In this document: positions 1 to 64,000 of the stretch, in pieces | Layout of the letters: the number at the start of each line of letters is the position of its first letter | Position numbering within the stretch: position 1 is the first letter of the stretch | Origin: Candidatus Peregrinibacteria bacterium | GTDB taxonomy: Bacteria > Patescibacteriota > Gracilibacteria > UM-FILTER-43-11 > JACRIE01 | Assembly: GCA_016220165.1 (NCBI GenBank) | Contig: JACRIE010000042.1 | Location: forward strand, 20,379-84,378 | Direction: 5' to 3' | DNA length: 64,000 nucleotides | Notes under the pieces: generated by a model | What the model was told of the DNA's origin: nothing | The model's database searches: none | Seen by the model: the letters and a program-made list of their open reading frames with translations, nothing else | Translations under genes and position numbers: made by a program

Positions 1-910
1 AGTCGATGCCCGCGGAGCCCATTTCGAGGAAAAAAACAACGACCGCTACTACTACGCCATGAATACGAACGACCGGACCACGGCGCTCGTGCTCCAGGCC
101 ATACTCCGCGTCATGCCGGACCACCCGCTCATCCCCAACATCGTGCGCTCCATGCTGACCTCGCGCCGCGAAGGGCGCTGGGACACCACCCAGTCCACGG
201 TGGCGAGCCTCATGGCCCTGATCGACTACCTAAAAAACACGCGCGAATTGGAAGGAACCTTCACTGCCTCGGCGAAGTTTAACAACGATCCTGCCGTCAC
301 GCAGGCGTTCAATAAGGAAAACCAGCTGACACGGAAGGAGATTAAGAAAGCGTTCTCGGAGCTCGCTCCGGACGCGATGAACACGATCGTCTTCACGAAG
401 AACAACAATTCCGGCCGTCTGTATTACGACCTCCTGATGAGCTACTTCCTCACGATCGATGCACTGCCTCCGGCCGACGAAGGCATCGGCATCCGCCGCG
501 AAATAACCGCCATGGGAGACAAGGACGAAAAGAAACTCACGGATTCGTTTGATTTACTTCAAACATACAAAGTGAAGCTGACCATCACGGTTCCCGAGGA
601 CCGCCACTTCGTAGCCGTCGAAAGCCTGCTCCCCGCCGGCTTTGAACCCATCAACTTCAACTTCCGGAACAGCCAGCAGCGCTTCGCCAACGAATCAGGC
701 GGCTCCTGGGCCTTTGAGCACCAGGAGCTCCACGACGACCGCGTCTTTCTCTTTGCCGAACAACTCTCCGCCGGAGTCTACGACTACACCTACCTCGTCC
801 GCGCCACCACGCCAGGCCGCTTCCACGAAGGCCCCGCGAGAGCGTGGGAAATGTATTACCCGGAAAACTTTGGGCAAACCGAAGGGAAGTGGGTGGAGGT
901 AAAAGGATAG
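1..910 (+). CDS. alpha-2-macroglobulin family protein, C-terminal part (5' end outside window)
   Basis: Frame is open from the window edge (pos 2, VDARGAHFEEKNNDRYYYA) into listed ORF 59..910. VAVESLLPAGFEPINFN resembles the conserved LPAG(F/L)E motif of bacterial A2M (YfhM-type) C-terminal domains. A PBP1C gene, its classical partner, follows. Confidence 0.6.
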   Translation, partial: VDARGAHFEEKNNDRYYYAMNTNDRTTALVLQAILRVMPDHPLIPNIVRSMLTSRREGRWDTTQSTVASLMALIDYLKNTRELEGTFTASAKFNNDPAVTQAFNKENQLTRKEIKKAFSELAPDAMNTIVFTKNNNSGRLYYDLLMSYFLTIDALPPADEGIGIRREITAMGDKDEKKLTDSFDLLQTYKVKLTITVPEDRHFVAVESLLPAGFEPINFNFRNSQQRFANESGGSWAFEHQELHDDRVFLFAEQLSAGVYDYTYLVRATTPGRFHEGPARAWEMYYPENFGQTEGKWVEVKG

Positions 911-1194
911 AAAAGGAAATTTATTTCTCCTAAATTCGCTACTCTATGGAACAAATGGAAAAAGAAATATTACTAGAAAATAATTTTAGACTTCATGATT
1001 TACTAAAAAATAAAAAAAAATAAGAGAAACTGAAAAAGAATTTATGGAAACTGCGCCCTATAAGTTCAACAACGTAGGAGACATCAATTTTTTTGATCGC
1101 ATTTGCGATATTGAGTCTAGAAATATAGTAACGGATTTTGAATTTTTGAATTGCGGCAACAGACGGCCAAAGTAAATGCTATACCTATTTTTGC

Positions 1195-1223
1195 TTGACA
1201 AGTGAACATTTGTTTACTAAACT
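1195..1223 (+). promoter_or_regulatory. sigma70-like promoter with LexA-type (GAAC-N4-GTTC) box in the spacer
   Basis: TTGACA (1195-1200), 17-nt spacer aGTGAACATTTGTTTAC, TAAACT (1218-1223), 35 nt upstream of the Bro-N ORF. Same geometry as the recA and ORF6N promoters. Confidence 0.5.
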
Positions 1224-1258
1224 TTTCCGTAATATTTATTCATTAATTTTTTGTATTT

Positions 1259-1899
1259 ATGACGAACCAACAAAACAAGCTCGTACTTTTTCAGGATAAA
1301 AAAATCCGTCGCATTTGGCACAATGACGAATGGTTTTTTTCAGTAGTAGATATCGTAGAAGCACTGACGGAAAGTCCTTCCCCGAGACAATATTGGGGGA
1401 TGCTAAAAGGACGTGAGCCTCAGTTGTTAACAATTTGTTTACAACTGAAATTGGAAAGTATTGACGGAAAAAAATACGTCACAGATTGCGTTAATACCAA
1501 AAACGCTTTTCGTTTAATCCAGTCGATTCCAAGCCCAAAGGCCGAACCTTTCAAAATGTGGCTTGCTCAGGTGGGCAAAGAGCGATTGGATGAGATTGAA
1601 AATCCCGAACTGGCGCAGGAACGCATGAAAGCGCTTTACGAACAAAAGGGCTATCCAAAGGACTGGATCGATAAACGGCTTCGCGGAATAGCCATCCGCC
1701 AAGATCTCACCGAAGAGTGGAAGGAGCGAGGCATTACAGACCAAAAAGATTACGCGATTTTGACTGCGGAAAAGTAGCCAAACGCGGCGGTTCCGTGGCC
1801 GGAGTGGCAAGGAAGGAAACTGAAAAAGAACTTGGCCGGAGCGTGATTTCCAACGAAAACTATTTGTCGGGTAAAAAATCAGCGAAAAAATTGAATTAA
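1259..1899 (+). pseudogene. Bro-N / phage antirepressor-type DNA-binding gene, internally deleted and frameshifted
   Basis: ORF 1259..1777 has the Bro-N family pattern (KIRRIWHNDEWFFSVVDIVEALT, IQSIPSPKAEPFKMWLAQVG, YPKDWIDKRLRGIAIRQDLTEEW, YAILTAE) and then stops. The family C-terminus (KRGGSVAGVARKETEKELGRSVISNENYL) continues in another frame (1717..1899), with the central part missing. Confidence 0.6.
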
Positions 1900-1914
1900 C
1901 ACCTCGCAGAACCA

Positions 1915-4308
1915 ATGCGCTTCAGGTTCTCTAAAAATCAAAAATGGTGGCTTCTCCTTCCTCTTTTTTTATTGTTCCTCTTCGGCGTGTGGTTTTTCCT
2001 CTGGCCGCTGCCTGGCGCCTTGCGCCAATCGCTCAATCACAGTCCCGTCAAACTCCTCGATCGAAATGGAGCGCTGCTGTATGAGGTGCGCTCCGCTGAT
2101 TTCGGGGGACAGGAATACAAGCCGCTCGCCGGGATTCCCAAGGAATTGATCCTGATCGTGCTCGCCACGGAAGACCGCTCGTTCGCACAGCATCCGGGCA
2201 TAAGCCTGAAAGGGATCCTTCGCGCCGCGTGGCAGAATTTCACGTCCGGCAACGTGGTGTCTGGGGGATCCACGATCACCCAACAGCTCGTCCGGCTACG
2301 ACTGCAACCCAAAGAAAGGGGGTACGCGTACAAACTGAAAGAGATTCTGCTCGCGCTCAAACTCGAACGAGTCGCCAACAAATCTAAAATCCTTGAGGAT
2401 TATTTGAATAATATCTACTTGGGACACCAAGCTTATGGCGTCCAAGCCGGCGCCACAATCTACTTCAACAAAAACATCAGCGAACTGTCGCTGGCCGAAA
2501 CAGCGTTACTCGTGGGTCTCATCCAGTCTCCCGCCTCGTACGATCCGTTCGCTCACTTCGCGCTCGCCAAAAAACGGCAAAAAGTCGTCCTGAAATCCAT
2601 GGAGGACGTGGGCATGATCACGGCGGAGGAAGCCAAAGAATTACAGCAGGAGCCGATCCGTCTGGGGCACGGAAAAATAAAAATCCGCGCGCCGCATTTT
2701 GTGATGTGGATGCGCTCCATGGTAAGGCCGCAAAATTTTGCGGCCCGACAGGGAGCGTCAACCGAAATCCGCACCACGCTCGACCTCTCGCTGCAATCCG
2801 AAACCGAGCGGATCGTGGACTATCAGCTCGAAAAACTGAAGGACAAAAACGTCACCTCCGCCGCGGTCGTGGTGTTGGACGCGCGTCAGGGGGACGTGCT
2901 CGCCATGGTGGGTTCCGGCGATTATTTCGACGCGGATCATGACGGCGCTTTCAACGCGGCCATCAGTCCGCGTCAGCCAGGCTCAGCGCTCAAACCGTTC
3001 ACCTACGCGCTCGCGCTAAGAAGTGGCGACACCGCCGCGAGCACCGCCGCGGACGTGGAGACCCGGTTCTTCACGCAAGAAGGCAATCCGTATTCGCCCC
3101 GCAATTTCGATTACGGTTATCACGGGTTGGTACGCTATCGCGAAGCGCTGGCGAACTCGTACAACATCGCCGCAGTCAAAGTGCTTCAAAAGGTCGGCGT
3201 GGATTCGCTTTTGAAATTCCTCCGCGCAGCCGGTCTCACCACGCTAAACAAAACTCCTGAACATTATGGTCTCGCGCTCACGCTGGGCGACGCCGAAGTT
3301 AGCCTGCTCGAACTCACGCAGGCCTACGGCGTGTTCGCGCGTGGCGGCGTCACCATGCCGATCCGCACGTTACTGGACCAGCCGATAGCGCCGGGAGAGC
3401 CGATTCTGGACAGCAAAATCGCCTGGCTCATCTCGGATATTTTGAGCGATCCTCAGGCGCGCCTGCCGGAGTTCGGCGAAAGCAGCGCGCTCGACTTCGA
3501 CTTCCCTGTGGCGGCCAAAACCGGCACCACGCGCAACTCACGCGACAACTGGACGCTGGGCTACACGCCCGATTTCGTCGTGGGCGTGTGGGTCGGCAAC
3601 GCGGACAATACGCCCATGAAGAACACCTCGGGCGTGACGGGCGCGGGCCCGATTTTCCACGACGTACTGCTCGCGGCCGTTAAAAACCACCCGCGTACAG
3701 ACTTTATTCAGCCGCGAGGGTTAGTCAAAAAAGAGATCTGCCGGCTCTCCGGAAAACTTCCAACGCCCGAGTGCAGGGAAACCATTCCCGAATGGTTTAT
3801 CCAAAGAACCGAACCGAAAACGCCGGACGACATTTTTATCCGCGTCAAAACGGACCGACGAAACGACTTGCTCGCGGAACCTGATTGCCCCGCGCAATAC
3901 ATTGAAGAAAAAGTATTCACGCTTTTCCCTCCGGAAGTTCGAACCTGGGCGCGCGAGAATGGATACAAAGAACCTCCTGTAAACTTTTCGCCTTTGTGTC
4001 CGCAAGGAGCTGTTGCCACAACGCAATCTCAAGGAGAGGATTGGGTCTCGATCCAAAAACCGCACGCGAACGAAAGTTTTTTACTCGATCCGCTCATTCC
4101 AGCTAAAAATCAAAAAATAATTTTAGAAGCGGAGGCTGGAAAAAATGCGACAACGATTGACTGGTTCATCGACGACAAAAAAATTGGCTCAGCCAAAGCG
4201 CCAAACTATCGCCTCGAATGGCCACCCGTCATCGGACGTTTCCGCGTGGAAGCCAAAGCTCCCAAGAGTCAAGACAAAGTGACGATCGAAATTCTGAATC
4301 AAAAATAA
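1915..4308 (+). CDS. pbpC: penicillin-binding protein 1C (bifunctional transglycosylase/transpeptidase)
   Basis: GT51 motifs EDRSFAQHPG and GGSTITQQL. Transpeptidase motifs SALKPF (SxxK), SYN and KTGTT. C-terminal immunoglobulin-like extension typical of PBP1C. N-terminal TM helix. Confidence 0.8.
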   Translation: MRFRFSKNQKWWLLLPLFLLFLFGVWFFLWPLPGALRQSLNHSPVKLLDRNGALLYEVRSADFGGQEYKPLAGIPKELILIVLATEDRSFAQHPGISLKGILRAAWQNFTSGNVVSGGSTITQQLVRLRLQPKERGYAYKLKEILLALKLERVANKSKILEDYLNNIYLGHQAYGVQAGATIYFNKNISELSLAETALLVGLIQSPASYDPFAHFALAKKRQKVVLKSMEDVGMITAEEAKELQQEPIRLGHGKIKIRAPHFVMWMRSMVRPQNFAARQGASTEIRTTLDLSLQSETERIVDYQLEKLKDKNVTSAAVVVLDARQGDVLAMVGSGDYFDADHDGAFNAAISPRQPGSALKPFTYALALRSGDTAASTAADVETRFFTQEGNPYSPRNFDYGYHGLVRYREALANSYNIAAVKVLQKVGVDSLLKFLRAAGLTTLNKTPEHYGLALTLGDAEVSLLELTQAYGVFARGGVTMPIRTLLDQPIAPGEPILDSKIAWLISDILSDPQARLPEFGESSALDFDFPVAAKTGTTRNSRDNWTLGYTPDFVVGVWVGNADNTPMKNTSGVTGAGPIFHDVLLAAVKNHPRTDFIQPRGLVKKEICRLSGKLPTPECRETIPEWFIQRTEPKTPDDIFIRVKTDRRNDLLAEPDCPAQYIEEKVFTLFPPEVRTWARENGYKEPPVNFSPLCPQGAVATTQSQGEDWVSIQKPHANESFLLDPLIPAKNQKIILEAEAGKNATTIDWFIDDKKIGSAKAPNYRLEWPPVIGRFRVEAKAPKSQDKVTIEILNQK

Positions 4309-4370
4309 AATTGGAATTCCTTATTCGAATCTTGTAATCTTTGAATAAATAATCTTGTAATAATAAACCT

Positions 4371-4967
4371 ATGAAAAAAGAAATCGCTCTCGCCCTTCAC
4401 GAAATCGGCGCCGTGAAGTTTGGCAATTTTACGCTAAAATCCGGCATTCAATCTCCCATTTATATCGATTTACGCGTCCTCATCTCCTACCCGAAAGTGC
4501 TTCAGATGGTCGCGGACGCTATGATCGAAAAGGCCGAAAAACTCACGTTCGCCCGCATCGCCGGCATCCCCTACACCGCGCTCCCGATCGCCACGGCCAT
4601 TTCGATCAAGACCGGCTGGCCCATGATTTACGCGCGCAAGGAAGTGAAGGACTACGGCACCAAAAAAAAGCTCGAGGGTGTCTACAAAAAGGGTGAAACC
4701 TGTCTCATCGTCGATGATTTAATCACGACCGGCGCCAGCAAATTCGAGACAATCGAGCCTTTTCAGGCCGCGGGGCTCACCGTGAAAGACGTGGTGGTCC
4801 TCGTGGACCGCGAGCAGGGCGGCGCCAAAATTCTAAAAGAAAAAGGCTACACGCTTCACAGCGTCTTGGGCATCAATGAGCTTTTGGACATGCTCAAAGC
4901 CGAAGGTCGCCTCGACGAAACTCTCTACAAAACCGCCAAGGAATTCATCGCGAAGACGCAGGTGTAA
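4371..4967 (+). CDS. pyrE: orotate phosphoribosyltransferase
   Basis: PRPP-binding motif CLIVDDLITTGASK; length and overall pattern match PyrE. Confidence 0.85.
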   Translation: MKKEIALALHEIGAVKFGNFTLKSGIQSPIYIDLRVLISYPKVLQMVADAMIEKAEKLTFARIAGIPYTALPIATAISIKTGWPMIYARKEVKDYGTKKKLEGVYKKGETCLIVDDLITTGASKFETIEPFQAAGLTVKDVVVLVDREQGGAKILKEKGYTLHSVLGINELLDMLKAEGRLDETLYKTAKEFIAKTQV

Positions 4968-4994
4968 TTCGGATGTACCCCTTTTATCAAACCT

Positions 4995-5022
4995 GAAGGC
5001 GAGGATAATTATCCTCGCCTTC
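4995..5022 (+). terminator. 28-nt perfect palindrome downstream of pyrE (hairpin terminator candidate)
   Basis: GAAGGCGAGGATAATTATCCTCGCCTTC, 28 nt after the pyrE stop; no long U tract. Confidence 0.45.
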
Positions 5023-5114
5023 AATTAGAATTGAGAAAATCTTACTTGTAATTCTTTTCAAAATATGTTATCATAATATATAAATTTAATTTTTAACCCT
5101 TAAAAAAACTCTAT

Positions 5115-5390
5115 ATGAGTAAAAAAACAAAAATTGTTCTCATTATTGTGGCTATTGTTGCCGCAACCATAGTCGCCTTGCAGGCCACCTTAGGAATCCC
5201 GGGGAAATGGTTGCAGGCTTCCATCTTGGGTGGAACTCAAATCGAATCAGTCATACCCGTGGAACTTCAGGATACAGCTAAAAAGGCAAAACCCACTAAT
5301 AAAAATCAAATGGGTGGCGGTGGGACTATCAAACCGGGAACCAATGGTCAAATGGGCGGCGGCGGGACTATCAAACCAAACGCTCGTTAA
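5115..5390 (+). CDS. small membrane-anchored/secreted protein with tandem Gly-rich repeat
   Basis: N-terminal hydrophobic helix (IVLIIVAIVAATIVAL). C-terminal tandem NQMGGGGTIKPGT / NGQMGGGGTIKPNA. Its stop is directly adjacent to the stop of the convergent cyclase gene. Confidence 0.4.
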   Translation: MSKKTKIVLIIVAIVAATIVALQATLGIPGKWLQASILGGTQIESVIPVELQDTAKKAKPTNKNQMGGGGTIKPGTNGQMGGGGTIKPNAR

Positions 5391-8300
5391 TTAAGGGACT
5401 TTATGATAAGGAGCCAATTCATTTTTAAGACAACCGTTAAGGTCCTCTCGGACTGAAGCGCTTATAGTTACATCCTGGGCCAACGCGGCAACTTCATTGT
5501 AGTAGCGTTGGCCCTTTTCTCGTTGCCCTGAATAATAATAGGCATACGCGAGATTCGCGGCGGCATAAGCCGTATGCCGGGTGAGCTGATGTTCTTTGGA
5601 TAAACGATAGCCCGAAAGAGACCAACGGATACAAGCTTCACAATCTTCTTGAAGCTCGTTTGCATACATTCTCTTGCCGCAATTACGCTCAATGGCACGC
5701 TGCGCTTCATTGGCTAAATTTTCGAGCATAAAACATTCATGTGTCGCGCTGCCTGCCTGTTGGGCGATCTCCAGTCCGGATTCGTGATATTTCTGAGCCT
5801 GCCTTCGATCTTGACGAATGGCGAAAGAAAATAAATGATGATGACGCGCCCGGGCTTCATACGCTTCGCCGCACGCAATCAGTAAATTAGAAACCCTATG
5901 GAGATTGCTGGGACCAACGATCACATCGGCATGCTCTCTATAAAAAACGACTGCCTTCGTTAAAGAACGAATCATTTCCGCATTCAGGTCGCTTCCTCTA
6001 TCCCACTTCGATGGTGTGGCTCGTTTTAATTTATAGCGCTCTTGCAGAATACGACCGCGCAGAAATTGAAAAAATAGGACAAATTGGGGGTATTCTATAA
6101 TGCCGCCGGATATCAGAAGCTCCTCGCAACGTTGTTGCGCCTGTCGTAAAATAGCTTCTGCCTGCCGGGGATTTTTCTGCGCGATTTGAATAGCCCGATA
6201 AAGAAAAGCTATAATCGCGCTATCTTGAAAATTGAAAAAATGAATAATAAAACGCGGACCTGCATTCTGGCCAAATTTTTTAAGTCTATCAAGCATGGCT
6301 TTCTGCTCTTGGGCCAGAGTTTCAAAAGGCGCAGGGTCTCTTCCCGCTCGCATAATAATGGCTTCGGTTTTTCCGCGAAGGAGCTCAAGCCGCGCGAAAA
6401 GATGTTCGGCTTCGGATTCCGAAGATGGAATATGTTCAAGGGCAAGCGCCTGATCGAAACACGTAACCGCACCTTCCAAATCATGTCGGGAAGCGATTTT
6501 TGTTCTTAGCTTTCCTAAATCCGCAAGGCACGCGCGAATTTCCAAAGGACGATTGAGACGCTGTGCCGCCTCAAGAGTTTTTTCAGCATAAGCAATAGCG
6601 CGGCGTCTCAGCGATGGACTGCCCTTTGTCAGACGAAGAAGATTATTTCCATGCTGTAAAACCTTTTCGTTATCTTCTAATCTTAGCGCGTACCGAAAAA
6701 GAGCATCCTCATATTGCAAAGAATTTTGCTCTCGATAGGTGGCCACGGCGCCGCCAGCCCCTTCTAATATTTCAACGGCTCTTCGCAACTGAGGATTCGC
6801 GTCTTGTCCAAGCGTGCCACGATTAATAGCTTCACCCATTAAAACACTCTTAAATTTTACTTCTCTTGAAGAAACCGTAACAAATCCCATCATTTCTAAA
6901 TCAGTAAGATTTCGTTCCAGGGAAGCGGATTCCCCTCCGTAAAGAGCTTCGATAAAAAAATGTGGAACGGGAGAGCCAAGGATAGAAAGTAAAATAAGAA
7001 TGTCGCGCGCGTCATCGCTCAGGGCTCCCTGTTCTATAAGTCTATCAATATTGGACCAAATCAACTCCGTTATCTTCGTGCGCCCGCCCAAATCGGCTGG
7101 CAATGGCTTTTGCAATAAATCAGGCGATCCCGGACGTAAATATTCATCGCGAATAAGCAAAGCGACCACTTCACGAATAGCGAGAGGATTACCCTCGGAC
7201 ATTTCCCATACGACTTTCACAAGACTGTCCGGAACTTCGGACGCCCGTTCTCCAATCGCTTCTTCTTGTTCTCCTTTTAAAAGATGACAAATATAGGCGG
7301 CAACGCTCGCGCGCGTCAATGAAGGAATAACAAAAGACTCACCCTCTAAACCTTCTCCCGCTTTCTGCCACTGACGTTGCGTGCTCAAAAGAACTAAAGG
7401 GATTCTATCCTCTTTAAGGTTACGATTAACAAAATCAAAAATAAGACGCGAATCCTCATCGCACCACTGCATATCTTTAACGAAAATAAGCTGGGGTCTG
7501 CTTTGAGCGACGCTACGGACTAAAAGCAACATCGCGCGCTGAATCGTAGTGAGCTCATAAGAAGCTTCAATCAATCCTGCCAAACTCAAAAGCGCGGATC
7601 GCATGGGGTCGCCAATAGATAAAGAATCTAAACGTGTTTCCATTTCCTGACGCTGTTCTTCCAGCAATCGCTCAGGATCGCTATTTAAGAGGACTCTTAC
7701 CAGATCTCCGCAGATCGCGAAAGGCGCCTGATGGGGTTGATTTTTAATCGCGTGGATAGCGGGCGCTGATTCAGCCGCTCTTTGTCCTACGCGAGCGATA
7801 AGCGCGTTCGCGAAAGCGGTTTTTCCGGATCCCATGTCCCCTTTGATAGCTAAATGGCGATAACGCTGCCCCTGGAAGGCTTGATCCATAATCCCCATCG
7901 CGCGCGCCAAGTCAGCCTCCCGTTCCAAAAGCGCGCTATCTTCCACTCGAAGTTCCTCCGGCCCCATTCCATATCGTCTTTTTATTCCTTCAACAGCATA
8001 GCATGACACCGCCTCTCCAATACCCTTAAGAGCCTTAATCATCATGGTTTCGTGTTGAGCTAATGGACGGCATTTTTCGCGAACCGATTCAGAAACAAGG
8101 ATAGTCCCGAGGGCCGTGGCAGCCATTAAACGCGCGGACATATTCACGCTGGATCCCAAAATAGTATGCTCATAAGTCCCCTGAGGTTTGCCTTCGCTAT
8201 CGATCGCTCCCATCCTGCCCGAGATAGTGGTTCCGGACGCGATACCCATTTTTAAACCCATGGCAGCGCCCTCCTTTTCCATAATCGCGCACGCGCATCG

Positions 8301-9557
8301 ATACGCTCGCTCTTCGCAATCTCCGTCACGACCGCTGAGCCCTTTAAAAGTAATGATTATTTTAGATCCATCCGTTTTATTGATCGCGCCTTTGGTACGC
8401 GCTACTTCCTGCGCGACCCGGATATAAAAAGCGCGCAGATATCGTTGCCAGCCCGGATCCGATAAATCCCTTTCGGGCATGGCGATGAACAAGGTGGCAT
8501 GCCGCGTAAATCCGCTCACCTCGCTGATATGCCGCCCCCCGTGTCTCATGCCCGCGAGCAAACGATCGCTGGTTTTGCGTGGCGTGAAAGTAAGGAGTGT
8601 CGAAATCGCTTCAGTCAAAACCGCGCGTTGCCGCTCAGGCGTTATTGCGTTGCTCGCGACCAAAAGCCGTGCCATCTCCGCTTTAAAATTAAAAATGCCA
8701 GGATCCTCCTCCGCTAAAAAACGCGCCCGTTCCTCGCCATGGATTTTCCTCTCTCCGCGATCGGTATGCGCTTCTGCATTCAAAGCGTCATGATACGCGT
8801 CTCCGCTCACAAATGAACTTCGCTGCTTGGCGTCCCCTGGACGGACCGCGTCGGACAATATAGCCATTTGCACTTCGCCATAAGATCCGCCGATTTTAAT
8901 CGTAATTCGTCCGGTATCTCGGGCGATTCTAAGCAATTCGTCCGCCGCTTGCCCTGCCCGCTCCATGGAATGTGACCCGCGTATCATGATCGTCATGGAA
9001 TCTCCGCCCAATTTCAAAACCGTGCCCCCATGCGCCCGTACCACGGCATCGAACTCGGCAAAAGTAGTATTAATTGCCTCACGGATCCCTCCCGCGTCTC
9101 CGCGCTCCAGCGTCGCTTGCTCCACCTGCGCGGTAAAGCCAGCCACATCCGCGTAAAGCACAGTCCCCATTTCCTTATAAATCGAAGTAAGATCGGTATC
9201 GCCTGTGCGCCGCGCTTCGGAAAGATGCCGTAAAATCAATTCAGACCCCGGAACGACTTTCATGACTTCCTGAAGGACTTCACTGGCGCGACGTACTTTT
9301 TCCGGATCATCCGGGGCGGCTTCGGCCGCGTCGATCATGAGTTGCGCCTTATTCCAAAGCGGAGCAAAAGCGCCCGGCGGACACGGCAAAGCCGCGCGCG
9401 GACTAAGAGGCGGAGCTCCTCCCGCTGTCCCGGAAACGCCCGCGACAGCGGACAATGCCTGCCTCATCGCGGCCACAGCCTCGTGATCGTGAGATCGGGC
9501 GTCAGCCTGTGGTTTGGATCCCTCTGCTTCACAAGGGGGGTCGGAGCGCTCGGGCAT
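5391..9557 (-). CDS. tandem class III nucleotidyl cyclase domains + P-loop (STAND/AAA-type) NTPase + TPR/helical repeat protein
   Basis: Cyclase domain 1 has YADVAGFT and KLGGDSM. Cyclase domain 2 has GSSVNMSARL. Walker A is GDMGSGKT and Walker B-like is LIFVKDMQWCDEDS. About 600 aa of helical repeat follow. Confidence 0.8.
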   Translation of the reverse strand: MPERSDPPCEAEGSKPQADARSHDHEAVAAMRQALSAVAGVSGTAGGAPPLSPRAALPCPPGAFAPLWNKAQLMIDAAEAAPDDPEKVRRASEVLQEVMKVVPGSELILRHLSEARRTGDTDLTSIYKEMGTVLYADVAGFTAQVEQATLERGDAGGIREAINTTFAEFDAVVRAHGGTVLKLGGDSMTIMIRGSHSMERAGQAADELLRIARDTGRITIKIGGSYGEVQMAILSDAVRPGDAKQRSSFVSGDAYHDALNAEAHTDRGERKIHGEERARFLAEEDPGIFNFKAEMARLLVASNAITPERQRAVLTEAISTLLTFTPRKTSDRLLAGMRHGGRHISEVSGFTRHATLFIAMPERDLSDPGWQRYLRAFYIRVAQEVARTKGAINKTDGSKIIITFKGLSGRDGDCEERAYRCACAIMEKEGAAMGLKMGIASGTTISGRMGAIDSEGKPQGTYEHTILGSSVNMSARLMAATALGTILVSESVREKCRPLAQHETMMIKALKGIGEAVSCYAVEGIKRRYGMGPEELRVEDSALLEREADLARAMGIMDQAFQGQRYRHLAIKGDMGSGKTAFANALIARVGQRAAESAPAIHAIKNQPHQAPFAICGDLVRVLLNSDPERLLEEQRQEMETRLDSLSIGDPMRSALLSLAGLIEASYELTTIQRAMLLLVRSVAQSRPQLIFVKDMQWCDEDSRLIFDFVNRNLKEDRIPLVLLSTQRQWQKAGEGLEGESFVIPSLTRASVAAYICHLLKGEQEEAIGERASEVPDSLVKVVWEMSEGNPLAIREVVALLIRDEYLRPGSPDLLQKPLPADLGGRTKITELIWSNIDRLIEQGALSDDARDILILLSILGSPVPHFFIEALYGGESASLERNLTDLEMMGFVTVSSREVKFKSVLMGEAINRGTLGQDANPQLRRAVEILEGAGGAVATYREQNSLQYEDALFRYALRLEDNEKVLQHGNNLLRLTKGSPSLRRRAIAYAEKTLEAAQRLNRPLEIRACLADLGKLRTKIASRHDLEGAVTCFDQALALEHIPSSESEAEHLFARLELLRGKTEAIIMRAGRDPAPFETLAQEQKAMLDRLKKFGQNAGPRFIIHFFNFQDSAIIAFLYRAIQIAQKNPRQAEAILRQAQQRCEELLISGGIIEYPQFVLFFQFLRGRILQERYKLKRATPSKWDRGSDLNAEMIRSLTKAVVFYREHADVIVGPSNLHRVSNLLIACGEAYEARARHHHLFSFAIRQDRRQAQKYHESGLEIAQQAGSATHECFMLENLANEAQRAIERNCGKRMYANELQEDCEACIRWSLSGYRLSKEHQLTRHTAYAAANLAYAYYYSGQREKGQRYYNEVAALAQDVTISASVREDLNGCLKNELAPYHKVP

Positions 9558-9582
9558 GACAAATAAATCAAAAAAGGGGATA

Positions 9583-9611
9583 ATTATAGATTAAATCCGC
9601 TCGTTTGATAA
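9583..9611 (-). promoter_or_regulatory. sigma70-like promoter of the cyclase/NTPase gene
   Basis: Minus strand reads TTATCA, 17 nt, TATAAT; the -10 lies about 26 nt upstream of the ATG at 9557. Confidence 0.4.
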
Positions 9612-9642
9612 GGAAATACTTTTTTTGTTGAAATCCGGACAC

Positions 9643-9677
9643 AAAAAAGCCCGATACAATATTGATCGGGATTTTTT
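9643..9677. terminator. bidirectional intrinsic-terminator-like hairpin
   Basis: AAAAAAG-CCCGAT-acaatatt-ATCGGG-ATTTTTT: a stem flanked by an A run and a T run. Confidence 0.5.
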
Positions 9678-9930
9678 GTAGGGCCTCGCTGACCTGATTC
9701 GAAGGCGGTAAAAATAATGTACCGTGAACCAGACGAAGCCAAACAGAGAATGGTGACTAATCATCTCGAACCTGGGCTGAGTTTTGGTTTTTGTTTTCGT
9801 CCTTCCAAGACGTACTCTTTGGCGTTGTGTTTGTATTTTTGTTTTTATATAAAAATGACACAACAGAATAAATGGGGTTGAGCTTATACGAGTCAGGTAA
9901 AGCTGCATCACCAAGCCTAGGGGCTGGATA

Positions 9931-10030
9931 GCGACGAGTGACAAGTGACGAGTTAATCTTTCTCGTCTCTCGTCACTATTTCTTCGTCTCTCGTCACTAT
10001 TTCTTCGTCTCTCGTCACACGTCACTATAC
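9931..10030. repeat. CGTCAC-family repeat: inverted arm plus about 2.8 tandem 21-nt units
   Basis: GCGACGAGTGACAAGTGACGAG (9931-9952) is followed by TCGTCTCTCGTCACTATTTCT repeated at 9963, 9984 and 10005. It is enclosed by the stem AAGCCTAGGGGC / GGCCTCTAGGCTT. Confidence 0.85.
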
Positions 10031-10186
10031 GGCCTCTAGGCTTAAACGAAATGAGTTGTAAAAGAGCAATTTGTCCCGCAGCTTCGTGCGGGGTTAAGGT
10101 CAGAGGGATTTTTCAAACAGTTTTATGATCTCTGTCCGGCATTGTTTGATAACCGCGAGATAAAATTGTTATTGAAAAATCATGTT

Positions 10187-10214
10187 ATTATATCAATACA
10201 AAAATATTAAGCAA
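10187..10214 (-). promoter_or_regulatory. strong sigma70-like promoter reading leftward into the non-coding region
   Basis: Minus strand reads TTGCTT, 16 nt, TATAAT (perfect -10). Confidence 0.45.
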
Positions 10215-10352
10215 GTTATTTGTATAGACTAAAAATAATACTATGTCTTAATACGATTTGCGTTTGAATTTATCGCTAATCGATCAACGCTAATCGCCAA
10301 TCGAATCTGTTGGAAATTGTAAACTAATCTTGTAATCTTGTAATAATTAATA

Positions 10353-11075
10353 GTGAATATGCTTCAGCGTCTCGCCTTAGGCATCACGGGGCTTCTGATC
10401 GGCGTCTTTACGTTTTCGCAATACCATTCTATTCCGTTGGGTCCTTTTCGCGATCAATATCAGCCAAACGCGGATCGGGAAGCCATCCTGAAAACGCTCA
10501 ACGACGAGCAGGAGAGGCTAAAAAACCAGATCGCGGATCTGCGAAACTGGATCGAGCAAACCCAAAAAAGCGAAGGATCATCGGACGAAATCGATCAGAT
10601 AAAAATCCTGAAAGAGCTGGAAAAAAGGAACGGTCTGACGTCACTCGAAGGCAAAGGAATCGGGATTATTCTGGATGACAGTCCGGACGCCAAGCGCGCT
10701 TTTCTGGACGTGAATGACAACTCCCTGGTGCATGCCGCGGACTTGCGTGATGTTATCAATCTCCTTTTTGTGGATGGCGCCGCCGCGATCGCGATCAATG
10801 GGGAACGCATACTTGTCACGTCTCCCATCACCTGTGTTGGGAATAATATCCTTGTGAATAATTCCAATTTAGTCCCGCCGTTCAAAATCGAAGCTCTGGG
10901 GTCTCCGGAAGCTTTGTATTTAAATATTTTAAATACGGGACAGTTACCGTCGCTCTACGGACGCAAGGAAACTTATGGATTACAATTTTCCATTGCCATT
11001 CAGAATGACCTGGAAATCCCTGCTTACGACGGCAATTTTGCCATTAAAAATCTTACGCCTGAATCGCTTTCTTAA
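10353..11075 (+). CDS. DUF881 domain-containing membrane protein
   Basis: N-terminal TM helix. GIGIILDDS, LVHAADLRDVINLLFVDGAAAIAINGERI and FKIEALG match my memory of the DUF881 (YlxW-like) pattern. Confidence 0.6.
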   Translation: MNMLQRLALGITGLLIGVFTFSQYHSIPLGPFRDQYQPNADREAILKTLNDEQERLKNQIADLRNWIEQTQKSEGSSDEIDQIKILKELEKRNGLTSLEGKGIGIILDDSPDAKRAFLDVNDNSLVHAADLRDVINLLFVDGAAAIAINGERILVTSPITCVGNNILVNNSNLVPPFKIEALGSPEALYLNILNTGQLPSLYGRKETYGLQFSIAIQNDLEIPAYDGNFAIKNLTPESLS

Positions 11076-13179
11076 GCATCGGGTATCGATCTAAATACAG
11101 ATCTTCGTCGAGAAGTTCTTCCGCTGTTTTTCGGATACGCGCCACTAAAACGCCATCGCTCAGCGTGGCGAGCTTAAAATCCGGAATACCGGATTGCCGC
11201 ACGCCATACACTTCGCCGGGACCGCGAAGCTTAAGATCCATTTCCGCGAGCCGGAAGCCGTCGCTGAACTCCGTCATCGCTTTCAGACGGGCAAAAGCCG
11301 CTGCCGAATTCGATTGGGTGTACAAAAAACAATAGGATTGCTGTTTTCCGCGTCCTACGCGCCCGCGAAATTGATGGAGCTGGGACAAACCGAACCGATC
11401 CGCGCCTTCAATGAGCATCATCGTGGCGTTGGGCACATCAATACCCACTTCAATCACCGAGGTGGAAACCAGAATATCGGTGGTGCCTTCCACAAAGGAT
11501 TGCATCACAGCCTCTTTTTCAGACGACTTAAGCTTGCCATGGAGCATCGACACCCGAAATTCCGGAAAAACCTCTTTTTGCAGATGCTCGAACTCCCTTT
11601 TGACCGACTTCACCTCGAGGACGTCCGATTCGTCGATGAGCGGACAAATCACAAACACCTGCTCCTTTTTACGGATCTTGTCCGCCACAAACCGATGAAC
11701 CGTGCCCACGTGCTCCGGCGGCACCACTTTCGTGATAATCGTCTGACGGCCCGACGGCATTTCATTGAGAACCGAAAGATCCTGATCGCCGTACGCCACC
11801 ATGGCGAGCGTGCGCGGGATGGGCGTGGCCGTCATGTTGAGCACGTGCGGCCCTCCATGGGCGATGAGCATATCGCGCTGCTTCACGCCGAAACGGTGCT
11901 GCTCATCGATCACCGCGAGGCCCAATTGGCGGAACTGAACGTCCTCCTGGATCAGGGCGTGCGTGCCAACCACGATAAAAATCGTACCGTCTTTCAATCC
12001 ATTCATGACCGCGTGTTTTTCCGCGGTTTTCATGGAACCGATCAAAAGGGCCGGGGCGGGTATTGTAGGGACAAGACATGCCTTGTCCATACCCAAACCC
12101 GCCCCAAACCCATCCAACAACCGTTGAATCGTCCCAAAGTGTTGTCGCGCCAACACCTCCGTGGGCGCCATGAGAACGACCTGGAATCCTGCCGAAACTG
12201 CGGCCAGCATCGCCATAAACGCCACAATGGTTTTTCCGGATCCCACGTCGCCTTCCAAAAGACGCATCATGGGGAACGGTTTTCCCATGTCTTTGAGAAT
12301 CTCGTAAATCGCCACTTTTTGGGCTCCTGTGGGCGTAAACGGCAATGATTTGAAAAACCGTTTCACCAATTCCACATCCAAAGGGATGGTGCGTGTCGTT
12401 TTTACGGCAAGCCCGCTCTGCTGCCACGCCCGCTTCGCCATAACCGCGCGCAACTGGAGTAAAAAAAGCTCATCATACGCCAAGCGATCTTTGGCCTTTT
12501 TCAATTGAAGGCTCGCAAACGTTTGCGAGCCTTCCGACGTGGGAAAATGGATCTCGCGCACCGCCTCGGATCGCGACATCAACTTTTCGCGCTCGCGGAT
12601 AAAGTCCGGCAAAATCTCGGGCAAATCTTTGGTCAAATAGAGCAACGGATGAATCTTGGTGCGTAGCCATTTCGAAGTGATCCGCTCGTGCTGGGGATAG
12701 ACGGGAACCAGTCGGCCCGTGTGGATCTGGGCCTCTTTTTTGAGCTCCACCTCGGGATTTTGAAGCGTCAGGTCCCCCCCCATAGAGCCGTAAGATCTTA
12801 CGGCTCCTGTAGAACCGTACGACCGTGCGACCTTCCCGGAAACGACGACCTCGGCGTTCACGGGAACCATGCGGATCAGGTGCGGCTGATTGAACCACAC
12901 GCAGGCGATCGCGGATCCCCCATCGTCGCAAAAAAGTCCGCGCGTGATCGTTTTCCGCGTCCGCGTCCGTTCGTTTCTGAGCGTTTTCAGAACGCCCTGG
13001 AGCGTGACCACTTCGCCGTCCTTCACCTCGGCCACGCGCTTGAAGTGGGATAAATCCTCATACGCGCGCGGAAAATAAAAAAGGAGATCCTGGATCGTCA
13101 AAATCCCCATCTCTTTCAGAAATTTAAAATAATCGCTCTTGGTGCGAATCGCCTCGTCTAACGGAGTTCCTAAATTCAT
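11053..13179 (-). CDS. recG: ATP-dependent DNA helicase RecG
   Basis: Wedge domain plus SF2 helicase motifs GDVGSGKT, DEQHRFG and QLHQFRGRVGRG. Carries two in-frame palindromic insertions. Confidence 0.9.
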   Translation of the reverse strand: MNLGTPLDEAIRTKSDYFKFLKEMGILTIQDLLFYFPRAYEDLSHFKRVAEVKDGEVVTLQGVLKTLRNERTRTRKTITRGLFCDDGGSAIACVWFNQPHLIRMVPVNAEVVVSGKVARSYGSTGAVRSYGSMGGDLTLQNPEVELKKEAQIHTGRLVPVYPQHERITSKWLRTKIHPLLYLTKDLPEILPDFIREREKLMSRSEAVREIHFPTSEGSQTFASLQLKKAKDRLAYDELFLLQLRAVMAKRAWQQSGLAVKTTRTIPLDVELVKRFFKSLPFTPTGAQKVAIYEILKDMGKPFPMMRLLEGDVGSGKTIVAFMAMLAAVSAGFQVVLMAPTEVLARQHFGTIQRLLDGFGAGLGMDKACLVPTIPAPALLIGSMKTAEKHAVMNGLKDGTIFIVVGTHALIQEDVQFRQLGLAVIDEQHRFGVKQRDMLIAHGGPHVLNMTATPIPRTLAMVAYGDQDLSVLNEMPSGRQTIITKVVPPEHVGTVHRFVADKIRKKEQVFVICPLIDESDVLEVKSVKREFEHLQKEVFPEFRVSMLHGKLKSSEKEAVMQSFVEGTTDILVSTSVIEVGIDVPNATMMLIEGADRFGLSQLHQFRGRVGRGKQQSYCFLYTQSNSAAAFARLKAMTEFSDGFRLAEMDLKLRGPGEVYGVRQSGIPDFKLATLSDGVLVARIRKTAEELLDEDLYLDRYPMLKKAIQA
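12053..12105. repeat. 53-nt imperfect palindrome inside recG (GGACAAGRCATGCC family)
   Basis: GGGGCGGGTATTGTAGGGACAAGACATGCCTTGTCCATACCCAAACCCGCCCC encodes GLGMDKACLVPTIPAP. Its core is related to the hairpin at 24569-24600. Confidence 0.7.
12785..12806. repeat. 22-nt perfect palindrome inside recG
   Basis: GAGCCGTAAGATCTTACGGCTC lies within the segment encoding ARSYGSTGAVRSYGSMGG in the wedge region. Confidence 0.8.
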
Positions 13180-13348
13180 AGTCCGTAGTCAGTGGCAACG
13201 TAGTCCGTAGTTAAATTCAAATAAGAACTACAGACTACCAAACTACTGACTACGGACTAATTATACTTTATTTTCCAGCCAAAAAATGCTATAATATTTA
13301 GATTAAAGTTAATTTAAACCTTAAATCCTTAACCTTAAATCCTGCATC

Positions 13349-13735
13349 GTGTTAAAAACAATTCAAAAATACATCAACACGACGATCGATCCGGCAATGC
13401 AAAAATGCCTGAACGATCCGACTGCGAAGGGAACCGCGTTACAGGATGAACATCGGAACTTCCTCAAAATCCTCATCAACAAGCTAAAAAAAAGGAAAAT
13501 CAATATTTATCTCCCTGCGTCCCTCTTCAATCATGCGGTCTTTGACAAGTTGAGCGAAAACGAGCAGGAAAGAGCGAACCTGGCGGCCATAAATCTCCTC
13601 AATATCATCCGCCAGATCGAGACATTGTGGACATTTGAGCGCCGCGAAACATTTCAGATCCAAAACCTGGTCGAAACCGTGTGGCAGATGAAATCGCAAT
13701 ATGAACAAACGCACGGAAACGTATTTATCATCTAA
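13349..13735 (+). CDS. hypothetical protein (first gene of an operon of unknowns; GTG start)
   Basis: 128-aa ORF with no recognised domain; tightly packed with the following co-directional ORFs. Confidence 0.5.
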   Translation: MLKTIQKYINTTIDPAMQKCLNDPTAKGTALQDEHRNFLKILINKLKKRKINIYLPASLFNHAVFDKLSENEQERANLAAINLLNIIRQIETLWTFERRETFQIQNLVETVWQMKSQYEQTHGNVFII

Positions 13736-13741
13736 AAAATT

Positions 13742-13930
13742 ATGGGCGAAGGCGACATGATCCCCAGAGGCGGACAGCACGCGAAGATCATTGATCCAAA
13801 GCGTATCCAGAAGATCAAAGAAGGCGGCAAAAAAGCCGATGAGATCCGCAAAAAGGCGGATCAGCTCCACCGCCAAACCGAAGAACTCGTCGCCGACCAA
13901 CAACTGATGAATGATTTAAATAAAATCTAA
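13742..13930 (+). CDS. hypothetical small basic protein
   Basis: 62-aa ORF, 6 nt after the previous stop; Lys/Glu-rich helical. Confidence 0.4.
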   Translation: MGEGDMIPRGGQHAKIIDPKRIQKIKEGGKKADEIRKKADQLHRQTEELVADQQLMNDLNKI

Positions 13931-13934
13931 GTAC

Positions 13935-13954
13935 AGACGCGCCATGGCGCGTCT
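13935..13954. repeat. GAGACGCG-family palindrome (intergenic copy)
   Basis: AGACGCGCCATGGCGCGTCT, a perfect 20-nt palindrome. Confidence 0.8.
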
Positions 13955-13974
13955 CACCCACTAACCCCCATCTC

Positions 13975-14238
13975 ATGACCCCATTAGAAACCCAAACCAT
14001 CAGCACTATCCTGAATCATCCTCATTTAAAGCAGGAGGATAAGGAAAAATATATCGCCGCGTTCCTGCTCATGGGTCCGGGGAAGCAGGCGGAATTCGCC
14101 AAACTATTCGAACATTTCGACGAACGTTGCACCGCCATCGAGCAGGGTAATTTTTTACTGAACCATGAGGAACAAGGCCGTCTTTCCGCACTCTTCCAGG
14201 GCATAAAAGACCGATTGCTCTTAAAATTAAAAAAATAA
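13975..14238 (+). CDS. hypothetical protein
   Basis: 87-aa ORF, helical, no recognised domain. Confidence 0.45.
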   Translation: MTPLETQTISTILNHPHLKQEDKEKYIAAFLLMGPGKQAEFAKLFEHFDERCTAIEQGNFLLNHEEQGRLSALFQGIKDRLLLKLKK

Positions 14239-14250
14239 AAAACAAATCCT

Positions 14251-15741
14251 ATGACCGCTACACCTCAATCACCGGCAGAACAACCCAAGGAAGTAGATCT
14301 AGGCCTTGATCAATTGAAAGCAAAGCTTGCCAGCCTAAAATATGAAACAGGAGACAATGCCGCAAAATATGAATCACAACTTCGCTTGGTGTTCAACAGT
14401 GATATGGACGAATTGAGAATCGCCCGAGGCGAACCGCGTGATAAATTATGGAATGAAGTTTGGGCAAGACTCAAAGCAACGTCCGATTGGAAAGGGCTCA
14501 TAGAAAACAAAGTTGAAAAAGCTGGCGAAAAAGGCGCGCTCGACAAATTTGTAGAAGACGCGGAAAACCTGGACAGCCTCAAGGCCGCCATCGACGCGGC
14601 CAAGGGCGACGTAGGGATGGTCCGGCAATTCGTGGGCTATGTCAAAGATAAGTGGGAAAAAAGCGATCTGAGTAAAACACTCGGGTGGGACAAGCTTGCC
14701 GCTTTTATTGGCGGAACAATGGTTGCATGGGCCACGGAAGGATTGGCCAAAGCGGAAAAAGAGGGCGGACTGGCTAGCACCCTCAAAAAACCGTTCTTTG
14801 AAGGACTTCAATCTTTAGGTAACTGGCTTTTGCCAAAAAATCAGAAGGAAATGAAAAAATTAGAAGGAAAAATCAAAAAAGCCCTTGATGCCAATCCAAA
14901 AAAATACGCTGAAGCAAAAACCAGAGCGGAAGAACTTTTAAAGCTAGACCCGAAAAATAAAATAGCTCTAGCAGCTATAGAAGAAGCGGAAAAGCATGAA
15001 GACGATACTCCAGCCCCGGCAGCTCCCTCGACCGCTCCCGCTGCACCCCCTCCGGCGCCATCCGCCCCGCCCGCCGCCCCTACGACGCCCCCGCCCGCAG
15101 AAGAACCCGAAAAGACTCCCGCCGGATCAACGGCCTTGGCTGCTGGATCCGCTGCGGATTCTGACGCCGCGCGCAAAGCCCCAGAGAAAGCAGAAACATA
15201 TAAAAAAGAAATACAAGGAATCCAAAAACTTTTTGCTGATGCAAAAATCCCATTAAGGCCGCCAACATCTGCTGAATATGGAGAATTACTTGCAACCTGC
15301 GGCGGAGACAAAAAGAAAGCGGAAGAGATGGTAAAAAATACTACCGCTGACTATCTGGGAAACCCAGCTGGGCATCCGGAAATAACTTCGGATTTATTCT
15401 TTGCCGCCAAACAAGTTAAATGGCATGCGAAGAAACATTCTGAACTCAACAATTTTCAATTTGTTCTCATGGATGTGGCGATCCCTCATGCACGAGCAAA
15501 ATTCCTCGAAGACGTGCTCAAACAAAATCCTTATGAACCAAAATATTACTTTGCCAGAGGATACCCTGCGCCGGAGTCTCTCCGCAAATTCATGAATGCT
15601 TTACGAATAGGAAACGAAGACGTCTTGGCGCAATTTTTAAGAGCCCCGGAAGAAAAAGACAAAAAACCAAGTCCAGATTCTCCTCCTGCCCCTCGCGTAG
15701 CGACTGAGAGAATAGCAGGTGGCGGACGCAATCGTTCATAA
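14251..15741 (+). CDS. hypothetical protein with central Pro/Ala-rich linker
   Basis: 496-aa ORF: helical N-terminal half, linker TPAPAAPSTAPAAPPPAPSAPPAAPTTPPPAEEPE, globular C-terminal half. Confidence 0.6.
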   Translation: MTATPQSPAEQPKEVDLGLDQLKAKLASLKYETGDNAAKYESQLRLVFNSDMDELRIARGEPRDKLWNEVWARLKATSDWKGLIENKVEKAGEKGALDKFVEDAENLDSLKAAIDAAKGDVGMVRQFVGYVKDKWEKSDLSKTLGWDKLAAFIGGTMVAWATEGLAKAEKEGGLASTLKKPFFEGLQSLGNWLLPKNQKEMKKLEGKIKKALDANPKKYAEAKTRAEELLKLDPKNKIALAAIEEAEKHEDDTPAPAAPSTAPAAPPPAPSAPPAAPTTPPPAEEPEKTPAGSTALAAGSAADSDAARKAPEKAETYKKEIQGIQKLFADAKIPLRPPTSAEYGELLATCGGDKKKAEEMVKNTTADYLGNPAGHPEITSDLFFAAKQVKWHAKKHSELNNFQFVLMDVAIPHARAKFLEDVLKQNPYEPKYYFARGYPAPESLRKFMNALRIGNEDVLAQFLRAPEEKDKKPSPDSPPAPRVATERIAGGGRNRS

Positions 15742-15749
15742 AAAATAAC

Positions 15750-16235
15750 ATGCCCACACTCGCCCCCAGCATCATCGCGATTCCCGAGCTCCTGGCCAAA
15801 ATCCAGTCGAGTCTGATGGGCGATGAGCAGAAAAAGGCGCTCCTCGACGTCCTGCCCCGCGCCACGGAAACGGATCGCGCGCAGATCCTGGCGCTCATCG
15901 ACAAATCGAACGCCGAGGCAGAAGGGATTCAGAAGGACTATGAAGTACACGTCGGCGACATCAACATGAAATATAAACAGAAATTGGACGAACTGGTGCG
16001 TGTGAAAACCCGCCGCGCGCGTGAAACCTTCGAGACCATGGACGAAGAAAAGAAGGTGCAGACCATGATGACGCTCGAGCAGGAACTGCAAAACGTAAAA
16101 GACGCTCCGCTAACGAGCGCCGTCCCGACCCTCGCGCATCACACTTCTCGTCACTCGTCACTCGTCGCTCTCATATTCTTCCTCATCCTCGGCCTCCTGG
16201 CCTTCGGCGCCTGGCTGGCGCTAAAAATGCTCTAA
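15750..16235 (+). CDS. hypothetical C-terminally membrane-anchored protein
   Basis: 161-aa ORF with C-terminal TM helix (LVALIFFLILGLLAFGAWLAL). The segment just before the TM helix (TSRHSSLVAL) is encoded by a CGTCAC-family repeat. Confidence 0.55.
   Translation: MPTLAPSIIAIPELLAKIQSSLMGDEQKKALLDVLPRATETDRAQILALIDKSNAEAEGIQKDYEVHVGDINMKYKQKLDELVRVKTRRARETFETMDEEKKVQTMMTLEQELQNVKDAPLTSAVPTLAHHTSRHSSLVALIFFLILGLLAFGAWLALKML
16147..16170. repeat. CGTCAC-family repeat inside a CDS
   Basis: CTCGTCACTCGTCACTCGTCGCTC. Confidence 0.7.
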
Positions 16236-16278
16236 CAATTACTAATTTCCAATTTCTAATATCCAACAAAAAAATCTA

Positions 16279-16662
16279 ATGCCTAACGAAGAAAAAAAGA
16301 AAATCTTCGATCTGACGGAACGAACAGCGATATTTGGTGAAAATATTATCGAATTTGCTAAAAAAATACCTAAAAATGCCATCACGCTCCCATTGATCAG
16401 TCAATTGGTTAGGGCAGGAACGAGCGTTGGAGCAAATTATTGCGAAGCGGATTGCGCCGAATCGAGGAAAGATTTCGAACATAAATTAGGAATATGCAAA
16501 AAAGAATCGAAAGAAACAAAACACTGGCTGCGCATGACAGCAAAAGCAGTTCCGGAATTGCTGACAGGGGCACAGGAACTCGCCAAAGAATCAAACGAAT
16601 TGCAATTAATCTTTATAGCCATCATCAAAAAATCAAAATTAAATTCCATCTTAAAAGATTGA
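16279..16662 (+). CDS. four-helix-bundle protein (23S rRNA-IVS / Avd-like family)
   Basis: LVRAGTSVGANYCEA and KLGICKKESKETKHWLRM match the TIGR02436-type four-helix-bundle family. Flanked by inverted AATTACTAATTTC / TTAGAAATTAGTAATT words. Confidence 0.7.
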   Translation: MPNEEKKKIFDLTERTAIFGENIIEFAKKIPKNAITLPLISQLVRAGTSVGANYCEADCAESRKDFEHKLGICKKESKETKHWLRMTAKAVPELLTGAQELAKESNELQLIFIAIIKKSKLNSILKD

Positions 16663-16728
16663 TTTTTTTAGACATTAAAATTTTGCATTCATTTTGTTAG
16701 AAATTAGTAATTAGACATTCTGCATTTT

Positions 16729-17286
16729 ATGAACCACCTCTCTCATCCTTATCGGCACTTCGACCCAGTAGCACGCTTTGTATACCTAAATAATCCGCAA
16801 CAAATCGCCGCAACGATCGAAACGGCCAAACCCGGAGAAATAACGACTGCTGTTACGGCGGATAATTTGAAAGCCGCGATAGATAAGGCGCAAACGGCCA
16901 TAAAAAAGGGCAGCGAAGATCTGGCAAAAACCTTGGGCAGGGATGCTACGACAGGGAGAGAGAAGGATGCATTGAATGCATTGAATGCATTGGAGAAAGA
17001 GTCGGCCGCAAAATTCAGGGAACTGATCGATGCCCATGGAGTAGCGGTCAGCGACGCTAGCGCAGATAAACAAACCAAATTAGAAACGGTTAAAGGAAAT
17101 TTGGATGCAGCCATTAGCGCGTTGGTCACGAAAATCCATGCAACGACTGACGAAGGCGCCAACGACGAACTCGATGACGCTCAGAAAAAAATCGCCTACA
17201 CCGTTCTCGTCAATCAAATCCCTGAGTTTGGAAAAAAAAGCCCGCTGAAGGCACTCCCCAATACAAAGCCCTCATGGCTATTATAG
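16729..17286 (+). CDS. hypothetical protein
   Basis: 185-aa ORF, Ala/Lys-rich helical, no recognised domain. Confidence 0.5.
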   Translation: MNHLSHPYRHFDPVARFVYLNNPQQIAATIETAKPGEITTAVTADNLKAAIDKAQTAIKKGSEDLAKTLGRDATTGREKDALNALNALEKESAAKFRELIDAHGVAVSDASADKQTKLETVKGNLDAAISALVTKIHATTDEGANDELDDAQKKIAYTVLVNQIPEFGKKSPLKALPNTKPSWLL

Positions 17287-18461
17287 CCACAATCACACCG
17301 GAACAATTAAATGGATTAACGGAAAAAAGTGACAGTATCCCTCTGCGCCCCAAACAGGGCGAAGATGCAATGGAAAAAACTTTTGACGGCAAACTGCCGA
17401 AGGAAAAACCGGAAGTAAAAGAAGGCAAAACCAAGGCTTTAACAAAATTCATTACTGAAAAGGACATCGGAACAACAAAACAAATCCCCGATGCCGCTTG
17501 CGAAGCCGTAGTCAAATATCTCGCCACGAGATATGAGGTAACGCAGGAAGCGGCAGATAAACCATTAAAAATCGACGGCACGGAAATCAGAGACATGGAT
17601 GCGTTAATGCCGAAGCTGGACGGCTTAAAGGGATCAGATCAAAAACTGCCAGCTAATCTAACGGAAGCCGCTCAAAAAGGCACTGCTACAACCGAACAGC
17701 TCGGTCACATCCGCGATTACCTCAAGCAAGTCAAAGCCGAAGGCGATGAAAAGCCCAAAGGCTGGATGGATAATATAGGAGAGCTCTTTTCTGCCATAAC
17801 TCAACTCATCGCGGCATGGAAAAGCCAGGACTTCGATACGCTGGGCGACGTGGCAAAAGACCTGCAGGCAGGCAAAAACCCGCTGGAAGAACAGCAAAAG
17901 GCCAGCGATACGTATCGCACAATCCTTGAACATCGCTCTCCTGCGCCAAATCTTAATGCCATGCTCGCGGCTTACGCCAATCCTCGCGGCGCGGAAGCTA
18001 AAAATTTATTCGGAAGTAAAAATACTCGACTCAATGACGCCCAAGCGAATACGCCTAATTCTGAAACCCGCTATCGCACCGCGGCCAAAGAAGCGATCAA
18101 AAAACACTTGGAAGACAAATTGGGTGTCGCGATAGACGAAAACAGCGTAAGTAGGGGCACAAATGGCGCCATGCGGCTGACGTACCAAAAAGACGACGTC
18201 AAATACCGGCTGGACGTAAGCCAAGGAGCTGATAGAAAAATCCGTGTCATAAAAACAACGGTCGGAGCGAATGGAACGGAAACAAAAAACGACGCGTATG
18301 ATCTCACGGATATCGATGCGGTTAATCAGTTCATCGCGGCAACGGATTTAAACTCATTTAATGCAAATAAGGTGACTCTTGTTGCAACGCCAGCGCCAGC
18401 AGCAGCAGAAGCCCCCCCCCAGCAAAACCAAAGTAGGGGGAGAATAGCGCCGGCTGAGTAA
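17274..18461 (+). CDS. hypothetical protein
   Basis: 395-aa ORF overlapping the previous stop by 13 nt; no recognised domain. Confidence 0.55.
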   Translation: MAIIATITPEQLNGLTEKSDSIPLRPKQGEDAMEKTFDGKLPKEKPEVKEGKTKALTKFITEKDIGTTKQIPDAACEAVVKYLATRYEVTQEAADKPLKIDGTEIRDMDALMPKLDGLKGSDQKLPANLTEAAQKGTATTEQLGHIRDYLKQVKAEGDEKPKGWMDNIGELFSAITQLIAAWKSQDFDTLGDVAKDLQAGKNPLEEQQKASDTYRTILEHRSPAPNLNAMLAAYANPRGAEAKNLFGSKNTRLNDAQANTPNSETRYRTAAKEAIKKHLEDKLGVAIDENSVSRGTNGAMRLTYQKDDVKYRLDVSQGADRKIRVIKTTVGANGTETKNDAYDLTDIDAVNQFIAATDLNSFNANKVTLVATPAPAAAEAPPQQNQSRGRIAPAE

Positions 18462-18545
18462 AAACCCGCCGCATCTCTGCGGCAGAGAGGAAGACGGACA
18501 AAAAAATTTACAAAAAATTCAAAAAAGGTTTATAATCATTAAGCT

Positions 18546-18773
18546 ATGTGGAAAAAACACCTCTTCACCATCGTAATTGAAAAAGACGCGGACGGTTATT
18601 TTGTCTATTGCCCGCAATTACAGGGTTGCTACAGTCAAGGAGATACCTATGAAGAAGCGATGAAAAACATCGAAGACGCGATCCGCCTGCATCTGGAAGA
18701 CAGGAAGAGCGAAAACGAAATTTGGAAAGAATCTGGAGCGATCAACGTAACTTCCCTTGAACTCGCGTTTTAG
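18546..18773 (+). CDS. hicB: HicB-family antitoxin
   Basis: FTIVIEKDADGYFVYCPQLQGCYSQGDTYEEAMKNIEDAIRLHLE is the typical HicB/UPF0150 fold signature. Lies 3 nt upstream of hicA. Confidence 0.75.
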   Translation: MWKKHLFTIVIEKDADGYFVYCPQLQGCYSQGDTYEEAMKNIEDAIRLHLEDRKSENEIWKESGAINVTSLELAF

Positions 18774-18776
18774 AAC

Positions 18777-18971
18777 ATGCCTAAACTCCCACGCTATACA
18801 GCTAGACAACTAACAAGCCTTCTCGAGAAAAAGGGTTTCCTTTTGGTGCGCCAGAGCGGAAGTCATAGAATCTATCGAAATGAACAAGGGGTGCGTGCCA
18901 CCGTGCCATTCCATGGCTCAAAAACAATCCACCCAAAAATTGTAAAACAGATCCTAAAGGATATCGGCTAA
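18777..18971 (+). CDS. hicA: HicA-family mRNA interferase toxin
   Basis: LEKKGFLLVRQSGSHRIYRNEQG..VPFHGSKTIHPKIVKQILKDIG. Confidence 0.75.
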   Translation: MPKLPRYTARQLTSLLEKKGFLLVRQSGSHRIYRNEQGVRATVPFHGSKTIHPKIVKQILKDIG

Positions 18972-19336
18972 AGAATCGACAAACACGAGGACGGCTTCCT
19001 CAGTTCCTCAATCACTCGATCAAGGCGCTCCAGAATGTCCTCATTTTTAAAACGTATCACCCGAAAACCTATTTGCTTCAGCAAATCAGTTCTCAATTGA
19101 TCGTGTTCTTTGGTCACATCATGAACATCGCCATCAATTTCAATAATAAGTCGTGCCTCGGCACAATAAAAATCCGCGACAAAAAACCGCCGTCCTTCAT
19201 CCGTCTGAAACGAAATCGCGAATTGCCTGACGATCTTTTTTCCGTCAATTTTTCGGCTCCTGACCGCTTCCCAAAATATCTTTTCCGCTTTCGTCTGGTT
19301 CCTTCTTAATTCTCTTGTAACCTCTTTAAACTTCAT
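18968..19336 (-). CDS. DUF559 (Vsr-like endonuclease fold) domain protein
   Basis: RRNQTKAEKIFWEAVRSRKIDGKKIVRQF, VADFYCAEARLIIEIDGDVH and FRVIRFKNEDI. Confidence 0.7.
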   Translation of the reverse strand: MKFKEVTRELRRNQTKAEKIFWEAVRSRKIDGKKIVRQFAISFQTDEGRRFFVADFYCAEARLIIEIDGDVHDVTKEHDQLRTDLLKQIGFRVIRFKNEDILERLDRVIEELRKPSSCLSIL

Positions 19337-19357
19337 AACTCTTAAATTAAATCTTAT

Positions 19358-19440
19358 TTCCCTCTCTGTGTAGAGAGGGATTAAGGGTGAGTTTCTCTTC
19401 TTCCCTCTCTGGGTAGAGAGGGGGTTAGGGGGTGAGTTTC
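19358..19440. repeat. two tandem CCCTCTC..GAGAGGG hairpin units
   Basis: TTCCCTCTCTGTGTAGAGAGGGATTAAGGGTGAGTTTC and TTCCCTCTCTGGGTAGAGAGGGGGTTAGGGGGTGAGTTTC, between tyrS and DUF559. A third copy lies at 34070-34101. Confidence 0.8.
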
Positions 19441-20609
19441 TACACCACTCTCGCCCACTTCCTTTTCCCGGCCTGAATCACCATGCCGGCTTTGAGGCGA
19501 ATGATGGCTTTGGGATCGGTCGCTTTTGAGTTGTCGATTTTCACGCCGCCCTGCTCGATGAGACGCCGGCCTTCCGATTTCGTTTCGGCCAGCTTGCAGA
19601 GGAGGAGGAGGTCCGTGAGTTCACGGTCGCCGTTAAGTTTGAATTCGGGAATTTCATCCGGCAACCCCTTCTTCTGAAATATTTCGATAAACTCCCTCTC
19701 GGCCGCGTCAGCCTCTGGCTTGGAGTGATACATCGTGACGAGTTCGCGCGCCAAGCGCACCTTGGCATCGCGCGGGTTTCCGCCGGATTTCATATGGGCA
19801 TCGATCGCATCGATTTCTTTGAGCGACACGTCCGTGCACAGGATGAAATACTTGATGATTACATTGTCCGCCATGGACATAATCTTGCCGAACATGTCCC
19901 CGGGCGCGTCCGTGAGATTAATCGTGTTGTTATATGTCTTGCTCATCTTTCGGCCGTCCGTGCCTTCAATGAGCGGTGTCGTCAGCACGAATTTTTCCTT
20001 ATTTTTAAGCGCGCGAAGCAATGTGCGTCCGGCCATCATGTTGAAGAGTTGGTCGTTCCCGCCGATCTCGCAATCCACCTCGAGCATCACGGAATCATAC
20101 CCCTGCATCAGAGGATAAAGGAACTCATTTGGGGACAGCGGTTCTTCCGCCTTCAGACGCTTCTGGAACATGTCGCGCTGGAGCATTTGCTGGACTGTGA
20201 AATAACTGCCCAATTTCATGACCTCATCGAGCCTCAATTTCTCAAGCCATTCGTGGTTATAAACGATCTTAACTTTGTTGAAATCAAGGACTTTGGCGGC
20301 CTGTTTCTTGTACGTTTTGAAATTCTCCTCCACCTGCTCGCGTGTGAGCGGCTGGCGCGTCGCGTCGCGGCCCGTCGGGTCGCCGATCATGGCCGTGTAA
20401 CTGCCGATCAAAAAAATCACGTGATGCCCGTGCTCGGCAAAATCGCGGAGTTTGCGAAGTGGAATTGTGTGCCCCAAATGCAGCTGCGAGCCGGTCGGGT
20501 CAATGCCGAAATACACGCGCAATTTCTTGCCGGAAGCGATTCTCGCATGAGCGAGTTCCTGCGGCATCAGTTGTTCCACCCCGCGGGTAAGTAGTTCGTT
20601 GATTTGCAT
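19440..20609 (-). CDS. tyrS: tyrosine--tRNA ligase
   Basis: Class I motifs HLGH and KMSKT; C-terminal S4-like domain (GRRLIEQGGVKIDN). Confidence 0.9.
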   Translation of the reverse strand: MQINELLTRGVEQLMPQELAHARIASGKKLRVYFGIDPTGSQLHLGHTIPLRKLRDFAEHGHHVIFLIGSYTAMIGDPTGRDATRQPLTREQVEENFKTYKKQAAKVLDFNKVKIVYNHEWLEKLRLDEVMKLGSYFTVQQMLQRDMFQKRLKAEEPLSPNEFLYPLMQGYDSVMLEVDCEIGGNDQLFNMMAGRTLLRALKNKEKFVLTTPLIEGTDGRKMSKTYNNTINLTDAPGDMFGKIMSMADNVIIKYFILCTDVSLKEIDAIDAHMKSGGNPRDAKVRLARELVTMYHSKPEADAAEREFIEIFQKKGLPDEIPEFKLNGDRELTDLLLLCKLAETKSEGRRLIEQGGVKIDNSKATDPKAIIRLKAGMVIQAGKRKWARVV

Positions 20610-20710
20610 GATTATTTATTACAAGATTCATTATTACAAGATTACAAAATTAAATACAAATCTTAATGATCTTAGTAATCTTGTAATTTTGAATAAATAA
20701 TCTTGTAATA

Positions 20711-20738
20711 AAGGAATAATCGCGCGCGATTATTCCTT
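20711..20738 (-). terminator. 28-nt perfect palindrome overlapping the nadK stop
   Basis: AAGGAATAATCGCGCGCGATTATTCCTT; the nadK stop (20730-20732) lies inside it. Confidence 0.45.
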
Positions 20739-21590
20739 TGGTTTCTCCCCCCAATGTAACTTGTGCCGTAATGTCTCAAAATAGCTTTCTCCCGGCAGGC
20801 GCACGAAAGTGACCACAGGCCCCTTCTGGATGCGAATACGATCGCCTTTCCGAACCTCGTAACTATTTTGGCCGTCCAAAGTGACAATCATCCGTTTTTC
20901 ATCGCTCTCGATCACAATGTCGATCTTTTTATGATCCGGAATCACGATCGGTTTCTGCATGAAACTATGAGGACAAATCGGCGTCACGATGAAGGCCGCG
21001 AGCGTGGGATAAACAATCGGTCCGCCCGCCGCGAGGTTATAGGCCGTGGAACCCGTGGGCGTGGCCACCATGAGCCCATCCGCGTGATACGTGGTGAGCC
21101 GGCGGCCGTTCACCTGCGCGCGCAAACTGATAAGGCGGGCGAGGGTCCCCTGAGAAATCACGGCTTCATTGAGCGCCTGATAATGTCCAATTTCTTTTTT
21201 ACCGCGATGCACCGTTACCTCCAGCATACAGCGGCGATCCAAGGTGTAATCCCCGGCAAAAATCCTTTCGAGCGTAGCGATCGCGCGCGCCGGAGGCACG
21301 TCCGAAATAAACCCAAGCGTGCCGATATTGATACCCAAAATACGCGTGTCGAAATGGCGCAGTTTCCGCGCCACGCGGAGGATCGTCCCGTCACCGCCAA
21401 GCGTAATGATCATATCCACTTTAGTGCGTCCGATATGAAATTTTTTGAACGTTTTTAATTCCAACATCTCAGCCACGCGATCCTCCAAATAAATCTCCTT
21501 TTTAAGATCTTTGAGGTATTCCCACAATTGCCGGACAATTGGCTGACAGAATTCCGATTCCCGACGGATCACGAGACCAATGCTTTCCAT
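20730..21590 (-). CDS. nadK: NAD(+) kinase
   Basis: GGDGT motif and overall PpnK pattern (DMIITLGGDGTILR, TPTGSTAYNLAAGGPIV). Confidence 0.85.
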   Translation of the reverse strand: MESIGLVIRRESEFCQPIVRQLWEYLKDLKKEIYLEDRVAEMLELKTFKKFHIGRTKVDMIITLGGDGTILRVARKLRHFDTRILGINIGTLGFISDVPPARAIATLERIFAGDYTLDRRCMLEVTVHRGKKEIGHYQALNEAVISQGTLARLISLRAQVNGRRLTTYHADGLMVATPTGSTAYNLAAGGPIVYPTLAAFIVTPICPHSFMQKPIVIPDHKKIDIVIESDEKRMIVTLDGQNSYEVRKGDRIRIQKGPVVTFVRLPGESYFETLRHKLHWGEKPKE

Positions 21591-21613
21591 AAAATTTTAT
21601 GTGATAAAATTTT
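21591..21613 (-). promoter_or_regulatory. 23-nt A/T palindrome abutting the nadK ATG
   Basis: Minus strand reads AAAATTTTATCACATAAAATTTT followed directly by ATG. Confidence 0.6.
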
Positions 21614-21730
21614 AAATTTCTAATATCCAATTTCTAATGTCTAACAAAATTTCTAAATTTCTAAATTTTCAATCTTTAATCATTGGACATTGAATTTTTT
21701 TGTTAGAAATTAGAAATTAGAAATTGGATA

Positions 21731-22891
21731 TTAAGGATTCTGGATCACTTCCAAAATCCTCTGCGCCGTCTTCCCCCAGCTAAAATTCTTCACCTGCTCA
21801 AAGCCTTTACTTCGCAATTCTTTCCAATGGGATTCGTTATCCAGCACTTGCGTAATGCCGTCCGCGATGTCGATCGGATCCGTGGGATCGATATAGTGCA
21901 CCGCGTCCATACCCAACTCGGGGATCGAGGAGACCTTGGAGGCCACCACGGGCGCGCCGCTCTGCATCGCTTCTAAAACAGGAAGGCCAAACCCTTCATA
22001 AAAAGAGGGAAAAAGAAAAAGGGTGGCGCCCTGCATCAGGGCGACAAGTTCCTTCTCCGGTAGATATTCCAAAAAAGTGACACGATCCTGTAGTCCCAGC
22101 TTCTGGACTATCGCCTTAATCTTATTGAAATAAGCGCCCTGTTTTCCGCAAATCACAAGGCGATACTTTTTTTGATTGGCCGGACTCAATAGGTGATACG
22201 CTCTCAGGACGCCTATGACGTTCTTGCGCGGTTCCAAAGCGCCCGTCATCATTAAATAAGGCTCTTCAATCCCATACTGTTTTTGAAGACGTCGAATCTC
22301 CTCCGGAGGCACGGAGCCAAAAAAGATTTCCTGGACGCCCGCGTACACCACCGTAATCTTGTCTTGGAGCGGAAGATCCGGATATTGATTGAGCAGATCA
22401 CGGCGGGTATAAGAAGAAACCGTAAAAATCCATCGGGATTTTTGAACCGCCTTCTTGAGGGTGAGCTTTTCAATCCACTGGGCTTTTTTCTGATGCCGGA
22501 TCCCTGGTTTGAAAGCGATCATGTCATGAACCGCCAGTCCCACATGAAGGCGTCGCGGATCGTGCAAAAAAGGAACGATATAACTTTCAGTGGCTACCAA
22601 CGTGTCAACGCGTTCCCTGAGAAGCGAACGATAAAAACGCCAATGCCACAAGGGGCCCCATCCGCGCAGACGAACCACTCTGACATTCGGACGGTTCTGA
22701 TAAAGAGGAGGGCATTCAGCATTGGTATACAGCAAATACTCATTCGTGGTGTCGTGAAAGAGGATACTTTTGAGGACATTCGCCGTCCATACACCCTTAC
22801 CCCCCTTTTCACCCGCGATACCGCGGATATCAAACGCGATTTTCATAAAAATTGTGAATACTGAGCTTGTCGAAGGGTCAAAATTCGCCAA
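21731..22891 (-). CDS. glycosyltransferase family 4 (GT-B fold)
   Basis: C-terminal EGFGLPVLEAMQSGAPVVAS motif. Confidence 0.8.
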   Translation of the reverse strand: MANFDPSTSSVFTIFMKIAFDIRGIAGEKGGKGVWTANVLKSILFHDTTNEYLLYTNAECPPLYQNRPNVRVVRLRGWGPLWHWRFYRSLLRERVDTLVATESYIVPFLHDPRRLHVGLAVHDMIAFKPGIRHQKKAQWIEKLTLKKAVQKSRWIFTVSSYTRRDLLNQYPDLPLQDKITVVYAGVQEIFFGSVPPEEIRRLQKQYGIEEPYLMMTGALEPRKNVIGVLRAYHLLSPANQKKYRLVICGKQGAYFNKIKAIVQKLGLQDRVTFLEYLPEKELVALMQGATLFLFPSFYEGFGLPVLEAMQSGAPVVASKVSSIPELGMDAVHYIDPTDPIDIADGITQVLDNESHWKELRSKGFEQVKNFSWGKTAQRILEVIQNP

Positions 22892-23008
22892 AACGGATTA
22901 TATCATATATAATACGCTCAACACATGACACATGACATCTGACAATAAGCCAAAAAATGTATTTCAAAAAGTTAGGTGTCAAATGTCAAATGTCAATTGT
23001 CAAGTGTT

Positions 23009-23031
23009 AAAATTTTATCTGATAAAATTTT
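23009..23031 (+). promoter_or_regulatory. 23-nt A/T palindrome 3 nt upstream of ATG
   Basis: AAAATTTTATCTGATAAAATTTT, then act, then ATG. Confidence 0.6.
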
Positions 23032-23034
23032 ACT

Positions 23035-24135
23035 ATGAGCCTAAGACGCATTAAACACAGCCTTTTGCGTTTAAGCGCGGAAGAAAAAATAGTGGGAATT
23101 GGATGTCTCGTCACGCTCTTAAGCCTTTTTTTTCCTTGGTATTCGACCACCTTTTTATCCAGCCAAAAAAGCCTCATTGAAAATGGGCTTTCCGGAGATT
23201 TGGGGGTGATCGGGTTTGTCGTTTTTATTATGACGTTGATCGCGGGGCTATATCTGGTAGCGGAGAATCTCCGCGTTCGTCTCCCTTATTTTGGTCTCCC
23301 CAAACAAAAAATTGTTTTGTTTATCATGGGAGAAGCCTCTTTCCTGATGCTCCTCCTGATCGCGGTCTACACCAAGCGCTCCCTGGGTTTCACGAACGCG
23401 GAACTGCGATTCGGAATTTATTCCGCCTTTATAGGAACCATCGCCAGCACGCTCGCCATGATCAGCGCGCTGCAAAAACGACAACGGGAAGAAACGCGCG
23501 CTTTTTTTGATCATCCGGAAGAATCCGATCCCGTAGAGACGCAAAATCTTGCGTCTAAAAAACCCGAACCCCTATTGGATCCCGAACCGCAAAATGACAA
23601 CATTTCTTCCGTAGAAACGCGACATGTCGCGTCTTCTGATGTCCCTCACAAAATCCCCACGGCGCAACTCGACGAAAACGAATTGGAAGAAGATCTATTC
23701 CGTGTAAAAAAGCCCACCGAAACCATTAGTCGAAGTGCCAGCGCTGAGCGTAGTCGAAGTACCAGTACTGAGCGTAGTCGAAGTATTGACATTGAATCTT
23801 ATAAAGAACGTTACCAAGTTCCGGAAACAGATGTAGGGGCTGGACATGTCCAGCCCGAAAGATCCGACATTGTAGAGACGCGCCTGCCCACCGTAGCGGG
23901 AGCGAAGGAGGGCCAAGGCGCGTCTGAAAAAGAAACCACCGTATCTCCCACCGCCACCGACGACAACGAGGAATTCTTCACGCTCAAAGAATCTGAACCC
24001 CTGGAAGAAATGCCCATAAACGAGACAGAGAACGACAAAGAAAAACCGATTAGGATTGAAGAAATCCGAATCGATGAAATTAAAGAAAAAATCAGCGACA
24101 AAAAAGGATCCCCTGGCGGATTCTACGAAGATTAA
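23035..24135 (+). CDS. hypothetical membrane protein with acidic, repeat-derived C-terminal tail
   Basis: Four TM helices in the first 150 aa. The tail contains three VETx..AS palindrome-encoded segments and a tandem ERSRS repeat. Confidence 0.6.
   Translation: MSLRRIKHSLLRLSAEEKIVGIGCLVTLLSLFFPWYSTTFLSSQKSLIENGLSGDLGVIGFVVFIMTLIAGLYLVAENLRVRLPYFGLPKQKIVLFIMGEASFLMLLLIAVYTKRSLGFTNAELRFGIYSAFIGTIASTLAMISALQKRQREETRAFFDHPEESDPVETQNLASKKPEPLLDPEPQNDNISSVETRHVASSDVPHKIPTAQLDENELEEDLFRVKKPTETISRSASAERSRSTSTERSRSIDIESYKERYQVPETDVGAGHVQPERSDIVETRLPTVAGAKEGQGASEKETTVSPTATDDNEEFFTLKESEPLEEMPINETENDKEKPIRIEEIRIDEIKEKISDKKGSPGGFYED
23537..23556. repeat. GAGACGC-family palindrome in CDS
   Basis: AGACGCAAaatcTTGCGTCT encodes (V)ETQNLAS. 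Confidence 0.75.
23613..23637. repeat. GAGACGC-family palindrome in CDS
   Basis: AGAAACGCGACATGTCGCGTCTTCT encodes (V)ETRHVASS. Confidence 0.7.
23876..23925. repeat. GAGACGCG-family palindrome with 32-nt interior, in CDS
   Basis: AGACGCGCC...GGCGCGTCT encodes (V)ETRLPTVAGAKEGQGAS. Confidence 0.7.
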
Positions 24136-24245
24136 TTTAGCGGGTAGCAATTAGCGGCTAGTAACTAGTCAGATTCTGGCTAACCGCTAAAAGCTAACCG
24201 CTAACCGCTAAATTTACCTTGTCATCCTTAAAAAATAATTCTAAA

Positions 24246-24557
24246 ATGACTCCCGCTCCCGAACCCAAAACCGCCGAATCCGTCGCGGCCGCCAAAATCC
24301 TCTATTACTGCCGCGACTGCAAAAAAGCGATCGCGCCCGTGCGCATCGGCAACAAATTCCAGTTCAAATGCGGCGATTGCAAAAATAAAAGCGTGGCCTT
24401 TGGCACGGAAAAAAGCATCCACAACTTTTATGACATCGAAGGAGGCCGCCCTGCCGACGAAAAAAGCGAAAAGGAAGAAAAAAAATTCAAAAGTTTCGAC
24501 GAATACGCCGGCGCGATCAAACTCAATCCCGGAAAACCAGCCGAAGTAAAAAAATAG
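24246..24557 (+). CDS. small zinc-ribbon protein
   Basis: CRDCKK..(17)..CGDCKN is a four-Cys ribbon; Lys/Glu-rich tail. The listed ORF starts at TTG 24219, but ATG 24246 is more likely. Confidence 0.5.
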   Translation: MTPAPEPKTAESVAAAKILYYCRDCKKAIAPVRIGNKFQFKCGDCKNKSVAFGTEKSIHNFYDIEGGRPADEKSEKEEKKFKSFDEYAGAIKLNPGKPAEVKK

Positions 24558-24568
24558 AAACAACAAAT

Positions 24569-24600
24569 GTGGGAGGACAAGGCATGCCTTCTCTTCCCAC
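24569..24600. repeat. GGACAAGGCATGCC-family hairpin (terminator candidate)
   Basis: GTGGGAGGACAAGGCATGCCTTCTCTTCCCAC, 12 nt after the stop. Confidence 0.6.
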
Positions 24601-24701
24601 CCGCCGCCGCAGGTCAAAAGCGGGTCAAAATTAAAAGAACAAACATAAAAAAGAATTTGTTTTTTCTTTGTTTCTAAATTCCAATTTTTTACCTAATTTT
24701 T

Positions 24702-25328
24702 ATGAAAAAGGCTCCATTCATTCTGATAGCGCTCCTCCTGACTCTGACGCCGTTATTGATTACGGCCTGCCAAAAGGACAGCGTAAAAATCACGCGCTTT
24801 GATTCAGCGAACAAGGGAGACGTCGAAGCGCCCGCACCGGTAGAGACGCGCGGTGGCGCGTCTGAGCCCGCAGTAACCGGCGATGTCGGCATCGTTAATG
24901 AACGCCTCGAAATCACTTCTTTTAAGGACAATCAACTGACCACGGACAAAGCCTACAATGCGATCAGTGGTAAAGCGCCTAAAAGAACCTATAAGATTAA
25001 GGTTAATAACTACACGCTCACGCGTTTCAGGCCAGGCGCGGCCCATTGGAGCTATCTGGCGGCGGCCTCGGTCAACACGCTGAAGAAAGGCGAGAACAAA
25101 TACGCCGTGGCAGCCATGGATCAAGAGGGAAATATTATCGATGAATTAAGTTTCACTATCAATTACGAACCCGCGCTCGCGTCCAAGGCATTGCCCGCCG
25201 TGGGAGCAAATCTCTGGATCAGCCTCCTTTTTGCCGAGCTCCTGAGCATCATGTACTTTGGAATAAAATCTTTAATAAATAAACACTATGGAAAAAGGAT
25301 CTTGGGAAACTTTTATCGATACATGTAG
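24702..25328 (+). CDS. putative lipoprotein with C-terminal TM anchor
   Basis: Signal peptide with lipobox LLITAC; C-terminal hydrophobic helix. Contains one VETRGGAS palindrome-encoded segment. Confidence 0.6.
   Translation: MKKAPFILIALLLTLTPLLITACQKDSVKITRFDSANKGDVEAPAPVETRGGASEPAVTGDVGIVNERLEITSFKDNQLTTDKAYNAISGKAPKRTYKIKVNNYTLTRFRPGAAHWSYLAAASVNTLKKGENKYAVAAMDQEGNIIDELSFTINYEPALASKALPAVGANLWISLLFAELLSIMYFGIKSLINKHYGKRILGNFYRYM
24844..24863. repeat. GAGACGCG-family palindrome in CDS
   Basis: AGACGCGCggtgGCGCGTCT. Confidence 0.75.
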
Positions 25329-25503
25329 GGAAGGCTGGGAGGATGTCAGAGACAGCGAAAGGGAGATGATAAAAAAACAATCGGGTAGCCTTAGTCATTG
25401 CGCTGGCATTACTAGCGTCAGGTATTACAGCGCACCAGCTGGGATTATTTCAAAAACCACAAGATCCACAAATTCAGGAGATAAGCCAAAAAAAATAAAT
25501 CTA

Positions 25504-25532
25504 TTGACAAGTAAACAAACGTTCACTATATT
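25504..25532 (+). promoter_or_regulatory. recA promoter with LexA-type box in the spacer
   Basis: TTGACA (25504-25509), spacer aGTAAACAAACGTTCAC, TATATT (25527-25532). Confidence 0.55.
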
Positions 25533-25550
25533 GAAATACGTAACTTAAAC

Positions 25551-25680
25551 CCGTAATTTATAATTGGTAACTAGCGACCTTCCCGCCTTAGCGGGATACC
25601 TACAAGTTACAAATTATTCATAATCCCGCTGAGGCGGGACAAATTACGCATCCAATTGTTACAAGTTACGTATTATTAAT
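25551..25680 (+). repeat. about 125-nt structured element in the recA leader (copy 1 of 2)
   Basis: Shares order and sequence with the reverse complement of 42033-42155. The core TAGCGACCTTCCCGCCTTAGCGGGATACCTACAAGTTAC (25572-25610) is 36/39 identical to the other copy. Confidence 0.7.
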
Positions 25681-25687
25681 TAATTTT

Positions 25688-26701
25688 ATGTGTATGAGTA
25701 ATATGAATGTGAACAAAAAGATGGACGCGGTCAAGAATGCGCTCGCGCAGATCGAAAAAAACTTCGGCCAGGGCGCTGTCATGAAAATGGGCGATGTCCA
25801 GAAGATCAAAGTGGAAACGATTTCCACAGGCGCGCTTTCGCTGGACGCAGCCTTGGGGGGTGGCATTCCCCGCGGACGCATCGTCGAGATTTACGGCCCC
25901 GAATCCTCGGGAAAAACCACGCTGGCTCTGCACATCATTGCCGAGGCGCAAAAGCGCGGAGGCATCGCGGCGTTCATCGACGCGGAGCACGCGCTCGATC
26001 CTGAATACGCCAAACGGATCGGCGTGAATACGGACGAGCTACTCATTTCTCAGCCGGACAACGGCGAACAAGCGCTCGAAATCGCGGAAACCCTCACGCG
26101 CTCCGGCGGCGTGGATGTCATTGTCATCGACTCCGTGGCCGCGCTCACGCCCAAAGCCGAAATCGAAGGCATGATGGGCGACAGTTTCATGGGCCTGCAG
26201 GCCCGCCTCATGAGCCAGGCGCTCCGCAAACTCACGGGTACTATTTCAAAAACCGGCACCACGGTCGTCTTCCTCAACCAGCTCCGCATGAAGATCGGCG
26301 TGATGTTCGGCAATCCCGAAACCACCACGGGCGGCAACGCGCTCAAATTTTACGCCTCGATCCGTCTCGATATCCGCAAAATCGATAAAATCGATGTCGG
26401 CACCGGCGACGAACGCGAGATCTCGGGCAATCGCGTGCGCGTGAAGGTAGTTAAAAATAAGGTGGCGCCACCCTTCAAACAGGCTGAGTTCGACATTTTG
26501 TTTAATGAAGGCATTTCCCGCTCCGGCGACCTCATGGATCTTGCCGTCAAATACAGCGTGATTCAAAAAGCCGGCGCCTTTTTCTCATACGGCGAACATA
26601 AACTCGGCCAGGGCCGTGAAAACGCGCGCAAATTCCTCATCACCAACGTAAAAATCTCTACGGAAATAGAAAAAAAGGTGAAGGAAAAAATAGTGGCCTG
26701 A
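25688..26701 (+). CDS. recA: recombinase RecA
   Basis: [15 protein letters not shown], Walker [10 protein letters not shown] and [10 protein letters not shown]. The exact start among several nearby Met codons is uncertain. Confidence 0.95.
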
Positions 26702-26747
26702 AAGACGCGCTGTGACTATAATAGGGGAAAATAATACCAAAACCCTT

Positions 26748-28208
26748 ATGAAAAAATCATTATTACTTCTGTGTGCTGTTTTTGGCATATGGACAGCAGT
26801 CCTGCCGGCTCAGGCGCAGGAAGCGCCCTTCTTTTCAGAAACAACTCAGAAGCTGTTCACGGTTTCCGGAGAATTTCTTCCTGCCACGCTGGTCGATTTC
26901 AGTGTGAGCCGCGACGGAAAAAGTGTCGCCTATAGCCTCTTGCAGGGAAATAAAGAATGGGTGGTATTCAACGGAAAACCCGGAAAACAGTACGACAACG
27001 TGAGCCTGCTCACCGTGTCACCCGACGGAAAAAGTGTTTTTTATGCGGCCAAAAACGACAATTCGGATAATGAAATTCTGGTAATGAATGGACGCGAGGA
27101 AAGAAGGGCGGGAAGAATCATCACCGCCGACAATGAAACCATTCCATTTTTTAAAAACGAGCCTGTATATTACACCTATTCCGAAGCCAGGGATACGGTT
27201 GCGCTCTACATCGGCGCTAAAAAAATCATCGGCGGACAATTTCCTTTCTTTGATAAAAATTTTACAAAAATGGGATACCTTCTCCAGACACGGCTGAAAG
27301 ATGGAACTGCGATCCAGTCCCTGGTAGACGATGAAAACGGAAGGAAAGGGAAAGTGTATGAAATGATTTATGGCACTCAATTCAATGACGATGGAACCAT
27401 CTCCTATCTTGCCAAAGCTAAAAATGGATTCTTTCTGGTACGGGATAACCGTGAAATTCTTTCGTACCCCGCCCTCCCGGATGAAAATCTCGACTACTGG
27501 TCTGCCAAAATAAGCCCTGACGGAAAAAATATGATATTCGATATGGATATTCACAAAAAAACAGTGACCGAAGAAAGCGTGCATGTGAATCCATGGGATT
27601 TCGACTCATATCATTATGTCGGAAAACGTAAAAGCGAACGACGTGACGCCATGGTGGGGGCAACGAATCTGATGCTTTTCAGCCCCGACTCCAAAAGAAC
27701 CGCGTACACCGTGTACAGGAACGGCGTTAGGGTTGCCGTTGACGGCAAGGAAGGGCCAACCGCATTTAGCGACATGGAAAACATCACGTTCAGCCCGGAC
27801 TCTAAACACGTGGCTTATATCGGAATGAAGTCGTACGCGGTCAACGTTTCCGAAAATAAGCTACGCTTCACCTACTTCCGTCCAAGAAGCCTCATACTAG
27901 ACGGCAAGGAAATCAAAACATACGGCTTCGATGACGTCGGAGACGGAGGATACGTGGGCGGCTATCTCGAATTCACACCCAAGGGAAACGGCCTCGTTTA
28001 CACCACCTACAACAACATGACGCTCGAACAAAAATTCGTGGTGGAAGGAAAAGAATTGAAAGACTATTATACAAGTGACCCTCAATCCACTATTTCTCCT
28101 TTCATATTCAATGAGGACGGCACAAAAGTGGGAATCTTTGCCATGAAAACCAACCCGGACACTTCGCTGGAAGAAGGATGGTGGATCGTGGAAGACCTGG
28201 AACAATAA
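26748..28208 (+). CDS. secreted beta-propeller-like repeat protein
   Basis: Signal peptide MKKSLLLLCAVFGIWTAVLPAQA; recurring SPDGK(S/N)x.Y motifs reminiscent of TolB/WD40-like repeats. Confidence 0.55.
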   Translation: MKKSLLLLCAVFGIWTAVLPAQAQEAPFFSETTQKLFTVSGEFLPATLVDFSVSRDGKSVAYSLLQGNKEWVVFNGKPGKQYDNVSLLTVSPDGKSVFYAAKNDNSDNEILVMNGREERRAGRIITADNETIPFFKNEPVYYTYSEARDTVALYIGAKKIIGGQFPFFDKNFTKMGYLLQTRLKDGTAIQSLVDDENGRKGKVYEMIYGTQFNDDGTISYLAKAKNGFFLVRDNREILSYPALPDENLDYWSAKISPDGKNMIFDMDIHKKTVTEESVHVNPWDFDSYHYVGKRKSERRDAMVGATNLMLFSPDSKRTAYTVYRNGVRVAVDGKEGPTAFSDMENITFSPDSKHVAYIGMKSYAVNVSENKLRFTYFRPRSLILDGKEIKTYGFDDVGDGGYVGGYLEFTPKGNGLVYTTYNNMTLEQKFVVEGKELKDYYTSDPQSTISPFIFNEDGTKVGIFAMKTNPDTSLEEGWWIVEDLEQ

Positions 28209-28285
28209 GCCATTTTATCGTTCACCCTTGCTCCCCGATTTTTCCTTCGCTACAATGGGGCCAATACCCGCACTTTGCTCGCCCT

Positions 28286-29218
28286 ATGATCCCAACTTTC
28301 CCCGCTAGACTGTCACAAAAAGAGCGTCTTCTCAAAGCCGTCACCATGCGGCGCGATATCGTCACCATGACTCATGCCGCGGGTTCCGGGCATCCCGGAG
28401 GTTCGCTTTCCGCCGTGGAACTTCTCGTCGCCCTCTTTTTTGAACATTTGAAACACAATCCCGCCGATCCCCAGTGGAAAGAGCGGGATTTTATGATTTT
28501 CTGCAAATGCCACATCACACCTACCATTTATTCGATCCTCGCGCGCAGCGGCTATTTTTCTCCCGAAATTCTTCTCACATTCCGTAAATTCGGCTCTCCA
28601 TTGCAAGGTCATCCCTACCGTTTTTATCCTGCGGGCATCGAAATGTCCGGCGGATCCTTGGGACAAAATCTTTCCATTGCCGGCGGCGTGGCGCTCGGGC
28701 TCAAAACTCAGGGAAAACCAAACCGAGTTTACGCGCTCTCCAGCGAAGGAGACCTTCAGGAAGGGCAAAGCTGGGAAGCGATCATGTCCGCGGCCCACTT
28801 CCGCCTTGATAACCTGTGCCTCTTGGTCGACTACAACAAACTGCAGATCGACGGTTACGTCGAAGACGTGATGGGAGTGCATCCGCTCGATGAGAAGTTT
28901 CGGAGCTTCAACTGGCACGTCCTTTCCGTGGAAAACGGCCATGATTTCAATGAAATCAACGCGGCCATATCCTCGGCGAAAACGCTGACCGGAAGGCCCC
29001 AGGTCATCATCGCGCACACGGTCAAAGGTAAGGGGATATCGTTCATGGAGAATCAGGCCGGATGGCATGGCAAAGCTCCCAACGCGGATGAATGTCAAAA
29101 AGCGCTCATCGAACTCGCACAGCAGGAGGAACTGATTTTACAAAACGATCTGGTTCCCGCCTCCCCCATTAGCTACACCTTCAAAATCAAAGAGAAAATC
29201 CCCCCTTATAAAGTCTAA
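28286..29218 (+). CDS. transketolase, N-terminal subunit
   Basis: GSGHPGGSLS and thiamine-diphosphate-binding region GDLQEGQSWEA. Start chosen at Met 28286 to avoid overlap with the upstream gene. Confidence 0.85.
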   Translation: MIPTFPARLSQKERLLKAVTMRRDIVTMTHAAGSGHPGGSLSAVELLVALFFEHLKHNPADPQWKERDFMIFCKCHITPTIYSILARSGYFSPEILLTFRKFGSPLQGHPYRFYPAGIEMSGGSLGQNLSIAGGVALGLKTQGKPNRVYALSSEGDLQEGQSWEAIMSAAHFRLDNLCLLVDYNKLQIDGYVEDVMGVHPLDEKFRSFNWHVLSVENGHDFNEINAAISSAKTLTGRPQVIIAHTVKGKGISFMENQAGWHGKAPNADECQKALIELAQQEELILQNDLVPASPISYTFKIKEKIPPYKV

Positions 29219-29245
29219 TTCCTGCAACCTACAACCTAATTCCTA

Positions 29246-30214
29246 ATGAATAAGCGAGAAATGCTCCTCCAAAGGCAAGGCTGGGCCGACGCCCTCATTG
29301 AATTGGGAACGAAAGACCCGCGGGTCGTCGTCCTGGACGCGGACCTGGCCAAATCCACGCTCACCTGCCAGTTCAGGGATAAATTCCCGAAGCGCTTTTT
29401 TGACATGGGAATCGCGGAACAAAACATGGTGAATACCGCCGGCGGACTCTCGCTGACAGGCCTCATACCCTTCGTCACAACGTATGGCGTGTTCGTGTCC
29501 GGGCGCGCGTGGGAGCAGATCCGCACGAGCGTGTGCTACGGAAAACTGAACGTCAAATTCGGCGGCGCCCACGGCGGCATTTCCGTGGGGCCTGATGGCG
29601 CCACGCACCAGGCGCTCGAAGAAATCTCTATCATGCGGGTACTGCCGGAAATGACAGTTCTCGTGCCCGCGGATTATCACGAAACCAAAAAGGCGGTACT
29701 GGCCTCCGCGTCGATCGACGGTCCGGTTTACATCCGCTTCGGGCGCAAAAAAACGCCCGTGGTAACCGCTAAAGACACGCCCTTTGAAGTAGGGAAAGCC
29801 ATTATCATGAAGCAAGGCACGGATCTCACGATCATTGCCTGCGGTACCATGGTAGCCTCTGCGCTCGACACCGCGGAACGATTAGAAAAAGAAGGCGTTT
29901 CCGCTGAAGTCATCAATCTACATACCATTAAACCGATTGACCGGGACGCGATTGTCAGCTCCGTCCGAAAAACTGGTTGCCTTGTGACCGCAGAAGAGCA
30001 CCAGTTGGCGGGCGGAATGGGAAGCGCTGTCCTTGAAGTATTGGCTGAAGAAATGCCAGTTCCTGTCGAACGCGTCGGCATCCGGGACACCTTTGGCGAG
30101 TCCGGAACGCCGCAGGAACTGATGGAAAAATACGGCATCACCTCCAAAGAGATCTTCGAAAAAGCCCATTCAGCGCTTTCGCGCAAAAAAATAGACATTA
30201 GAAGCCTGTCCTGA
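29246..30214 (+). CDS. transketolase, C-terminal subunit
   Basis: FFDMGIAEQNMV and GPDGATHQALEEISIMRVLP. Confidence 0.85.
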   Translation: MNKREMLLQRQGWADALIELGTKDPRVVVLDADLAKSTLTCQFRDKFPKRFFDMGIAEQNMVNTAGGLSLTGLIPFVTTYGVFVSGRAWEQIRTSVCYGKLNVKFGGAHGGISVGPDGATHQALEEISIMRVLPEMTVLVPADYHETKKAVLASASIDGPVYIRFGRKKTPVVTAKDTPFEVGKAIIMKQGTDLTIIACGTMVASALDTAERLEKEGVSAEVINLHTIKPIDRDAIVSSVRKTGCLVTAEEHQLAGGMGSAVLEVLAEEMPVPVERVGIRDTFGESGTPQELMEKYGITSKEIFEKAHSALSRKKIDIRSLS

Positions 30215-30269
30215 ATCCAGCTTGTCCTGAATTACATTAAAGGATTGAAGGATTAGGATTTAGAAATTT

Positions 30270-30292
30270 AAAATTTTATCAAATAAAATTTT
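30270..30292 (+). promoter_or_regulatory. 23-nt A/T palindrome abutting ATG
   Basis: AAAATTTTATCAAATAAAATTTT followed directly by ATG. Confidence 0.6.
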
Positions 30293-31507
30293 ATGAAGCC
30301 CTTCTCTTCCCGCCTTCCCCGCTTGGGGACTGAAAACGCCTTCGCGGTGATCACCAAAGCCAAAAAATTTGAACGGGAAGTCTTGCAACCGCAAGGCAAA
30401 CATCTCGTCTATTTACAAATCGGAGAACCGGGTTTTGATACGCCGGAAAACATCAATAAAGCCGCCATCAGAGCGATCAAAGACAATCAAACTCACTACA
30501 CAGCGACTCCGGGTATTCATGAATTACGCGAGGCCGTGGCCAGAGAATCTTCCAGGAATAGCTGTATGCCATACGAAGCCGAAGATGTCGTGATTGTGCC
30601 GGGAGGAAAACCGGTCATGTTTTACATGATTCAGGCGCTCATCGACCCGGGAGATGAAGTAATCATCCCTAATCCAGGTTATCCCATTTATGGCTCCGTC
30701 ACGGAATTTTTGGGTGGCAAAGTGGTTCCCATCCAATTAAAAGAAGAAAATAATTTTAATTTTTCAGCGGAAGAACTGGAGCGATGCATTACCCCGAAAA
30801 CCAAGTTGATCATCGTTAACTCGCCGCAAAACCCTACAGGGGGTGTGTACACCAAAGAGCTTCTTGGACAAATCGCTGAAATCGCGATCAGACACGACCT
30901 CTGGGTCCTCTCGGACGAAATTTACGATAAAATCGTGCATGATGGAACTCATGTTTCCATTACAAGCTTCGCGGGGATGCCGGAACGGACCGTGCTTCTG
31001 AATGGCTGTTCAAAAGCCTACGCCATGACCGGCTATCGCGTCGGCTGGAGCGTGACAAAAAATCGTGAAATGGCCATTGCTTTGGAACGTCTCGCCTGCA
31101 ACGATGTTTCCTGCGTCAACACCATGGCGCAATTCGCGGCTCTGGAAGCACTTACAGGATCCGTCACTCAGAAAGCCGTGGACAAAATGGTCATAGAATA
31201 CCGCCAGCGCCGCGATCTGATGGTAAAACTCGTCAATGAAATTCCCGGCATGCGTTGCCATTCGCCCAAAGGCGCGTTCTATTTGATGGTGAACGTCCGC
31301 CGGCTCCTCGACGCGCTCAAAATCACAGGAGCGGAATTTTGCGATCGGGTCATGAAAGAAGCCAATGTGCTCATCCTCCCGGGAACGGTTTTCGGCCTCT
31401 TCGGCGACGACTTTGTGCGCTTCTCTTACGTGTCGACCGAAGAAAAAATCAAAGAAGGTTTAGCGCGAATCAGGGACTGGATCCAAAAGATTGCGCTGCC
31501 GCTCTGA
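30293..31507 (+). CDS. pyridoxal-phosphate-dependent aminotransferase (class I/II, aspartate aminotransferase-like)
   Basis: SKAYAMTGYRVGW (PLP lysine motif) and NPQNPTGGVY. Confidence 0.8.
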   Translation: MKPFSSRLPRLGTENAFAVITKAKKFEREVLQPQGKHLVYLQIGEPGFDTPENINKAAIRAIKDNQTHYTATPGIHELREAVARESSRNSCMPYEAEDVVIVPGGKPVMFYMIQALIDPGDEVIIPNPGYPIYGSVTEFLGGKVVPIQLKEENNFNFSAEELERCITPKTKLIIVNSPQNPTGGVYTKELLGQIAEIAIRHDLWVLSDEIYDKIVHDGTHVSITSFAGMPERTVLLNGCSKAYAMTGYRVGWSVTKNREMAIALERLACNDVSCVNTMAQFAALEALTGSVTQKAVDKMVIEYRQRRDLMVKLVNEIPGMRCHSPKGAFYLMVNVRRLLDALKITGAEFCDRVMKEANVLILPGTVFGLFGDDFVRFSYVSTEEKIKEGLARIRDWIQKIALPL

Positions 31508-31529
31508 AACGGTTAGAATGGGTTTTGCT

Positions 31530-32906
31530 ATGGAGCAAATTGGCAAAATTCCACCGCATAATAAAGAGGCGGAACAGTCCGTTCTGGGATCTATCCTGCT
31601 GGACAAAGACGCCCTCATTAAAATCGTTGACCTGATCACCAAGGTCGACTTTTATTATGAAATTCATGCCCTCATTTTCGAGGCCATGTCCGATCTATTC
31701 CGCCGTCACGACCCGATCGATATTCTCACGCTCACGAATCTATTGGAGGAGCGCGGTCAGCTGGAAACCATTGGAGGTCCTGCTTATTTGGCGGAACTGA
31801 CTTCGGCCGTTCCCACGGCCACGCACATCTTTAAGTACGCGCAAATCGTCAAAAATAAAGCTACGTTACGCCGTATGATCAGCGTGGGGCAGCGAATCAC
31901 GGGATTTGGTTTTAACGAAGAAGAGGAAATCGAACAATTATTAGAGCAAAGCGAAAAAGAAGTATTCAATATCTCTCAAACCTTTTTAAAAGATCGTTTT
32001 GTCCACGTTCGGGATGTTCTGGCCGCGCGCTACGAGGAACTGTCGGCCATCTACATGGCCGACGAGAAAGACCGGTTCAAGGGCGTTTCAAGCGGCTTCA
32101 AAAGCATCGACTTCCTCCTGTCCGGCCTTCAGCCCGCGGATCTGATCATCATTGCCGCGCGCCCTAGTATGGGAAAAACCGCGCTGGCGCTCTCCATTGT
32201 CCAAAAAATATCCATCGAAAGTTCTCAGCGAAAAACCGTGGGGATCTTTTCCCTAGAAATGTCCCGCGAACAGCTTGTGGACCGCATGTTCTGCTCTTTG
32301 CTCGGGATCGATTCCTCCAAAATGCAGAAAGGACAGCTCACGGATCGGGATTTTCAGAACATGGGCCCCATCATGGACAAATTGAACCAGGCACCGATCT
32401 TTATCGACGATTCCGTGACATCTTCAATCGTGGAACTTCGAGCCAAGGCCCGCCGCTTACAAATGGAACATGGATTGGATCTGCTGGTGGTTGACTATCT
32501 CCAGCTTATGACCACAGGCAATCCGGCCTATCAGGCCAATCGTGTTCAGGAAATTTCCGAAATTTCCCGCTCGCTCAAATCCCTGGGCCGTGAATTGCAT
32601 GTGCCCGTGATTGCTTTATCTCAGCTCTCGCGCGCGGTAGAACTACGCAACCCGAAAATTCCGCAGCTTTCCGATCTTCGTGAGTCCGGCTCCATCGAAC
32701 AAGACGCTGATGTGGTGATGATGCTCTACCGGAGAGATTATTACGAAGAAAATCTCCCCGAAGATGAAATCGGCATCACCGATATTTATGTGCGCAAACA
32801 CCGTAATGGCCCGACAGGAAGAGCTCAATTACGCTTCGATAAATCTCAAATGCGCTTTTATGACATCGACAAACGCTTCCATCCCGAAGAGATAGGCGCC
32901 GACTAA
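31530..32906 (+). CDS. dnaB: replicative DNA helicase DnaB
   Basis: PPHNKEAEQSVLGSILLD, Walker A ARPSMGKTA, LVVDYLQLM and SQLSRAVE. Confidence 0.9.
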   Translation: MEQIGKIPPHNKEAEQSVLGSILLDKDALIKIVDLITKVDFYYEIHALIFEAMSDLFRRHDPIDILTLTNLLEERGQLETIGGPAYLAELTSAVPTATHIFKYAQIVKNKATLRRMISVGQRITGFGFNEEEEIEQLLEQSEKEVFNISQTFLKDRFVHVRDVLAARYEELSAIYMADEKDRFKGVSSGFKSIDFLLSGLQPADLIIIAARPSMGKTALALSIVQKISIESSQRKTVGIFSLEMSREQLVDRMFCSLLGIDSSKMQKGQLTDRDFQNMGPIMDKLNQAPIFIDDSVTSSIVELRAKARRLQMEHGLDLLVVDYLQLMTTGNPAYQANRVQEISEISRSLKSLGRELHVPVIALSQLSRAVELRNPKIPQLSDLRESGSIEQDADVVMMLYRRDYYEENLPEDEIGITDIYVRKHRNGPTGRAQLRFDKSQMRFYDIDKRFHPEEIGAD

Positions 32907-32990
32907 CATTTTACACCTGACATATGATTCACACCTGACGCCTGACTTTTAAGATTCTGGTCAGATGTCATGTGTCAGATGTCATGTGTA

Positions 32991-33013
32991 AAAATTTTAT
33001 CTTATAAAATTTT
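32991..33013 (+). promoter_or_regulatory. 23-nt A/T palindrome abutting the mraY ATG
   Basis: AAAATTTTATCTTATAAAATTTT followed directly by ATG. Confidence 0.6.
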
Positions 33014-34060
33014 ATGACCCACATCCCTCAACTCATTTGGATTTTCAGCTGGACGATTTTTTGCTTTTTAATCACGCTTCTCCTTACTCCGCTCTTTTTG
33101 AGATTGGTCGACAGGCTCCATCTTAAAAAAACAATCCGTGATACAACAATGGATGGAAAAGCCGCTACTATTTTTCGCGAATTGCATCTCAAAAAAACAG
33201 GGACTCCAACCATGGGGGGCGTAATCATATGGGGAGCGATAATAATGGTTATTCTTTTTTCGCGATTGCTGGCCCTGATGGGAATCATCCAAAAATCACT
33301 CCTGGATCGCGGTGAGGTCTATTTGCCGCTCTTCACACTGCTGGCCGTGGGAATTCTGGGGGCCGTCGACGATCTTCTGAACATTAAGGGGGTGGGGGGG
33401 CAAAAAGGCATGAACGCCGTTCGAAAATTCGCGTGGCTGACCCTTTTCGGGCTCCTGGGCGCCGCCTGGTTTTACTTTAAACTGGATTTTTCCAGTATCC
33501 ATATCCCGCGCGTGGGCGATTTTGAGATCGGCTGGCTCTACATTCCCCTCTTCGTTCTGGTGATCGTCTCGACTGCCAACGCCGTGAATTTTACGGACGG
33601 GCTGGACGGCCTCGCGGGGGGACTCCTCATCCTGGCGTTCGCGACCTTCGGAGCCATTGCCTACGCCAAAGGCATGCCGACACTGGCCGCGTTTTGCGGC
33701 GTTGTGATTGGAGCATTGCTCGCCTTTCTTTGGCATAACATTCCGCCGGCGTTGTTTTATATGGGCGACACGGGCGCGTTGGCGCTTGGCGCGACTCTCG
33801 GGGTCATCGCGATGATGACAAATTCATTAGTAATTCTGATCATCGCGGGCATTCTTTTCGTCGTGGAAACGATCTCCGTCATCCTACAGTTGACATGGAA
33901 AAAGTGTTTTCATCGAAAACTCTTCCTCATCGCGCCGCTCCATCACCATTTTGAAAAAAAGGGCTGGGGCGAAGCCAAAATCACCATGCGATTTTGGATT
34001 ATCGGCGCCATGGCCTCCGTCATAGGCCTGATCATCGGTCTCATTGGCATGGGGCATTAA
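33014..34060 (+). CDS. mraY: phospho-N-acetylmuramoyl-pentapeptide transferase
   Basis: Polytopic membrane protein with NAVNFTDGLDGLA, MGDTGALALG and APLHHHFE. Confidence 0.9.
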   Translation: MTHIPQLIWIFSWTIFCFLITLLLTPLFLRLVDRLHLKKTIRDTTMDGKAATIFRELHLKKTGTPTMGGVIIWGAIIMVILFSRLLALMGIIQKSLLDRGEVYLPLFTLLAVGILGAVDDLLNIKGVGGQKGMNAVRKFAWLTLFGLLGAAWFYFKLDFSSIHIPRVGDFEIGWLYIPLFVLVIVSTANAVNFTDGLDGLAGGLLILAFATFGAIAYAKGMPTLAAFCGVVIGALLAFLWHNIPPALFYMGDTGALALGATLGVIAMMTNSLVILIIAGILFVVETISVILQLTWKKCFHRKLFLIAPLHHHFEKKGWGEAKITMRFWIIGAMASVIGLIIGLIGMGH

Positions 34061-34069
34061 AAACAAAAA

Positions 34070-34101
34070 TTCCCTCTTGATAAAGAGGGTTAGGGAGATT
34101 T
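34070..34101. repeat. CCCTCT..AGAGGG hairpin unit (third copy)
   Basis: TTCCCTCTTGATAAAGAGGGTTAGGGAGATTT, 10 nt after the mraY stop. Confidence 0.7.
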
Positions 34102-34205
34102 AAAAAGAAAAAAATAAAATAAATTCCATTTTTGTAAAGTTATTTTAAAATTCAGGAGCCTTTCCTGGATTGTTTTTTTGGCTGTTTAATGCTAAAATAA
34201 TAGGA

Positions 34206-36185
34206 ATGAATAACGAATCAGTTGTCTTCAACGAAGCGGAAAAGAAAAGCGCAAAAAAACCTGGTTTTTGGGCGCTCCTAAAGGCTGGGCTTCTGGCGCG
34301 CCATCGCCAAGGAGCGAAGCCTGCTGCGTCAAACCCCTCAACGGCCGTCAAGGATCATCCTTTAAACGTGGATAAACCTGAAGCGACCGCGACTGCGGGA
34401 AACGATGAAAAAATAGATGTCAAAGCGATCAAAGAAGCTGAAAAAACATACCGTTTGGGCCTGGCCACCATCAAAGACCTGATCAGTCCTTCCTCGTTGG
34501 ACTTCAGCTACAACCAATTCCGGCTCGGCGGGCTCTATGCCAAGAGCTTTTTTGTATACACCTATCCGCGCTATCTGGACGTCAACTGGCTCTCTCCGAT
34601 CATCAATTTTGACGTCACCATGGACATTTCCATGTTCGTCTATCCCGCGAGCAGCGCGATCATCATGAAATTCCTCAAAAACAAGGTGGCCCAAATTGAA
34701 TCCACCATGCACATCGAACAGGAAAAGGGGCTTGTGAGCGATCCCGCATTGGAAACCGCCCTTCAGGATGCCGAAGAATTGCGCCGGAATATTCAGCGCG
34801 GCGAGGAAAAATTTTTCCAGTACGCTCTCTACTTCACGATCTACGCCGAAAATGAAGAAAAGCTAAAGAAGGCGGTCACTCGCCTCGAAAGCGCCCTGGG
34901 GGGACGACTCGTCCTGACTAAAAGCGCGGATTTACAGATGGAACACGCGTTCAATTCCTGCCTGCCTTTGGCCATGGATGAATTGGAAGTGTATCGCAAT
35001 ATGAACACCAATCCCCTGTCGACCACGTTCCCCTTCAGTTCTACGGATCTTACCTCCGGCGAAGGAATTTTGTATGGAATCAACCGTCACAACGACAGTT
35101 TGATTATTTTTGATCGGTTCTCATTGGAAAACGCCAACTCAGTCATTTTCGCCAAATCCGGCGCGGGTAAATCATACGCCATCAAACTCGAAATTCTGCG
35201 TTCCATGATGCTCGGCACCGACGTTATCGTGATCGATCCGGAAAACGAATACGAAATGCTGGCCAACACGGTCGGCGGTACCTATTTGCGGGTTTCCCTC
35301 AATTCCGAACAGCGCATCAATCCTTTTGATCTTCCAACCCCCATGCAGGGAGAAGATGAAAAACCGGGCGATTTACTACGCAGTAATATCATTTCGCTTC
35401 ATGGACTTCTCAACTTGATGCTCGGAAAATTGACGCCCGAAGAAGAAGGATTGATGGACAAGGCTTTAATTGATACCTACGCCCTAAAAGGCGTCACGAT
35501 GGACACGCCGAATCCCGGGGCCATGACGCCGCCCACCATGGAGGATCTTTACGATATTCTTACGAATATCCGAGGTGCTGAAAATCTGGCGCAGCGCTTG
35601 CAAAAGTATACGGTTGGAACCTTCTCGGGAATCTTCAATAAACCCACGAATGTCGATCTAAAATCAGGACTCGTGGTATTCTGCATTCGGGATCTCGAGG
35701 ATATGCTGCGCCCCATCGCCACATATATCATTTTGAATTACATCTGGAATCGCGTCCGTTCCGAACTCAAAAAGCGCCTCCTGGTCATCGATGAGGCCTG
35801 GTCCATGATGCAACATGAGGACAGTGCCCGATTCCTTTATGGCCTCGTAAAACGCGCCCGCAAATACTATTTGGGAATTACCACGGTCACTCAGGACGTG
35901 GAGGATTTCATCCGATCCGATTACGGCAAGCCGATCATCACAAACTCATCCATGCAGTTGCTTTTGAAGCAATCGCCCGGATCCGTCGACGGTCTTGTAA
36001 AGCTATTCAACCTCACCGAAGGAGAAAAGTACCTTCTCCTCAACTCAGACATTGGACAGGGACTTTTTTTCGCGGGCTTGAAGCATGTGGCCATTCAAAT
36101 CATCGCGAGCTACAACGAAGATCGCGTCATTACCACAAACCCCCAGGAAATTCTCCGCCGCCAGCAGGGCGAACTGTCAAAATAA
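34206..36185 (+). CDS. VirB4/TraC-like (DUF87-type) secretion/conjugation ATPase
   Basis: Walker A AKSGAGKSYAIK, Walker B LLVIDEAWSM, and overall VirB4-like layout. Confidence 0.7.
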   Translation: MNNESVVFNEAEKKSAKKPGFWALLKAGLLARHRQGAKPAASNPSTAVKDHPLNVDKPEATATAGNDEKIDVKAIKEAEKTYRLGLATIKDLISPSSLDFSYNQFRLGGLYAKSFFVYTYPRYLDVNWLSPIINFDVTMDISMFVYPASSAIIMKFLKNKVAQIESTMHIEQEKGLVSDPALETALQDAEELRRNIQRGEEKFFQYALYFTIYAENEEKLKKAVTRLESALGGRLVLTKSADLQMEHAFNSCLPLAMDELEVYRNMNTNPLSTTFPFSSTDLTSGEGILYGINRHNDSLIIFDRFSLENANSVIFAKSGAGKSYAIKLEILRSMMLGTDVIVIDPENEYEMLANTVGGTYLRVSLNSEQRINPFDLPTPMQGEDEKPGDLLRSNIISLHGLLNLMLGKLTPEEEGLMDKALIDTYALKGVTMDTPNPGAMTPPTMEDLYDILTNIRGAENLAQRLQKYTVGTFSGIFNKPTNVDLKSGLVVFCIRDLEDMLRPIATYIILNYIWNRVRSELKKRLLVIDEAWSMMQHEDSARFLYGLVKRARKYYLGITTVTQDVEDFIRSDYGKPIITNSSMQLLLKQSPGSVDGLVKLFNLTEGEKYLLLNSDIGQGLFFAGLKHVAIQIIASYNEDRVITTNPQEILRRQQGELSK

Positions 36186-36333
36186 TGTCATTATTGACGC
36201 GGCCTTTCATTTCTATTTGACTTTTAAATAATTTCGTTTATACTTCGCCCGTGCTTCGTTTCTTGATCTAATGCGCTTTTATAGCGATGATGACTCAGGA
36301 TAAGAAGCGTTTATATCTTATCCTTATTTTTTT

Positions 36334-36633
36334 ATGGGTACAAAACTGTACGTCGGTGGTCTCCCCTATTCGACTACCGAAGAATCGCTTACTAGCGCAT
36401 TCTCCGCCGCAGGCGCTGTGTCGTCTGCCAAAATTATTTCAGACAAAATGTCTGGCCGGTCACGGGGATTCGGCTTTGTCGAAATGGCAACTCCCGAAGA
36501 AGCCCAAAAGGCTATCGAGATGTTCCACGGTAAAGAGTTCGAAGGTCGCACTCTGACGGTCAACGAGGCTCGCCCTCTTCAAGAAGGCGGACGCCGTTTT
36601 GATCGCGGTGGTGCCGGTCGAAGATTCGAATAA
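36334..36633 (+). CDS. RRM-type RNA-binding protein
   Basis: RNP-2 is KLYVGGL and RNP-1 is RGFGFVEM; Gly/Arg-rich tail. Confidence 0.85.
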   Translation: MGTKLYVGGLPYSTTEESLTSAFSAAGAVSSAKIISDKMSGRSRGFGFVEMATPEEAQKAIEMFHGKEFEGRTLTVNEARPLQEGGRRFDRGGAGRRFE

Positions 36634-36660
36634 GCCGGAGATCGTTTAAATACGATTTAG

Positions 36661-36695
36661 AAAAACCCTCCCCGCCTAGGCGGGGAGGGTTTTTT
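36661..36695. terminator. rho-independent terminator (bidirectional)
   Basis: AAAAA-CCCTCCCCGCC-ta-GGCGGGGAGGG-TTTTTT, between the RRM gene and the convergent tRNA-Glu. Confidence 0.85.
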
Positions 36696-36709
36696 AGTTT
36701 CTACTCCGT

Positions 36710-36784
36710 TGGTAGCGCCACGGAGAATCGAACTCCGGTTACCAGATTGAGAATCTGATGTCCTAGCCGCTAGACGATGGCGCC
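36710..36784 (-). tRNA. tRNA-Glu (anticodon CUC), CCA encoded
   Basis: Reverse complement is GGCGCCATCGTCTAGCGGCTAGGACATCAGATTCTCAATCTGGTAACCGGAGTTCGATTCTCCGTGGCGCTACCA. It folds as a cloverleaf with anticodon loop TTCTCAA and T-arm CGGAG-TTCGATT-CTCCG. Confidence 0.85.
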
Positions 36785-36838
36785 ATAAATGGCGTAGTCT
36801 ATTCTAGCAATCAAGCTTGTTTTGTAAAGAGCTGTCCA

Positions 36839-37363
36839 ATGGTACTTTTTTTGATCCTCATGCTGATCTTCGTGTTCCTCATGTTCCTCACGGTCTTCGT
36901 GAATTTTTATCTGATGGTGCCATTCGCGCCCAGCAACCGCCACGCCACTCAAGCGATGATCCAAGCCGTTCCCCTCAAGCCGACCGATATCGTTTATGAG
37001 CTTGGCAGTGGCGATGGCCGCCTGGCATTCGCGCTCAACAAGACTTACGGATGCGCCGTGGTTGGCTTTGAACTGGCCCCGCTTATTTTCCTCTGGGCCC
37101 AGCTGGTCAAGCTCCTCAAACGGAGTCCTAAGGTCACCTTCCTGATGAAGAACTTCCTGTCGTCCGACCTGAACCACGCGGACTATTTGTATTGTTATCT
37201 GACGCCGGGAATGCTCGATAAATTAGCTAAAAAAATCGAAACGGATCACTGCCACGCAACGATCATTTCTCATTCCTTCGCCATCCATCATTGGAAACCC
37301 TTCGAGATTATCCCCAAAGACATCACCCAAAAGACACCGGTTATTTATATTTACAAAACCTGA
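36839..37363 (+). CDS. class I SAM-dependent methyltransferase with N-terminal TM helix
   Basis: SAM-binding motif I is IVYELGSGDGRLAFAL. Confidence 0.6.
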   Translation: MVLFLILMLIFVFLMFLTVFVNFYLMVPFAPSNRHATQAMIQAVPLKPTDIVYELGSGDGRLAFALNKTYGCAVVGFELAPLIFLWAQLVKLLKRSPKVTFLMKNFLSSDLNHADYLYCYLTPGMLDKLAKKIETDHCHATIISHSFAIHHWKPFEIIPKDITQKTPVIYIYKT

Positions 37364-37383
37364 CGGTATACTATCGTTCGTAT

Positions 37384-37460
37384 GGGCGCTTAGCTCAGTT
37401 GGTTAGAGCGTCTGATTTACACTCAGAAGGTCAAAGGTTCGACTCCTTTAGCGCCCACCA
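37384..37460 (+). tRNA. tRNA-Val (anticodon UAC), CCA encoded
   Basis: GGGCGCTTAGCTCAGTTGGTTAGAGCGTCTGATTTACACTCAGAAGGTCAAAGGTTCGACTCCTTTAGCGCCCACCA. All four arms pair; the anticodon loop is TTTACAC. Confidence 0.9.
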
Positions 37461-38209
37461 GTCACTCCCCACCAATTCTTGAAACTCTTCCCTCCGACTT
37501 CCGGCAACATCCGCACCGTGGGAAGGGCCAAGGGATCTTTGAAGTCAATAAAAAAACCATGACTCGTGGTCCGCGCGAAGAGGTAGCCGGCAACGGCCAC
37601 GGCTTTTTGAACGCGCGCGTTCGTTTTACCTAAAGGATAACAAAAACTCACTACAGGCTTTCCTGTCATGGTTTCCAGCGCGCGTTTAGAGTCTGTGAGT
37701 TCTTGGGCAAGCGCCGCGTTGGAAAGCGTGGTTAAATCAGGATGGGTCACGGTATGGCTTCCTATTTCCACAACTCCGGAATCTGAAATCTCTTTAAGCT
37801 GAGCGGTCGTGAGATAGCTTGGTTTGTCCAGCTTCCCGGTGATCACAAACAGTGTGGCGCGCAAATGATATTTTTTGATCACGGGAAAGGCTCTCGTATA
37901 AAAATCTTCGTACCCATCGTCAAACGTAAGCATGACTGGGTTTTTGGGAATAGCGCCTGCTCCCAGATCGCTCATCGTCAGAGCGACAATTTGATGTTTG
38001 ACCAAAAAAGCGGCCAGCTTTTTAAAAGACGCAACCGAATAATACAAATTACGGCCGAAGGTGTCAGAAGCAGGAGGCGTGGACACATAATGAAACATCA
38101 GAATCGGCAAAAAATATTTAGAACCAGATTGAGCTTCTACGCCAGTCGAGACTCCGCTGAGCAAAAAAAGAGCTAAAAAAAAGCAAATTTTTCTAAAAAA
38201 GGGACGCAT
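37448..38209 (-). CDS. polysaccharide deacetylase family protein (secreted)
   Basis: Signal peptide; NodB motifs LTFDDGYEDFY and HTVTHPDL. The 3' end overlaps the tRNA-Val 3' end by 13 nt on the opposite strand. Confidence 0.8.
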   Translation of the reverse strand: MRPFFRKICFFLALFLLSGVSTGVEAQSGSKYFLPILMFHYVSTPPASDTFGRNLYYSVASFKKLAAFLVKHQIVALTMSDLGAGAIPKNPVMLTFDDGYEDFYTRAFPVIKKYHLRATLFVITGKLDKPSYLTTAQLKEISDSGVVEIGSHTVTHPDLTTLSNAALAQELTDSKRALETMTGKPVVSFCYPLGKTNARVQKAVAVAGYLFARTTSHGFFIDFKDPLALPTVRMLPEVGGKSFKNWWGVTGGR

Positions 38210-38212
38210 AGT

Positions 38213-38626
38213 TTAAATTAAATCCATAACTTTTAGAAAAAATTCTCTATCTTTCGGATGTGTCAGCAAATCTGCCGCCAATTCCTTTTCAATCCAGCGC
38301 GCCTCGGGGTTTTCAGGATCAATAGGTTTCAAAAATTCCTGATTCGTTTTAAAAAGAAACATCGTGATATTTTTAAACTCCGAAGGATCCTCCCCTCCGT
38401 CGGGAGCGATGCGATACCGCTGATAAGCGCCCAGCTCACGAACAAACGTAAGGTCTTGGATTCCGGTCTCCTCATAGATTTCGCGCTTGGCCGCCATCAT
38501 GGCATTTTCCTGAGACTCGATATGCCCCTTGGGCAAAGACCATGAATTACCGTGTTGATTCACCACCAACACTCGTCCATGAAGGTCCAATACCACGCCG
38601 CCTGCGGAATACGTTTCTTTAGCCAT
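38213..38626 (-). CDS. NUDIX hydrolase
   Basis: The NUDIX box is GHIESQENAMMAAKREIYEETG. Start set at MAKETYSAGGVV (38626), 5 nt after the upstream stop. Confidence 0.8.
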   Translation of the reverse strand: MAKETYSAGGVVLDLHGRVLVVNQHGNSWSLPKGHIESQENAMMAAKREIYEETGIQDLTFVRELGAYQRYRIAPDGGEDPSEFKNITMFLFKTNQEFLKPIDPENPEARWIEKELAADLLTHPKDREFFLKVMDLI

Positions 38627-38631
38627 TTGGA

Positions 38632-40197
38632 TTACGCTTTCTTTTTGAGTAGTGACATCATTTCCGGCGTCACAGCCCGAGTGGCATAAATAATTCCAAG
38701 ATAAACCACGCTGCCTATGGGTACTAAAATTGCTAATTGAGGAATCGCGCCCGCGTGAGGCAATAATCCCATACCTACCCATAAAACAAGACCCATCATT
38801 AATGCGGCAAAAATGAGCTTAGAAAAAGTTTTTAAATGAAGATAAAAACCAAGCTGTCTCTGCGCTACATGATAGGTAAAAATCAGAATCAGAAGCTCGG
38901 AAAAAACCGATGTGACAGCCGCGCCGCGAAATCCCCAATGAGCCACCACAAGAATATTGGAGATGATATTAAATAAGACCGCTCCCGCGTTGATGTACAT
39001 GAGTTTGACCTGTTTATTGAGGACTACTAAGGTGAACCCGAACAGTGAATTGATGAAGGAAAACGCCATGGCGAACATCAGGATTTTTACCGCGATATCC
39101 GAACCGTAGCGATATGTGTGTCCGCTGACGAATTGGGGATCGGAAATAAATTGTACAATGGGAACCGCTAGCACAAAGCCTCCCGCCAAAAGCGGCGCCG
39201 CAGACGCAACCAAAAAATCGAAAGAATACTGCATCAATTGACGGATTTTTTCGCTTTGCTCCTCGATATAACGGGTCATGATGGGAAGCACGGAATTCAT
39301 GAAATAAACCGGGATAATAATCATGACTTCCAGCATGCGCATGGCCACGCCATAAAGTCCAACCTCTGTGTCGCCACAGAGAGTCGCGTTACAAACCACG
39401 GCCCCATTTGCCACGGCGAGGCTATGCGGCAAGAAAGAGGAAAGAACAATCACGTTCACGCGAAAATAGATCGTGTTAAGAACCAAGGCCACGCCGTAAG
39501 GCAATGATTTTTTAAAAACATCCGCCCAAAAATCGAAATCAAATCGATACGTAATCGCGGTGTAGCGACGTGTATAGTAAGCCGTAATCACAAACATCAC
39601 AAGGTTAGCGATCACGCCGGCGAACAGCAGATGATAAAATCCCATGACCGGATCGCGAGGGAAGCCTATAAACGCCGCCCAGGCCATGTAAATCACGCTC
39701 ACGATTTTGCCTATTACAAGGCCGTACGTTGTGTAATTCATCTTTAGATGAACCTGAAGAACCGTTGAAATCGTGCCGTTGAGGATCGTAAATAAAGTGG
39801 AAAAAGTAGCCACGATAACACCGATGGGGATCAAGGTATTGCGATAGGTCGGCACCAAAAACACAACGATCGCGCCCAGAATCATAGCGATAAACGTCAG
39901 CAACGTCCGAAGCCCTAAGACATTTCCAAGGATGCGTGGGATTTGGCTTTGATCGCGGGACATCTCTTTGACCGTGATCGTATAGATGCCAAAATCCGCG
40001 ATAATGCCAAAAAAAGCGAGATATTGATAAACCGTCGTGTAATCGCCATAACCGGCCGTCCCCAAATAGCTCGAAATAATTTTGAGGATCACGATAGAAA
40101 GGGCCCCGGTGGCCACTTTTCCAAGGATCTGGACAAACGTGTTTTCGAGGATTTTACGGGCAATCGACATACACCACACTATACCGAAAATCACCAT
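38632..40197 (-). CDS. MOP-superfamily flippase (Wzx/MurJ-like polysaccharide or lipid II exporter)
   Basis: About 14 TM helices; the N-terminal pattern KILENTFVQILGKVATGALSIVILKIISSYLGTAGYGDY is typical of oligosaccharide flippases. The start may be Met 40170. Confidence 0.65.
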   Translation of the reverse strand: MVIFGIVWCMSIARKILENTFVQILGKVATGALSIVILKIISSYLGTAGYGDYTTVYQYLAFFGIIADFGIYTITVKEMSRDQSQIPRILGNVLGLRTLLTFIAMILGAIVVFLVPTYRNTLIPIGVIVATFSTLFTILNGTISTVLQVHLKMNYTTYGLVIGKIVSVIYMAWAAFIGFPRDPVMGFYHLLFAGVIANLVMFVITAYYTRRYTAITYRFDFDFWADVFKKSLPYGVALVLNTIYFRVNVIVLSSFLPHSLAVANGAVVCNATLCGDTEVGLYGVAMRMLEVMIIIPVYFMNSVLPIMTRYIEEQSEKIRQLMQYSFDFLVASAAPLLAGGFVLAVPIVQFISDPQFVSGHTYRYGSDIAVKILMFAMAFSFINSLFGFTLVVLNKQVKLMYINAGAVLFNIISNILVVAHWGFRGAAVTSVFSELLILIFTYHVAQRQLGFYLHLKTFSKLIFAALMMGLVLWVGMGLLPHAGAIPQLAILVPIGSVVYLGIIYATRAVTPEMMSLLKKKA

Positions 40198-40351
40198 TTT
40201 TTATCATTGACAAATCGATAAACTCATTGTCAATAGTGAGTCAATTCGAACTATTGACAAATTAATAATTTTATGGTAATTTATTAACCTTTCTCCGGAC
40301 ACTCAAAAACCAAAAAGCAAAAACCAAACGGATACGTTAACTAAGCCACGT

Positions 40352-41131
40352 ATGCGTCTTAAAGTTTTGCTCATTTTCTTGGCGTTTCAATTAAGTGCCT
40401 TTGGGCTCTATGCCGGCGTGCACGCCTTCTGGCCCTCTTTTGAGCAAAATATCATCGCCAAAACCGACCAAACCCTGAAGCCGGCCTCTTTCCGCCTAAG
40501 CGCTGAAGGAAAAACCACAAAAATCCCTGGGGAAACCAGTAATCTCATTTATGAGACAATCCGAAAATTGCCCGCGAATCATACAAAATCGCTTCAAAAA
40601 ATCGTCCTGGAATACAATCCGGAAGCCAGTCGCGGTATGGGCGGCGCTCGTACAATCATTCTTAAAAGCTACAACGTGTCCGTAGAAGAACTAAACGCGG
40701 TCCTCATTCACGAAATCGGTCATACGACCGATTTGGGATCGTTGCAAGCTGAAACCAATAGCGCGCCTTCGGAATTTAAAGACGGAACGCTCCCGATCTA
40801 TCAGGGCGACCCGAGCCTCGACTTTTACCGCATCAGCTGGGATAACGAAAAACAGATAAAAAGCGTTGCCAATAATTTCGATTTCGTTTCAGGCTACGCC
40901 ATGACAGACCCGTTTGAAGACTTCGCGGAAACCTATCTTTTCTACATACTCCACGACGACGAATTCCGCTTCCTGGCCTCCCAAAATGACGCGCTCCTGG
41001 CCAAATATAACTTCATGAAAAACACCGTCTTCGCTGGCCGCGAATATGCGGCCGCCCACGCGGCGACAACCGATTGGAACGCCTTCCTCCGCGTGTGGGA
41101 CGTGACGCTGCTGCCATATAGCGACTTTTAG
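40352..41131 (+). CDS. secreted protein with HExxH zinc-metallopeptidase motif
   Basis: N-terminal signal/TM helix and LIHEIGHTTD; no family recognised. Confidence 0.5.
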   Translation: MRLKVLLIFLAFQLSAFGLYAGVHAFWPSFEQNIIAKTDQTLKPASFRLSAEGKTTKIPGETSNLIYETIRKLPANHTKSLQKIVLEYNPEASRGMGGARTIILKSYNVSVEELNAVLIHEIGHTTDLGSLQAETNSAPSEFKDGTLPIYQGDPSLDFYRISWDNEKQIKSVANNFDFVSGYAMTDPFEDFAETYLFYILHDDEFRFLASQNDALLAKYNFMKNTVFAGREYAAAHAATTDWNAFLRVWDVTLLPYSDF

Positions 41132-41400
41132 TACCGGATCTCAAATCCTTCAAACTCCGCCGTGTACGCCTCGCGCACGACCTCGACTCTTTCGACCTGC
41201 GCCGTGCTTGGACCGCTGGCGCACCATTCGACGAACTGGTTCACAAGGTTGTCAGGCCCTTCGACCACGGCCTGAACCGTACCGTCCGCGCAGTTGCCGA
41301 TCCATCCAGTCACGCCCAATTCGAGCGCCTTCTGTTGGGCGCTGGATCGAAAAAATACGCCCTGCACACACCCGCGGATGATGAGACGGATACGAATCAT
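41128..41400 (-). CDS. acyP: acylphosphatase
   Basis: GCVQGVFFR and GWIGNCADGTV; 90 aa. Confidence 0.85.
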   Translation of the reverse strand: MIRIRLIIRGCVQGVFFRSSAQQKALELGVTGWIGNCADGTVQAVVEGPDNLVNQFVEWCASGPSTAQVERVEVVREAYTAEFEGFEIRY

Positions 41401-42032
41401 TTCTTCAGAATCTTAGAAAAAAACCAAAGCATCAGATAATAAATCGAATAGAGTCCAACGAGATAAACCGAAAAATTTAAAACGATTCCGGGCTGATGGA
41501 GCGTTCTCAGCATTTCATTCGCTGTGAATAAAGGGTATTGCAAAAGATCCCAACTATTAAACCGACGGATCAGACCCAAAAGAAGCCCTGCCGTAATTAC
41601 GGGAATAATGAGAATAGGAAAAAGAAATCCAACTAATTTTCCAAAAAAATGGCGGAAGATACGGGTCATACGTTCAAGCGAATACACAAACGTGGGGACC
41701 CCCAGCAAGGCGAAACCAAAGAAAAACATGATCTGCCACGCGCGATCCGGACATACGCGAAAAGTGGTAGGCGCGCGACAATAATCCAGCAAATGCCGGA
41801 TCATGGTGAATAGATAAACCGTATTAGGCAAAAAAGCGATCCATAAAAGAAAAACAAGAGTGAAGGGAACCCATTCGTGCCACGCTAAATTCCATTTTTT
41901 CGCTTTCAGCGTTCGATACAAAACGAATGACAAACAACACGGGATCAGAGCTAAAAAAACATTCCACGTGACATCCGAAAAAAAATAACGATTCACGTCC
42001 GTGCTGTACATAAAATCGAGGAAGGCTTTCAT
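41397..42032 (-). CDS. DUF1361-like integral membrane protein
   Basis: TWNVFLALIP and FLPNTVYLFTMIRHLL resemble the WNLFLAxIP / FLPNAPYxxTDxxHL pattern I recall for DUF1361. Confidence 0.45.
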   Translation of the reverse strand: MKAFLDFMYSTDVNRYFFSDVTWNVFLALIPCCLSFVLYRTLKAKKWNLAWHEWVPFTLVFLLWIAFLPNTVYLFTMIRHLLDYCRAPTTFRVCPDRAWQIMFFFGFALLGVPTFVYSLERMTRIFRHFFGKLVGFLFPILIIPVITAGLLLGLIRRFNSWDLLQYPLFTANEMLRTLHQPGIVLNFSVYLVGLYSIYYLMLWFFSKILKK

Positions 42033-42155
42033 AATTTTAATACGTAATTTGTAATCACTAAGTGATCCCTTTGGGACTCGTAATTGGTAACTTGTAGGTA
42101 TCCCGCTTTGGCGGGATGGTCGCTAATTACAAGTTACAAATTACAAATTACGTAT
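42033..42155 (-). repeat. about 125-nt structured element (copy 2 of 2), in the glmS to DUF1361 spacer
   Basis: The reverse complement aligns end to end with 25551-25680. Core is at 42087-42125. Confidence 0.7.
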
Positions 42156-44051
42156 TTATTTTACAGTGACCGATTTCGCCAAATTCCGAGGCATGTCGGG
42201 ATCCAGTCCGCGAAGTACGCTCAGATAATAAGCCAGCAATTGAATTGGGATAATGTTGACGAGGGGCGACGCAACGCCCACATCGGGGACGTGGATCCAT
42301 TCGTCAAAAACATCATGTCGCTCCGGACTCACGCCGATAATATAGGCGCCGCGGGCTTTGAGTTCCATTGTGTTGCTGAGCACATCCTCGCGGACTTCAT
42401 CGTTCGCCACAAAGGCGATGCAGGGCGTCCCATGGCTGACAAGCGCGATGGGGCCGTGCTTGAGTTCGCCAGCCGCGAACCCCTCGGCATGAATATAGGA
42501 AACTTCCTGGATCTTGATCGCCGATTCCAAGGCCATGGGGTAATTTTCAGCTTTGCCGATGATATATAAATTATTATGCTCGCGGATGAGTTGCGCGATT
42601 TCTTTAATATAAACCAGGAAGCGCGGATTGAGCATATCATTGATCTTTGAGGCCACTTCCGCCAGGAGCCGCCGGCCTTCCTGAAGGCGTTCTGTCATGG
42701 CGTAAGCGATGAGAAGCAAGAGCGTCATCTGGGATGTGGCCGCTTTAGTGGATGCCACCGCCTTCTCCGGACCGGCGTTGATCAAAAGCGAGGTGTCCGA
42801 TTGCCGCGCGATAGTGCTGCCAGCCACGTTGACAATCGAAAGCACGCGGGCTTTCTTCTTTTTCGCAGCCTCCATGGCTTCCAGCACATCCGCAGTTTCG
42901 CCGCTTTGGGAAATCACGACGAGCAAACTCTCGGGGCGCAGAAAATGATGATACACGGGAAATTCAGAAGCCGGAGCGTAATTCACATGACGCTGGGCGA
43001 TGATCGAAAAAAAGTATTCGCCGGCCATGCACACCTTGCCGGCCGTGCCGCAACCGGAAAAAAAACATCCGCGCGATTCGCGGATCGTCTGGGCGATTTT
43101 GAGGATATCTTCGTCACTCTGATCAATCGCGCGAAGAATCGTCGCCTTCTGTTCCATGATCTCCTTGAGCATGTAGTGATCATATTCCCCTTTCTCGGCC
43201 GATTCCGCTTTCCAGTCGATATTAACGAGACGTTTTTGGATCGGCTGACTTGTTTCAATATTTAAAAAATGCAGCGACGAGTGGTCAGTGACGAATTTTT
43301 CTTTCTCGTCTCTCGCCTGCCCCGAGCTTGGTCGAGAGGTCTCTCGTCTCTTGCTACTCGTCACTCGCCTGCCCCGAGCTTGGTCGAGGGGTCTCTCGTC
43401 ACTAGCCTCCCCATCTATGATCACCATCTCATTATCATCCAGATACATCACCTCCTGCGTGTATTCAAGAAACGCGGGAATATCCGACGCCACAAAATGT
43501 TCGTCTTGACCGATACCAACGATCAAAGGGCATCCGCACCGGGCCGCGATCAGCTGATGGGTGCCCACATTGATCGCCACAATGGCGTAACGCCCCTTAA
43601 GGCGGCGAAGAGCGGCTAAGACTGCCTCCTGAAAATTCATGGTTTTCCGATAACGCGCGATGAGCTGCGGAATCACCTCGGTATCCGTCTGAGAAATAAA
43701 ATACTCACGCCCCAATTCGTCGCGGATTTCCTTATAATTCTCAATAATCCCGTTCTGAACGACCGCCACGGTTTTGTCGCCGCTGAAATGAGGATGCGCG
43801 TTGATATCCGTGACGCCGCCATGCGTGGCCCAGCGCGTGTGACCGATCACCAAAGAGGCGGAGGTATTCTTAAAAATCTTCGTATCGATCCCGGAAATCT
43901 TGCCCACATGCTTCTCGACAAAAAGCTCACCGCCCCTGTCTGCGGCCACTCCCCACGAATCGTATCCGCGGTATTCCAATTTTTTAAGCCCGTCAACCAC
44001 GAGTTCGAGACCATTCGTCCGCGGCCCTATGTAACCGAAAATTCCGCACAT
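42156..44051 (-). CDS. glmS: glutamine--fructose-6-phosphate aminotransferase (isomerizing), with a 44-aa repeat-derived insertion
   Basis: N-terminal MCGIFGY nucleophile, two SIS domains, C-terminal PRNLAKSVTVK. Confidence 0.9.
   Translation of the reverse strand: MCGIFGYIGPRTNGLELVVDGLKKLEYRGYDSWGVAADRGGELFVEKHVGKISGIDTKIFKNTSASLVIGHTRWATHGGVTDINAHPHFSGDKTVAVVQNGIIENYKEIRDELGREYFISQTDTEVIPQLIARYRKTMNFQEAVLAALRRLKGRYAIVAINVGTHQLIAARCGCPLIVGIGQDEHFVASDIPAFLEYTQEVMYLDDNEMVIIDGEASDERPLDQARGRRVTSSKRRETSRPSSGQARDEKEKFVTDHSSLHFLNIETSQPIQKRLVNIDWKAESAEKGEYDHYMLKEIMEQKATILRAIDQSDEDILKIAQTIRESRGCFFSGCGTAGKVCMAGEYFFSIIAQRHVNYAPASEFPVYHHFLRPESLLVVISQSGETADVLEAMEAAKKKKARVLSIVNVAGSTIARQSDTSLLINAGPEKAVASTKAATSQMTLLLLIAYAMTERLQEGRRLLAEVASKINDMLNPRFLVYIKEIAQLIREHNNLYIIGKAENYPMALESAIKIQEVSYIHAEGFAAGELKHGPIALVSHGTPCIAFVANDEVREDVLSNTMELKARGAYIIGVSPERHDVFDEWIHVPDVGVASPLVNIIPIQLLAYYLSVLRGLDPDMPRNLAKSVTVK
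43275..43406. repeat. CGTCAC-family element, two tandem units plus inverted arm, in frame in glmS
   Basis: CTCGTCTCTCGCCTGCCCCGAGCTTGGTCGAGAGGTCTCTCGTC and CTCGTCACTCGCCTGCCCCGAGCTTGGTCGAGGGGTCTCTCGTCAC, preceded by CGACGAGTGGTCAGTGACGA. Confidence 0.85.
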
Positions 44052-44054
44052 AAT

Positions 44055-44077
44055 AAAATTTTATTTCATAAAATTTT
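44055..44077 (-). promoter_or_regulatory. 23-nt A/T palindrome 3 nt upstream of the glmS ATG
   Basis: Minus strand reads AAAATTTTATGAAATAAAATTTT, then att, then ATG. Confidence 0.6.
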
Positions 44078-44140
44078 CACACCTGACAACTGACATCTGA
44101 CACCTGACTTTTCTTTTTTATTTTAATTTTTTGTCAGATG

Positions 44141-45088
44141 TTATGTGTCATGTGTCAGATGTTCTTTATACCACTGCACCGTCTCCTTCAGCCCTCTATC
44201 AAAATCAATTTCAGGCTTCCATCCGAGCTCCTTCCTTATTTTACTGGAATCGACGGCGTAGCGCACGTCATGCCCCAAGCGATCCGTCACGAACTCGATG
44301 CGGTCCTCGGAAAGACCAAGGAGTCGAATGATCGCCTTGGCGACATCCAGATTGATGTGCTCATTGCCCGCGCCCACATTATAAACTTCACCCAGTCGCC
44401 CCGTATGCAGGACTAAATCGATCGCGCGGCAATGGTCGGAAACATGGAGCCAGTCGCGGATATTCTGGCCTTTACCGTACACGGGAACGGTCTTGCCCTC
44501 CATGAGCCGCTTCACAAAAAACGGAATGATTTTTTCTGGAAACTGGCGCGGTCCGTAGTTATTCGCGCATCGGGAAATGACTGCGGGCAGTCCGTACGTG
44601 CGCTGGTACGCGCTAATGAGGAGATCCGCCGCCGCCTTCGAGGCGGCGTAGGGCGAACTCGGCTTCAGTCGATCGTTTTCAGTGAAATGCCCCTTCACGA
44701 TATCGCCGTACACTTCATCCGTGGAGACCTGAACGTAGCGTGGATGCTTGTGCTTCAATGCCGCCTCCAAAAGCGCCTGGGTGCCCAAAATATTGGTTTG
44801 CAAAAATACCTCCGGCCCCGTGATGGAGCGATCCACATGCGTCTCCGCGGCGAAATTCACGATCACGTCCGCCTCCCCGGCTAGCGAATCAACCAGCTTC
44901 CGATCCGCGATATCCCCCTGTACGAAACGATAATTCGGATGACCTACGACCTCTTTGAGGTTGTCCGGATTCCCCGCGTACGTCAATTTATCCAAATTGA
45001 TGATTGGATAATCCGGATGTTCCTTAACCAAATAATGAATAAAGTTGGAACCGATGAACCCAGCTCCACCCGTGATAAGAAGCCTCAT
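44141..45088 (-). CDS. rfbB: dTDP-glucose 4,6-dehydratase
   Basis: TGGAGFIGSNF and YAASKAA (YxxxK); overall RmlB pattern. The last six codons (HLTHDT) lie in an intergenic-type hairpin arm. Confidence 0.85.
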   Translation of the reverse strand: MRLLITGGAGFIGSNFIHYLVKEHPDYPIINLDKLTYAGNPDNLKEVVGHPNYRFVQGDIADRKLVDSLAGEADVIVNFAAETHVDRSITGPEVFLQTNILGTQALLEAALKHKHPRYVQVSTDEVYGDIVKGHFTENDRLKPSSPYAASKAAADLLISAYQRTYGLPAVISRCANNYGPRQFPEKIIPFFVKRLMEGKTVPVYGKGQNIRDWLHVSDHCRAIDLVLHTGRLGEVYNVGAGNEHINLDVAKAIIRLLGLSEDRIEFVTDRLGHDVRYAVDSSKIRKELGWKPEIDFDRGLKETVQWYKEHLTHDT

Positions 45089-45142
45089 AATTCGTAATTA
45101 AAACGCAGAAAAAATCCTATCAAAAAAATCCGTCCTTAGCCA

Positions 45143-45171
45143 TTGCTTTTATAACGACAAAATGGTATAAT
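45143..45171 (+). promoter_or_regulatory. sigma70-like promoter
   Basis: TTGCTT, 17 nt, TATAAT, 30 nt upstream of ATG 45201. Confidence 0.5.
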
Positions 45172-45200
45172 AATTAGATTTAATCTTTAATCCCAAAGAT

Positions 45201-45656
45201 ATGTCTCAGAATACAGCGCTTAATCTCGATGACGGAAGTGATCGTCAGCACGACGGCGCCCACCGCGCCGATATACAAAGAGCCCTCCGCGCGTCGGAAA
45301 AAGCGGCCGACGGAGCCCCCTTCCCAGTCGAAGTTCAACCCACTGATGGAGAAAGAGCAGATAGAGAAGCTCTCCTTTCGGCGACAGGCAATCTCCATAT
45401 CGCGGAAAGAATTCTTGCCAAAACACTGGGTGGAACTGACGTCGTGGAAGCAATGAAAGAAAGAGGCATTAGCGTAGAACGACTCGTAGCGGAAGCTCTT
45501 GAAGAAGCCAATACCGGTAAAAATGTCACGAGCATCGCATTCTCTCGGGCGGTAAGAATGGCAAATCAGATCCTGAGAGAAAAGAGGATGCCTCAATTAC
45601 CGGATATTCATAAGGTGAGTAGGCAATTAGTAGAAGAGTTCCAACAGGAAATTTAA
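45201..45656 (+). CDS. hypothetical protein sharing an N-terminal module with the HD-domain protein
   Basis: 151-aa ORF. AADGAPFPVEVQPTDGERADREALL is similar to ATDAVFPVEVKPTPEERAAREALF in the product of 46266..47336. Confidence 0.55.
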   Translation: MSQNTALNLDDGSDRQHDGAHRADIQRALRASEKAADGAPFPVEVQPTDGERADREALLSATGNLHIAERILAKTLGGTDVVEAMKERGISVERLVAEALEEANTGKNVTSIAFSRAVRMANQILREKRMPQLPDIHKVSRQLVEEFQQEI

Positions 45657-45694
45657 AACCGTGCATTCAAATAAAAATCAATAAATTTTAAAAA

Positions 45695-46309
45695 ATGAAA
45701 CCTCCTTCTGCACCACAACCATTCGACCCCCAAGCCTTAGCGCGAGAGATGGGACTAATGGAAGCCAGATACCTCAAAGCGGTCAAGAATAAAAGCGCCG
45801 GAGTTCTGACGGGTGACACTCGTCCGGAACAACGGATAGCCGCAAACCGTGACGTGTATCGAGCTGCACTCAATGGAAAAGCCGTAGTTTCAGCCAACAC
45901 CGCAGCAAAGGGGGCCGCTCCGGATGAAGAACATGAGTCCACCCAGGCAGAAAAAGACGAAAGAATGGAAGTCTTACAACGTCAGCAAGAACTTGAGGCG
46001 AAAGCTGAAAATTTTATCCGGAGCATGGAGTGCAATCAGGCAATACGAAAAGCGCTGAAGCTTGCGGGAAACGATCCGCGTGTTGAAAGCAGAGAAATAC
46101 GAGAAGAACTCAAGCTATATTTTATTAGCAAGGGAGCTTTGAGACCTCAAAGACTATTCAAAACCATGTGCGCACGGCTCGCGGGAGACTCCGACCCTGA
46201 AGCATTTATGACCCGAGCTTTAATTACAATTGGAAAAACTTTTGACACCTTTTGCCTGCCTGATATCACGCGGCAGCTAGTGCCGGAGAAGCCTGAACGG
46301 CGGGCCTGA
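45695..46309 (+). CDS. hypothetical protein
   Basis: 204-aa ORF with no recognised domain. Its 3' end overlaps the convergent HD gene by 44 nt. Confidence 0.5.
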   Translation: MKPPSAPQPFDPQALAREMGLMEARYLKAVKNKSAGVLTGDTRPEQRIAANRDVYRAALNGKAVVSANTAAKGAAPDEEHESTQAEKDERMEVLQRQQELEAKAENFIRSMECNQAIRKALKLAGNDPRVESREIREELKLYFISKGALRPQRLFKTMCARLAGDSDPEAFMTRALITIGKTFDTFCLPDITRQLVPEKPERRA

Positions 46310-47336
46310 AGGCCGCCTCCGAAAGAGCTTTCGCGTACCCGTCATACAGCGCCGCGTCATTTAGGAATGGAGCTTCTTGGGCCATGCGGCTCGCGAGAGC
46401 ATGAATGGCGCTGATGACAACATCCATCCGAACCGTCGTGTGCAGCACGGCAACAACCGCTTTCTGAAAATCGCTCTGGGCGGTTTGATTCAAAACACCG
46501 TCAATCCATGCCGCAGAAAAGCCTGCAGGCTTCTGCTGTATTTCGTGTAAACGATAACCCCGTGGCCCCATCACGCCCGTCACCGCTTCAAAAATATCAA
46601 CCAGCTCCATCAATTGCATGGCCTTTTGCACTTTCGGATCCTCAGCTCCGGGAGCCTGCTCGCGATTGTAGCGTGAATGATGACCGATCATAACCGCTTG
46701 GGTCAAAGGGCCAAGACGATCAAAAGCCCCTGATTCCACATGATTCATGCGATCGGCAACGACCTCGGAGCTCGTATGGGATTTGATAAGACTCATTTCC
46801 GCATCGGTAGGGCGACGGCCAACAACTCCGAGCGCCTCATAAAACGCGGGATCATAAACCGTATCATCTTCGGACATCCGCGCTCCCTTGAGCTTGCCGA
46901 CATCGTGCATAAAGGCTCCTCTGGCCAAGTCGTCCTGTTCTTCGGAAGTAAAATCAGCAAAAAGTTCGGGGTGTTCGTTGTATAAAGCCATCATGATAAG
47001 ACCCACGCCCACGCTGTGCCTATAGGTTTCCGGATGATGGCGCTGGAGCGCTTCCAGAGTCTTTTGGACTTCGGGGTGACGCTCGCAGAGTTCAACAAAA
47101 CCGCGTTGAGTCCGGGCTGAGTCGCTATTGATCGCGGCGCCGCTGATACGAAAAAATAGGGCTTCCCTCGCGGCACGTTCTTCCGGGGTAGGCTTCACCT
47201 CAACTGGAAAAACGGCATCCGTAGCCGCAAGGCGAGCCGCTTCTACGGCAATCAAACGAGGATCCCTTTCCGCCGCGGGTGACGCGGCTTCCGGGGAACC
47301 GACAGAATGAATAAGCTGATCAGGAACTGAAGCCAT
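46266..47336 (-). CDS. HD-domain (metal-dependent phosphohydrolase) protein
   Basis: HSVGVG, FMHDVGK and IGHHSRYN follow the spacing of HD / HD-GYP-like domains, but no GYP motif is present. The listed ORF starts at TTG 47342; ATG 47336 is preferred. Confidence 0.65.
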   Translation of the reverse strand: MASVPDQLIHSVGSPEAASPAAERDPRLIAVEAARLAATDAVFPVEVKPTPEERAAREALFFRISGAAINSDSARTQRGFVELCERHPEVQKTLEALQRHHPETYRHSVGVGLIMMALYNEHPELFADFTSEEQDDLARGAFMHDVGKLKGARMSEDDTVYDPAFYEALGVVGRRPTDAEMSLIKSHTSSEVVADRMNHVESGAFDRLGPLTQAVMIGHHSRYNREQAPGAEDPKVQKAMQLMELVDIFEAVTGVMGPRGYRLHEIQQKPAGFSAAWIDGVLNQTAQSDFQKAVVAVLHTTVRMDVVISAIHALASRMAQEAPFLNDAALYDGYAKALSEAAFRPAVQASPALAAA

Positions 47337-47488
47337 AAACAATACTTTTTAGGAGGTAAGTATATTACTATACTATACTTTAAGTATATTGTCAATACAC
47401 ATATTTTGACAAAATATCAAAAAGTATTAATATAATAAAACTGAAATACTGAACTCGAAAAAAATTCTGATTTTATAAGTAGTTCAGT

Positions 47489-47986
47489 ATGAATAACCCA
47501 AAATTTATGGAGCCACAATCCACACAAGACGGCATCGTTTGGGTCAAACCCGAAAACATCGGGGAAAATATTGATTTAAAGGTATTAGGACTGCGGGAAG
47601 AAACCTTGCGGCTCGCTGAAAAAAACCGCGAAAAAATAGGCCATACATTGGTTTATTACGCTCATTTCATGGCCGTTCAGCTCGCCCGCTTCCTTTCCCG
47701 AAAATACAAAGGAAAAAACATTTTAGCGTCTGACTGTGAAATGGCGTTATTGCCGGATCTTGTCAGAGACACGCGCACAGCGCTGACATTGACTTTCCGC
47801 GTGTCTATAGATGTCGGCTACCAGGAATACTGGGATGTAACGCTCGCCAAAAAGCCCGATGGAATGATCGACAATACCGTTCCTGTGAAACTTAAGGACT
47901 TTACCGCCGAATTCGCAAAGGCAGAGACGCGAAGAGCGCGGTCGGGCGGAGCAACACTCGGTGGCCGTACCCCCGTTCTCTCTTAA
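47489..47986 (+). CDS. hypothetical protein
   Basis: 165-aa ORF with no recognised domain. Confidence 0.5.
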   Translation: MNNPKFMEPQSTQDGIVWVKPENIGENIDLKVLGLREETLRLAEKNREKIGHTLVYYAHFMAVQLARFLSRKYKGKNILASDCEMALLPDLVRDTRTALTLTFRVSIDVGYQEYWDVTLAKKPDGMIDNTVPVKLKDFTAEFAKAETRRARSGGATLGGRTPVLS

Positions 47987-48038
47987 TCGCCGCTTTTATT
48001 AACGTTTATTCCCGCGACCGGCTGGCCCAGGACTTTTT

Positions 48039-48088
48039 CTCGTCTCTCGTCACTCGTCACTAGTCACTCGTCTCTCGTCACTCGTCTC
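48039..48088. repeat. CGTCAC-family repeat covering the VirD4-like gene stop
   Basis: CTCGTCTCTCGTCACTCGTCACTAGTCACTCGTCTCTCGTCACTCGTCTC supplies the last residues RRVTRDE and the stop. Confidence 0.8.
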
Positions 48089-50787
48089 TTCTTCGGTCTA
48101 TCTATCAGCCCCTTCTCCCCGCGATCCAATCCTCGCACAGGCGCTTCGTCGTCTTCGCGTCGTCCGCTCTCGCTCCAGCGCTTGATCTTGTCTTCCACTT
48201 CCTCGCGCGGACGCGCGTAGCGTTCGCGGGAAAGGCGGATGATTTTGTCGCGGCGGCCCTCCTCGATCACCAAATCCGGTGGCGCGAGCGTGGCCACGGA
48301 AAACGTCTTGCTGGGCATACCGTCGATGAGGAGCTTGGTGTACGCGTGGTACTTCGGGAGCGTCACGATGTCGTTCGGCAGGACCTCTTCTGAGAATTGA
48401 TTGGAGAAATACTCGGCGTCGTCGAAGCCCACCTGGAAGCAGATGCTCGTACCCACGTTGCCGAACACCGCGTCGCGCACCTCTTCGGACATCTGTTCAA
48501 TGTACTGGTTCGCCATGGTAAGATTGAGTTTGTATTTTCGTGCTTCTGAGAGAATTGTGGCAAACGAATCCGTGGCGAAATTCTGAAATTCATCCACGTA
48601 GAGATAGAAATCCGTGCGCTTATTCGCGACCACGTCCGAGCGGCTCATGGCGTCCAGTTGGAATTTGGTGATCAGCATGGAACCGAGCAGCGATGAGTTA
48701 TCTTCGCCGATCTTGCCCTTAGAAAGGTTCACGATAATGATCTTGTTCGTATCCATCATGAAGCGCACGTTCATGGTCGATTTCGACTGCCCCACGATAT
48801 TGCGGACCATGGGGGACGAGAGGAACTGCCCGACCTTATTTTGGATAGGTGAAATCGCTTCGGTGCGGAATTTGGGCTCCATCTTGCCAAACTCATCTAG
48901 CCAGAAACTCTTCACCATGGGATTTTCGATCGTGTTCACGACCTTACGGCGGTAGTCGTCATCCACCAGGATGCGCATGATGCCGAGCATGCTGGCCCCG
49001 GGGAATTCCGTGAGGGCGAGAATAGTGTTGCGGAGGATGTGTTCAAGGCGCGGTCCCCAGCTTTCCGCGTACATCTTTTTAAAAACACCGAGCAATCCGG
49101 AAGCGATGAGTCCGCGATGCTCCGGCGTGCCGATCGAGGACTCGAGCATGTTGAAAGCGATCGGATACCCCGTGTCCGATGGATCGATGATCACCACATC
49201 ATTCGTCCGGTGCGCCGGCACAAAGTCGATCATGCGTTCCGCCAGATCGCCGTGAGGATCGATCACGGCCACGCCCTTGCCGCGCAGGATGTCGGACTGA
49301 ACCATGTTTTCAAGCAGGGTCGATTTGCCCATACCCGTTTTTCCGATGATGTAGATGTGACGCCGACGATCCGTATCGCGGATGCCGAATCTCTGTTTAA
49401 TTCCGCGAAAAGACGATGTCCCGAGTAACGTGAATTCGCTGGCGGGCACCTGCCCTTCGCGGGGCAGATTATGCGGCGGCTCCAGCTTGCGCGACATCAC
49501 CCATAAAACATTGGAAGCGGGCGTGCTCCCTTCGGACACCTGTGGCAGATGGAAAATCGTTGCCAACTCCTCCACGTTCATCACCATCGTCGCGGTCACC
49601 ACCGCGCGCTTGAGATACCGACGGAATACGGAACGATTATGCTCATTCACGCGGGCGATTTTAAAACCATTGAGGCTGGGAAGATTGAATTGCTTGAAAC
49701 TACCGGCGATCTCTTTAATTTTTACCTCCGCGTGAGGTAGATTTTCCGGATATGCCAGATACACTATGCGGATATTGGCATCAAAGGAAAGCTGGGTCAC
49801 TTTATCCACGCCGGCCGCGATCGGATCTTCGCGGTCGTGGGTACGGGACACATGCTCGTCCATGTCTTTGTCGTCCGAATCCTGGGCGCTCTGCATTTCA
49901 AGAATGCTCAGCCCTTTGCCGCGGATAGCCCAAAAAAAGACGTATAACGGACTAAAAAACAGCCGTTTCCAAAATCCACGGACGAGATAAATACGGGTCG
50001 CTAACGTCTCAAGCCAAAAAATACCGCGGAACAATCCGCGATTTACTAGGCGGAGACACTTAATCCCGCGCTTGCGCCACCAGTCCCCCAACGGCTGGAT
50101 CGTGATTTGGATCCACGCCTGCTCATCCTGAGCGCTCAATTTAGAAAGAGTCGCGATAATGCCGGACAATGGTTCCGTCGCGAGACGCGTCAGCTTATCT
50201 TCGAATTGAGCGAAACGCTTGATAGGATAAACCTGAGGCTCGGTGAATTTTAATTCCGCAGTAATAGGCTGTGGGCGCGCTAAGGGCGCGCCGGAATATT
50301 TCACGGGCAAATGCTCCGAACCTTTTACTTCTTTTTTTTGTACAGGCAGTTTCTTCTCCTGAGTCATGTCGAAGGAACGAACTGCGTCTCCTCCCCCGCC
50401 AAAGGGACCCGTATAATCCTTCATCTCTTCGATTTCCACATCCGGATACTGGGCATAAATCTGGCTCTCCACCACAATCTTAAACCGTCGCGGCATCCAG
50501 ATAAAAAATTGGATAAGCCCATCCACGGACGCGATTTCAAAACTCAATCGCGGCTGTTGGAAACCGGACAAATACCGCCACAAGGACCATTCCTCATGAA
50601 GACCGTGCAACGCGGCGAATACCTGCTCCATCACAATCGGTCCCTTTTCATTCAACTTAGAAACCGAAACACGAATGAGACAGGAATCCTGTTGCCGCTC
50701 ATACCGGCTCCGTTGCGCGCTCAAAAATAACAAAAAAAGGAAGTAAGCGAGGAGGATCCCTGCGGCAACGAATAACCACAACGTCAT
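48064..50787 (-). CDS. VirD4/TraG-like type IV coupling-protein-family ATPase with large N-terminal membrane-anchored domain
   Basis: N-terminal TM helix, Walker A GKTGMGKST, Walker B-like DFYLYVDEFQNF. The C-terminal half has the TraG/TraD-type layout. Confidence 0.7.
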   Translation of the reverse strand: MTLWLFVAAGILLAYFLFLLFLSAQRSRYERQQDSCLIRVSVSKLNEKGPIVMEQVFAALHGLHEEWSLWRYLSGFQQPRLSFEIASVDGLIQFFIWMPRRFKIVVESQIYAQYPDVEIEEMKDYTGPFGGGGDAVRSFDMTQEKKLPVQKKEVKGSEHLPVKYSGAPLARPQPITAELKFTEPQVYPIKRFAQFEDKLTRLATEPLSGIIATLSKLSAQDEQAWIQITIQPLGDWWRKRGIKCLRLVNRGLFRGIFWLETLATRIYLVRGFWKRLFFSPLYVFFWAIRGKGLSILEMQSAQDSDDKDMDEHVSRTHDREDPIAAGVDKVTQLSFDANIRIVYLAYPENLPHAEVKIKEIAGSFKQFNLPSLNGFKIARVNEHNRSVFRRYLKRAVVTATMVMNVEELATIFHLPQVSEGSTPASNVLWVMSRKLEPPHNLPREGQVPASEFTLLGTSSFRGIKQRFGIRDTDRRRHIYIIGKTGMGKSTLLENMVQSDILRGKGVAVIDPHGDLAERMIDFVPAHRTNDVVIIDPSDTGYPIAFNMLESSIGTPEHRGLIASGLLGVFKKMYAESWGPRLEHILRNTILALTEFPGASMLGIMRILVDDDYRRKVVNTIENPMVKSFWLDEFGKMEPKFRTEAISPIQNKVGQFLSSPMVRNIVGQSKSTMNVRFMMDTNKIIIVNLSKGKIGEDNSSLLGSMLITKFQLDAMSRSDVVANKRTDFYLYVDEFQNFATDSFATILSEARKYKLNLTMANQYIEQMSEEVRDAVFGNVGTSICFQVGFDDAEYFSNQFSEEVLPNDIVTLPKYHAYTKLLIDGMPSKTFSVATLAPPDLVIEEGRRDKIIRLSRERYARPREEVEDKIKRWSESGRREDDEAPVRGLDRGEKGLIDRPKKRRVTRDE

Positions 50788-50831
50788 TTCTATTTTTTAA
50801 GTTCGTGGGTATTGTATTACGTTTTTTGCAT

Positions 50832-50890
50832 CTCGTCACTCGCAACTCGCCTGTCCGTCCGAAGCGTCCGCGCGAAGGCAGGTCACTTCT
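50832..50890. repeat. CGTCAC-family repeat (variant hairpin core) between the VirD4-like start and the nfo stop
   Basis: CTCGTCACTCGCAACTCGCCTGTCCGTCCGAAGCGTCCGCGCGAAGGCAGGTCACTTCT; the nfo stop (50883-50885) lies inside it. Confidence 0.75.
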
Positions 50891-51710
50891 TAGTGATCTT
50901 CACAACGTCCTCATACAAATCCGGCGTCTCCAGGATGAGCGGCACCTTGCGGCGGTTCGCCTCGCTCAGAATGGCCTGAATCCCCTCCCAGCCGATTTCG
51001 CCCTGGCCCAGATCCGCGTGTCGGTCCACATGCGACCCGAGTGGTTTTTTGGCGTCATTGAGATGAATGACTTTTAATTTTTCCGCGCCCAGCAATCGAT
51101 CGAATTCTTTGAAAGTATCTAAAACGGCTTTTAGCGTCCGCCAGTCGTATCCCGCGGCGAATGAGTGGCAGGTATCAAGGCAGAAAAAAAGCCGCGAACG
51201 GTTCTTTTTCCCGATGCCCTCGTAAACACGGGCAAGCTCCTCAAAACTCACGCCGATCTCGGTGCCCTGCCCTGCGCCATTTTCGAGAAATAGAGGCACT
51301 TCGAGCGCTTCGCTTTCTTCGAGCGCACAATTCAGATTCTCGATCGTGTAACGAAACGCGTCCTCTTTTGGAAGCTCCAGGAATTTGCCCACGTGCGTCA
51401 CCAGCCCATGCCCGCCGATGCGCTGGAGAATATCCAAATCGAATTTGATGAAGTGCATGGCCGGTGCCGCCTCCTTCCAGGGCTTGGCGAAATTCGTAAA
51501 ATAGGAACTATGACCCACGATTGTTTTAATCCCATGCGCCTTAACGCCCTTTTTAAAATCATGGATATCCTCTTCGTCGTACGTCGATTCCCTCCACTGC
51601 TGCGGGCTATGCAAAAACAACTGCATGGCATTGCACCCGAGCGAATCGAGAAAGAAAGGAAGCGGAGCGAGTCCTTCGGCGATGGAAACATGAACGCCAA
51701 CGATCATCAC
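50883..51710 (-). CDS. nfo: deoxyribonuclease IV (endonuclease IV)
   Basis: IHLNDAKKPLGSHVDRHADLGQGEIG and TIM-barrel AP endonuclease 2 pattern. Confidence 0.85.
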   Translation of the reverse strand: MMIVGVHVSIAEGLAPLPFFLDSLGCNAMQLFLHSPQQWRESTYDEEDIHDFKKGVKAHGIKTIVGHSSYFTNFAKPWKEAAPAMHFIKFDLDILQRIGGHGLVTHVGKFLELPKEDAFRYTIENLNCALEESEALEVPLFLENGAGQGTEIGVSFEELARVYEGIGKKNRSRLFFCLDTCHSFAAGYDWRTLKAVLDTFKEFDRLLGAEKLKVIHLNDAKKPLGSHVDRHADLGQGEIGWEGIQAILSEANRRKVPLILETPDLYEDVVKITKK

Positions 51711-51809
51711 CAGTTACCAGTTACAAGTTACGCATCTATTATAATACTACAAAAAATTTGCCACGTTTAAGCAACATTTGATATAGTGACTCCCTAAAAT
51801 AAATTTTCT

Positions 51810-52193
51810 ATGCCGCCTTCCGCCCCATCTTCTGAATATTATCAGCGAACCATCCAAACGTTTCTCACCACTAATCCAGATGGCACAAGAAGCGCCGTCG
51901 CGGCCATTGAGGATCCTGTTCATCACATGGAATTAATGGCTCAGGTGAATCCTGAGGGGATTTTAAACCAAGTCTGCGTTGCAGATCGAAGCCGCCCTTT
52001 TAACGAATGCCGCACAGCGATCGCGCGGTCGGGAACAGTATGGAATGAAGTGGATCTTAAAAAAAAGGAAATGATTCACGATGTCAGAAAAAGATTGGAT
52101 GGCTGCGCTCATATCGCGGAGCTCGTTCGATATTTGTCCTTCGCGTTTCAAAAAAAATTAGACATTTACGTCTTCGATTGGAAACGACTTTAA
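51810..52193 (+). CDS. hypothetical protein (possibly DUF2889-like)
   Basis: HHMELMAQVNPEG..PFNECRTAI..GCAHIAELV loosely matches the H-x-M..P-x-x-x-C..C-T-H-L pattern I recall for DUF2889. Confidence 0.35.
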   Translation: MPPSAPSSEYYQRTIQTFLTTNPDGTRSAVAAIEDPVHHMELMAQVNPEGILNQVCVADRSRPFNECRTAIARSGTVWNEVDLKKKEMIHDVRKRLDGCAHIAELVRYLSFAFQKKLDIYVFDWKRL

Positions 52194-52611
52194 GATGTTC
52201 GCCTTTAGACGTCGGGTTAAGAATGGAAACCGATAACGGTATCTCGAGCCGTCTAAAAATCGCTATGCCATTCACAGGCAGTGGGCTCAATATACATCTG
52301 GACGGAATGCGTGTCACAGAAGCCGATGATTCTCTGGAGCGGCTGCTCAGAAATAGATCACCCGAAGATGGATTTAGAGCGCTCCGCGGCAACGGAGAAA
52401 GCCCGCCAGCGGAAGGAACGCGCCTTTTACTCCGGCTTTTTATGGAAACCCGGCGGGCCATTTTGACGCAACGATCAATCGAATTCCACACATTACGCGG
52501 AGCGATAAGAACCGGAAGAACTACTGGGGTCGAATGCGCTTTATTCAGAGATCTGATTCGTCCGTCAGAAAAAGTCTGACCTATATTCCGTATGGTGGAC
52601 CAAATTGTAAT

Positions 52612-54301
52612 TTAATAAACTTCCTTAAGGTAACACTCCTCACAAACCACGATCTCCAGCCGTTCATGAGAATAAGTCGTCTGAATCTTCGCTCCGCATT
52701 TCGCGCACGCGCGGTCGCAAACCCGTCGCGGGTTGCGCATGGCCATGCGCCTACGATGGCGCTCATCCGGATGCAAACGGGGAATCGGAAGCTTTTGATC
52801 ACGGTAGAACTTAAGCTCTTGGGGAATCAATTTAAACAAACGTCCGGTCGCCTCGCACTGAATCGCCCAATGAAGGACATCGTCCGGAATATCCGCGGTC
52901 CGATCCGGCAAACGCGCGCCGGGAATCATGCGGGTGGCATCAGGCTTTTTTTCAACCATGTCGTGCCACGACCAACCTTTTTTCGAAACCTCCGCTTTCG
53001 TCATCGGATAAAAATCCATGGCCATGCTTTCGTTATAACCAAAACAGGACATCGCGGTTGGAAAAAATTCACCCCATTCCTTCCTAGCCACCATCTGGCC
53101 CACAATCTGACCTACGATTTGTTCATATTTTTCCTTGGTGTACTGCTTGTTTAAAATACAATATTTTTTCTGCTTCAAGCCGATGCAGCCGAATAAATTC
53201 TGCGAGGAGTGGCACGCGAAGCAATACAGAAGATCCGTAATGTTATTCCAGCTGGAGATGGAAAAAAGCGTGCTCGTCGCATTCGTACCGATCTCAAGGG
53301 AATCATAACACTTCTCATTCCCGTAACCGAACGCGTACACGTCGTAACAGTCCTTTGAATCGTTATACCACGCGCAAAATTTTGCAGTCCTCGAGGTTAT
53401 CGGCGTCAAAACAGCCTTCGCACCCCTTAGAATTAAAGATGTGATTGCAGGCGGCCACATCCTGATTGTTCTGACCTTCATAGAACAGGTGCGGGTGCTT
53501 TTCGCAAAAAACTTTAAACTCCTTTTTTAAACTTTCGACCACCTTATAGGAAGTGAAATCGATGGCCGCTATTTTCTCTTCGTATTCCTCTTTCGTGCAC
53601 GATTGATTGCGGAAAACGTATTCCTTATTGCGCAGACCGTACGAGAAAAAGCAGTGATGACAATTCCGGCAGTCATACAAAAAACGTGACGCGCTGCACT
53701 CTTTGGTGTTCTGAGAGTAGGCGAGGTCGTACCCTTTTTCACAGTCTATACACTCATAACAAAGTTGGGAATCCATGATGTGGATATTATCGACGGAATT
53801 TTTATTACGTGGCATAAAAATGCCGTAATAACAATCCTCGTTGTAACCAGACGATGAAATTAGATAGCAATTCCGGTTGCGCGTGGTCGCCGTCGTATAT
53901 TCACAATTTTCCGCATTATTATTCTGGTGCACGGCCTGCTTGGGGACTTTCAAAAGCAGGTCTTTGAACTGCTCGAAAAACGGACGGCCGAAATCAAAGT
54001 CCTGACCAAAATCCATGGGATCCCAGTGGTCGCTCCACCAGCAGTCGCGGCAATAAACGGTGTAAGGACTTTCGGACGAAAGGACCGACATGGTGGATCG
54101 CTTGCAGAGATCGCACGGCCTCTTATAAAGCGTGCGCTCGTTCTTCCAGCTCAGATGGCGCTGCTGGCGGCAGTCCGGGCACAGCGTCGGTTCCGGAAGC
54201 GCGATCTTTTTCCCGCCCACGATGGGCGAAACTTTATCGTAAAACGCGCGGTCCGCGTCCGTGACAAGAAAATCCATTTTGCATTGAGTGCACGGCTTCA
54301 T
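52612..54301 (-). CDS. Cys-rich multi-zinc-ribbon protein, paralogue 1, interrupted by a +1 frameshift
   Basis: ORFs 53363..54301 and 52612..53481 join into one 562-aa reading frame if one A is removed from AAAATTTT (53376-53383). The total length of 1690 nt equals 3n+1. Colinear with paralogue 2; both end in CEECYLKEVY. Confidence 0.7.
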
Positions 54302-54443
54302 AAAAAAATAATTAGGTTCCGAGTTGTTACTATAATGCTACAATAAACAAATGTCAAAAATGTTGACTATCAATTTAAAATTAATTGATTTTGGCTCTTA
54401 ATAAATATAAAATTGTTGTCAGTTTAATTGACATTTTTAATCT

Positions 54444-55202
54444 ATGCTGCCTAAAAAACTGATCGGCGCTTTACAGGAATTGGGCCTCAGCGAAAAAGAG
54501 TCGTGCGTTTATCTAGCCATGCTCACGCTGGGCGAGGCATCCGTTCTGCAAATCGCGCGCGCCGCGGAGATCAAACGGCCGACCGTCTATCCGGTGCTCG
54601 AATCCCTGCAACAAAAAGGATTGGTGCATATCGACATCAGGAGCATGAAACAGCGCTACCGCGCCATCAACCCGGAACGGCTGGAACTCCTTTTGGAGCA
54701 ACGGCGAAAGAACCTCCTGTCCGCGCTTCCGGAGCTGACCGCGCTTTACAACACCGAAGGAAGCCAAAGCCTCATTCAGTATTTTGAAGGGCTTGAAGCC
54801 GTCAAAACCGTCTACGAATCGAATATCCGGGACATTCAGCCCCACGAAAACTACTGCGTGATCGCCGACCAGAAGAAGTGGATCGGGCTCGACCAGAAGT
54901 ATTTCGAAAACTTCACCTACCGCCGAGGCCTGCTCCCGATCAACATCCGGCTCCTCCTGAGCGACACGCCCATCGCGCGCGCGTTCCAAAAAAAAGAGCG
55001 CTATTACAACGAGACGATTCGGTTCCTGCCCAAAGGCACGGAGCTGACAACCAACCTGGTCATCACGCCGCAACGGCCCTTCATGCACCAGCTCACGCCG
55101 CCCGTGAACGGCATCGTGATCGAAAACAAAAGCGCCATCAAAACGCAGATGGAGTTGTTTGAAATCCTATGGAAGAGTCTCGATACGAGAGACTCGCAAT
55201 AG
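54444..55202 (+). CDS. TrmB-family transcriptional regulator
   Basis: The N-terminal winged helix LGLSEKESCVYLAMLTLGEASVLQIARAAEIKRPTVYPVLESLQQKGLV is the TrmB signature. Confidence 0.7.
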   Translation: MLPKKLIGALQELGLSEKESCVYLAMLTLGEASVLQIARAAEIKRPTVYPVLESLQQKGLVHIDIRSMKQRYRAINPERLELLLEQRRKNLLSALPELTALYNTEGSQSLIQYFEGLEAVKTVYESNIRDIQPHENYCVIADQKKWIGLDQKYFENFTYRRGLLPINIRLLLSDTPIARAFQKKERYYNETIRFLPKGTELTTNLVITPQRPFMHQLTPPVNGIVIENKSAIKTQMELFEILWKSLDTRDSQ

Positions 55203-55206
55203 AAGC

Positions 55207-55776
55207 TCATTCCAGACAAAACCCGATCCTGGGTTTATCCGCAGACGGTGGTGGATTCTGCAAGCGCTCAATGGCTTGCCATACTTTTCTGAAGTCCTGA
55301 TCGTTTTTATTGGAATGTTTTAAGAAAAAGGATTTAAGCTCTCGAAGCTCTTTGATTAATTCCTGATGAGACGACAAAATCTGTCGCAACCGGATAAAGG
55401 CTCAGACGACTTGTATACTCATCAATATTGCCCGCTCACTGCGAAGGACATTGGCAGCCATGACGACTCCGTGTTCAGTAAAAACACGCGGCAGATATTT
55501 AATATTTTTTCCGCGTACAGAAGCCGCCCCTTCGTTCAAGGTCACAATTTGTGACCTTGAAGATCTGGATTCTTCCCAGCTCAATTGAAACATAAAATCT
55601 TCCGGAAATCTCTTTAAATTACGCTTAACTGCCTGAATCAGTGCCTTAGTTTCAACGCCATAAAGCATAGCCAAATCACGGTCGAGCATCACGCGGTGAC
55701 CGCGAAGGACATAGATACAATGCTCAATTCGCTCAGCAGGAACAATGGATTCAGTTTTCATACTAAAATTCTTCAA
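55207..55776 (-). pseudogene. ORF6N-domain DNA-binding gene with an in-frame TGA
   Basis: ORF6N pattern IYVLRGHRVMLDRDLAMLYGVETKALIQAVKRNLKRFPEDFMFQL. The frame reads ..MSIQVV-TGA-AFIRLRQILSSHQELIKEL.. with the stop at 55402-55404, and the C-terminal helix continues in the same frame (55207..55389). Confidence 0.65.
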
Positions 55777-55797
55777 AAATCTCTAATCTCAAATCTA

Positions 55798-55826
55798 AAT
55801 ATAGTGAACATTTGTTCAAAAATCAA
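55798..55826 (-). promoter_or_regulatory. promoter with LexA-type box in the spacer (ORF6N gene)
   Basis: Minus strand reads TTGATT, spacer tTTGAACAAATGTTCAC, TATATT. GAAC-ATTT-GTTC is at 55806-55817. Confidence 0.5.
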
Positions 55827-55846
55827 GTCTTTTTAACGCATAAAAA

Positions 55847-56647
55847 TCAAACGTGATAAATCGTCGCCTGCTTCCACAGAAGCTCGAACGACTCGCAGTA
55901 CCCTTGCGCCACGACTTTATTATAAATCTGGATCACCACGATCTCCTCGGTATAAATCTCGATGGACACCATCTCCGGCGTGATGCGCGTGAGCGTGGGG
56001 CTGGAAAGGCCGACCGCAAGCGTTTTTAAAACCGTATGACTCTCGCGGGCGAACTTTTCCTTGAATGCCTGCGAGGTGACGTCCGGCGAAATCTGCCATT
56101 TCGCCACTTTATACTTTTTCAGTAGATCGAGGTAGCGCGGATACCACTCGCCAATCGCTTCATAAAAATAATCAGCCTGAGCGCCGCCAAGGATACGAAG
56201 TTTTTTATCGTATTTCGCGGCCGATTTAACCAGAGTTTCAAGATTCGCGGTAAAGCCGGAATGGCCGTACAAAATTTTAACTTCGAGCTTCTGCTCCCCT
56301 GCCTGTCGCTGTAGCTTGATCAACTCAGGGACGACGCTGTGTGCAACCGCCTCTTCTTCGCGGATGTGATCGAACAGGATGTCAGGATTGGAAGCCTGAA
56401 AATGCTTTTTTTTCTTGATGTAAACCATGCTGGCCAAATGAAGATTGACCAAGCGTTCCAATGCCTGATAAACCAGCATGCGATGAAGCTTGGTGTGACG
56501 AATGAGCGGCCCCACCGACGTGAGGCCGCTTTTGATGAGCGCCAAATAAACACGCGATTCATTTTTATTCAAACCGAGCTTTTGGAGATAGGATTCAAGA
56601 TTCATTGACAAAAATAGTAAAAAATGTTGATAAATGTTTAACCCCAT
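55847..56647 (-). CDS. TrmB-family transcriptional regulator (second copy)
   Basis: LGLNKNESRVYLALIKSGLTSVGPLIRHTKLHRMLVYQALERLVNLHL. Confidence 0.65.
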   Translation of the reverse strand: MGLNIYQHFLLFLSMNLESYLQKLGLNKNESRVYLALIKSGLTSVGPLIRHTKLHRMLVYQALERLVNLHLASMVYIKKKKHFQASNPDILFDHIREEEAVAHSVVPELIKLQRQAGEQKLEVKILYGHSGFTANLETLVKSAAKYDKKLRILGGAQADYFYEAIGEWYPRYLDLLKKYKVAKWQISPDVTSQAFKEKFARESHTVLKTLAVGLSSPTLTRITPEMVSIEIYTEEIVVIQIYNKVVAQGYCESFELLWKQATIYHV

Positions 56648-56683
56648 GCTAAATTATAGCCGAAAAATTTCTATCGTCAATAT

Positions 56684-57133
56684 TTGATGATAACTTTTAA
56701 TACAAAGTCTTTGCGGGTCTTCCCTCGAAATAAGATAACGTTCCTGGACATCACGGAACCGATCAACGCGCTGATCCAAAAAGAGGGAGGCGTCGAAGGC
56801 ATGGCGCATCTCTACACGCGCCACACCACCACCGCCATCCGGGTGAACGAAAATGAATCGAATCTGGTGCGTGATTTTCACGAATTTATGGAGTCACTAA
56901 TTCCTGCCAGCAAAGAATATCATCGCGACAAACTGCATCTGAGAGATTGTCCGGCGGACGAACCTAAAAACGCGCGCGCCCATCTGATGGCGCTCATGCT
57001 GGGAAGTAGCGAATCCATTCCCTTCCGCGACGGAAAGCTGATGTTGGGGCTATGGCAATCGATTTTCTTCATCGATTGCGACGGCGGCCGTCCCGATGGC
57101 CGCGAAATTTTAGTAACCATCGTATCGCCATGA
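56684..57133 (+). CDS. YjbQ/UPF0047 family protein (secondary thiamine-phosphate synthase-like)
   Basis: HLYTRHTTTAIRVNENE and HLMALMLGSSESIPFRDGKLMLGLWQSIFFIDCD. Confidence 0.7.
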   Translation: MMITFNTKSLRVFPRNKITFLDITEPINALIQKEGGVEGMAHLYTRHTTTAIRVNENESNLVRDFHEFMESLIPASKEYHRDKLHLRDCPADEPKNARAHLMALMLGSSESIPFRDGKLMLGLWQSIFFIDCDGGRPDGREILVTIVSP

Positions 57134-57513
57134 AAAAGAAATCGCTTCAAAAATTGACGTGGTCCGACCGCTTCACCTACGTCAAAAACGTCGTTTTCGA
57201 GGCGGACGATCTCGGACAACCAGGCGCGCGGTTCCAGGTGGTTAAATTCAAGCCCGGAACCATTATCAAGCCCCATTATCACAAAAAAACCTACGAAATC
57301 TTTTACATTCACAGCGGTCAGGGATCGCTCCGGATCAATCAAGAAAAATATCCTCTGAAAAAAGACGACATCATTTTGTGCGAACCCGGCGATCGGCACG
57401 CCCTTGAAAACACAGGGAAAAAAGACCTCGTCATTTTAATCTTCAAGACGAACGAGGTACCCGATAAAGATATTTTTTGGGATCTCTCGGCAAAATTTCA
57501 TAATGTGATCTGA
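57130..57513 (+). CDS. cupin domain protein
   Basis: IKPHYHKKTYEIFYIHSGQG..PGDRHALEN is the two-motif cupin signature. ATGA overlap with the yjbQ-like stop. Confidence 0.7.
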   Translation: MKKKSLQKLTWSDRFTYVKNVVFEADDLGQPGARFQVVKFKPGTIIKPHYHKKTYEIFYIHSGQGSLRINQEKYPLKKDDIILCEPGDRHALENTGKKDLVILIFKTNEVPDKDIFWDLSAKFHNVI

Positions 57514-57698
57514 GCGTCTTTCAGGATGGCATGAATCGTCCCCCGAGGAATATCCTTCGAATGGATCGGAACGACCACTTTCAAATTTTTTTTTAAATTT
57601 TTAAAAATCGCATGACTTCCATTTTGACGGATAAAATAGAAGCCATGCTTATACAAAATGCAGATAAGCTTTTTAGGGGTAAGATTATACTTTGGCAT
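57498..57698 (-). CDS. hicA: HicA-family toxin (second module)
   Basis: YKHGFYFIRQNGSHAIFKN..VVVPIHSKDIPRGTIHAILKDAQI. Confidence 0.7.
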   Translation of the reverse strand: MPKYNLTPKKLICILYKHGFYFIRQNGSHAIFKNLKKNLKVVVPIHSKDIPRGTIHAILKDAQITL

Positions 57699-57888
57699 GA
57701 CGCTTTTTTCTCGCTATAAGATCATGAAAAGTCTGATGCTCCATCTCGTCTTCGAGATACAATTCAATGGCATTTTTTAAATTTTTAATAGCCTCGGCAG
57801 GATTTTTGCCAAAAGAATGACAACCCTTAAGCTCGGGGCAATAAGAATGAAATTGTTTACCGTCAGGTTCTATATGAAAAGTAATCAT
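57685..57888 (-). CDS. hicB: HicB-family antitoxin (second module)
   Basis: ITFHIEPDGKQFHSYCPELKGCHSFGKNPAEAIKNLKNAIELYLED; overlaps hicA by 14 nt. Confidence 0.7.
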   Translation of the reverse strand: MITFHIEPDGKQFHSYCPELKGCHSFGKNPAEAIKNLKNAIELYLEDEMEHQTFHDLIARKKRHAKV

Positions 57889-57936
57889 AACTTAAACAAT
57901 GGTGGATGATTGTATTATAGCACGTATGCCGGAATT

Positions 57937-59594
57937 TCAGTAGACCTCTTTTAAATAGCACTCCTCGCACAAAATTTGCCTAAACTCCGTCGGATCCAGG
58001 GGGGTGGCGATCTCTTTTTTGCAATGAGCGCATAAAATGAGCCGCATCGTCTTTTGATTATGAAGGGCTAAGCGATCGCGATAACGACAGAAAGGACATA
58101 AACGAGGCAAAGGAATTGGAGCCTCCTGATAAAATTTAAACTCCTGAGCTATGATGCGGTAATTCTTTGAGCAATCCGAACAAGTCAAAATCTGATCCAG
58201 GATAGAACGATCCGTGTCGTGAATATCGTCTGGCAAAAAGACTGTTTCAGGAAAGTCTTGATGCTGGGATGTTGCAGGAGGCGACTGCCACTTCCAGCCA
58301 TTTTTAACGACCTCTTCTTTCGTCATCGGATAATCATAAAAAGAGACAGTATCGTTATAACCGAATAACAAAATCGAAAGGGGAAAAAATTCACCGTACT
58401 CGCCGTCCGCCAGCATCTTGGCTTTAATTCTTGGAACAAGCGCCTCGTAATCACTTTTTGAATACGATTGATTCAAAATACAATATTGATCTCCTTTGAG
58501 TCCGACACAACCGAAACAATGGTCGCATTGTTTACAGGAATTGCAGTACTCCACGTCGTGCGAACCCCAGCAATAACGCGAAAACTTGACGTTGTAAGAC
58601 TCAATCCCCGAGTTAGTGGTTTCATAAAGCAGGGTGGCATTACGCCCCGCCGTATTCGAATCGTAGCAATCTTTGGCGCCGCGCCAGACATGTTCGCCGT
58701 AAGCGCAGTCCTCGGCATCGTAGCAATGAAATACCTGGCGGCAATTCTTGGCATTCCGAATATAATCGCCGCTACAGCCTTCGGCATTTTCGATTTGCAG
58801 ATGTTTACGGGGCTGTGTTTTAAAAAAACATGAAATTGTTTTTTCAGCATTTGAATTACATCATGGCTCCCAAACTTCAATTTTTCGAGCTCCTGAAAAT
58901 AGGCGTCTTTGGAATACGGTTTATTAAAAATATAGAATTGTTTATTCCTCAGGTTCGCCGAAAACAAGCAGTGGTCGCAGTCCACACATTGATCCAGAAA
59001 CCACGAATCGCTGCAATTGGAACAATTTCGTGAAAAATGCAGACGATAACAATTAAAACAATGATTCGCCTCGTAACAACGTTCGCATTCATGAAGATAA
59101 CTGCAATCGATACAGTCCTTGGACTTTTGGATCCAGTAGCAAAAAAATGAATCCTCGCAATTGCTGCTTTCGCTGATCAGATAGCAATTGCGGCAATGGG
59201 CTGTCGATTCACAATAATCGCAATTCTCGTTGCCCGTACCGACGATGCCAAGCTGGGGCGCCGCATGCATCAAAGCATCGAACTGACTAAAAAATGAGCG
59301 GTTGAAATCATACGCACGTCCAGGGGCACGGCAATCGCGATCCTCTGCGCACCAGCAGGATTGGCAATAAATCACATAATCGCTTTCTTTTGGAAGCGTG
59401 GACACAAAATCCTGTCCGCAGCGATCGCACGGCCGCCGGTAAAACGCGTAATCATTGATATGTCCGTGACGCCGCATATGGCGGCAGCGAGGGCACCACG
59501 TCGGTTCCGGTACGTCCATTTTTTGATAAAACTGACGATCGGCATCGATCACCTCGAACGATGATAAACACTGGGAACATGATTTCATTGACAT
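57937..59594 (-). CDS. Cys-rich multi-zinc-ribbon protein, paralogue 2, interrupted by a -1 frameshift at U UUU UUA
   Basis: ORF 58473..59594 stops resembling paralogue 1 after ..KKQFHVFLK. The -1 frame then reads TQPRKHLQIENAEGCSGDYIRNAKNCRQVFHCYDAEDCAYGEHVW.. and runs into ORF 57937..58554. The total of 1658 nt equals 3n+2. Confidence 0.7.
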
Positions 59595-59642
59595 TAAAAA
59601 ACTTTTAAATTATACTTTAAATGTACACTTAAATTTATCTTC

Positions 59643-59906
59643 ATGAGTACGCTTATTAGCATCAAAGATCTCAGGACGTCGCTTTCGTCAGTCGCCGACG
59701 CCGTAGCGCAGGGTGAAAGTTTCCTCGTCATGCGGCATTCCAGACCGGCTTTTAAAGTCGAACCCCTAAAAGAGGAGGAGGAGGAAACCATGGACATGTA
59801 TGGCTGGAAAACCATTGTTGATTTTACGGAGGGGGGAAAAAAGAAAGGAATTGCAGCAAAAAAATTATTGAAGATCATGCGCGAATTTGAGAAAAAATAT
59901 GGATAA
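59643..59906 (+). CDS. Phd/YefM-family antitoxin
   Basis: ISIKDLRTSLSSVADAVAQGESFLVMRHSRPAFKVEPL. Confidence 0.65.
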   Translation: MSTLISIKDLRTSLSSVADAVAQGESFLVMRHSRPAFKVEPLKEEEEETMDMYGWKTIVDFTEGGKKKGIAAKKLLKIMREFEKKYG

Positions 59907-60141
59907 AATTTTAAAATTTTTAAAAAAAAGAAGAAAAAGAGAGAGATTGCTGCTTATGGCGTCTTTAGAATTAATAGAGCGCGATGAGCTACTTAATTTT
60001 GATATAAAAAAGCTGAAAGGATTTGATAGAAGATATAGGGCCAGAGTTGGTAAATTTCGTATAATATTTGAAAAGGGTGGAAGAAAATTAAATAGGATCA
60101 TCAAAGTGGACGAAAGAAACGAACAAACCTATAAATTTTAA
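59899..60141 (+). CDS. RelE/ParE-superfamily toxin
   Basis: KKLKGFDRRYRARVGKFRIIFEKGGRKLNRIIKVDERNEQTY; overlaps the antitoxin stop. The listed ORF begins at TTG 59887. Confidence 0.6.
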   Translation: MDKILKFLKKRRKRERLLLMASLELIERDELLNFDIKKLKGFDRRYRARVGKFRIIFEKGGRKLNRIIKVDERNEQTYKF

Positions 60142-60202
60142 AAATAGACCGTGACAAAAAAATAATTTATCCCTGGATAAGGATATAACCAGACCAATAA
60201 GA

Positions 60203-61318
60203 ATGAAAGTCGCCATTGTTCATGAACTACTGGTGAAACTCGGCGGCGCGGAACGCGTCGTAAAAAAGCTGTGCGACATGTTTCCTCAAGCGCCCATCTA
60301 CACGCTCATCCACAATCCCGACAAAACGAAGGAATGGTTCCGTGGCAAAAAAATCATCACGTCCTCCATTCAAAAATATTATGATTTCTATGCGAATCAT
60401 CGCATTTTGTTGCCAAAAATGGCGCGCGCCATCGAAGCGTTTGATTTTAACGAATATGACCTCGTCATTTCCAGCAGCTCCGCTTTTGCCCACGGCATCA
60501 AAACACGACCTCAGACCAAACATTTGTGCTACTGCCACTCCCCCATGCGCTACGCGTGGGATTACACGCACCAATACACGGGCAATATGAATCGGATCAG
60601 TCGCGTATTCGCGGCCATGGCGCTCCATAAAATTCGCCTATGGGATTACGAAACGTCGAGCCGCCCAGCCATAGTTCTCGCGAATTCAAAACACGTTCAA
60701 AAACGGATCGAAAAATACTGGCGGCGCGCGTCCGAAGTCGTCTATCCGCCCGTGAATGTAACGCGCTTTGAAGTTCACCCTGGCCACGAAAACTATTTTC
60801 TGATCGTGTCAGCGCTCACGGCTTTTAAACATCTTGAACTGGCCGTGGAGGCATTCAATCAAAACGGCCATCATTTGATCATTATTGGAGAAGGGCCGGA
60901 ATACTGGCGGCTTAAGGGCATGGCGAAAGAAAACGTCGAACTCCTGGGGCGAAAATCGGACAAAATGATCAAAGAATACATGGAACACTGTCGCGCTTTC
61001 ATTTTTCCGGGAGAGGAAGACTTCGGTATCACGCCGGTGGAGGCCATGGCCGCGGGAAAACCGGTGCTTGCCTACGGAAAAGGCGGCTGCCTGGAAAGCG
61101 TACAGGCAAGCATCAGTGGCGAATTTTTCAATGAATTAACCTCTGAAAACCTCAATGAGGGATTGAAAAAACTGCTGAGAAACGAAAAAAAATATGATCC
61201 GCAGGCCATCCGAAAAATCGCGGAGCAACTTGACGAATCCATCTTCGAAAAAACTATTCAGGAAACAATCTCGTCACTCGCCTGCACCGAGCTCTGTCGA
61301 GGGGTCACTATTTCTTAA
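60203..61318 (+). CDS. glycosyltransferase family 4 (GT-B fold) with repeat-derived C-terminal tail
   Basis: [19 protein letters not shown] motif. The last 15 aa ([15 protein letters not shown]) are encoded by a CGTCAC-family element. Confidence 0.8.
61270..61315. repeat. CGTCAC-family repeat in which two convergent genes terminate
   Basis: CTCGTCACTCGCCTGCACCGAGCTCTGTCGAGGGGTCACTATTTCT. Confidence 0.8.
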
Positions 61319-61751
61319 CTGTCTTCTTCTTGCCCAGCTTCTTTTCAACGACTTTCTTGCCTTCCTTCACGACGGTCTTTTTGGCCCTCTTCTTGGCGAC
61401 CTCTTTCTTTTCCGTTTCTTTGGCGGCCTTTTCAACCTCTTTTCCGTGTTCGGTTTCGTGAACCTTGCGGGTAATCTTCTCCTCGACCGATTCCTTAACG
61501 CGTTCCGCTTTTCTCTGCTGGATCAAACCTATTGCATCCTTTTTTTTCTTGGCGGCCTCCGTGCGAGCTCTGAACTTATCAACCATACCCGCCGTATCGA
61601 TAAGCTTCTGCTTGCCTGTATAAAATGGATGACAATTACTACAGATTTCAACGCGATAATGCTCTTGAGTGGAACCGAATTCATAGCTAGCGCCACAAGC
61701 GCAAACCGTTTTGGCCTTAGGATAATATTTAGGATGAATATCAGACTTCAT
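61308..61751 (-). CDS. rpmE: 50S ribosomal protein L31 (zinc-binding type) with about 75-aa Lys/Glu-rich C-terminal extension
   Basis: [30 protein letters not shown] is canonical L31; about 75 further residues follow. Confidence 0.85.
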
Positions 61752-61857
61752 ATTGAATACGATTAGCGATTAATGATTAGCGATTCGCGACCGAATTTTC
61801 TTGCGCTAATCGATCAACGCTAATCTCAAATCGAAATAAAAGCGTGGCAATTTTAAA

Positions 61858-63324
61858 CTATTTTTTACGCCGAGGCAAGGACTTTTTTTGAAGAGGAACA
61901 GGTCTTTTAATCGATTGTTGTTTAAAGGGAGAAAGGGGAAAAACAGATCGTAGTAAAAAAAGAAGAATAAGAAGCGCGGTCACTCCTATTAAAGCCCAAA
62001 CCACCCATCCGCGACGTGCTGTCACCAAAAGGCTCGTGGTTTGCGACTCTTTTTGGTTATCCGTAGCCTTTAAAAAAACTTTATAGACTCCCGGCTTGGA
62101 ATAACGATGATCGACAACCACGCCCTCCGCTTTTACGCCGTCCCCAAAATCCCAAAAATAATTCGTGATAATTCCATCGGGATCTTTGGATTTAAGGGCG
62201 TTGAAAGTAATAGAACGAGGGTTTATTGTTGACTGAGTGGGCTCAATCACAGGAAGGGGAGCCTTATTGTTATTATTCGGATCCGCGTTATCCCCAAGGC
62301 CGTCATGATCCGTGTCTTTCCATTCTTTGGGATCCAGCGAGAACGCGTCTTCTTTATCATTCACGCCATCGCTATCCGTATCCGCCAACAAAGGATTGGT
62401 GCCCTGCTGAATCTCCATATTGTCTCCAAGGCCGTCATGATCCGTGTCTTTCCATTCTTTGGGATCCAGCGGGAACGCGTCTTCTTTATCATTCACGCCA
62501 TCGCTATCCGTATCCGCCAACAAAGGATTGATGCCTTTTTGAACTTCAACAACGTCAGGAATACCATCCTTATCCGCATCTTTTTCTGCATTGTCTCCAA
62601 TGCCGTTATGATTCTCATCCGCCCATTCCTTCGGATCCGTAGGAAATGCATCCTGGACGTCCGGAACTCCGTCATTATCGTCATCTAAATCAGCATTATC
62701 ACCGATCCCATCTCCATCCGTGTCCTTCCACTCTTTAGGATTGAATGGGAACGCGTCTTGGGCATTGAGAATCCCGTCGCCGTCGATATCAGGGTCGTGG
62801 CGATTCCCGATGCCATCACCATCCAGGTCATTGTCAACAAAAATAGTGATTCGAACCTTATTGTTGTCGGTATTATCGCCAGTGGTAACTGTAGGTTTGA
62901 CGCGAATGGCAATCGTATGAGCTCCTGTGCGATCGGGAGTCCAATCAACAAACACATCATCCGTCTTTCCTCCAACTACGGAAATAGGTTGGTCGGTTCC
63001 GATATATTCCACTGTTAATTCATCATAAAAACGCACGACGCCGGTCAAATCCGCTTTCCCGCCGTTGTGGACAACACCATAAATGCGAACGGTTTGGTTT
63101 AAAATAACGTCATCTTTTAAAAGACGTATGTCCTCCTCCTTGAGATAGAGATCGTTGGCAAAATTAGAATTATCCGCGGCAAGAACTGGCTTCGTATAAA
63201 CATCGGTCACTTCGAGATCAGCCGTTTGGGCATACAGCGTAATAACCGCTCCTGTAAAAATATCGATAAAAAAGGAAAAAGACAGGAGCCCTAATGTATA
63301 AAAAAGAGTATTACGAAGCCTCAT
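61858..63324 (-). CDS. cell-surface protein with thrombospondin type-3 (calcium-binding) repeats, PKD-like domain and C-terminal TM anchor
   Basis: Signal/TM N-terminus, many DxDxDGxxDxxD repeats, WDFGDG (PKD-like) and a C-terminal hydrophobic helix followed by basic residues. Confidence 0.75.
   Translation of the reverse strand: MRLRNTLFYTLGLLSFSFFIDIFTGAVITLYAQTADLEVTDVYTKPVLAADNSNFANDLYLKEEDIRLLKDDVILNQTVRIYGVVHNGGKADLTGVVRFYDELTVEYIGTDQPISVVGGKTDDVFVDWTPDRTGAHTIAIRVKPTVTTGDNTDNNKVRITIFVDNDLDGDGIGNRHDPDIDGDGILNAQDAFPFNPKEWKDTDGDGIGDNADLDDDNDGVPDVQDAFPTDPKEWADENHNGIGDNAEKDADKDGIPDVVEVQKGINPLLADTDSDGVNDKEDAFPLDPKEWKDTDHDGLGDNMEIQQGTNPLLADTDSDGVNDKEDAFSLDPKEWKDTDHDGLGDNADPNNNNKAPLPVIEPTQSTINPRSITFNALKSKDPDGIITNYFWDFGDGVKAEGVVVDHRYSKPGVYKVFLKATDNQKESQTTSLLVTARRGWVVWALIGVTALLILLFLLRSVFPLSPFKQQSIKRPVPLQKKSLPRRKK
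62292..62530. repeat. near-identical 132-nt tandem duplication inside the TSP3-repeat gene
   Basis: CCAAGGCCGTCATGATCCGTGTCTTTCC... recurs with a 132-nt (44-codon) offset and only a few substitutions. Confidence 0.85.
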
Positions 63325-63359
63325 AAACCTACGGTTTAGGAACTAGTGTTTATAAATTT

Positions 63360-64000
63360 TTAAGAAGCAAGAGGCAATTTTTGTTTAGCTTCAGAAGCCT
63401 CTGGTTCCGTAAGGATCAGTGAAATCGATGCCACTTTATCCCCTTCGTGCATGCGCATGACGTAGACGCCCTGCGTCGCGCGCCCGATTGAAGGAATTTG
63501 TTTGAGCGGCAAACGAATCATCTGCCCATGTTTGGAAATAATCACTAAATCGCCGTCCAGACCCGGTTCAATCACGCGCGCGCCGACCAATTTACCCGTC
63601 TTAGCCGTAAGAGTGGCTGTTTTAACACCCGATCCGCCGCGATTCTGGAAACGATAGTCCGAAACCGGCGTGCTCTTGCTGAGGCCATTTTCCATGACAA
63701 CAAGGAGTCGCGCCTCCTCCGGATGACGAATAACGTCCATTTGGACAACTACATCGTTTCCTTTCAATCGGATACCGCGAACTCCCATACTGGGACGACC
63801 CATAGATCGAACGTCTTCTTCTTTAAACCGGATACATTTGCCCTCGCGCGTCGTAAGAACCACCTGCACCCCGGGGGATGTGTCTTGCACCCATTCCAGA
63901 AGATCTCCTTCGCGGAGCTTGATCGCGATAAGCCCTGATTTACGGACATTGGCAAATTGATCCAACTTTGTTTTCTTGACCGTGCCGCGATTCGTAGCCA
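63360..64000 (-). CDS. gyrA: DNA gyrase subunit A, C-terminal beta-pinwheel part (5' end outside window)
   Basis: The frame is open to the window edge (ATNRGTVKKTKLDQFANVRKSGLIAIKL..). Repeated blades of type G.G....L..GD.V; the ParC alternative is not excluded. Confidence 0.75.
   Translation of the reverse strand, partial: ATNRGTVKKTKLDQFANVRKSGLIAIKLREGDLLEWVQDTSPGVQVVLTTREGKCIRFKEEDVRSMGRPSMGVRGIRLKGNDVVVQMDVIRHPEEARLLVVMENGLSKSTPVSDYRFQNRGGSGVKTATLTAKTGKLVGARVIEPGLDGDLVIISKHGQMIRLPLKQIPSIGRATQGVYVMRMHEGDKVASISLILTEPEASEAKQKLPLAS

Follow-up and report, generated by a model that had tools for sequence, protein, structure and literature searches.

A probable soluble adenylyl cyclase-type tandem cyclase with a STAND regulatory module in a Peregrinibacteria-like bacterium

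The gene examined here, located in a 64-kb window (the whole stretch of DNA that was analyzed), probably encodes a bacterial class IIIb cyclase of the soluble adenylyl cyclase (sAC/ADCY10) type joined to a STAND regulatory module, as judged from sequence comparisons and structure models. A first-pass annotation had read the protein as an immune sensor and had missed that its layout is that of full-length ADCY10 and of the bacterial sAC-like cyclases, which has already been described; overall, the architecture is a familiar one and does not represent a new immune system. The coding region, 5391-9557(-), starts at an ATG and stays open without interruption for 1388 aa, and an independent Logan assembly contig encodes an identical 1388-aa protein. 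An ortholog, hereafter P0001, is 48–50% identical over 96% of the length, and the conservation of every module in it (41–62% identity) indicates constraint. The annotated 1388-aa product, with its cyclase pair, NTPase, and repeat tail, is borne out by the open frame, motifs, Pfam assignments, and models; all the motifs quoted for it were recovered in the translation, including SGDAYHDALNAE at aa 251–262. Pfam assigns two stretches to Guanylate_cyc and residues 543–723 to AAA_16, the latter with a score that exceeds the family cut-off. The features of the gene and of its upstream region are as follows:

5391..9557 (-), whole gene: probable sAC-type tandem cyclase, STAND NTPase, and helical repeats, 1388 aa (stop codon 5391-5393)
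9378..9557 (-), aa 1-60: Ala/Pro/Gly-rich low-complexity N-terminus, weakly conserved (GC 0.67)
9183..9377 (-), aa 61-125: conserved three-helix N-terminal extension 5' of C1 (62% identity to P0001)
8703..9182 (-), aa 126-285: cyclase domain 1, C1-like (D137, D186, K182, K221; H256/N260 at the Asn/Arg positions)
8514..8702 (-), aa 286-348: helical C1–C2 linker (helices in the model; 53% identical to P0001)
7977..8513 (-), aa 349-527: cyclase domain 2, C2-like (A359/S398 for the metal Asp residues; K394, T465, N472, R476, K511 kept)
7233..7940 (-), aa 540-775: STAND nucleotide-binding oligomerization domain (NOD), Pfam AAA_16, E 1.3e-10
7818-7841 (-), aa 573-580: Walker A, GDMGSGKT (motif survey)
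7473-7490 (-), aa 690-695: Walker B-like LIFVKD (K694 for the usual acidic residue, then D695)
6843..7232 (-), aa 776-905: helical and winged-helix arm from NOD to sensor (model secondary structure; 57% identical to P0001)
5394..6842 (-), aa 906-1388: TPR-like alpha-solenoid, presumed sensor (all-helical hairpin repeats, pLDDT mostly >85; 41% identical to P0001)
9583..9611 (-): sigma-70-like promoter match, TTATCA-17-TATAAT, 26 nt upstream of the ATG (10/12, best in the region)
9640..9675 (-): hairpin between an A-run and a T-run, bidirectional terminator-like (-17.4 kcal/mol, z -4.56)

At the N-terminus, 27 of the first 60 residues could be aligned to P0001. The extension that follows, with helices predicted at ~67–76, 84–101, and 105–118 in an AlphaFold model, has no counterpart in sAC or in typical bacterial members of the family.

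The catalytic residues are split between the two cyclase domains. As had been claimed, domain 1 keeps both metal-binding aspartates, in YADVAGFT (D137) and KLGGDSM (K182, D186), and loses the Asn and Arg at 256 and 260. Domain 2 indeed lacks the first aspartate (A359 in FIAMPERD, 357–364) and retains GSSVNMSARL (468–477); moreover, its second aspartate is also replaced (S398). In human sAC numbering, D47, K95, D99, and K144 of C1 correspond to D137, K182, D186, and K221, and K334, T405, N412, and R416 of C2 to K394, T465, N472, and R476. This complementary split is preserved in P0001 as well, and among 150 members of the tandem family the domain 1 aspartates are nearly invariant (149/150 and 150/150), while domain 2 carries the Thr in 133/150, the Asn in 149/150, and the Arg in 148/150. 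An alignment to class III cyclases thus found the two domains neither both dead nor both complete. The structure prediction that had been proposed as a check gave a model of aa 60–545 (pLDDT 82.5, pTM 0.83) in which two cyclase folds are packed together as a C1–C2 pair. Residue alignment, model, and Foldseek searches all support a division of labor like that of the C1 and C2 halves of mammalian adenylyl cyclases, and the pair is predicted to build one asymmetric active site.

On its residue complement, this site would most likely convert ATP to cAMP: K394 and T465 are exactly the adenine-recognition pair of sAC, and the Glu/Cys(Ser) pair that confers guanylyl cyclase specificity in class III cyclases is absent from the specificity positions. 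The C2 domain of this clade nevertheless has a shortened K-loop and carries a 7-aa insertion (~453–459) in place of the Arg that usually precedes the E-Y-T motif; either feature could change activity or specificity. An active tandem cyclase with another product, cGMP or a cyclic pyrimidine, might be suspected from the position of the insertion next to the base-recognizing Thr465 and from the variability of the K334-equivalent position in the wider family (80 K, 25 R, and other residues elsewhere, in the 150 members), yet with the sAC pair in place and the guanylyl cyclase pair missing it seems scarcely probable. The same insertion, by removing a usually conserved Arg, and the short K-loop, together with the high divergence of the clade and an atypical Walker B, could also point to a pseudo-enzyme, that is, an inactive nucleotide-binding protein serving as sensor or scaffold, comparable to the class III cyclase-like ATP-binding protein of Pseudomonas aeruginosa (6yii). 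We regard this as highly improbable. The six canonical catalytic residues and K511 are kept in both orthologs at 48–57% identity, and such retention at such divergence indicates selection for catalysis; moreover, the best structural matches are active sAC and not 6yii, which does occur among them but far down (rank 34). Of the pair that binds bicarbonate in sAC, Lys95/Arg176, the lysine is present (K182), whereas the Arg176 position is L259, and A or V in most bacterial family members; because this Arg is not conserved, bicarbonate control like that of sAC should not be assumed.

The kinship with sAC extends over the whole cyclase core. A profile built from four members of the tandem family matched the human sAC core in the PDB with an E-value of 9.5e-39, in a single stretch covering sAC 40–460 (C1–linker–C2) and including the linker in one continuous alignment, as against 1e-22 for the best single-domain cyclase. 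In Foldseek searches of the PDB with the aa 60–545 model, the best 24 matches were human sAC throughout (E 6.5e-22 to 3e-18, TM 0.63–0.70, ~480 aligned columns), and tmAC C1–C2 pairs ranked after them. Across C1–linker–C2, the window protein is thus closer to sAC than to single-domain or tmAC cyclases. When used alone, its sequence matches sAC weakly (E 0.12), so that the link runs through family profiles and predicted fold: human sAC is 27–31% identical to full-length bacterial members over ~400–430 aa (E 1e-36 to 1e-46), and these members in turn can be aligned with both cyclase domains of the window protein (E 1e-23 to 1e-12).

Downstream of the cyclase core, the C-terminal module is, by profile and predicted structure, a genuine STAND NTPase with a presumed repeat sensor. 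Its P-loop/STAND NTPase follows C2 at a spacing of ~46 aa, compared with ~47 in human sAC (PMC3475452). The AlphaFold model of this part has a pLDDT of 82.7, and a Foldseek search with the C-terminal 858 aa ranks 6mfv, a STAND-TPR protein, first (E 7.7e-12), followed by Avs3, CED-4, and Apaf-1, with the solenoid region also matching LGN/Pins and APC/C TPR proteins. AAA_16 and these matches support the proposed order of enzyme, NTPase, and repeats and its STAND organization. The annotated Walker A/B NTPase holds for the Walker A, the AAA_16 domain, and the STAND fold, and less so for the Walker B (LIFVKD): among 70 relatives with a recognizable motif, these positions read ED in 51 and DD in 17, and P0001 has ED. 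K694 in the Walker B may weaken the ability of the switch to hydrolyze NTP. Likewise, a repeat array is present according to the model and Foldseek, but it spans ~480 aa (from ~905 to 1388) rather than the 600 first estimated, and Pfam detected no TPR in the 1388-aa protein.

Transcription signals agree with the claim that the gene is monocistronic. The terminator-like hairpin upstream supports, on sequence, a putative insulation from upstream transcription, and a convergent ORF abuts the stop codon. The promoter previously placed at 9583-9611 exists; matches of this kind are common in the region, and their number (13, vs 7.4 ± 2.9 in shuffles) is not far above chance. Nearby lie a2-macroglobulin, pbpC, PRTase, a small Gly-rich ORF, noncoding DNA, DUF881, and recG.

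This neighborhood bears on the immune reading of the first-pass annotation, according to which an anti-phage STAND sensor would use the cyclase pair as a Pycsar- or Avs-like signal generator upon recognition of a phage protein. We consider it very unlikely, although the NOD–arm–repeat module structurally resembles Avs3, among others, and the gene looks accessory, with its low GC3 (0.46 vs 0.65–0.70 in core genes) and its rarity; a candidate-defense ORF, PDC-S13, also lies at 3.6 kb. PADLOC returned weak matches to PycC (E 4e-5 to 0.1), the best at E 4.1e-5 and 21 bits and all covering partial domains; these reflect generic similarity of the cyclase fold and fall far below the relationship to sAC, whose class IIIb Lys/Thr pair is the one found here (K394/T465). 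The annotation was right that no obvious effector is adjacent. Within the 64-kb window, we detected no cNMP-binding ORF (cAMP receptor), no second cyclase, and no TIR or TM effector, adjacent or elsewhere, and the surrounding genes, listed above, are of housekeeping type. As to linkage of relatives to cNMP effectors or defense islands, which had been suggested as a further check, their gene contexts are heterogeneous and of signaling or housekeeping type; LuxR-type outputs, which the annotation had named as a sign against its own reading, were not seen. Cyclases go unmentioned in the main text of a systematic survey of STAND sensors in bacteria from 2026. The claim of a Pycsar-type immune sensor is thus unsupported.

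We rather propose that the protein works as a regulated sAC-type cyclase. The two cyclase domains would pack within one chain into a pseudo-heterodimer with a single site at the interface, to which C1 would contribute the metal-binding D137 and D186, and C2 the adenine-recognizing K394/T465, the transition-state N472/R476, and the conserved, phosphate-contacting K511. The symmetry-related second site would be catalytically dead, with K182 (sAC K95) kept and Arg176 lost. By analogy with MalT/PH0952 and with autoinhibited full-length sAC, the repeat domain may hold the STAND module (P-loop NOD, arm, and TPR-like sensor) in a closed, low-activity state; a double autoinhibition exerted by the sensor, modeled on STAND-TPR proteins, is plausible (PMC6468293). 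Binding of a ligand or partner to the repeats could then trigger nucleotide-dependent opening or oligomerization and raise cyclase output. As to the host, the RecG of the window groups with Peregrinibacteria/Patescibacteria MAGs at ~60% identity, which makes the small genome assumed earlier plausible. In a host-dependent CPR bacterium, the STAND-TPR part might serve as a receptor for a macromolecule of the host cell or of a phage, with cAMP or another cNMP as output, a proposal that we consider unlikely. If true, the protein would act as a pattern-recognition receptor whose output is an enzymatically made second messenger, and would offer a tractable bacterial model for the role of the ~1100-residue C-terminal region of mammalian sAC.

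Several known systems resemble parts of this protein. PycC shares a class III-type cyclase fold and weak HMM matches with it, but PycC is a single-domain, pyrimidine-specific homodimer, always beside an effector gene and devoid of a STAND module (see, e.g., PMC11224242), and none of these traits is seen in the window protein. The NOD–arm–TPR organization is common to the STAND-TPR proteins PH0952 (6mfv), MalT, and AfsR, whose effectors bind DNA, whereas the effector here is an enzyme whose active site would form without oligomerization. In Rv0386, Rv1358, and Rv2488c, as in P0005 and P0010, a class III cyclase is N-terminal to AAA_16 STAND and TPR regions, as here. These proteins have one complete cyclase domain and need to homodimerize, whereas the window protein would be a preformed pseudo-heterodimer. 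The mycobacterial proteins end in a C-terminal LuxR HTH. Pfam detected no HTH family in the window protein, hence no LuxR-type output domain, and we rejected an Rv0386-type cyclase-ATPase-TPR-LuxR regulator on this ground and on that of the complementary tandem pair replacing a single complete cyclase.

Among the closest systems are the bacterial sAC-like tandem cyclases (e.g., the Anaerolineae and Oscillochloris homologs), which HMMER places in the same family. This family counts no fewer than 260 cluster representatives, from Chloroflexota (Oscillochloris among them), Acidobacteriota, and further phyla, with genomes from Calditrichota and Delongbacteria. A sAC-like tandem cyclase of Chloroflexus aurantiacus was reportedly described by Kobayashi and colleagues in 2004. 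Members of ~1200–1450 aa share the C1–C2–AAA_16–TPR order and the catalytic split with the window protein, at 22–34% identity. They differ from it by an NK[IV]DMGDKGSK loop, which is shortened here, by TPRs recognizable by Pfam, and by their hosts, Chloroflexota or Acidobacteriota vs a CPR/Peregrinibacteria-like bacterium. P0001 is the one further close ortholog found, and searches of GTDB species representatives and of JGI metagenomes yielded none. Novelty is modest, and lies in the divergent clade (one 48% ortholog), its CPR host, the unusual Walker B (K694), and the lack of the bicarbonate Arg.

Full-length sAC and bacterial sAC-like cyclases have already been described as C1–C2 followed by P-loop/STAND (PMC12802110, PMC3475452, PMC6660944), and a Chloroflexus sAC-like cyclase has been characterized (PMC11006738). 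sACfl consists of C1–C2, an autoinhibitory motif, and P-loop/STAND (PMC12802110), with the human P-loop at 516–523 and putative TPRs (PMC3475452), and the P-loop/STAND NTPase after C2 has been used as a defining feature of sAC (PMC6660944). The window protein differs from sACfl by its identity of ~17–19%, L259 in place of Arg176, extra N-terminal helices, the C2 insertion, and the Walker B Lys, and neither the haem domain nor the autoinhibitory motif of sACfl was identified in it. The two share the absence of TM segments, metal Asp in C1 with Lys/Thr/Asn/Arg in C2, and a P-loop/STAND NTPase followed by TPR-like repeats, the C-terminal likeness resting on architecture, as the ADCY10 sequences compared are of 491 aa or shorter. 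By both family profile and structure, sACfl is the best match of the window protein.

The minus-strand ORF at 5391–9557 is uninterrupted and encodes a 1388-aa protein, hereafter the cyclase protein; an identical protein is also found on an unrelated Logan assembly, and the ORF is therefore not an assembly artefact. The motifs quoted in the first-pass annotation were all present at their assigned places. Pfam matched Guanylate_cyc in two stretches (E 9e-7), corresponding to the first and second cyclase domains (C1 and C2), and an AAA_16 NTPase at aa 543–723 (E 1e-10), which is the nucleotide-binding domain (NOD) of a STAND module. The NTPase proposed downstream of the cyclase pair is thus confirmed by Pfam, while the proposed TPR array appears in the structural model as a helical-hairpin solenoid but has no match to any TPR family of Pfam.

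An exhaustive HMMER search with aa 1–560 as query returned 2960 matches, 262 of them under 1e-10. The best 150 of the 2960 are mostly proteins of 1200–1450 aa in which both cyclase domains align in one stretch; in two of these 150, P0002 and P0003, AAA_16 and recognisable TPRs come after a pair of Guanylate_cyc stretches. A profile built from four tandem members aligned with the catalytic core of human soluble adenylyl cyclase (sAC, ADCY10) in a single C1-linker-C2 alignment (E 9.5e-39), the best single-domain cyclase reaching 1e-22 with the same profile. Pairwise comparisons of human sAC with full-length bacterial members gave 27–31% identity over about 400–430 residues, a 14-sequence profile recovered ADCY10 of mammals alongside proteins from bacterial MAGs, and the C2 loop NK[IV]DMGDKGSKYIILFGAP of typical bacterial members resembles the sAC loop NKVFMFDKGCSFLCVFGFP. 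The cyclase protein, encoded in the Candidate Phyla Radiation (CPR), is a divergent member of the sAC-type cyclases, a family that has been described before. A genome scan that used an alignment of typical members found family carriers in many Anaerolineae, Oscillochloris trichoides, Roseiflexaceae, Acidobacteriota, Calditrichota, and Delongbacteria, among others. Clade-specific patterns retrieved no close relative of the cyclase protein among 185,579 GTDB species representatives, and JGI metagenomes yielded no close relative, only distant AAA_16/TPR ones; its clade is rare.

Catalytic residues were mapped in an alignment of human sAC (residues 40–460, reconstructed from HMMER output, with the numbering confirmed for D47, K95, D99, R176, K334, T405, N412, and R416), the cyclase protein, and the best 150 of the 2960 matches. 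C1 holds both metal ligands (D137 and D186) along with K182 and K221, equivalent to sAC K95 and K144, and C2 holds the adenine pair (K394 and T465) and the transition-state residues (N472 and R476); the reciprocal positions are occupied by A359 and S398 in C2 and by H256 and N260 in C1. In the best 150 relatives, the two C1 Asp are kept in 149/150 and 150/150, and the C2 Thr, Asn, and Arg in 133/150, 149/150, and 148/150, respectively. The only close orthologue, P0001 (metagenomic contig, 48–50% identity), retains all mapped catalytic residues. Judging from these alignments, the complementary split of residues between C1 and C2 is a trait of the family. Because of this split, neither domain is complete or fully dead, and one composite site would be expected. 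Scoring the catalytic residues in this way contradicts both the possibility that the two domains are dead and the possibility that both are complete.

The predicted structures point in the same direction. The AlphaFold2 model of aa 60–545 (pLDDT 82.5, pTM 0.83) shows two packed cyclase folds with a helical linker between them; its top 24 Foldseek matches in the PDB are all human sAC (TM 0.63–0.70, about 480 columns), followed by C1-C2 pairs of transmembrane adenylyl cyclases, and homodimeric cyclases match only half of the model. The predicted fold and the residue complement of the cyclase protein are those of a single-site C1-C2 cyclase, and the division of labour that the first-pass annotation had proposed is right. 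In the model of aa 531–1388 (pLDDT 82.7), an alpha/beta P-loop domain leads into a helical/winged-helix arm and then into a long solenoid of helical hairpins. The matches to this model are headed by 6mfv, a STAND protein whose sensor is built of TPRs, with Avs3, CED-4, Apaf-1, and TPR proteins next. The STAND part of the first-pass reading was also right.

By homology with sAC and given the Lys/Thr pair, the single C1-C2 site would convert ATP to cAMP. Because this site would be intramolecular, oligomerisation is unnecessary to build it, and the STAND switch probably acts via relief of autoinhibition or via clustering. The Walker B motif of the STAND NTPase (aa 690–695; 7473–7490, minus strand) reads LIFVKD, with Lys694 in the acidic position; the corresponding residues are ED in P0001 and, in the 70 relatives with a recognisable motif, ED in 51, DD in 17, EE in one, and TD in one. 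This substitution suggests a slow or non-hydrolysing switch in this genome's copy, one that may be hydrolysis-impaired or constitutively locked.

Features of the gene's surroundings and of the rest of the window, by position, are:

1259–1777 (+), BRO-N domain ORF of 172 aa, between the α2-macroglobulin gene (59–910) and pbpC (1915–4308)
5115–5390 (+), convergent ORF of 91 aa whose end coincides with the cyclase stop codon
9558–10352, intergenic stretch of about 800 bp with only spurious-looking ORFs
about 9640–9675, bidirectional terminator-like hairpin (fold −17.4 kcal/mol, z −4.6)
9959–10018, tandem repeat (21 bp x 2.9) inside the 9558–10352 intergenic stretch
14251–16235 (+) and 45201–47986, runs of ORFs without Pfam family (496, 161, 151, 204, 358, and 165 aa)
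28178–29218 and 29246–30214 (+), transketolase as two adjacent ORFs (N-terminal TPP-binding part; pyrimidine-binding and C-terminal parts)
34170–36185 (+) and 48064–50787 (−), type-IV-secretion-like ATPases, one with TraC/VirB4 and TraG P-loop domains and one TrwB/TraD coupling-protein-like

A promoter-like site and the terminator-like hairpin lie upstream of the cyclase gene; they support an independent transcription unit and back the earlier claim of a monocistronic gene with its own promoter. A 144-aa ORF at 9591–10025 (−), considered as an upstream operon partner, was rejected as a low-complexity, repeat-derived translation that contains the hairpin and has no family match. For a compact genome of the CPR type, the gap at 9558–10352 is of unusual length, and an Rfam scan of this 800-bp region gave only sub-threshold chance matches.

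The neighbouring genes encode the C-terminal part of an α2-macroglobulin, the BRO-N ORF, pbpC, a phosphoribosyltransferase, and the small Gly-rich ORF, followed by the 800-bp non-coding stretch, a DUF881 gene, and recG. The nearest relatives of the RecG protein, at about 60%, carry the name Candidatus Peregrinibacteria or Patescibacteria. The 91-aa ORF encodes a hydrophobic helix at the N-terminus and a duplicated Gly-rich QMGGGGTIKP motif at the C-terminus; it has no Pfam or PADLOC match and no counterpart beside P0001. The α2-macroglobulin and pbpC genes are normally adjacent partners. The BRO-N ORF that separates them is the sole PADLOC match among the neighbours (candidate defence family PDC-S13, E 1.7e-76, covering only profile positions 3–176 of 286) and may be an insertion, mobile or defence-associated, that has been truncated.

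The first-pass annotation had likened the protein to the signal generators of Pycsar-type defence, while seeing no obvious effector gene adjacent. The latter observation holds: phmmer and hmmsearch, within their limited sensitivity, detected no cNMP-binding/CRP-like protein and no second cyclase in the window. The immune reading is unsupported, and we rejected a defence island, as no defence gene is linked save the one PDC-S13 candidate, which has no evident connection. The loci of relatives that were examined show no conserved partner and no defence island either; the adjacent genes encode GAF sensor proteins, a response regulator, Lgt, EPSP synthase, and, at one locus, a small cNMP-binding protein. 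No other cyclic-nucleotide receptor was seen near the family members examined. This stand-alone 139-aa protein (locus L092, 13295–13714, +) is encoded about 3 kb downstream of the tandem cyclase-STAND gene in the locus of a distant relative, P0172, and that gene appears separated from its TPR part. The ORFs flanking P0001 on its 4.7-kb contig are unrelated to those of the window.

The remainder of the window, which is part of an 88.6-kb NCBI contig, carries housekeeping genes and, among them, the two type-IV-secretion-like ATPases. GC3 is 0.46 in the cyclase gene, down to 0.39 in its arm and TPR parts, against 0.65–0.70 in core genes and 0.65–0.78 in recA, tyrS, recG, and the α2-macroglobulin gene. 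Low GC3 is common to the cyclase gene and hypothetical ORFs 14251–15741, 17274–18461, and 61858–63324, a pattern compatible with genes that are accessory, weakly expressed, or horizontally acquired. The two ORFs of the Pfam-less runs that were compared with PADLOC had no match.

These data extend the sAC-type (C1-C2-STAND-TPR) family to the CPR, whose signalling repertoires are minimal and for which a regulatory gene of 4.2 kb is a notable investment. No nucleotide regulator was found for the STAND/TPR region of mammalian sAC in a 2025 biochemical study (PMC12802110); compact, divergent bacterial orthologues with every module constrained could model this region experimentally.

Published work describes full-length sAC as C1-C2 combined with an autoinhibitory motif, a P-loop/STAND domain, and other, predicted regulatory regions (PMC12802110), with the human P-loop at 516–523 and putative TPRs at 870–1098 (PMC3475452), and a comparative study defined sAC by two catalytic domains and a P-loop NTPase (PMC6660944). 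The C1-C2-STAND-TPR architecture was therefore already known, and it was likewise known that the two domains divide the labour and that bacteria encode family members. A further sAC-like tandem, Plasmodium ACbeta, also has its residues divided over two domains (PMC3383692), and PMC11006738 cites a bicarbonate response shown for a Chloroflexus enzyme. In the cyclase protein, the distance between C2 and the P-loop is the same as in human sAC, but Leu259 takes the place of the bicarbonate Arg176, where most bacterial members have A or V; owing to this Leu, a weak or absent response to bicarbonate is predicted. Unlike typical bacterial members, its clade has three helices conserved as an N-terminal extension, a K-loop that is shortened, and in C2 an insertion of 7 residues (about 453–459) that replaces the usual Arg ahead of the E-Y-T motif. 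The cyclase protein is thus a useful annotation within a known family rather than a new kind of system.

Follow-up and report, generated by a model that had tools for sequence, protein, structure and literature searches.

Introduction

The Rickettsia palindromic elements (RPE; Ogata et al. 2000, reviewed in PMC10969869) are repeats of about 100–150 bp that lie in frame in genes at tolerated positions. They have inverted-repeat character, occur in spacers as well as in frame in unrelated housekeeping genes, and add a hydrophilic peptide with the reading frame and the fold left intact; no transposase is known for them. The small dispersed repeats (SDR) of the Nostocaceae (Elhai et al. 2008, Genome Res 18:1484) reportedly are units of about 21–27 nt with hairpin potential that are nested in other repeats, tandem heptamers included, and the cyanobacterial STRR (Mazel et al. 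1990) are said to be heptanucleotide tandem repeats. The work on SDR is cited in three articles (PMC3116915, PMC5861425 and PMC2884548).

The REP/REPIN sequences (PMC3116915) are non-autonomous imperfect palindromes of 20–35 nt with a conserved centre and a covarying stem, are extragenic and are usually species-specific. The MITEs (Correia, ERIC, BOX/RUP and Nezha; PMC10969869) are short and non-coding, have terminal inverted similarity, and may be fused to ORFs or supply parts of promoters or terminators. Tandem 7-nt units in 2–9 copies, found chromosome-wide and in distant phyla, make up the STRR, the long simple repeats (LSSR; Mrazek 2007) and the TAACTGA repeats (PMC4679880), all of which are described as intergenic or leader elements.

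The present work describes an RPE-like in-frame repeat in a CPR bacterium, built from a generic heptamer array and a widespread REP-like hairpin. It was found in a 64-kb stretch of DNA, analysed over its whole length and referred to below as the window. On balance, we think it probable that the copies form a lineage-specific family of small, non-autonomous insertion elements of the RPE/MITE/REP kind in a Peregrinibacteria chromosome.

Results and Discussion

Host Chromosome and Members of the Family

The window has the content of an ordinary chromosome (recA, dnaB, recG, tyrS, glmS, the ribosomal protein L31 gene, a gyrA fragment and transketolase), and the best matches of GlmS, of the GT4 glycosyltransferase and of other window proteins were in Candidatus Peregrinibacteria/Patescibacteria. 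Judged by these matches, the host DNA is a Peregrinibacteria (CPR) chromosome.

A preliminary description had recorded a word based on CTCGTC(A/T) at six loci, numbered here as sites 1 to 6, and all six contain such sequence. When one mismatch at most was allowed, CTCGTCWCTCGTC matched 17 times in the window as compared with 0.12 expected, and none of 100 shuffles reached 17. All the matches were inside these six sites, on the + strand save two in the inverted arm at 9933–9952. The doubled form of the word was, however, missing at 50832 and 61270, where one perfect heptamer is followed by CTCGC... The list of six also proved to be an undercount. A hairpin core motif, C[CT]GAG[CT]-N2-3-GTCGA[AG][AG] (CYGAGY-N2-3-GTCGARR), drawn up from the 24- and 33-nt inserts of the long variants, gave seven matches on the + strand and none on the − strand of the window (0.03 expected per strand) and added three loci, at 22861, 23727–23785 (matches at 23744 and 23768) and 50359. 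The independent loci in the 64 kb are consequently nine (9930, 16147, 22861, 23727, 43272, 48039, 50359, 50832 and 61270), with CDS overlap for five of them. Arrays of period 7 were reported by TRF at 9961–10016, 16147–16170 and 48039–48086, the head-to-tail 7-nt units forming several dispersed arrays as in heptanucleotide tandem repeats. The features are the following.

Site 1, 9930–10029, + strand: intergenic; arm AGCGACGAGTGACAAGTGACGAG at 9930–9952, spacer TTAATCTTT at 9953–9961, then nine heptamers, the array reading (CTCGTCT CTCGTCA CTATTTC) three times and ending CACGTCA CTATA.
Site 2, 16147–16170, + strand: 3.4 heptamers, CTCGTCA CTCGTCA CTCGTCG CTC, read in frame as SRHSSLVA in the orphan ORF 15750–16235.
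Stand-alone core, 22854–22888, + strand: CTGAGCTTGTCGAAGG at 22861–22876, the cross-phylum canonical form, in a divergent intergenic region.
Core-variant array, 23727–23785, + strand: 24-nt unit CTGAGCGTAGTCGAAGTACCAG(C/T)A in 2.5 copies, read in frame as SASAERSRSTSTERSRS in ORF 23035–24135.
Site 3, 43272–43403, + strand (glmS on the − strand, 42156–44051): 132-nt composite in frame within glmS; arm 43273–43294, spacer 43295–43304, heptamers, inserts 43315–43338 and 43367–43390, and a final CTCGTCACT.
Site 4, 48039–48088, + strand: seven heptamers between convergent genes; the reverse complement ends the VirD4/DUF87-like gene 48064–50787 (− strand).
VirD4-like insert, 50272–50388 (edges approximate), + strand: 117 nt (39 aa) in frame, with the core variant CTGAGTCATGTCGAAG at 50359–50374.
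Site 5, 50832–50890, + strand: intergenic; CTCGTCA CTCGCAA CTC, the 33-nt hairpin GCCTGTCCGTCCGAAGCGTCCGCGCGAAGGCAG at 50849–50881, then GTCA CTTCTT.
Site 6, 61270–61318, + strand: CTCGTCA CTC, the 24-nt hairpin GCCTGCACCGAGCTCTGTCGAGGG at 61280–61303, then GTCA CTATTTCT TAA.

Modular Structure of the Repeat

Three modules make up the copies, which are 24 to 132 nt long: a heptamer arm in inverted orientation, which may be missing, an array of CTCGTCW heptamers, and a hairpin of 24–33 nt placed at a fixed point within one heptamer (CTC^GTCW). The full unit, represented by sites 1 and 3, consists of the arm AGCGACGAGTG-N3-AGTGACGA(G/A), a nine-base T-rich spacer, the CTCGTC(A/T) array and the tail CACTATTTCT, with one or two hairpin modules, GCCTG...CYGAGY-N2-3-GTCGARG, always between CTC and GTCW. 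Sites 1 and 3 begin with AGCGACGAG and end with CTCGTCACT or CGTCACT, and the element thus has inverted ends, AG(C/T)GACGAG at one and CTCGTCACT at the other; the arm is missing at sites 2, 4, 5 and 6.

Both GC-rich cores that had been quoted for the long variants were found as written. The 24-nt inserts at 43315–43338, 43367–43390 and 61280–61303 have the consensus GCCTGC(C/A)CCGAGCT(T/C)(G/T)GTCGAG(A/G)G, and the two in site 3 are each flanked by CTC and GTCT. The modular build-up suggested earlier was borne out in that each long variant proved to be an array of heptamers into which a hairpin of 24 or 33 nt is set at the fixed point CTC-insert-GTCW. The long variants are the same element with one heptamer split by an insert, not a separate element.

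BLAST tied the copies together at 86–95% identity, in agreement with a dispersed family. Sites 1 and 3 are 86% identical over their first 42–43 nt (arm and spacer), sites 3 and 6 share 37 nt at 92% identity (hairpin and junctions), and a 44-nt stretch that occurs in both halves of site 3 is 95% identical between them. The tail CACTATTTCT is common to sites 1 and 6. The repeat is a composite, modular one with non-repetitive parts common to copies, and all copies have one orientation. At site 1, TRF showed a 21-nt unit at 9959–10018 in 2.9 copies with 97% matches, beside an inverted 7-mer arm at 9933–9953, where about 2.8 units and an inverted arm had been reported. When this site was folded as DNA, the arm was paired to the array (z = −2.7 for the + strand and −3.2 for the − strand), and the thermodynamic folds of the cores and of site 3 were no better than those of shuffled sequences (z from +0.6 to −1.1; site 3, −0.8 and −1.1).

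Local slippage of a favoured heptamer at each locus, with no mobility and with the likeness between loci arising by convergence, would agree with array lengths that vary by site, with the secondary 21-nt periodicity at site 1 and with the wealth of other heptamer arrays in the window; the long simple repeats of bacteria are, moreover, most commonly heptamer arrays (Mrazek 2007, as summarised in PMC4679880). Slippage cannot, however, yield the non-repetitive parts held in common, namely 42 nt of arm and spacer (86%), the 24-nt hairpin with its junctions (92%) and the tail. Neither would it build a composite of 132 nt at one glmS codon boundary, and it leaves the single orientation unexplained. 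We regard slippage as improbable and the insertion of small elements as the better account of the shared parts.

Insertion of Site 3 into glmS

The GlmS protein encoded in the window has 631 aa, as compared with 586–595 aa in the full-length homologues among the 119 listed. The comparison with empty sites in relatives that had been proposed earlier was carried out for this gene with a positive outcome: the alignment showed a single 44-column gap in eight of eight relatives, exactly at aa 217–260, between ..VIIDGEA and HFLNIETSQ... The gap maps to positions 43272–43403 of the window, i.e. to the composite element (132 nt, 44 aa). None of the 119 homologues listed has the 44-aa insert, the nearest GlmS among them being 73% identical; at this distance no recent insertion or excision was observed. 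The alignment with E. coli GlmS covers the two flanks of the insert and breaks off at the insert itself. When the 44-aa peptide was searched exhaustively with HMMER against 1.84 billion representative proteins, nothing matched, and this search thus yielded no further in-frame copies. Of the antisense frames of site 3, two contain stop codons, and the third, which is open, is that used by glmS.

An AlphaFold (AF2) model of GlmS from 39 sequences had a mean pLDDT of 81.5. The insert residues 216–256 were modelled with pLDDT below 50 and without secondary structure, between the confidently modelled strands 208–213 and 260–264, and the remainder of the protein was also modelled well. The model predicts that the insert is a disordered loop at a beta-hairpin turn, a fold-compatible position. 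The glmS copy provides the strongest evidence for insertion.

Repeats can mislead assemblers, and the glmS copy is present on one contig only. Yet site 2 (contig L001) and site 6 (contig L121) are identical in independently assembled Logan contigs of SRR12113407 and are therefore not assembly errors, which disposes, for these two sites, of an objection raised in the preliminary description. In addition, the glmS insert is exactly 132 nt long, keeps the frame and has contiguous conserved codons on its flanks, and other copies lie within intact ORFs. An assembly or low-complexity artefact is hardly credible to us.

Other Genes Touched and Related Genomes

Site 6 supplies the last 15 residues and the stop codon of the GT4 glycosyltransferase (60203–61318) and overlaps the end of the convergent L31 gene. 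Relatives of the GT4 protein end in ...IQQSIKQVMN and a stop codon or similarly, and in the window this native C-terminus is replaced.

The VirD4/DUF87-like protein has 907 aa, as compared with 838 aa in its closest orthologue (L123; 64% identity). The site 4 array, in reverse complement, encodes the last residues of the window protein, ..KKRRVTRDE, together with the TGA stop, and the orthologue ends about 27 aa earlier. The 39-aa internal insert, which carries the core at 50359, is a gap in this orthologue, the one relative compared, and our confidence in the insertion is accordingly moderate. The insert also has a GC palindrome, GGCGCGC TAAGG GCGCGCC.

Site 2 had been said to encode residues in frame just before a transmembrane helix; the ORF indeed reads HHTSRHSSLVALIFFLILGLLAFGAWLALKML up to its stop codon, the repeat lying just ahead of a hydrophobic helix, and no homologues of this ORF (15750–16235) were found. 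The copies show all three kinds of placement described earlier, some being non-coding, some read in frame within genes and some spanning stop codons.

Neither CTCGTCW arrays nor cores were present in about 67 kb of sequence drawn from four related Peregrinibacteria genomes, the orthologues of glmS, GT4, L31 and the VirD4-like gene among it. By these sequence comparisons, copies are shown to sit at sites that are empty in relatives.

Orientation and Mobilising Functions

All nine loci have the + orientation (two-sided sign test, p = 0.004). The genes touched lie on both strands, sites 3 and 5 being antisense to transcription and sites 2, 4 and 6 sense; the bias is therefore relative to the chromosome and not to transcription, which is the outcome, within the window, of the check for strand bias that had been called for. 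The GC skew is negative in all 2-kb bins but one (58001–60000) and the cumulative curve falls across the window, consistent with its position on a single replichore.

Nine of nine loci on one strand, in a window with GC skew of one sign (one 2-kb bin excepted), would also be expected of a polar signal of chromosome architecture like KOPS or Chi, read directionally by a replication or segregation machine. Known polar signals are 8-mers that occur every few kb and are tolerated in coding sequence through codon choice, whereas the elements studied here are 24–132 nt long, rare, gene-disrupting, variable in structure and absent from relatives. Besides, array orientation in 102 loci from other phyla showed no link with local GC skew (53 negative, 49 positive). 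Such a signal is very unlikely. The connection between orientation and replication, drawn from nine loci, one window and one replichore, which is too small a number to establish it, is the weakest link of the analysis.

RAYT proteins are Y1 HUH transposases. No Y1_Tnp domain or other transposase was detected with Pfam in 50 window ORFs (all those of at least 100 aa, as a non-overlapping set), and no RAYT, integrase or reverse transcriptase is encoded in the window. A parent IS with matching ends was likewise absent from it, and no consistent target-site duplication was seen at site 3 (..AAAATGC before and AGCCTCC after the element) or at site 1 (..CTGGAT and ATACGG).

Heptamer Arrays and the Hairpin Core in Other Phyla

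The array (CTCGTCW)3 was found in at least 119 loci of a species-representative genome set covering many phyla. In IMG/VR, CTCGTCW arrays had 33 loci, as compared with 66, 8 and 28 for composition-matched control heptamers. A pan-bacterial family of CTCGTCW heptamers was dropped as a candidate since these controls are equally common, and recurrence of the unit is for the same reason no evidence of common descent; the heptamer arrays are a generic class, in line with Mrazek 2007 (summarised in PMC4679880). The frequency of the control arrays is a further point in favour of slippage, which we still consider improbable on the grounds given above.

Elsewhere, when an inverted arm is present, it precedes the array (5′) in 30 loci and follows it (3′) in one. 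The window copies agree with this polarity, and a control heptamer showed the same (11 to 0). The arrays of other phyla are mostly intergenic, and often they either run in the sense direction to within a few bases of a start codon or have a T-run behind them. Such positions, together with the polarity of the arm, would suit functional cis-elements under selection (binding sites or leader and trailer RNA structures, such as regulatory heptamers, terminators or mRNA stabilisers), the in-gene copies being by-products. For TAACTGA repeats that precede start codons, a role as translational regulator sites has been proposed (PMC4679880), and a 7–8-nt tandem repeat lies at most 60 nt upstream of the start in 18 of 61 window genes. 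The reverse complement of site 5 has a −35-like GTGACG, followed after 17 nt by TACAAT, upstream of the gene starting at 50787 (a weak match, 9/12). In the window, however, no CTCGTCW copy is directly followed by a start codon; with respect to transcription the copies run both ways (antisense at sites 3 and 5, sense at sites 2, 4 and 6), and none scores as an intrinsic terminator. The orthologous genes of relatives do without the elements, and a regulatory role leaves the 44-aa insert of GlmS unexplained. A cis-regulatory origin seems to us rather unlikely for the window copies, which we continue to regard as insertion elements.

The hairpin core behaved differently from the arrays when compared with controls. 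The exact 16-mer CTGAGCTTGTCGAAGG (22861 in the window) was found in at least 120 IMG/VR loci as compared with 18 and 30 for control 16-mers, i.e. at a frequency at least 4–7 times theirs. The widespread core has conserved flanks, often CCGTTCGCC...GGCGAACGG. Covariation was seen at the third pair of the stem, the outermost constraint-free one in that neither of its bases is fixed by the search pattern as in the two pairs before it: among 124 distinct IMG/VR copies it is paired in 90%, as compared with 65% after permutation (T-A 26, C-G 60, T-G 15 and G-C 7). Elsewhere the core occurs as singlets and as inverted doublets, e.g. CCGTTCGCCCTGAGCTTGTCGAAGGGCAATGGTTCGACAGGCTCACCACGAACGG in locus L168. 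The hairpin core is, unlike the arrays, a widespread REP-like element across phyla.

The core is nested in a CTCG(T/C)CA array in a Chloroflexaceae locus (L002; 24 nt) and in a Terriglobia locus (L046; 17 nt), with the same junction, CTC-insert-GYCA. An automatic test found arrays on both sides of four of 191 distinct cores, one of the four (L233) being unconvincing; nesting is therefore real but uncommon. Metagenome pattern scans with the 42-nt arm module and with the heptamer-core junction gave no matches for either.

Only two tRNAs reached the gathering score in the Rfam search of the window. When site 3 and a canonical doublet were scanned permissively against Rfam, only chance-level matches resulted, and ten loci from elsewhere had no Rfam match. 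The core and heptamer sequences and the encoded peptides were absent from searchable open-access full text, and the core also from Rfam 15. In agreement with the earlier statement that the element was not recognised as a described family, the hairpin is, within Rfam 15 and the searchable open-access full text, apparently uncatalogued. Identity with a hammerhead, another ribozyme, a K-turn or a riboswitch had no support from Rfam, and an intrinsic terminator was discarded, the terminator scan reporting nothing at any window element.

Proposed Mode of Spread

If the copies are small insertion elements, whole units, and possibly the hairpin module alone, would spread by copying and insertion, with a mobilising enzyme acting in trans and presumably encoded outside the window. 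Array length could change afterwards by replication slippage. Because the strand orientation is uniform, we suggest that a strand-distinguishing step may take place on single-stranded DNA at the replication fork, as in IS200/IS605 or REP/RAYT. Selection would then act as a filter in which harmless copies are kept: those in spacers, those at gene ends, where a tail and a stop are donated, and those that keep the frame, being a multiple of three in length, within a disordered surface loop. On its + strand the array has no stop codon in any of the three frames, and its complement, except where the T variant is used, contains TGA in each of them. Survival would therefore be expected in intergenic DNA, at the ends of genes, or within a tolerant loop entered in frame, as with the 44 hydrophilic residues of GlmS.

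A bolder and doubtful proposal, which we put forward tentatively, is that the 24-nt hairpin (GCCTG..CYGAGY-N2-3-GTCGARG) might be an ultra-small mobile unit of its own across bacterial phyla, inserting at CTC^GTCW here, in Chloroflexota and in Acidobacteriota, and moved by machinery that acts on single-stranded DNA during replication. Such action at the time of replication would explain the one orientation in the window. If the hairpin is mobile in its own right, it would be a pan-bacterial counterpart of the cyanobacterial SDR that is carried into essential CPR genes.

Comparison with Described Elements

The window element shares with the RPE a size of about 100–150 bp, the inverted-repeat character, the occurrence both in spacers and in frame in unrelated housekeeping genes, and the addition of a hydrophilic peptide with frame and fold intact, and for neither is a transposase known. 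In-frame insertion with the ORF kept is seen in glmS (+132 nt, +44 aa) and in the VirD4-like gene (+39 aa, by comparison with one orthologue), and a position compatible with the fold is predicted in the AF2 model of the glmS product. The hosts differ, Rickettsia as against CPR, and so does the make-up, a unique 150-bp sequence in the RPE as against 7-nt units with a nested 24-nt hairpin, in copies that are highly variable (24 to 132 nt) and of one orientation. With a Peregrinibacteria host, the relation would be one of analogy in behaviour only, not of membership.

The core resembles REP/REPIN in being an imperfect palindrome of that size with a conserved centre and a covarying stem, and in being non-autonomous. 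It differs in having neither a GTAG head nor doublets in the window (seven of seven matches on the + strand) and in the lack of a RAYT gene there. The 16-nt centre of the window core is common to several phyla, whereas REP are usually species-specific (PMC3116915), and five of nine window loci overlap CDS, contrary to the extragenic placement of REP.

As in the SDR, the host repeat continues in phase around the unit, here CTC-24 nt-GTCW. The SDR are, however, reported only in Nostocaceae and probably differ in sequence, and the window unit travels with its heptamer host and enters coding sequence.

The arrays have in common with the STRR, the LSSR and the TAACTGA repeats, besides the tandem 7-nt unit, that stop codons are confined to one strand, the other being open in every frame. 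Those heptanucleotide repeats are described without an inverted arm or a nested hairpin, and they are not reported to have inserted in frame in conserved enzymes whose relatives show an empty site. The resemblance to MITEs is partial: the element is short and non-coding, has inverted ends at sites 1 and 3, and can likewise be fused to ORFs or furnish parts of promoters or terminators, but no target-site duplication or parent IS was found in the window, and its internal structure is strongly variable.

CPR bacteria have small genomes and, to our knowledge, do not usually figure in discussions of dispersed repeats. In the present case glmS and the genes for a conjugation-type ATPase and a glycosyltransferase appear to have received a repeat and to have stayed intact, and we know of no clearer counterpart, Rickettsia apart, of in-frame "selfish DNA in protein-coding genes". 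Such insertion may offer a route to new disordered loops and C-termini in streamlined genomes. Given the covarying stem and the excess in IMG/VR, the biology of the hairpin core and the enzyme that mobilises it make a testable question. For annotation, strings such as PELVEG, PFDKLR and SLSKG, which we take to appear widely in database entries, are repeat-derived, being translations of CTGAGCTTGTCGAAGG.

Inverted Arrays and the Canonical Hairpin in Other Genomes

The inverted heptamer arrays of other phyla, in which reverse-complement heptamers are paired with a direct array, show a fixed polarity: (TGACGAG)n, the purine-rich arm, lies 5' and (CTCGTCA)n lies 3' at 30 loci, versus one locus with the reverse order. 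The loci compared included L005, L006, L026, L045, L085, L107 and L112, among others, as well as L281–L346. The control heptamer CTGCTCW was polarized likewise (11 versus 0). At the Pyrinomonadaceae loci the arm/array pair was followed by ACTGTTTTT and then by a start codon, an arrangement that looks like a terminator or a leader structure.

Among the IMG/VR matches listed (L128–L247), the canonical hairpin CCGTTCGCC-CTGAGCTTGTCGAAGG-GCGAACGG, which is the cross-phylum form of the core, was often either accompanied by an inverted partner, ..GGTTCGACAGGCTCACCACGAACGG, or present as tandem copies, and the contigs bearing it came from many environments. Examples are L168 (2205–2260), L156, L182 and L203, the last with three tandem copies at a spacing of 23 nt. 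Rfam scans returned no model for this hairpin, which looks like a family of the REP/REPIN type.

Short Tandem Repeats Upstream of Window Genes

In many window genes, short tandem repeats (period 7–8, two to five copies) were found a few bases 5' of the start codon. Intergenic DNA makes up 12.5% of the window, yet it holds 27 of the 44 short-period arrays; 20 of the 44 lie no more than 60 nt upstream of a start, and 18 of the 61 window genes have such an array within that distance. These arrays resemble the leader repeats built from TAACTGA in Beggiatoaceae (PMC4679880), except that the window units are heterogeneous and differ at nearly every gene. The octamer TAATCTTG recurs in tandem directly upstream of three different genes, in sense orientation in 3/3; the + strand at 20618 reads ATTACAAG, which is the octamer on the − strand.

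Example arrays upstream of start codons (leader arrays) and octamer arrays in the window
4335–4363, leader array, octamer TAATCTTG; gene start 4371 (+)
10325–10344, leader array, octamer TAATCTTG; gene start 10353 (+)
13314–13343, leader array
16236–16266, leader array
16697–16719, leader array
20618–20652 and 20684–20712, octamer TAATCTTG; gene start 20609 (−)
22977–23011, leader array
24179–24212, leader array
40304–40328, leader array
44079–44108, leader array
55777–55800, leader array
61760–61790, leader array

Other Repeats and Neighboring Genes

In the VirD4/DUF87-like gene, a GC palindrome, GGCGCGC TAAGG GCGCGCC (50272–50300), falls within the 39-aa insert and is adjoined by a T-rich stretch and a core copy; this region may be a different composite element. 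In reverse complement, the heptamer of site 5 (50832–50890) gives GTGACG - 17 nt - TACAAT (50811–50839, − strand), a promoter-like match (9/12) about 25 nt upstream of the start of the same gene; a −35 box may thereby be supplied by site 5.

A 43-nt unit is present twice in tandem at 19358–19452, in the interval between the 3' end of tyrS and a DUF559 gene. Each copy contains a hairpin (CCCTCTCT GKGT AGAGAGGG) and, after it, ATTAAGGGTGAGTTTCT; this unit has no relation to the dispersed heptamer repeats of the window, the CTCGTCW family. A 132-nt tandem repeat (62294–62583; 2.2 copies, 86% matches) lies within the gene at 61858–63324, which encodes a PKD/thrombospondin-type-3 repeat protein, and represents ordinary coding domain repeats.

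The ribosomal protein L31 gene (61308–61751, − strand) encodes a product of 147 aa, with the Pfam domain at residues 1–63 and a lysine/glutamate-rich tail as the remainder. This extension is a lineage trait not caused by the CTCGTCW repeat, because L31 of a related Peregrinibacteria contig (L123) has 159 aa.

Follow-up and report, generated by a model that had tools for sequence, protein, structure and literature searches.

The Gram-positive Cheo box, CGAAC-N4-GTTCG, belongs to Bacillus subtilis LexA/DinR, and in E. coli the LexA-controlled gene dinD is the counterpart of the DinD-like genes described below. The SOS network of the Patescibacteria/CPR, with small LexA-controlled regulons, has reportedly been studied by Sanchez-Osuna, Barbe and Erill (2017, Environ Microbiol 19:3465). 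In PMC7739468 this 2017 study is cited among cases of LexA evolving direct-repeat recognition, and it is also cited in PMC8565304; the box described here differs from such operators in being a palindrome. The E. coli LexA box is CTGT-N8-ACAG (PMC8565304).

As in the E. coli LexA/SOS system, where a dyad operator of a dimeric repressor is found at recA and other repair promoters, the box described here is a dyad situated at promoters of the same kind, and in relatives of this genome, as in E. coli, the promoter of the repressor gene itself is boxed. The two systems differ in operator sequence and in placement, the box here having a fixed position in which it fills the 17-nt spacer and abuts the -10 hexamer in 15 of 15 promoters, and also in that this assembly contains no cognate lexA and no box at its resident lexA. 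With the Cheo box it shares a (G/A)AAC-N4-GTT(C/T) core and the 4-bp spacing, whereas the flanks are C/G in Cheo and invariant GT/AC here, and GAAC and GTTC halves are found together, as an exact GAAC-N4-GTTC, in only 2 of 15 boxes, most sites having one AAAC/GTTT half. The original prediction had called the recA box Gram-positive-type, which is correct as far as the resemblance of its core to Cheo goes, but does not extend to the GT/AC flanks, to the asymmetric consensus or to the box-associated LexA-like proteins, which in our tree appear to form a clade separate from Bacillus LexA.

The box in the window and across the genome

The window, by which we mean the whole analysed stretch of 64,000 nucleotides (contig C26 of the assembly), holds three promoters with an embedded box, listed here together with the genes behind them.

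25504-25509, plus strand: -35 hexamer TTGACA of the recA promoter, followed by 1 nt (a)
25511-25526, plus strand: putative 16-bp operator GTAAACAAACGTTCAC of the recA promoter, GTRAAC-N4-GTTYAC family, weight-matrix score 23.0 bits
25527-25532, plus strand: -10 hexamer TATATT of the recA promoter
25533-25687, plus strand: recA leader, 155 nt, holding a repeated hairpin element at about 25553-25616
25688-26701, plus strand: recA open reading frame, 337 aa from the first ATG
1195-1223, plus strand: second promoter, TTGACA-a-GTGAACATTTGTTTAC-TAAACT, 25.7 bits (TTGACA 1195-1200, then a, GTGAACATTTGTTTAC 1202-1217, TAAACT 1218-1223)
1260-1778, plus strand: Bro-N/DinD-like gene behind the second promoter, truncated, with 172 aa where its paralogues have about 276 aa
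55826-55798, minus strand: third promoter, TTGATT-t-TTGAACAAATGTTCAC-TATATT, 21.7 bits (TTGATT 55826-55821, then t, TTGAACAAATGTTCAC 55819-55804, TATATT 55803-55798)
55402-55761, minus strand: ORF6N-domain gene behind the third promoter (PF10543, E 8e-31), 119 aa from its ATG

At recA the box occupies the whole promoter spacer and adjoins the -10 hexamer, and a consensus scan gave the promoter (25504-25532) an 11/12 match to the sigma-70-type consensus with a 17-nt spacer. This promoter had been predicted to read TTGACA, one nucleotide (a), a 16-mer one mismatch from GTGAAC-N4-GTTCAC, and TATATT, with the same geometry at 1195-1223 and, on the minus strand, at 55798-55826; letters and coordinates at recA are as predicted, the other two sites read as described, and the single mismatch is true of each of the three 16-mers. 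The further claim that no lexA gene lies in the window also agrees with our results, the sole LexA/S24 gene of the genome being located on contig C3. When at most one mismatch to the palindrome is allowed, the window contains three matches against 0.07 expected, a number reached by 0 of 100 shuffles; the number found with up to two mismatches (3 against 1.79 expected) lacks significance, and so does that of the strict GAAC-N4-GTTC core by itself (2 against 1.12 expected).

The true start of recA may be the ATG at 25694 or that at 25703. The gene is 76–82% identical to recA of sister-family genomes, and Peribacteria/Peribacteraceae MAGs accounted for three of the best recA matches in a contig scan that was too unspecific for identifying close relatives. 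The distance from box to start is 183 nt here and 51–113 nt in relatives, and the leader measures 155 nt against the roughly 20–80 nt implied by the distances in relatives, both being longer here because of a hairpin repeat. This element of about 50–65 nt, in which GTAAYTTGTAA and ACAAGTTAC arms enclose TCCCGC-loop-GCGGGA, forms an insertion in the 5' leaders of recA (window 25553-25616) and radA (C35:6602-6651), is present again at about 42081-42144 of the window and has further copies in the genome. Neither the hairpin element nor the recA leader gave a match in Rfam.

The assembly, that of a CPR bacterium of Peregrinibacteria type, amounts to 1.22 Mb in 73 contigs, with 48% G+C and 98% completeness by marker genes. 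A whole-genome scan that allowed one mismatch to the palindrome returned 17 sites, and a weight matrix likewise gave 17 sites of at least 18 bits, compared with 0–3 in Markov-shuffled genomes and with a clear gap below 18 bits. In 15 of the 17 the same layout is seen, in which a TTGACA-like hexamer is followed by one or two nucleotides, the 16-mer and an abutting TAnnnT, and among these 15 boxes a single base deviates from GTRAAC-N4-GTTYAC. The repair and DNA-related genes driven by them are recA, radA/sms, rarA/mgsA, vsr and a C5 cytosine methylase gene (dcm), with perfect operators at recA, radA and rarA; the accessory genes comprise six Bro-N genes, one of whose products we take to resemble E. 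coli DinD, two ORF6N genes, one KilA-N gene and one RhuM-family gene. The original prediction had argued from three occurrences, one of them at recA, for a real LexA-like regulon and had proposed scanning all promoters with the 16-mer; a real damage-type regulon that includes recA is supported by both the number of sites above the shuffled background and the repair genes among their targets, in 15 promoters of fixed register.

Four of the 15 box-driven genes are truncated when judged against intact paralogues or orthologues, these being the Bro-N gene at 1260-1778 and the ORF6N gene at 55402-55761 of the window (the latter 119 aa against 183–188 aa in intact paralogues), a KilA-N gene (C53:5206) and a DinD-like gene (C70:8703). 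The accessory part of the regulon is decaying, yet its operators are intact. A further box, TTGAACAAAAGTTCAC at C65:49473-49488 (20.3 bits), is without -35/-10 context and was left out of the 15-promoter count; its neighbours are a serine dehydratase gene on one side and, on the other, what we take to be a HigB/HigA-like toxin-antitoxin pair with a palindromic promoter of its own.

The box in related genomes and its probable link to LexA

The exact pattern is present in all 31 further genomes of the order, with 1–20 copies in each (0–1 for the reversed-pattern control), while of 9 genomes from other orders of the class only one contains the box, in a single copy. Across the order the consensus is asymmetric, GTGAAC-N4-GTTTAC, with an invariant outer GT/AC. 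Conservation of the recA box in relatives, proposed earlier as a check, is borne out, since 24 of 26 sister-family genomes carry the box upstream of recA in the promoter register seen here. The sister genome with 20 boxes (G008) has them ahead of ORF6N, Bro-N, KilA-N and RhuM genes and of a lexA-like operon, and presumably also ahead of genes which we read from their sequence as recJ-like and GIY-YIG-type.

In many recA promoters of the sister family another GTGAAC-N4-GTTCAC box, frequently a perfect one, precedes the spacer box by exactly 30 bp (L282, L285-L288, L290 and others), recA of this genome having one box only. Such pairing suggests that two dimers might bind cooperatively.

LexA-like proteins of 190–202 aa, in which a complete S24 peptidase domain is joined to a divergent winged-helix N-domain, are encoded by 27 of the 31 other members of the order. 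In the sister family they keep the residues of self-cleavage, namely Ala-Gly, the Ser of GDSM and the Lys of TVK, and the canonical Pfam LexA_DNA_bind domain (PF01726) is nearly absent, the N-domains of these proteins falling below its cut-off. An anti-correlation between the motif and LexA, considered at one stage, was dropped for this very reason, the sister family having S24 LexA-like proteins whose N-domain Pfam does not report at that cut-off. About half of the 30 lexA-like loci examined have an exact box upstream, either 73–105 nt directly ahead of the gene or ahead of a small ORF of 58–69 aa that precedes it, and in metagenomic homologues at 44–47% identity the box is likewise found just upstream. 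The link to LexA that had been proposed for the box is strengthened by its presence at the promoters of these S24 repressor genes.

The small ORF (58–69 aa, beginning MLTNLLIA...) is conserved in the sister family and has a hydrophobic N-terminal half and a basic tail, as seen in L117, L125, L092, L127 and others. In some related lineages, namely in two metagenome contigs (L204, L205) and at G039:C14:49208-50830, recA directly follows a lexA-like gene, with which it seems to form a pair.

Two subtypes of the sister-family proteins differ in their recognition helices while having an identical promoter box, so that a box at a lexA-like promoter is in itself no proof of that protein being the binder. 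Our main reason for reading the box as a LexA-family operator is instead that it covaries with the type of LexA at the lexA and recA promoters together. In the sister family both the lexA-like and the recA promoters carry GTRAAC-N4-GTTYAC; genome G037 has GGTGAG-N6-CTCACC at both, a sequence also present at lexA of some 25 other canonical LexA genes of the class; G033 has ATGAAC-N4-GTTCAT at lexA and ATGGAC-N4-GTTCAT at recA; and in G036, whose LexA-like protein is 192 aa long, the lexA promoter has AAAAAC-N4-GTTTAC and the recA promoter GTAAAC-N4-GTTTAC. The box is located between a clear -35 and -10 at both promoters in G037 and G033, and abuts the -10 in G036. From the sites of the GTRAAC-N4-GTTYAC box, their register, their conservation and this covariation, we infer binding by a LexA-family protein.

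We therefore consider it likely that the 16-mer is the operator of a short-type LexA-family SOS repressor of the Peregrinibacteria, built of a winged helix-turn-helix and an S24 domain, the cognate gene being absent from this assembly. A dimer of this repressor on the box would occupy all 17 nt that separate the two promoter hexamers and abut the -10, and RNA polymerase would thereby be excluded from a promoter of housekeeping type. Upon DNA damage, RecA filaments would cause the repressor to cleave itself, after which some 15 promoters would open, including those of recA, radA, rarA/mgsA, vsr, dcm and the Bro-N/DinD-like, ORF6N, KilA-N and RhuM genes. Binding of the repressor, repression and damage induction at box promoters are what we infer from sequence for these loci.

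The resident LexA and the missing repressor

The earlier suggestion of searching the genome for lexA returned one gene, on contig C3; a lexA is present, but the LexA it encodes is not of the cognate type. The genome thus holds a lexA, and the motif is enriched at its repair genes, so that the original prediction withstands both of the objections it had named. The C3 locus has the following features.

C3:46239-45601, minus strand (L001 1054-1716): lexA, the sole S24/LexA gene of the genome, intact, with Ala-Gly, Ser and Lys present
C3, about 43620-46270: module consisting of lexA and, 16 nt downstream, a 653-aa type IIG restriction-modification gene (HSDR_N_2 + N6_Mtase + Eco57I)

The C3 LexA is 64–71% identical to LexA of Daviesbacteria, Levybacteria, Roizmanbacteria and Portnoybacteria, 33–39% identical to the closest LexA of its own class and 27–30% identical to the sister-family type. 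In the tree it is placed inside a clade with 100/100 support together with LexA of other CPR phyla, apart from the box-associated LexA-like proteins, and its recognition helix (SNQSVIDLL) is that of its homologues in other CPR phyla, bar conservative I/L/V changes. Its promoter reads TTGAAC-CCGACTAAATGGTCGGG-TATATT and has no GTRAAC box; the palindrome CCCGAC-N6-GTCGGG occurs in promoter context only there in this genome. Across the lexA promoters of the clade the arm proximal to the -10, GTCGGG, is present in 8 of 8, while four promoters have CCCGAC as the opposite arm and the remaining four a degenerate version (nnAGAC/CCAGAA). The model implied by the original prediction, in which the resident LexA is the cognate regulator, is not supported in view of the membership of this protein in a clade adjacent to restriction-modification genes, its (CCC)GAC-N6-GTCGGG operator and its boxless promoter.

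In 6 of the 8 clade loci, that of this genome included, a type IIG gene lies 1–16 nt downstream of lexA. HSDR_N_2 and N6_Mtase were matched in 6 of 6 of these paired genes, which are about 650 aa long where complete, and Eco57I in 5 of 6, the sixth gene running off a contig end. Contigs of Levybacteria, Portnoybacteria, Roizmanbacteria and other CPR bacteria show the pairing too, amid flanking genes that are unrelated between loci. A search for genome-wide enrichment of the GTCGGG-type operator in two native host genomes found none, which makes the C3-type LexA look like a local controller. We accordingly read the C3 LexA, on its apparent operator and gene neighbourhood, as a putative local controller of a mobile, horizontally spreading LexA-restriction-modification module and not as an SOS master regulator, and it is probably not the binder of the GTRAAC boxes. 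At the Daviesbacteria locus L161 (2247-2275) a second LexA gene of 205 aa stands in tandem behind the first, with the spacer operator ACTGAC-TATATA-GTCAGT, and is followed by a DNA methylase gene, so that two LexA paralogues with related but distinct operators are found at one locus.

Searches of this genome by tblastn, with an N-domain HMM, and with a full-length HMM applied to ORFs of 25 aa or more, returned no short-type LexA or fragment of one, only the C3 LexA being matched. An HMM search for the small upstream ORF of the lexA operon found no copy here, and the arrangement of box promoter, 58–70 aa ORF and lexA that is present in the sister family is absent, as is a box at the promoter of the resident lexA, an autoregulatory feature met only in sister-family relatives. 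A metagenome scan for short LexA genes of the same species gave none closely related to this genome, and neither a WYL-domain protein (PafBC/DriD/CapW type) nor an ImmA/IrrE peptidase was found in this genome. Weak winged-helix matches on contigs C15 and C21, whose sequences we read as those of an AbiEi-like antitoxin and of a Fic-family protein, were rejected as regulators. The lexA gene of several sister genomes has gmk on one side and an MBL-fold hydrolase gene on the other; in this genome a type I restriction-modification gene comes after gmk (C19) and a box-RhuM unit after the MBL-fold hydrolase gene (C65), both in mid-contig. Within the order, 5 of 32 genomes are without a LexA-like gene, against about 3.5 expected from incompleteness. 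Several regulon genes are on short contigs of 6–16 kb, so such regions may assemble poorly, and in an assembly of 73 contigs a missing cognate gene is no proof of its absence from the organism. That the gene sits in an unassembled or unbinned piece is the likeliest option, with a probability that we put a little short of even.

Several other accounts of the box can be set against a short-type repressor. Control of the GTRAAC boxes by the C3 LexA, with one LexA and one regulon, has in its favour that this intact protein is the sole one of wHTH-S24 type in the genome and that both operators have a GA-N8-TC frame in a 16-bp promoter-spacer site; given that its helix matches the foreign CPR homologues, that its GTCGGG arm is kept in all eight clade promoters with the full palindrome occurring once here, that it groups at 100/100 with foreign proteins and not with those accompanying the box, that its own promoter lacks the box and that its operator is not enriched in two native hosts, we regard such control as very unlikely. 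A repressor outside the LexA and S24 families might alternatively bind the box order-wide, the lexA-like genes of the sister family being mere targets. Such a protein would account for a regulon kept here without a cognate LexA, for the same box at two subtypes with different recognition helices and for four sister-family genomes that have 4–16 boxes and no S24 gene, although these are only 89–93% complete. We nevertheless think it highly improbable, because throughout the class the box varies together with the type of LexA, this genome has neither a WYL-domain protein nor one of ImmA/IrrE type, and the number of genomes in the order without a LexA-like gene fits that expected from incompleteness. 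As for a chance or compositional feature of promoter spacers with no regulator at all, the window count at two mismatches, which is not significantly above expectation, would agree with it, but it is refuted by the window count at up to one mismatch, by the 17 sites genome-wide against about 1 expected and by the order-wide enrichment over reversed-pattern controls, and it leaves the conservation of the box at recA unaccounted for; its probability is practically nil.

A cognate lexA operon may also have been lost recently, leaving the boxes as intact relics and the 15 promoters constitutively open. Besides the failure to find the gene, a fragment of it or its small ORF, this account is favoured by the broken synteny in mid-contig at both anchors (gmk and the MBL-fold hydrolase gene), by the truncated or decayed appearance of four of the 15 regulon genes and by the absence of LexA from about 40% of the sampled genomes of the class, which indicates that loss is common. 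A neutral spacer would drift, however, and 15 boxes with one deviating base in all, perfect at recA, radA and rarA, are undecayed, so that any loss must be very recent; we consider this account rather improbable. A broader reading combines two parts, namely an SOS regulon of 15 promoters with intact operators and truly no cognate LexA, whose control an unrecognised regulator, or else the horizontally acquired LexA, would have taken over, and a LexA and type IIG module spreading among CPR phyla that would make restriction-modification responsive to RecA and DNA damage. Taken as a whole we find it unlikely, and prefer a short-type LexA-family repressor whose gene is missing from the assembly.

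Comparison with other LexA regulons and restriction-modification controllers

An SOS box and the content of its regulon can now be given for one order of the Peregrinibacteria, which are uncultured and have tiny genomes; beside recA, radA and rarA, this regulon is dominated by Bro-N/DinD-like, ORF6N, KilA-N and RhuM genes. What makes it interesting is the lack of a cognate repressor, together with the LexA clade linked to restriction-modification. The latter makes it clear that an annotation as LexA does not equal an SOS master regulator, the protein so annotated here being a xenologue linked to restriction-modification, and if this linkage is functional, restriction-modification would be coupled to DNA damage.

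The module on C3 may be compared with the controller (C) proteins of restriction-modification systems, with which it shares a small DNA-binding gene 1–16 nt upstream of the restriction-modification gene, a conserved operator inside its own promoter and an occurrence in several phyla among unrelated neighbours. C proteins are of XRE type, whereas the C3 LexA is a wHTH-S24 protein of the LexA family and could for that reason make the restriction-modification gene responsive to RecA and DNA damage.

The nearest relative of the GTRAAC box is the GGTGAG-N6-CTCACC box of neighbouring Peregrinibacteria orders. Both have a 16-bp GTGA-N8-TCAC frame, both are placed in the spacer between -35 and -10 and both are found at lexA as well as recA promoters; they differ in the inner positions (GTGAG as opposed to GTGAAC) and presumably in the binder, which for the former would be another LexA clade. 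LexA boxes diversify within one class while their position in the spacer is fixed, offering a natural series for the study of repressor-operator co-evolution. The regulon described here is in kind an SOS regulon of the ordinary sort, with its boxes placed in the promoter spacer.

Follow-up and report, generated by a model that had tools for sequence, protein, structure and literature searches.

A 23-nt, A/T-only palindrome, AAAATTTTAT-N3-ATAAAATTTT, was found in five exact copies in the window (the whole 64-kb stretch of DNA that was analysed, part of an uncultured Candidatus Peregrinibacteria MAG), each with a long "word" hairpin 0–1 nt upstream and a start codon 0 or 3 nt downstream. We consider it most probably an undescribed gene-start expression signal. 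The original prediction for this DNA had offered three roles for it, namely a promoter, an operator for a dimeric protein and an A-U hairpin in the mRNA; the first of these, in the form of a compact promoter, is in part borne out and is the single most likely of the three.

The palindrome and its neighbourhood in the window

The five copies lie exactly where they had been predicted, against an expectation of 0.00 in dinucleotide-preserving shuffles of the window. No further copies appeared in a window search allowing up to three mismatches, and a separate mismatch scan of the window gave five copies at 0 mismatches, none at 1–4 and three matches at 5, where 1.25 were expected. Because copies with 1–4 mismatches are absent, the palindrome is a discrete class and not a fuzzy consensus. 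All 20 arm bases are invariant across the window copies and only the 3-bp centre varies; re-measurement returned the same central triplets (given in gene orientation) and ATG distances as those first reported (Table 1). An A follows the palindrome directly in 5/5 copies, and at copy 3 the stem is longer by one pair, T30269-A30293. About 8% of the window genes carry the element. Several of the window genes are also present in the assembly of run SRR12113407.

Table 1 Positions of the palindrome copies, the adjoining word hairpins and a promoter candidate in the window
Feature	Position	Strand	Details
Palindrome copy 1	21591..21613	-	centre CAC; 0 nt to nadK ATG (gene 20730-21590, minus)
Palindrome copy 2	23009..23031	+	centre CTG; 3 nt (ACT) to ATG 23035 of a 366-aa membrane protein
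Palindrome copy 3	30270..30292	+	centre CAA; 0 nt to aminotransferase ATG 30293
Palindrome copy 4	32991..33013	+	AAAATTTTAT-CTT-ATAAAATTTT; 0 nt to mraY ATG 33014
Palindrome copy 5	44055..44077	-	centre GAA; 3 nt (ATT) to glmS ATG (gene 42156-44051, minus)
Long TTAGAAAT-word hairpin, copy 1	21614..21739	-	between GT4 glycosyltransferase gene and copy 1; inverted repeats I1 and I4; -30.6 kcal/mol, z = -4.0
TGACA/TGTCA word hairpin, copy 2	22921..23007	+	divergent intergenic region, no co-directional gene upstream
Hairpin, copy 3	30208..30259	+	overlaps stop codon of transketolase C-terminal gene; 3' side ends in word TTAGAAATTT; -20.5 kcal/mol, z = -2.0
TGACA/TGTCA-family word hairpin, copy 4	32912..32990	+	5 nt past dnaB stop codon, abuts palindrome; fold of 32900-33025, -34.5 kcal/mol, z = -5.4; alignment A1
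TGACA/TGTCA word hairpin, copy 5	44079..44162	-	between epimerase/dehydratase gene and palindrome; inverted repeat I8; -36.1 kcal/mol, z = -6.7
Sigma-70-like promoter candidate TCGCCA-N17-TATAAT	22885..22913	+	upstream of copy 2 hairpin; consensus match only

Profile matches above the cut-off identified MraY (TIGR00445) and GlmS (TIGR01135), the NAD kinase and class I/II aminotransferase identities were confirmed, and a family search with the membrane protein downstream of copy 2 gave no match. The five genes are unrelated, in agreement with the earlier statement that they share no pathway. GlmS starts MCGIFGY, which fixes its ATG as the genuine start, since the enzyme needs its catalytic Cys at residue 2; for NadK, the profile alignment begins at residue 2. 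All five genes have an in-frame TAA inside the palindrome, three or four codons 5' of the ATG, and therefore none of the five ORFs can extend upstream. A Shine-Dalgarno site is absent at each of them. The earlier remark that there is no room for one proved right, and a Shine-Dalgarno-like 4-mer at -22 to -4 was found at none of the 42 ATG genes examined in the window. Upstream regions of genes are ~78% A/T and 5–14% G. A reading of the element as a ribosome-binding site was accordingly rejected, the element being G-free and the 42 genes lacking such sites.

The hairpins had been taken for terminators of the preceding genes. That a hairpin lies directly upstream of each copy was upheld, the folded stretches having minimum free energies (MFE) of -20 to -36 kcal/mol and z-scores of -2.0 to -6.7, but termination fails as a general rule. 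Some neighbouring genes are divergent (the copy at 23009, and loci L013 and L089 in other genomes; two or three cassettes of hairpin and palindrome in all sit after divergent genes), and for this reason the copy 2 hairpin cannot terminate the gene before it. No T-run directly follows the word hairpins, as AAAA comes before the T-run, and canonical terminators occur elsewhere, with a textbook GC hairpin and T6 run at 36661-36696 for comparison. The palindrome itself was also rejected as an intrinsic terminator (-2.5 kcal/mol, no G-C pairs). The hairpin arms consist of variable short words with no single consensus, the 23-bp palindrome being the only constant part. A comparison of MFE between upstream regions and coding controls told us nothing, the G+C content of coding DNA being higher.

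Occurrence and evolution in other genomes

A scan of genome contigs listed matches mostly from A/T-rich genomes, in which chance matches are expected, and for this reason instances were counted only where the order of hairpin, palindrome and gene start was shared. This layout was found in other Gracilibacteria-class CPR genomes, upstream of rplT, rpmI, L25, yidC, ychF and rlmE, and in one Endomicrobiaceae MAG. In four Omnitrophota-type contigs, a GC hairpin is followed by the palindrome, 1–2 nt and the G+1 of tRNA-Ser, with a pyrimidine before G+1. Together with glmS and mraY, the downstream genes are housekeeping genes that are often highly expressed. The order of hairpin, palindrome and gene start (0–7 nt) is fixed in every one of ~25 clade instances. 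Across ~29 instances from several genomes, the spacing to the gene 5' end was 0 nt in 3, 1 nt in 3, 2 nt in 3, 3 nt in 8, 4 nt in 3, 5 nt in 5, 6 nt in 3 and 7 nt in 1. On the gene strand, the centre triplet is TTC in nine cases and GAA in two, the rest being mostly pyrimidine-rich.

Matches of other kinds were also recorded. The palindrome of L047 is separated by 65 nt from a downstream gene that has an AAGGAG Shine-Dalgarno site, and in two Saccharibacteria MAGs it stands ~110 nt upstream of rpsF, with a helix that starts one base past it. The cross-phylum matches could not be treated as one family, since those from clostridia lie inside a group II intron and those from Bacteroidota are parts of longer repeats. 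Nine of the ten matches in viral contigs fall in contigs of 20–36% G+C without the layout, including five giant-virus MAGs, and are probably due to chance; the tenth is another Omnitrophota-type tRNA-Ser locus. With Rfam 15, the gathering-score matches in the window were two tRNAs only, and at E <= 1 nothing lay over the cassettes except a 19.6-bit, chance-level match. A search of the literature on the motif, CPR promoters and leaderless genes found nothing about the 23-bp element.

The palindrome core is conserved between genomes whose orthologous proteins are just 45–70% identical, and its changes are symmetric. Among glmS orthologues it is either absent or has arms that changed symmetrically (9, 10 or 11 nt), and the A4T4 blocks lie 12, 15 or 16 bp apart; half-site spacing is constant in 25+ copies and differs in three of these orthologues. 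A T5/A5 variant occurs in L156, which like L119 and L120 comes from an aquifer or lake site. Two independent variants, at glmS in L119 and rpmI in L015, alter the loop-closing pair alone to T.G, which reads U.G in sense and C.A in antisense. In L111 two A-T pairs at the apex of the stem have become G-C, with the pairing kept. Near-identical hairpin and palindrome cassettes precede both rpmI and rplT in L015, showing that the two parts duplicate as one cassette, and cassettes with TGACA/TGTCA words align across different genes and genomes (alignment A1).

A proposed compact promoter and its rivals

We tentatively favour the view that the palindrome is a compact promoter without a -35 element. 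In the gene-start cassette, made up of a long hairpin and then the AAAATTTTAT-N3-ATAAAATTTT core immediately 5' of the gene, TAAAAT in the gene-proximal arm would serve as the -10 hexamer and the upstream A/T tracts would help RNA polymerase. Transcription would start at the first purine past the T-run, at or a few nucleotides from the ATG (or the tRNA +1), and the resulting RNAs would be leaderless or near-leaderless, in a lineage without Shine-Dalgarno sites; the neighbouring hairpin may insulate the unit from the upstream gene. The hexamer agrees with TAnnnT (A at 2, T at 6) and occupies palindrome positions 15–20 in all copies. In geometry alone, the A of the ATG in the 3-nt copies is the seventh base after TAAAAT, in a T-A-T (YRY) context; for a transcription start, both this distance and this element are the canonical ones (PMC12641261). 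The modal spacing among the ~29 instances is the same 3 nt (n = 8), which puts the first base of the gene at position 7. The tRNA-Ser copies, which precede a non-coding gene, exclude a purely translational role in Omnitrophota. The A that follows every window copy and the housekeeping, often highly expressed genes downstream also count for a promoter. We also count for a promoter the distances of 65 and ~110 nt in other phyla, which are typical leader lengths, and the strand bias of the centre triplet, by which the element is strand-specific. Two further points are counted in the same way: the 42 genes examined need some start-adjacent signal other than Shine-Dalgarno, and the element behaves as an add-on module, facultative at the glmS orthologues and duplicated together with its hairpin in L015.

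Other features fit a promoter less well, and the originally proposed compact leaderless promoter therefore stands only in part: TAAAAT is a good -10 at a favourable modal spacing, but the 0-nt copies and the absence of a -35 or TGn element speak against it. Three of the five window copies (0 nt) put the A of the ATG at position 4, outside the usual 6–10, and a start at position 7 would cost these genes their start codon. No -35 hexamer was found 16–18 bp upstream, the best being TAGAAA (4/6) at the copies at 21591 and 30270, and the three TGTCA-type copies have nothing -35-like at the right spacing. Words of the hairpin were rejected as a source, TTGTCA lying 20 bp from TAAAAT, which is too far. 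The palindrome copies have no TG at -15/-14 for a TGn extended -10. Across 60 gene starts there was no TANNNT peak at leaderless spacing (d = 5–8), and the three 0-nt copies of the palindrome contribute to a small peak at d = 3. Graded variants, as one would expect of a promoter class, are absent at 1–4 mismatches; a -10 needs no palindrome, yet the symmetry was kept through changes of arm length, and a GC-apex variant has C in place of T-12; and a spacing of 0–7 nt is wide for strictly leaderless initiation.

It also counts against this reading that ordinary promoters occur in the genome, such as TTTACA-N16-TAGAAT before tRNA-Glu and TTGACA-N17-TAAACT near 1190. The -10 of the sigma-70-like candidate upstream of copy 2 (Table 1) lies in a palindrome of its own, ATTATAT-CAT-ATATAAT, whose sequence would allow a divergent promoter pair. 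The 23-bp palindrome matches 15/17 positions of the SELEX consensus of the UP element; an UP element was rejected on position, as a promoter 38 nt downstream would fall inside the coding region.

The third of the proposed roles, an A-U hairpin in RNA, is a serious rival to the promoter and quite possible, if less probable. Transcription would come from upstream, and the palindrome would form a 10-bp A-U stem with a 3-nt loop in leader or intercistronic RNA, serving either processing or ribosome loading. In the first case, an endoribonuclease cut would leave the upstream RNA with a protective 3' hairpin and give the downstream gene a very short leader; both arms contain RN|WUU sites of the RNase E/G/Y type, and an alternative would be a cut by RNase III or an RNase Z-like enzyme at the foot of the stem. 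In the second, the G-free, easily melted stem would be a landing pad for Shine-Dalgarno-independent ribosomes. The symmetry kept at 9-, 10- and 11-nt arms is natural for a stem and awkward for protein half-sites, and the two independent sense-strand U.G variants, the compensatory double change in L111 and the sense bias of the loop triplet (UUC 9 versus GAA 2) point the same way. Since the word hairpins, unlike terminators, lack a T-run, read-through transcripts are plausible, and the promoter candidate upstream of copy 2 is placed so that its transcript would begin at the 5' foot of that hairpin. The lack of Shine-Dalgarno sites and the A/T-rich, G-poor upstream regions count for this rival as well, and 0-nt spacing poses no problem for it. 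However, the isolated stem has just -2.5 kcal/mol, and neither a generic pad nor a single-strand cut site needs 20 invariant bases or an identical sequence in distant phyla. Many window genes start 0–10 nt past a word hairpin without any palindrome, and hence the palindrome is not required as a spacer. Ribosome loading leaves the tRNA-Ser copies unexplained, the cluster at 3-nt spacing has no obvious reason under this scheme, and no Rfam family matches. S1-bound A/U-rich enhancers and the Kozak-like contexts of Bacteroidota likewise combine a G-free A/U tract upstream of the start with the absence of Shine-Dalgarno sites; those signals are compositional, whereas the palindrome is exact and also occurs before tRNA-Ser and 65–110 nt from starts elsewhere.

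The second role, an operator for a conserved dimeric DNA-binding protein acting as a global regulator or as a roadblock or insulator and bound over the promoter or start region in the manner of CIRCE/HrcA or a Fur box, appears unlikely. The perfect symmetry of the inverted repeat around a centre of 3 variable bp does fit it, and 20 invariant bases, the absence of degenerate copies and cross-genome conservation are typical where a protein binds with high specificity. DNA of the sequence AAAATTTT is intrinsically bent, with a narrow minor groove. The operator is weakened, however, because half-site spacing varies among the glmS orthologues (A4T4 blocks 12, 15 or 16 bp apart), and a bias of the centre triplet by gene direction is unexpected for a symmetric site. 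No coherent regulon emerges from r-proteins, tRNA, cell wall genes, NAD kinase and YidC, and ~8% of the window genes carry the element. CIRCE-type operators share with it the perfect inverted repeat, short variable centre, conservation in distant lineages and a site between promoter region and start codon; the palindrome differs from them in its incoherent regulon, variable half-site spacing, strand-biased centre and tRNA copies.

Decidedly unlikely, in our judgement, is a repeat cassette, selfish or driven by mutation, that has little function or none. Duplication or template switching would spread it, and quasi-palindrome correction would preserve the symmetry of its arms with no need for selection. 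The near-identical cassettes before rpmI and rplT in L015, the alignment of TGACA/TGTCA-word cassettes across genes and genomes (A1), the facultative presence at the glmS locus and the occurrence of the 23-mer within other repeats, in a group II intron of clostridia and in a repeat family of Bacteroidota, are compatible with this. Against it, all of the ~25 clade instances keep one orientation and position relative to the downstream gene, which is not what random insertion would produce. Neither terminal repeats nor target-site duplications were seen around the cassettes, and the core is conserved where orthologous proteins have diverged. REP/BIME, Correia/nemis and ERIC elements and "mobile promoters" are similarly multi-copy, intergenic and hairpin-forming, and REP-type repeats also lie between co-directional genes, are facultative at orthologous loci and duplicate as units; some REP/Correia/ERIC-type families supply promoters or RNase III sites. 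The cassettes differ from REP-type repeats in that their arms are variable words and the 23-bp palindrome alone is constant, their orientation is tied strictly to the gene start, and no target duplication was seen.

Possible gene punctuation and leaderless promoters

CPR/Patescibacteria make up a large, almost uncultured share of bacterial diversity, and very little is known of how transcription and translation begin in them. The lineage of the window has no Shine-Dalgarno sites, and the ribosomal protein bS21 is often absent from it too (PMC9297842). The element offers a concrete entry point, in that it pins the first base of ~8% of the window genes and recurs in the Gracilibacteria class, Omnitrophota and Endomicrobia. 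If it is a promoter, it would be a compact, portable expression signal and an aid to start-codon annotation in such genomes; as a signal for RNA processing, it would represent a new way of making leaderless mRNAs. A broader and rather improbable view is that the hairpin and palindrome cassettes form a gene-by-gene punctuation system in CPR bacteria without Shine-Dalgarno sites. The RNA of the upstream gene would be ended or insulated by each cassette, and the following RNA would begin exactly at the first nucleotide that functions in it. This 5' end could come from an unusually close transcription start assisted by the hairpin, or from an endonucleolytic cut at the base of the AU stem, much as tRNAs punctuate transcripts in mitochondria. 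Translation would then begin on leaderless mRNAs, and the Omnitrophota tRNA-Ser would need little or no 5' processing.

The promoters of leaderless genes in Actinobacteria, Deinococcus and Mollicutes (TANNNT ~6–7 nt before the start, with TAAAAT in Mollicutes) are a further point of comparison for the compact promoter that we favour. The palindrome likewise has TAAAAT a few bases upstream, and it shares with them the lack of a Shine-Dalgarno site, a purine after the T-run and a modal spacing equal to the canonical -10-to-start distance. Unlike these promoters, it has 20 invariant palindromic bases and no graded variants, and it always follows a long hairpin; three of its five window copies lie too close to the start, and the TANNNT peak is missing. 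At glmS in a sister clade (L125, L128 and L130), the start codon is preceded by an ordinary leaderless-type TGGTAGGAT-N7-ATG.

The palindrome and the genes it adjoins

The 64-kb window contains exactly five copies of the 23-nt palindrome, AAAATTTTAT-N3-ATAAAATTTT, and their positions and ATG distances (0 or 3 nt) are those that the original prediction had given; shuffled sequence yields 0.00 matches. Because the G+C content of the window is ~49%, a 20-base match composed only of A and T is far from chance. The window scan found no extra copies at up to three mismatches, and the mismatch spectrum holds five copies at 0 mismatches, none at 1–4 and three at 5 mismatches (1.25 expected). The palindrome is a discrete class. 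Read in the direction of its gene, each of the five copies comes 0–1 nt after the 3' arm of a long, imperfect hairpin and is followed immediately by an A; in three copies this A pairs with a preceding T, lengthening the stem by one pair.

The identities of NAD kinase, the class I/II aminotransferase, MraY and GlmS were confirmed by Pfam and NCBIfam. The N-terminus of GlmS is MCGIFGY, and the glmS ATG is therefore fixed by the catalytic cysteine. At all five genes the palindrome contributes an in-frame TAA 3–4 codons upstream of the ATG. Both the gene assignments and the choice of start codons are sound. In a small CPR genome, one would not expect a cell-wall gene such as mraY to be followed directly by a TraG/VirB4-like ATPase gene, as it is here. 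Searches of the literature (the motif, CPR promoters, leaderless genes) found no description of the palindrome, and Rfam yielded no family for it or for the cassette of hairpin and adjoining palindrome; as far as these searches show, the palindrome is undescribed.

Coordinates and loci of the features (L numbers are fetched loci of other genomes)
Feature	Position or locus	Gene	Detail
Palindrome, minus strand	21591-21613	nadK	0 nt to ATG
Palindrome, plus strand	23009-23031	membrane protein	3 nt
Palindrome, plus strand	30270-30292	aminotransferase	0 nt
Palindrome, plus strand	32991-33013	mraY	0 nt
Palindrome, minus strand	44055-44077	glmS	3 nt
P-loop ATPase, 671 aa	34170-36185		Pfam P-loop_TraG, TraC_F_IV, CagE_TrbE_VirB
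Second A/T palindrome	22897-22913		ATTATAT-CAT-ATATAAT
Bidirectional terminator	36661-36696		A5-CCCTCCCCGCC-TAG-GGCGGGGAGGG-T6
Hairpin touching ATG, no palindrome	13179/13180
Long intergenic word hairpins or single arms	4309-4370, 9930-10012, 10270-10352, 13179-13259, 16236-16728, 20604-20712, 24128-24220, 25549-25687, 42033-42155, 47987-48063, 50788-50882, 51711-51735, 61752-61857
Patescibacteria MAG JAHJBZ01	L015, L114	rplT, L25	5, 6 nt
Peregrinibacteria	L052	499-aa ORF	4 nt
Peribacteria	L054, L105, L013	rplT, rpmI, others	3-5 nt
Gracilibacteria/Absconditabacteria	L036, L115, L094	yidC	3-4 nt
Uncultured bacterium MAG CALCYP01, 30% G+C	L056, L081, L088, L089, L111	ychF, rlmE, others	3-7 nt
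Endomicrobiaceae MAG	L024	434-aa ORF, TTG start, similar to the window's PBP	3 nt
Omnitrophota-type contigs	L034 1328-1441, L073 2949-3062, L103 1687-1798, L200 13570-13681	tRNA-Ser	1-2 nt
glmS relative	L156	glmS	AAAATTTTTAT-TTC-ATAAAAATTTT-ct-ATG, 11-nt arms
glmS relative	L119	glmS	as L156, first right-arm base G (U.G on sense strand)
glmS relative	L124	glmS	AAAATTTTT-TTC-AAAAATTTT-ttt-ATG, 9-nt arms
glmS relatives	L120, L122, L132, L133	glmS	word hairpin only, no palindrome
glmS relatives	L121, L148	glmS	neither hairpin nor palindrome, 11-25 nt spacer
Clostridia intron (not counted)	L041 6194-7526; L006, L012, L020, L053, L069, L079, L084, L097, L099, L107, L110
Bacteroidota repeat (not counted)	L022, L030, L049, L057, L071, L082, L087, L116 (JBCCRX01), L025

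Relatives and evolution of the cassette

Conservation in relatives, which the original prediction had proposed as a check, was found: the complete layout, in which a hairpin and then the palindrome lead into the gene, was recovered across the Gracilibacteria class and beyond, and the palindrome is real and highly non-random. The pattern scan covered one genome per species; the matches listed came mostly from A/T-rich genomes, in which matches by chance are to be expected, and only the subset with the full layout was taken as the same element. Three proteins of the window, GlmS and MraY among them, match without any difference NCBI proteins annotated as Candidatus Peregrinibacteria bacterium. 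Gene order, at 45–60% protein identity, links the window to L015 (the Patescibacteria MAG) and L054 (a Peribacteria MAG). The ychF, rlmE and other genes of CALCYP01 (L056, 5086 onward) can be read only with TGA as Gly (code 25), YchF then reading MKIGIVGLPNVGKSTLF. The yidC start ATG TTG TGA ATG is conserved in the three Gracilibacteria/Absconditabacteria MAGs.

On at least four Omnitrophota-type contigs, a GC-rich hairpin and an identical 23-mer (centre TTC, but TGC in L103) precede tRNA-Ser. The ARAGORN call included one base too many, and the standard 7-bp acceptor stem was used (GGAGAGG/CCTCTCC plus discriminator G), which places +1 at a G that follows a pyrimidine. The GC-rich hairpin of L073 contains the end of an upstream ORF that may be tadA-like, to judge by its C-terminal residues. 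Elsewhere the palindrome lies 5 nt after a tRNA-Gly and 65 nt before a gene with an AAGGAG site (L047), and at least two Saccharibacteria MAGs have it across the stop codon of ychF, with rpsF ~110 nt downstream.

Three groups of matches were not counted as the same element. In A/T-rich Clostridia MAGs the palindrome sits inside a group II intron, between conserved flanks CGAGTAGAGTAG ... CATCCCCTCTCACACC and beside an ORF for a reverse transcriptase (YADD motif). Contig ends usually fall within 40 nt of it, which marks it as part of a multi-copy intron. In a Bacteroidota MAG it forms the centre of a longer palindrome, CCTTTTTTGA-palindrome-TCAAAAAAGG, in a repeat family adjoining a second hairpin, GGACAGAGAGAAAAAATC...GATTTTTTCTCTCTGTCC. 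The Saprospiraceae matches are CACATAG-word hairpins.

Eighty glmS loci from metagenomes were compared, and the forms upstream of glmS in close relatives (66–83% GlmS identity) indicate that the palindrome is facultative and changes symmetrically. A second, near-identical cassette stands before rpmI in L015, likewise with the T.G variant, and TGACA/TGTCA-type cassettes can be aligned with one another across the window, L156 and L015; the cassette propagates as a unit. In CALCYP01 (L111) a G-C apex variant, AAAATTTTGC-AAA-GCAAAATTTT, adjoins a word hairpin. In a sister clade (L125, L127, L128, L129, L130; 50–58% G+C, ~60% GlmS identity), the order before glmS is TGGTAGGAT or TGGTAAGAT, 7 nt and ATG/GTG, a classic extended -10 at leaderless spacing.

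Word hairpins and expression signals

Many intergenic regions of the window are filled by long hairpins whose arms consist of repeated short words, including ACATCTGACA/TGTCA, TTAGAAAT, ATTACAAGATT, TAGCGG/GCTAATCG and TAGTCCG, with GTAACTTGTAAC and CTCGTCAC also among the tabulated hairpins. They lie between co-directional or convergent genes or against start codons without a palindrome, and the tabulated hairpins often touch start codons. Distant genomes of the Gracilibacteria class share these word families: L114 has TAATCTTGTAAT and CALCYP01 has CTATTAGCTAGCGACT, for instance. Folded stretches reach -20 to -36 kcal/mol, with z-scores down to -6.7. The hairpins lack a T-run and therefore differ in class from a canonical terminator, of which the window holds a textbook bidirectional example. 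The original prediction saw in them the terminator of the preceding gene; this cannot be general, because the neighbour is divergent at copy 23009, where the hairpin is preceded at close range by a sigma-70-like site, TCGCCA-N17-TATAAT. The same divergent intergenic region contains the second A/T palindrome, with TATAAT on each strand, which suggests a bidirectional pair of promoters, one for the GT4 gene and one for the membrane-protein gene.

The missing Shine-Dalgarno sequence at the palindrome genes, noted originally, fits the genome at large: GGAG, GAGG or AGGA was found at -22 to -4 in 0 of 42 ATG-initiated genes (the five palindrome genes excluded), and Shine-Dalgarno pairing is therefore not used. 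The 30 bases upstream of these 42 genes are ~78% A/T and only 5–14% G; at position -11 the frequency of A is 0.60, and at -15 that of T is 0.57. Ordinary sigma-70-type promoters are present (TTTACA-N16-TAGAAT, 16 nt upstream of tRNA-Glu; TTGACA-N17-TAAACT near position 1190), and window gene starts gave no genome-wide TANNNT peak at leaderless-type spacing.

Readings of the palindrome

We tentatively read the palindrome as a compact promoter module that has no -35 element and would give rise to leaderless or near-leaderless RNAs, a role among those originally proposed. TAAAAT is a good -10 hexamer. Across ~29 instances in the matches listed, spacing to the first base of the gene was 0, 1 and 2 nt (three each), 3 nt (eight), 4 nt (three), 5 nt (five), 6 nt (three) and 7 nt (one); with the modal 3 nt, that base falls at position 7 after TAAAAT, the canonical transcription start (PMC12641261), and in the window the position-7 base has a T-A-T context. 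Consistent with a promoter, tRNA as well as protein genes lie downstream, distances are those of ordinary leaders in phyla with leaders, the genes are housekeeping and often highly expressed, and the central triplet is biased by gene direction (TTC 9 versus GAA 2 among the matches listed). However, the three 0-nt copies, the window majority, would need a start at position 4, the window copies show no -35 element, TGn extension or graded variants, and the symmetry is unexplained.

The main rival, which we consider somewhat less likely, is a transcribed AU stem-loop that would serve in processing or loading, akin to the A-U hairpin of the original prediction. The symmetric arm changes, two sense-strand U.G variants, one compensatory G-C apex and the sense-strand bias of the loop triplet all speak for it, as do word hairpins unlike terminators and the promoter candidate upstream of the hairpin at copy 23009. 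Yet the stem is weak (-2.5 kcal/mol), an exact sequence would be superfluous for a landing pad or a single-strand cleavage site, many genes have no palindrome, and template switching in quasi-palindromes can also change arms symmetrically, which is no proof of selection. A dimeric operator is improbable, being weakened by variable half-site spacing, the strand bias of the triplet and an incoherent gene set. A functionless, purely selfish repeat is slightly less probable still, since neither orientation nor position varies with respect to the gene that follows.

Palindrome and ATG are separated by a multiple of 3 nt at all five window copies and in 14 of the 25 protein-gene instances among the matches listed, a share above one third; the TAA of the palindrome therefore comes in frame shortly before the start codon, where it could matter for terminating ribosomes reading in from upstream.
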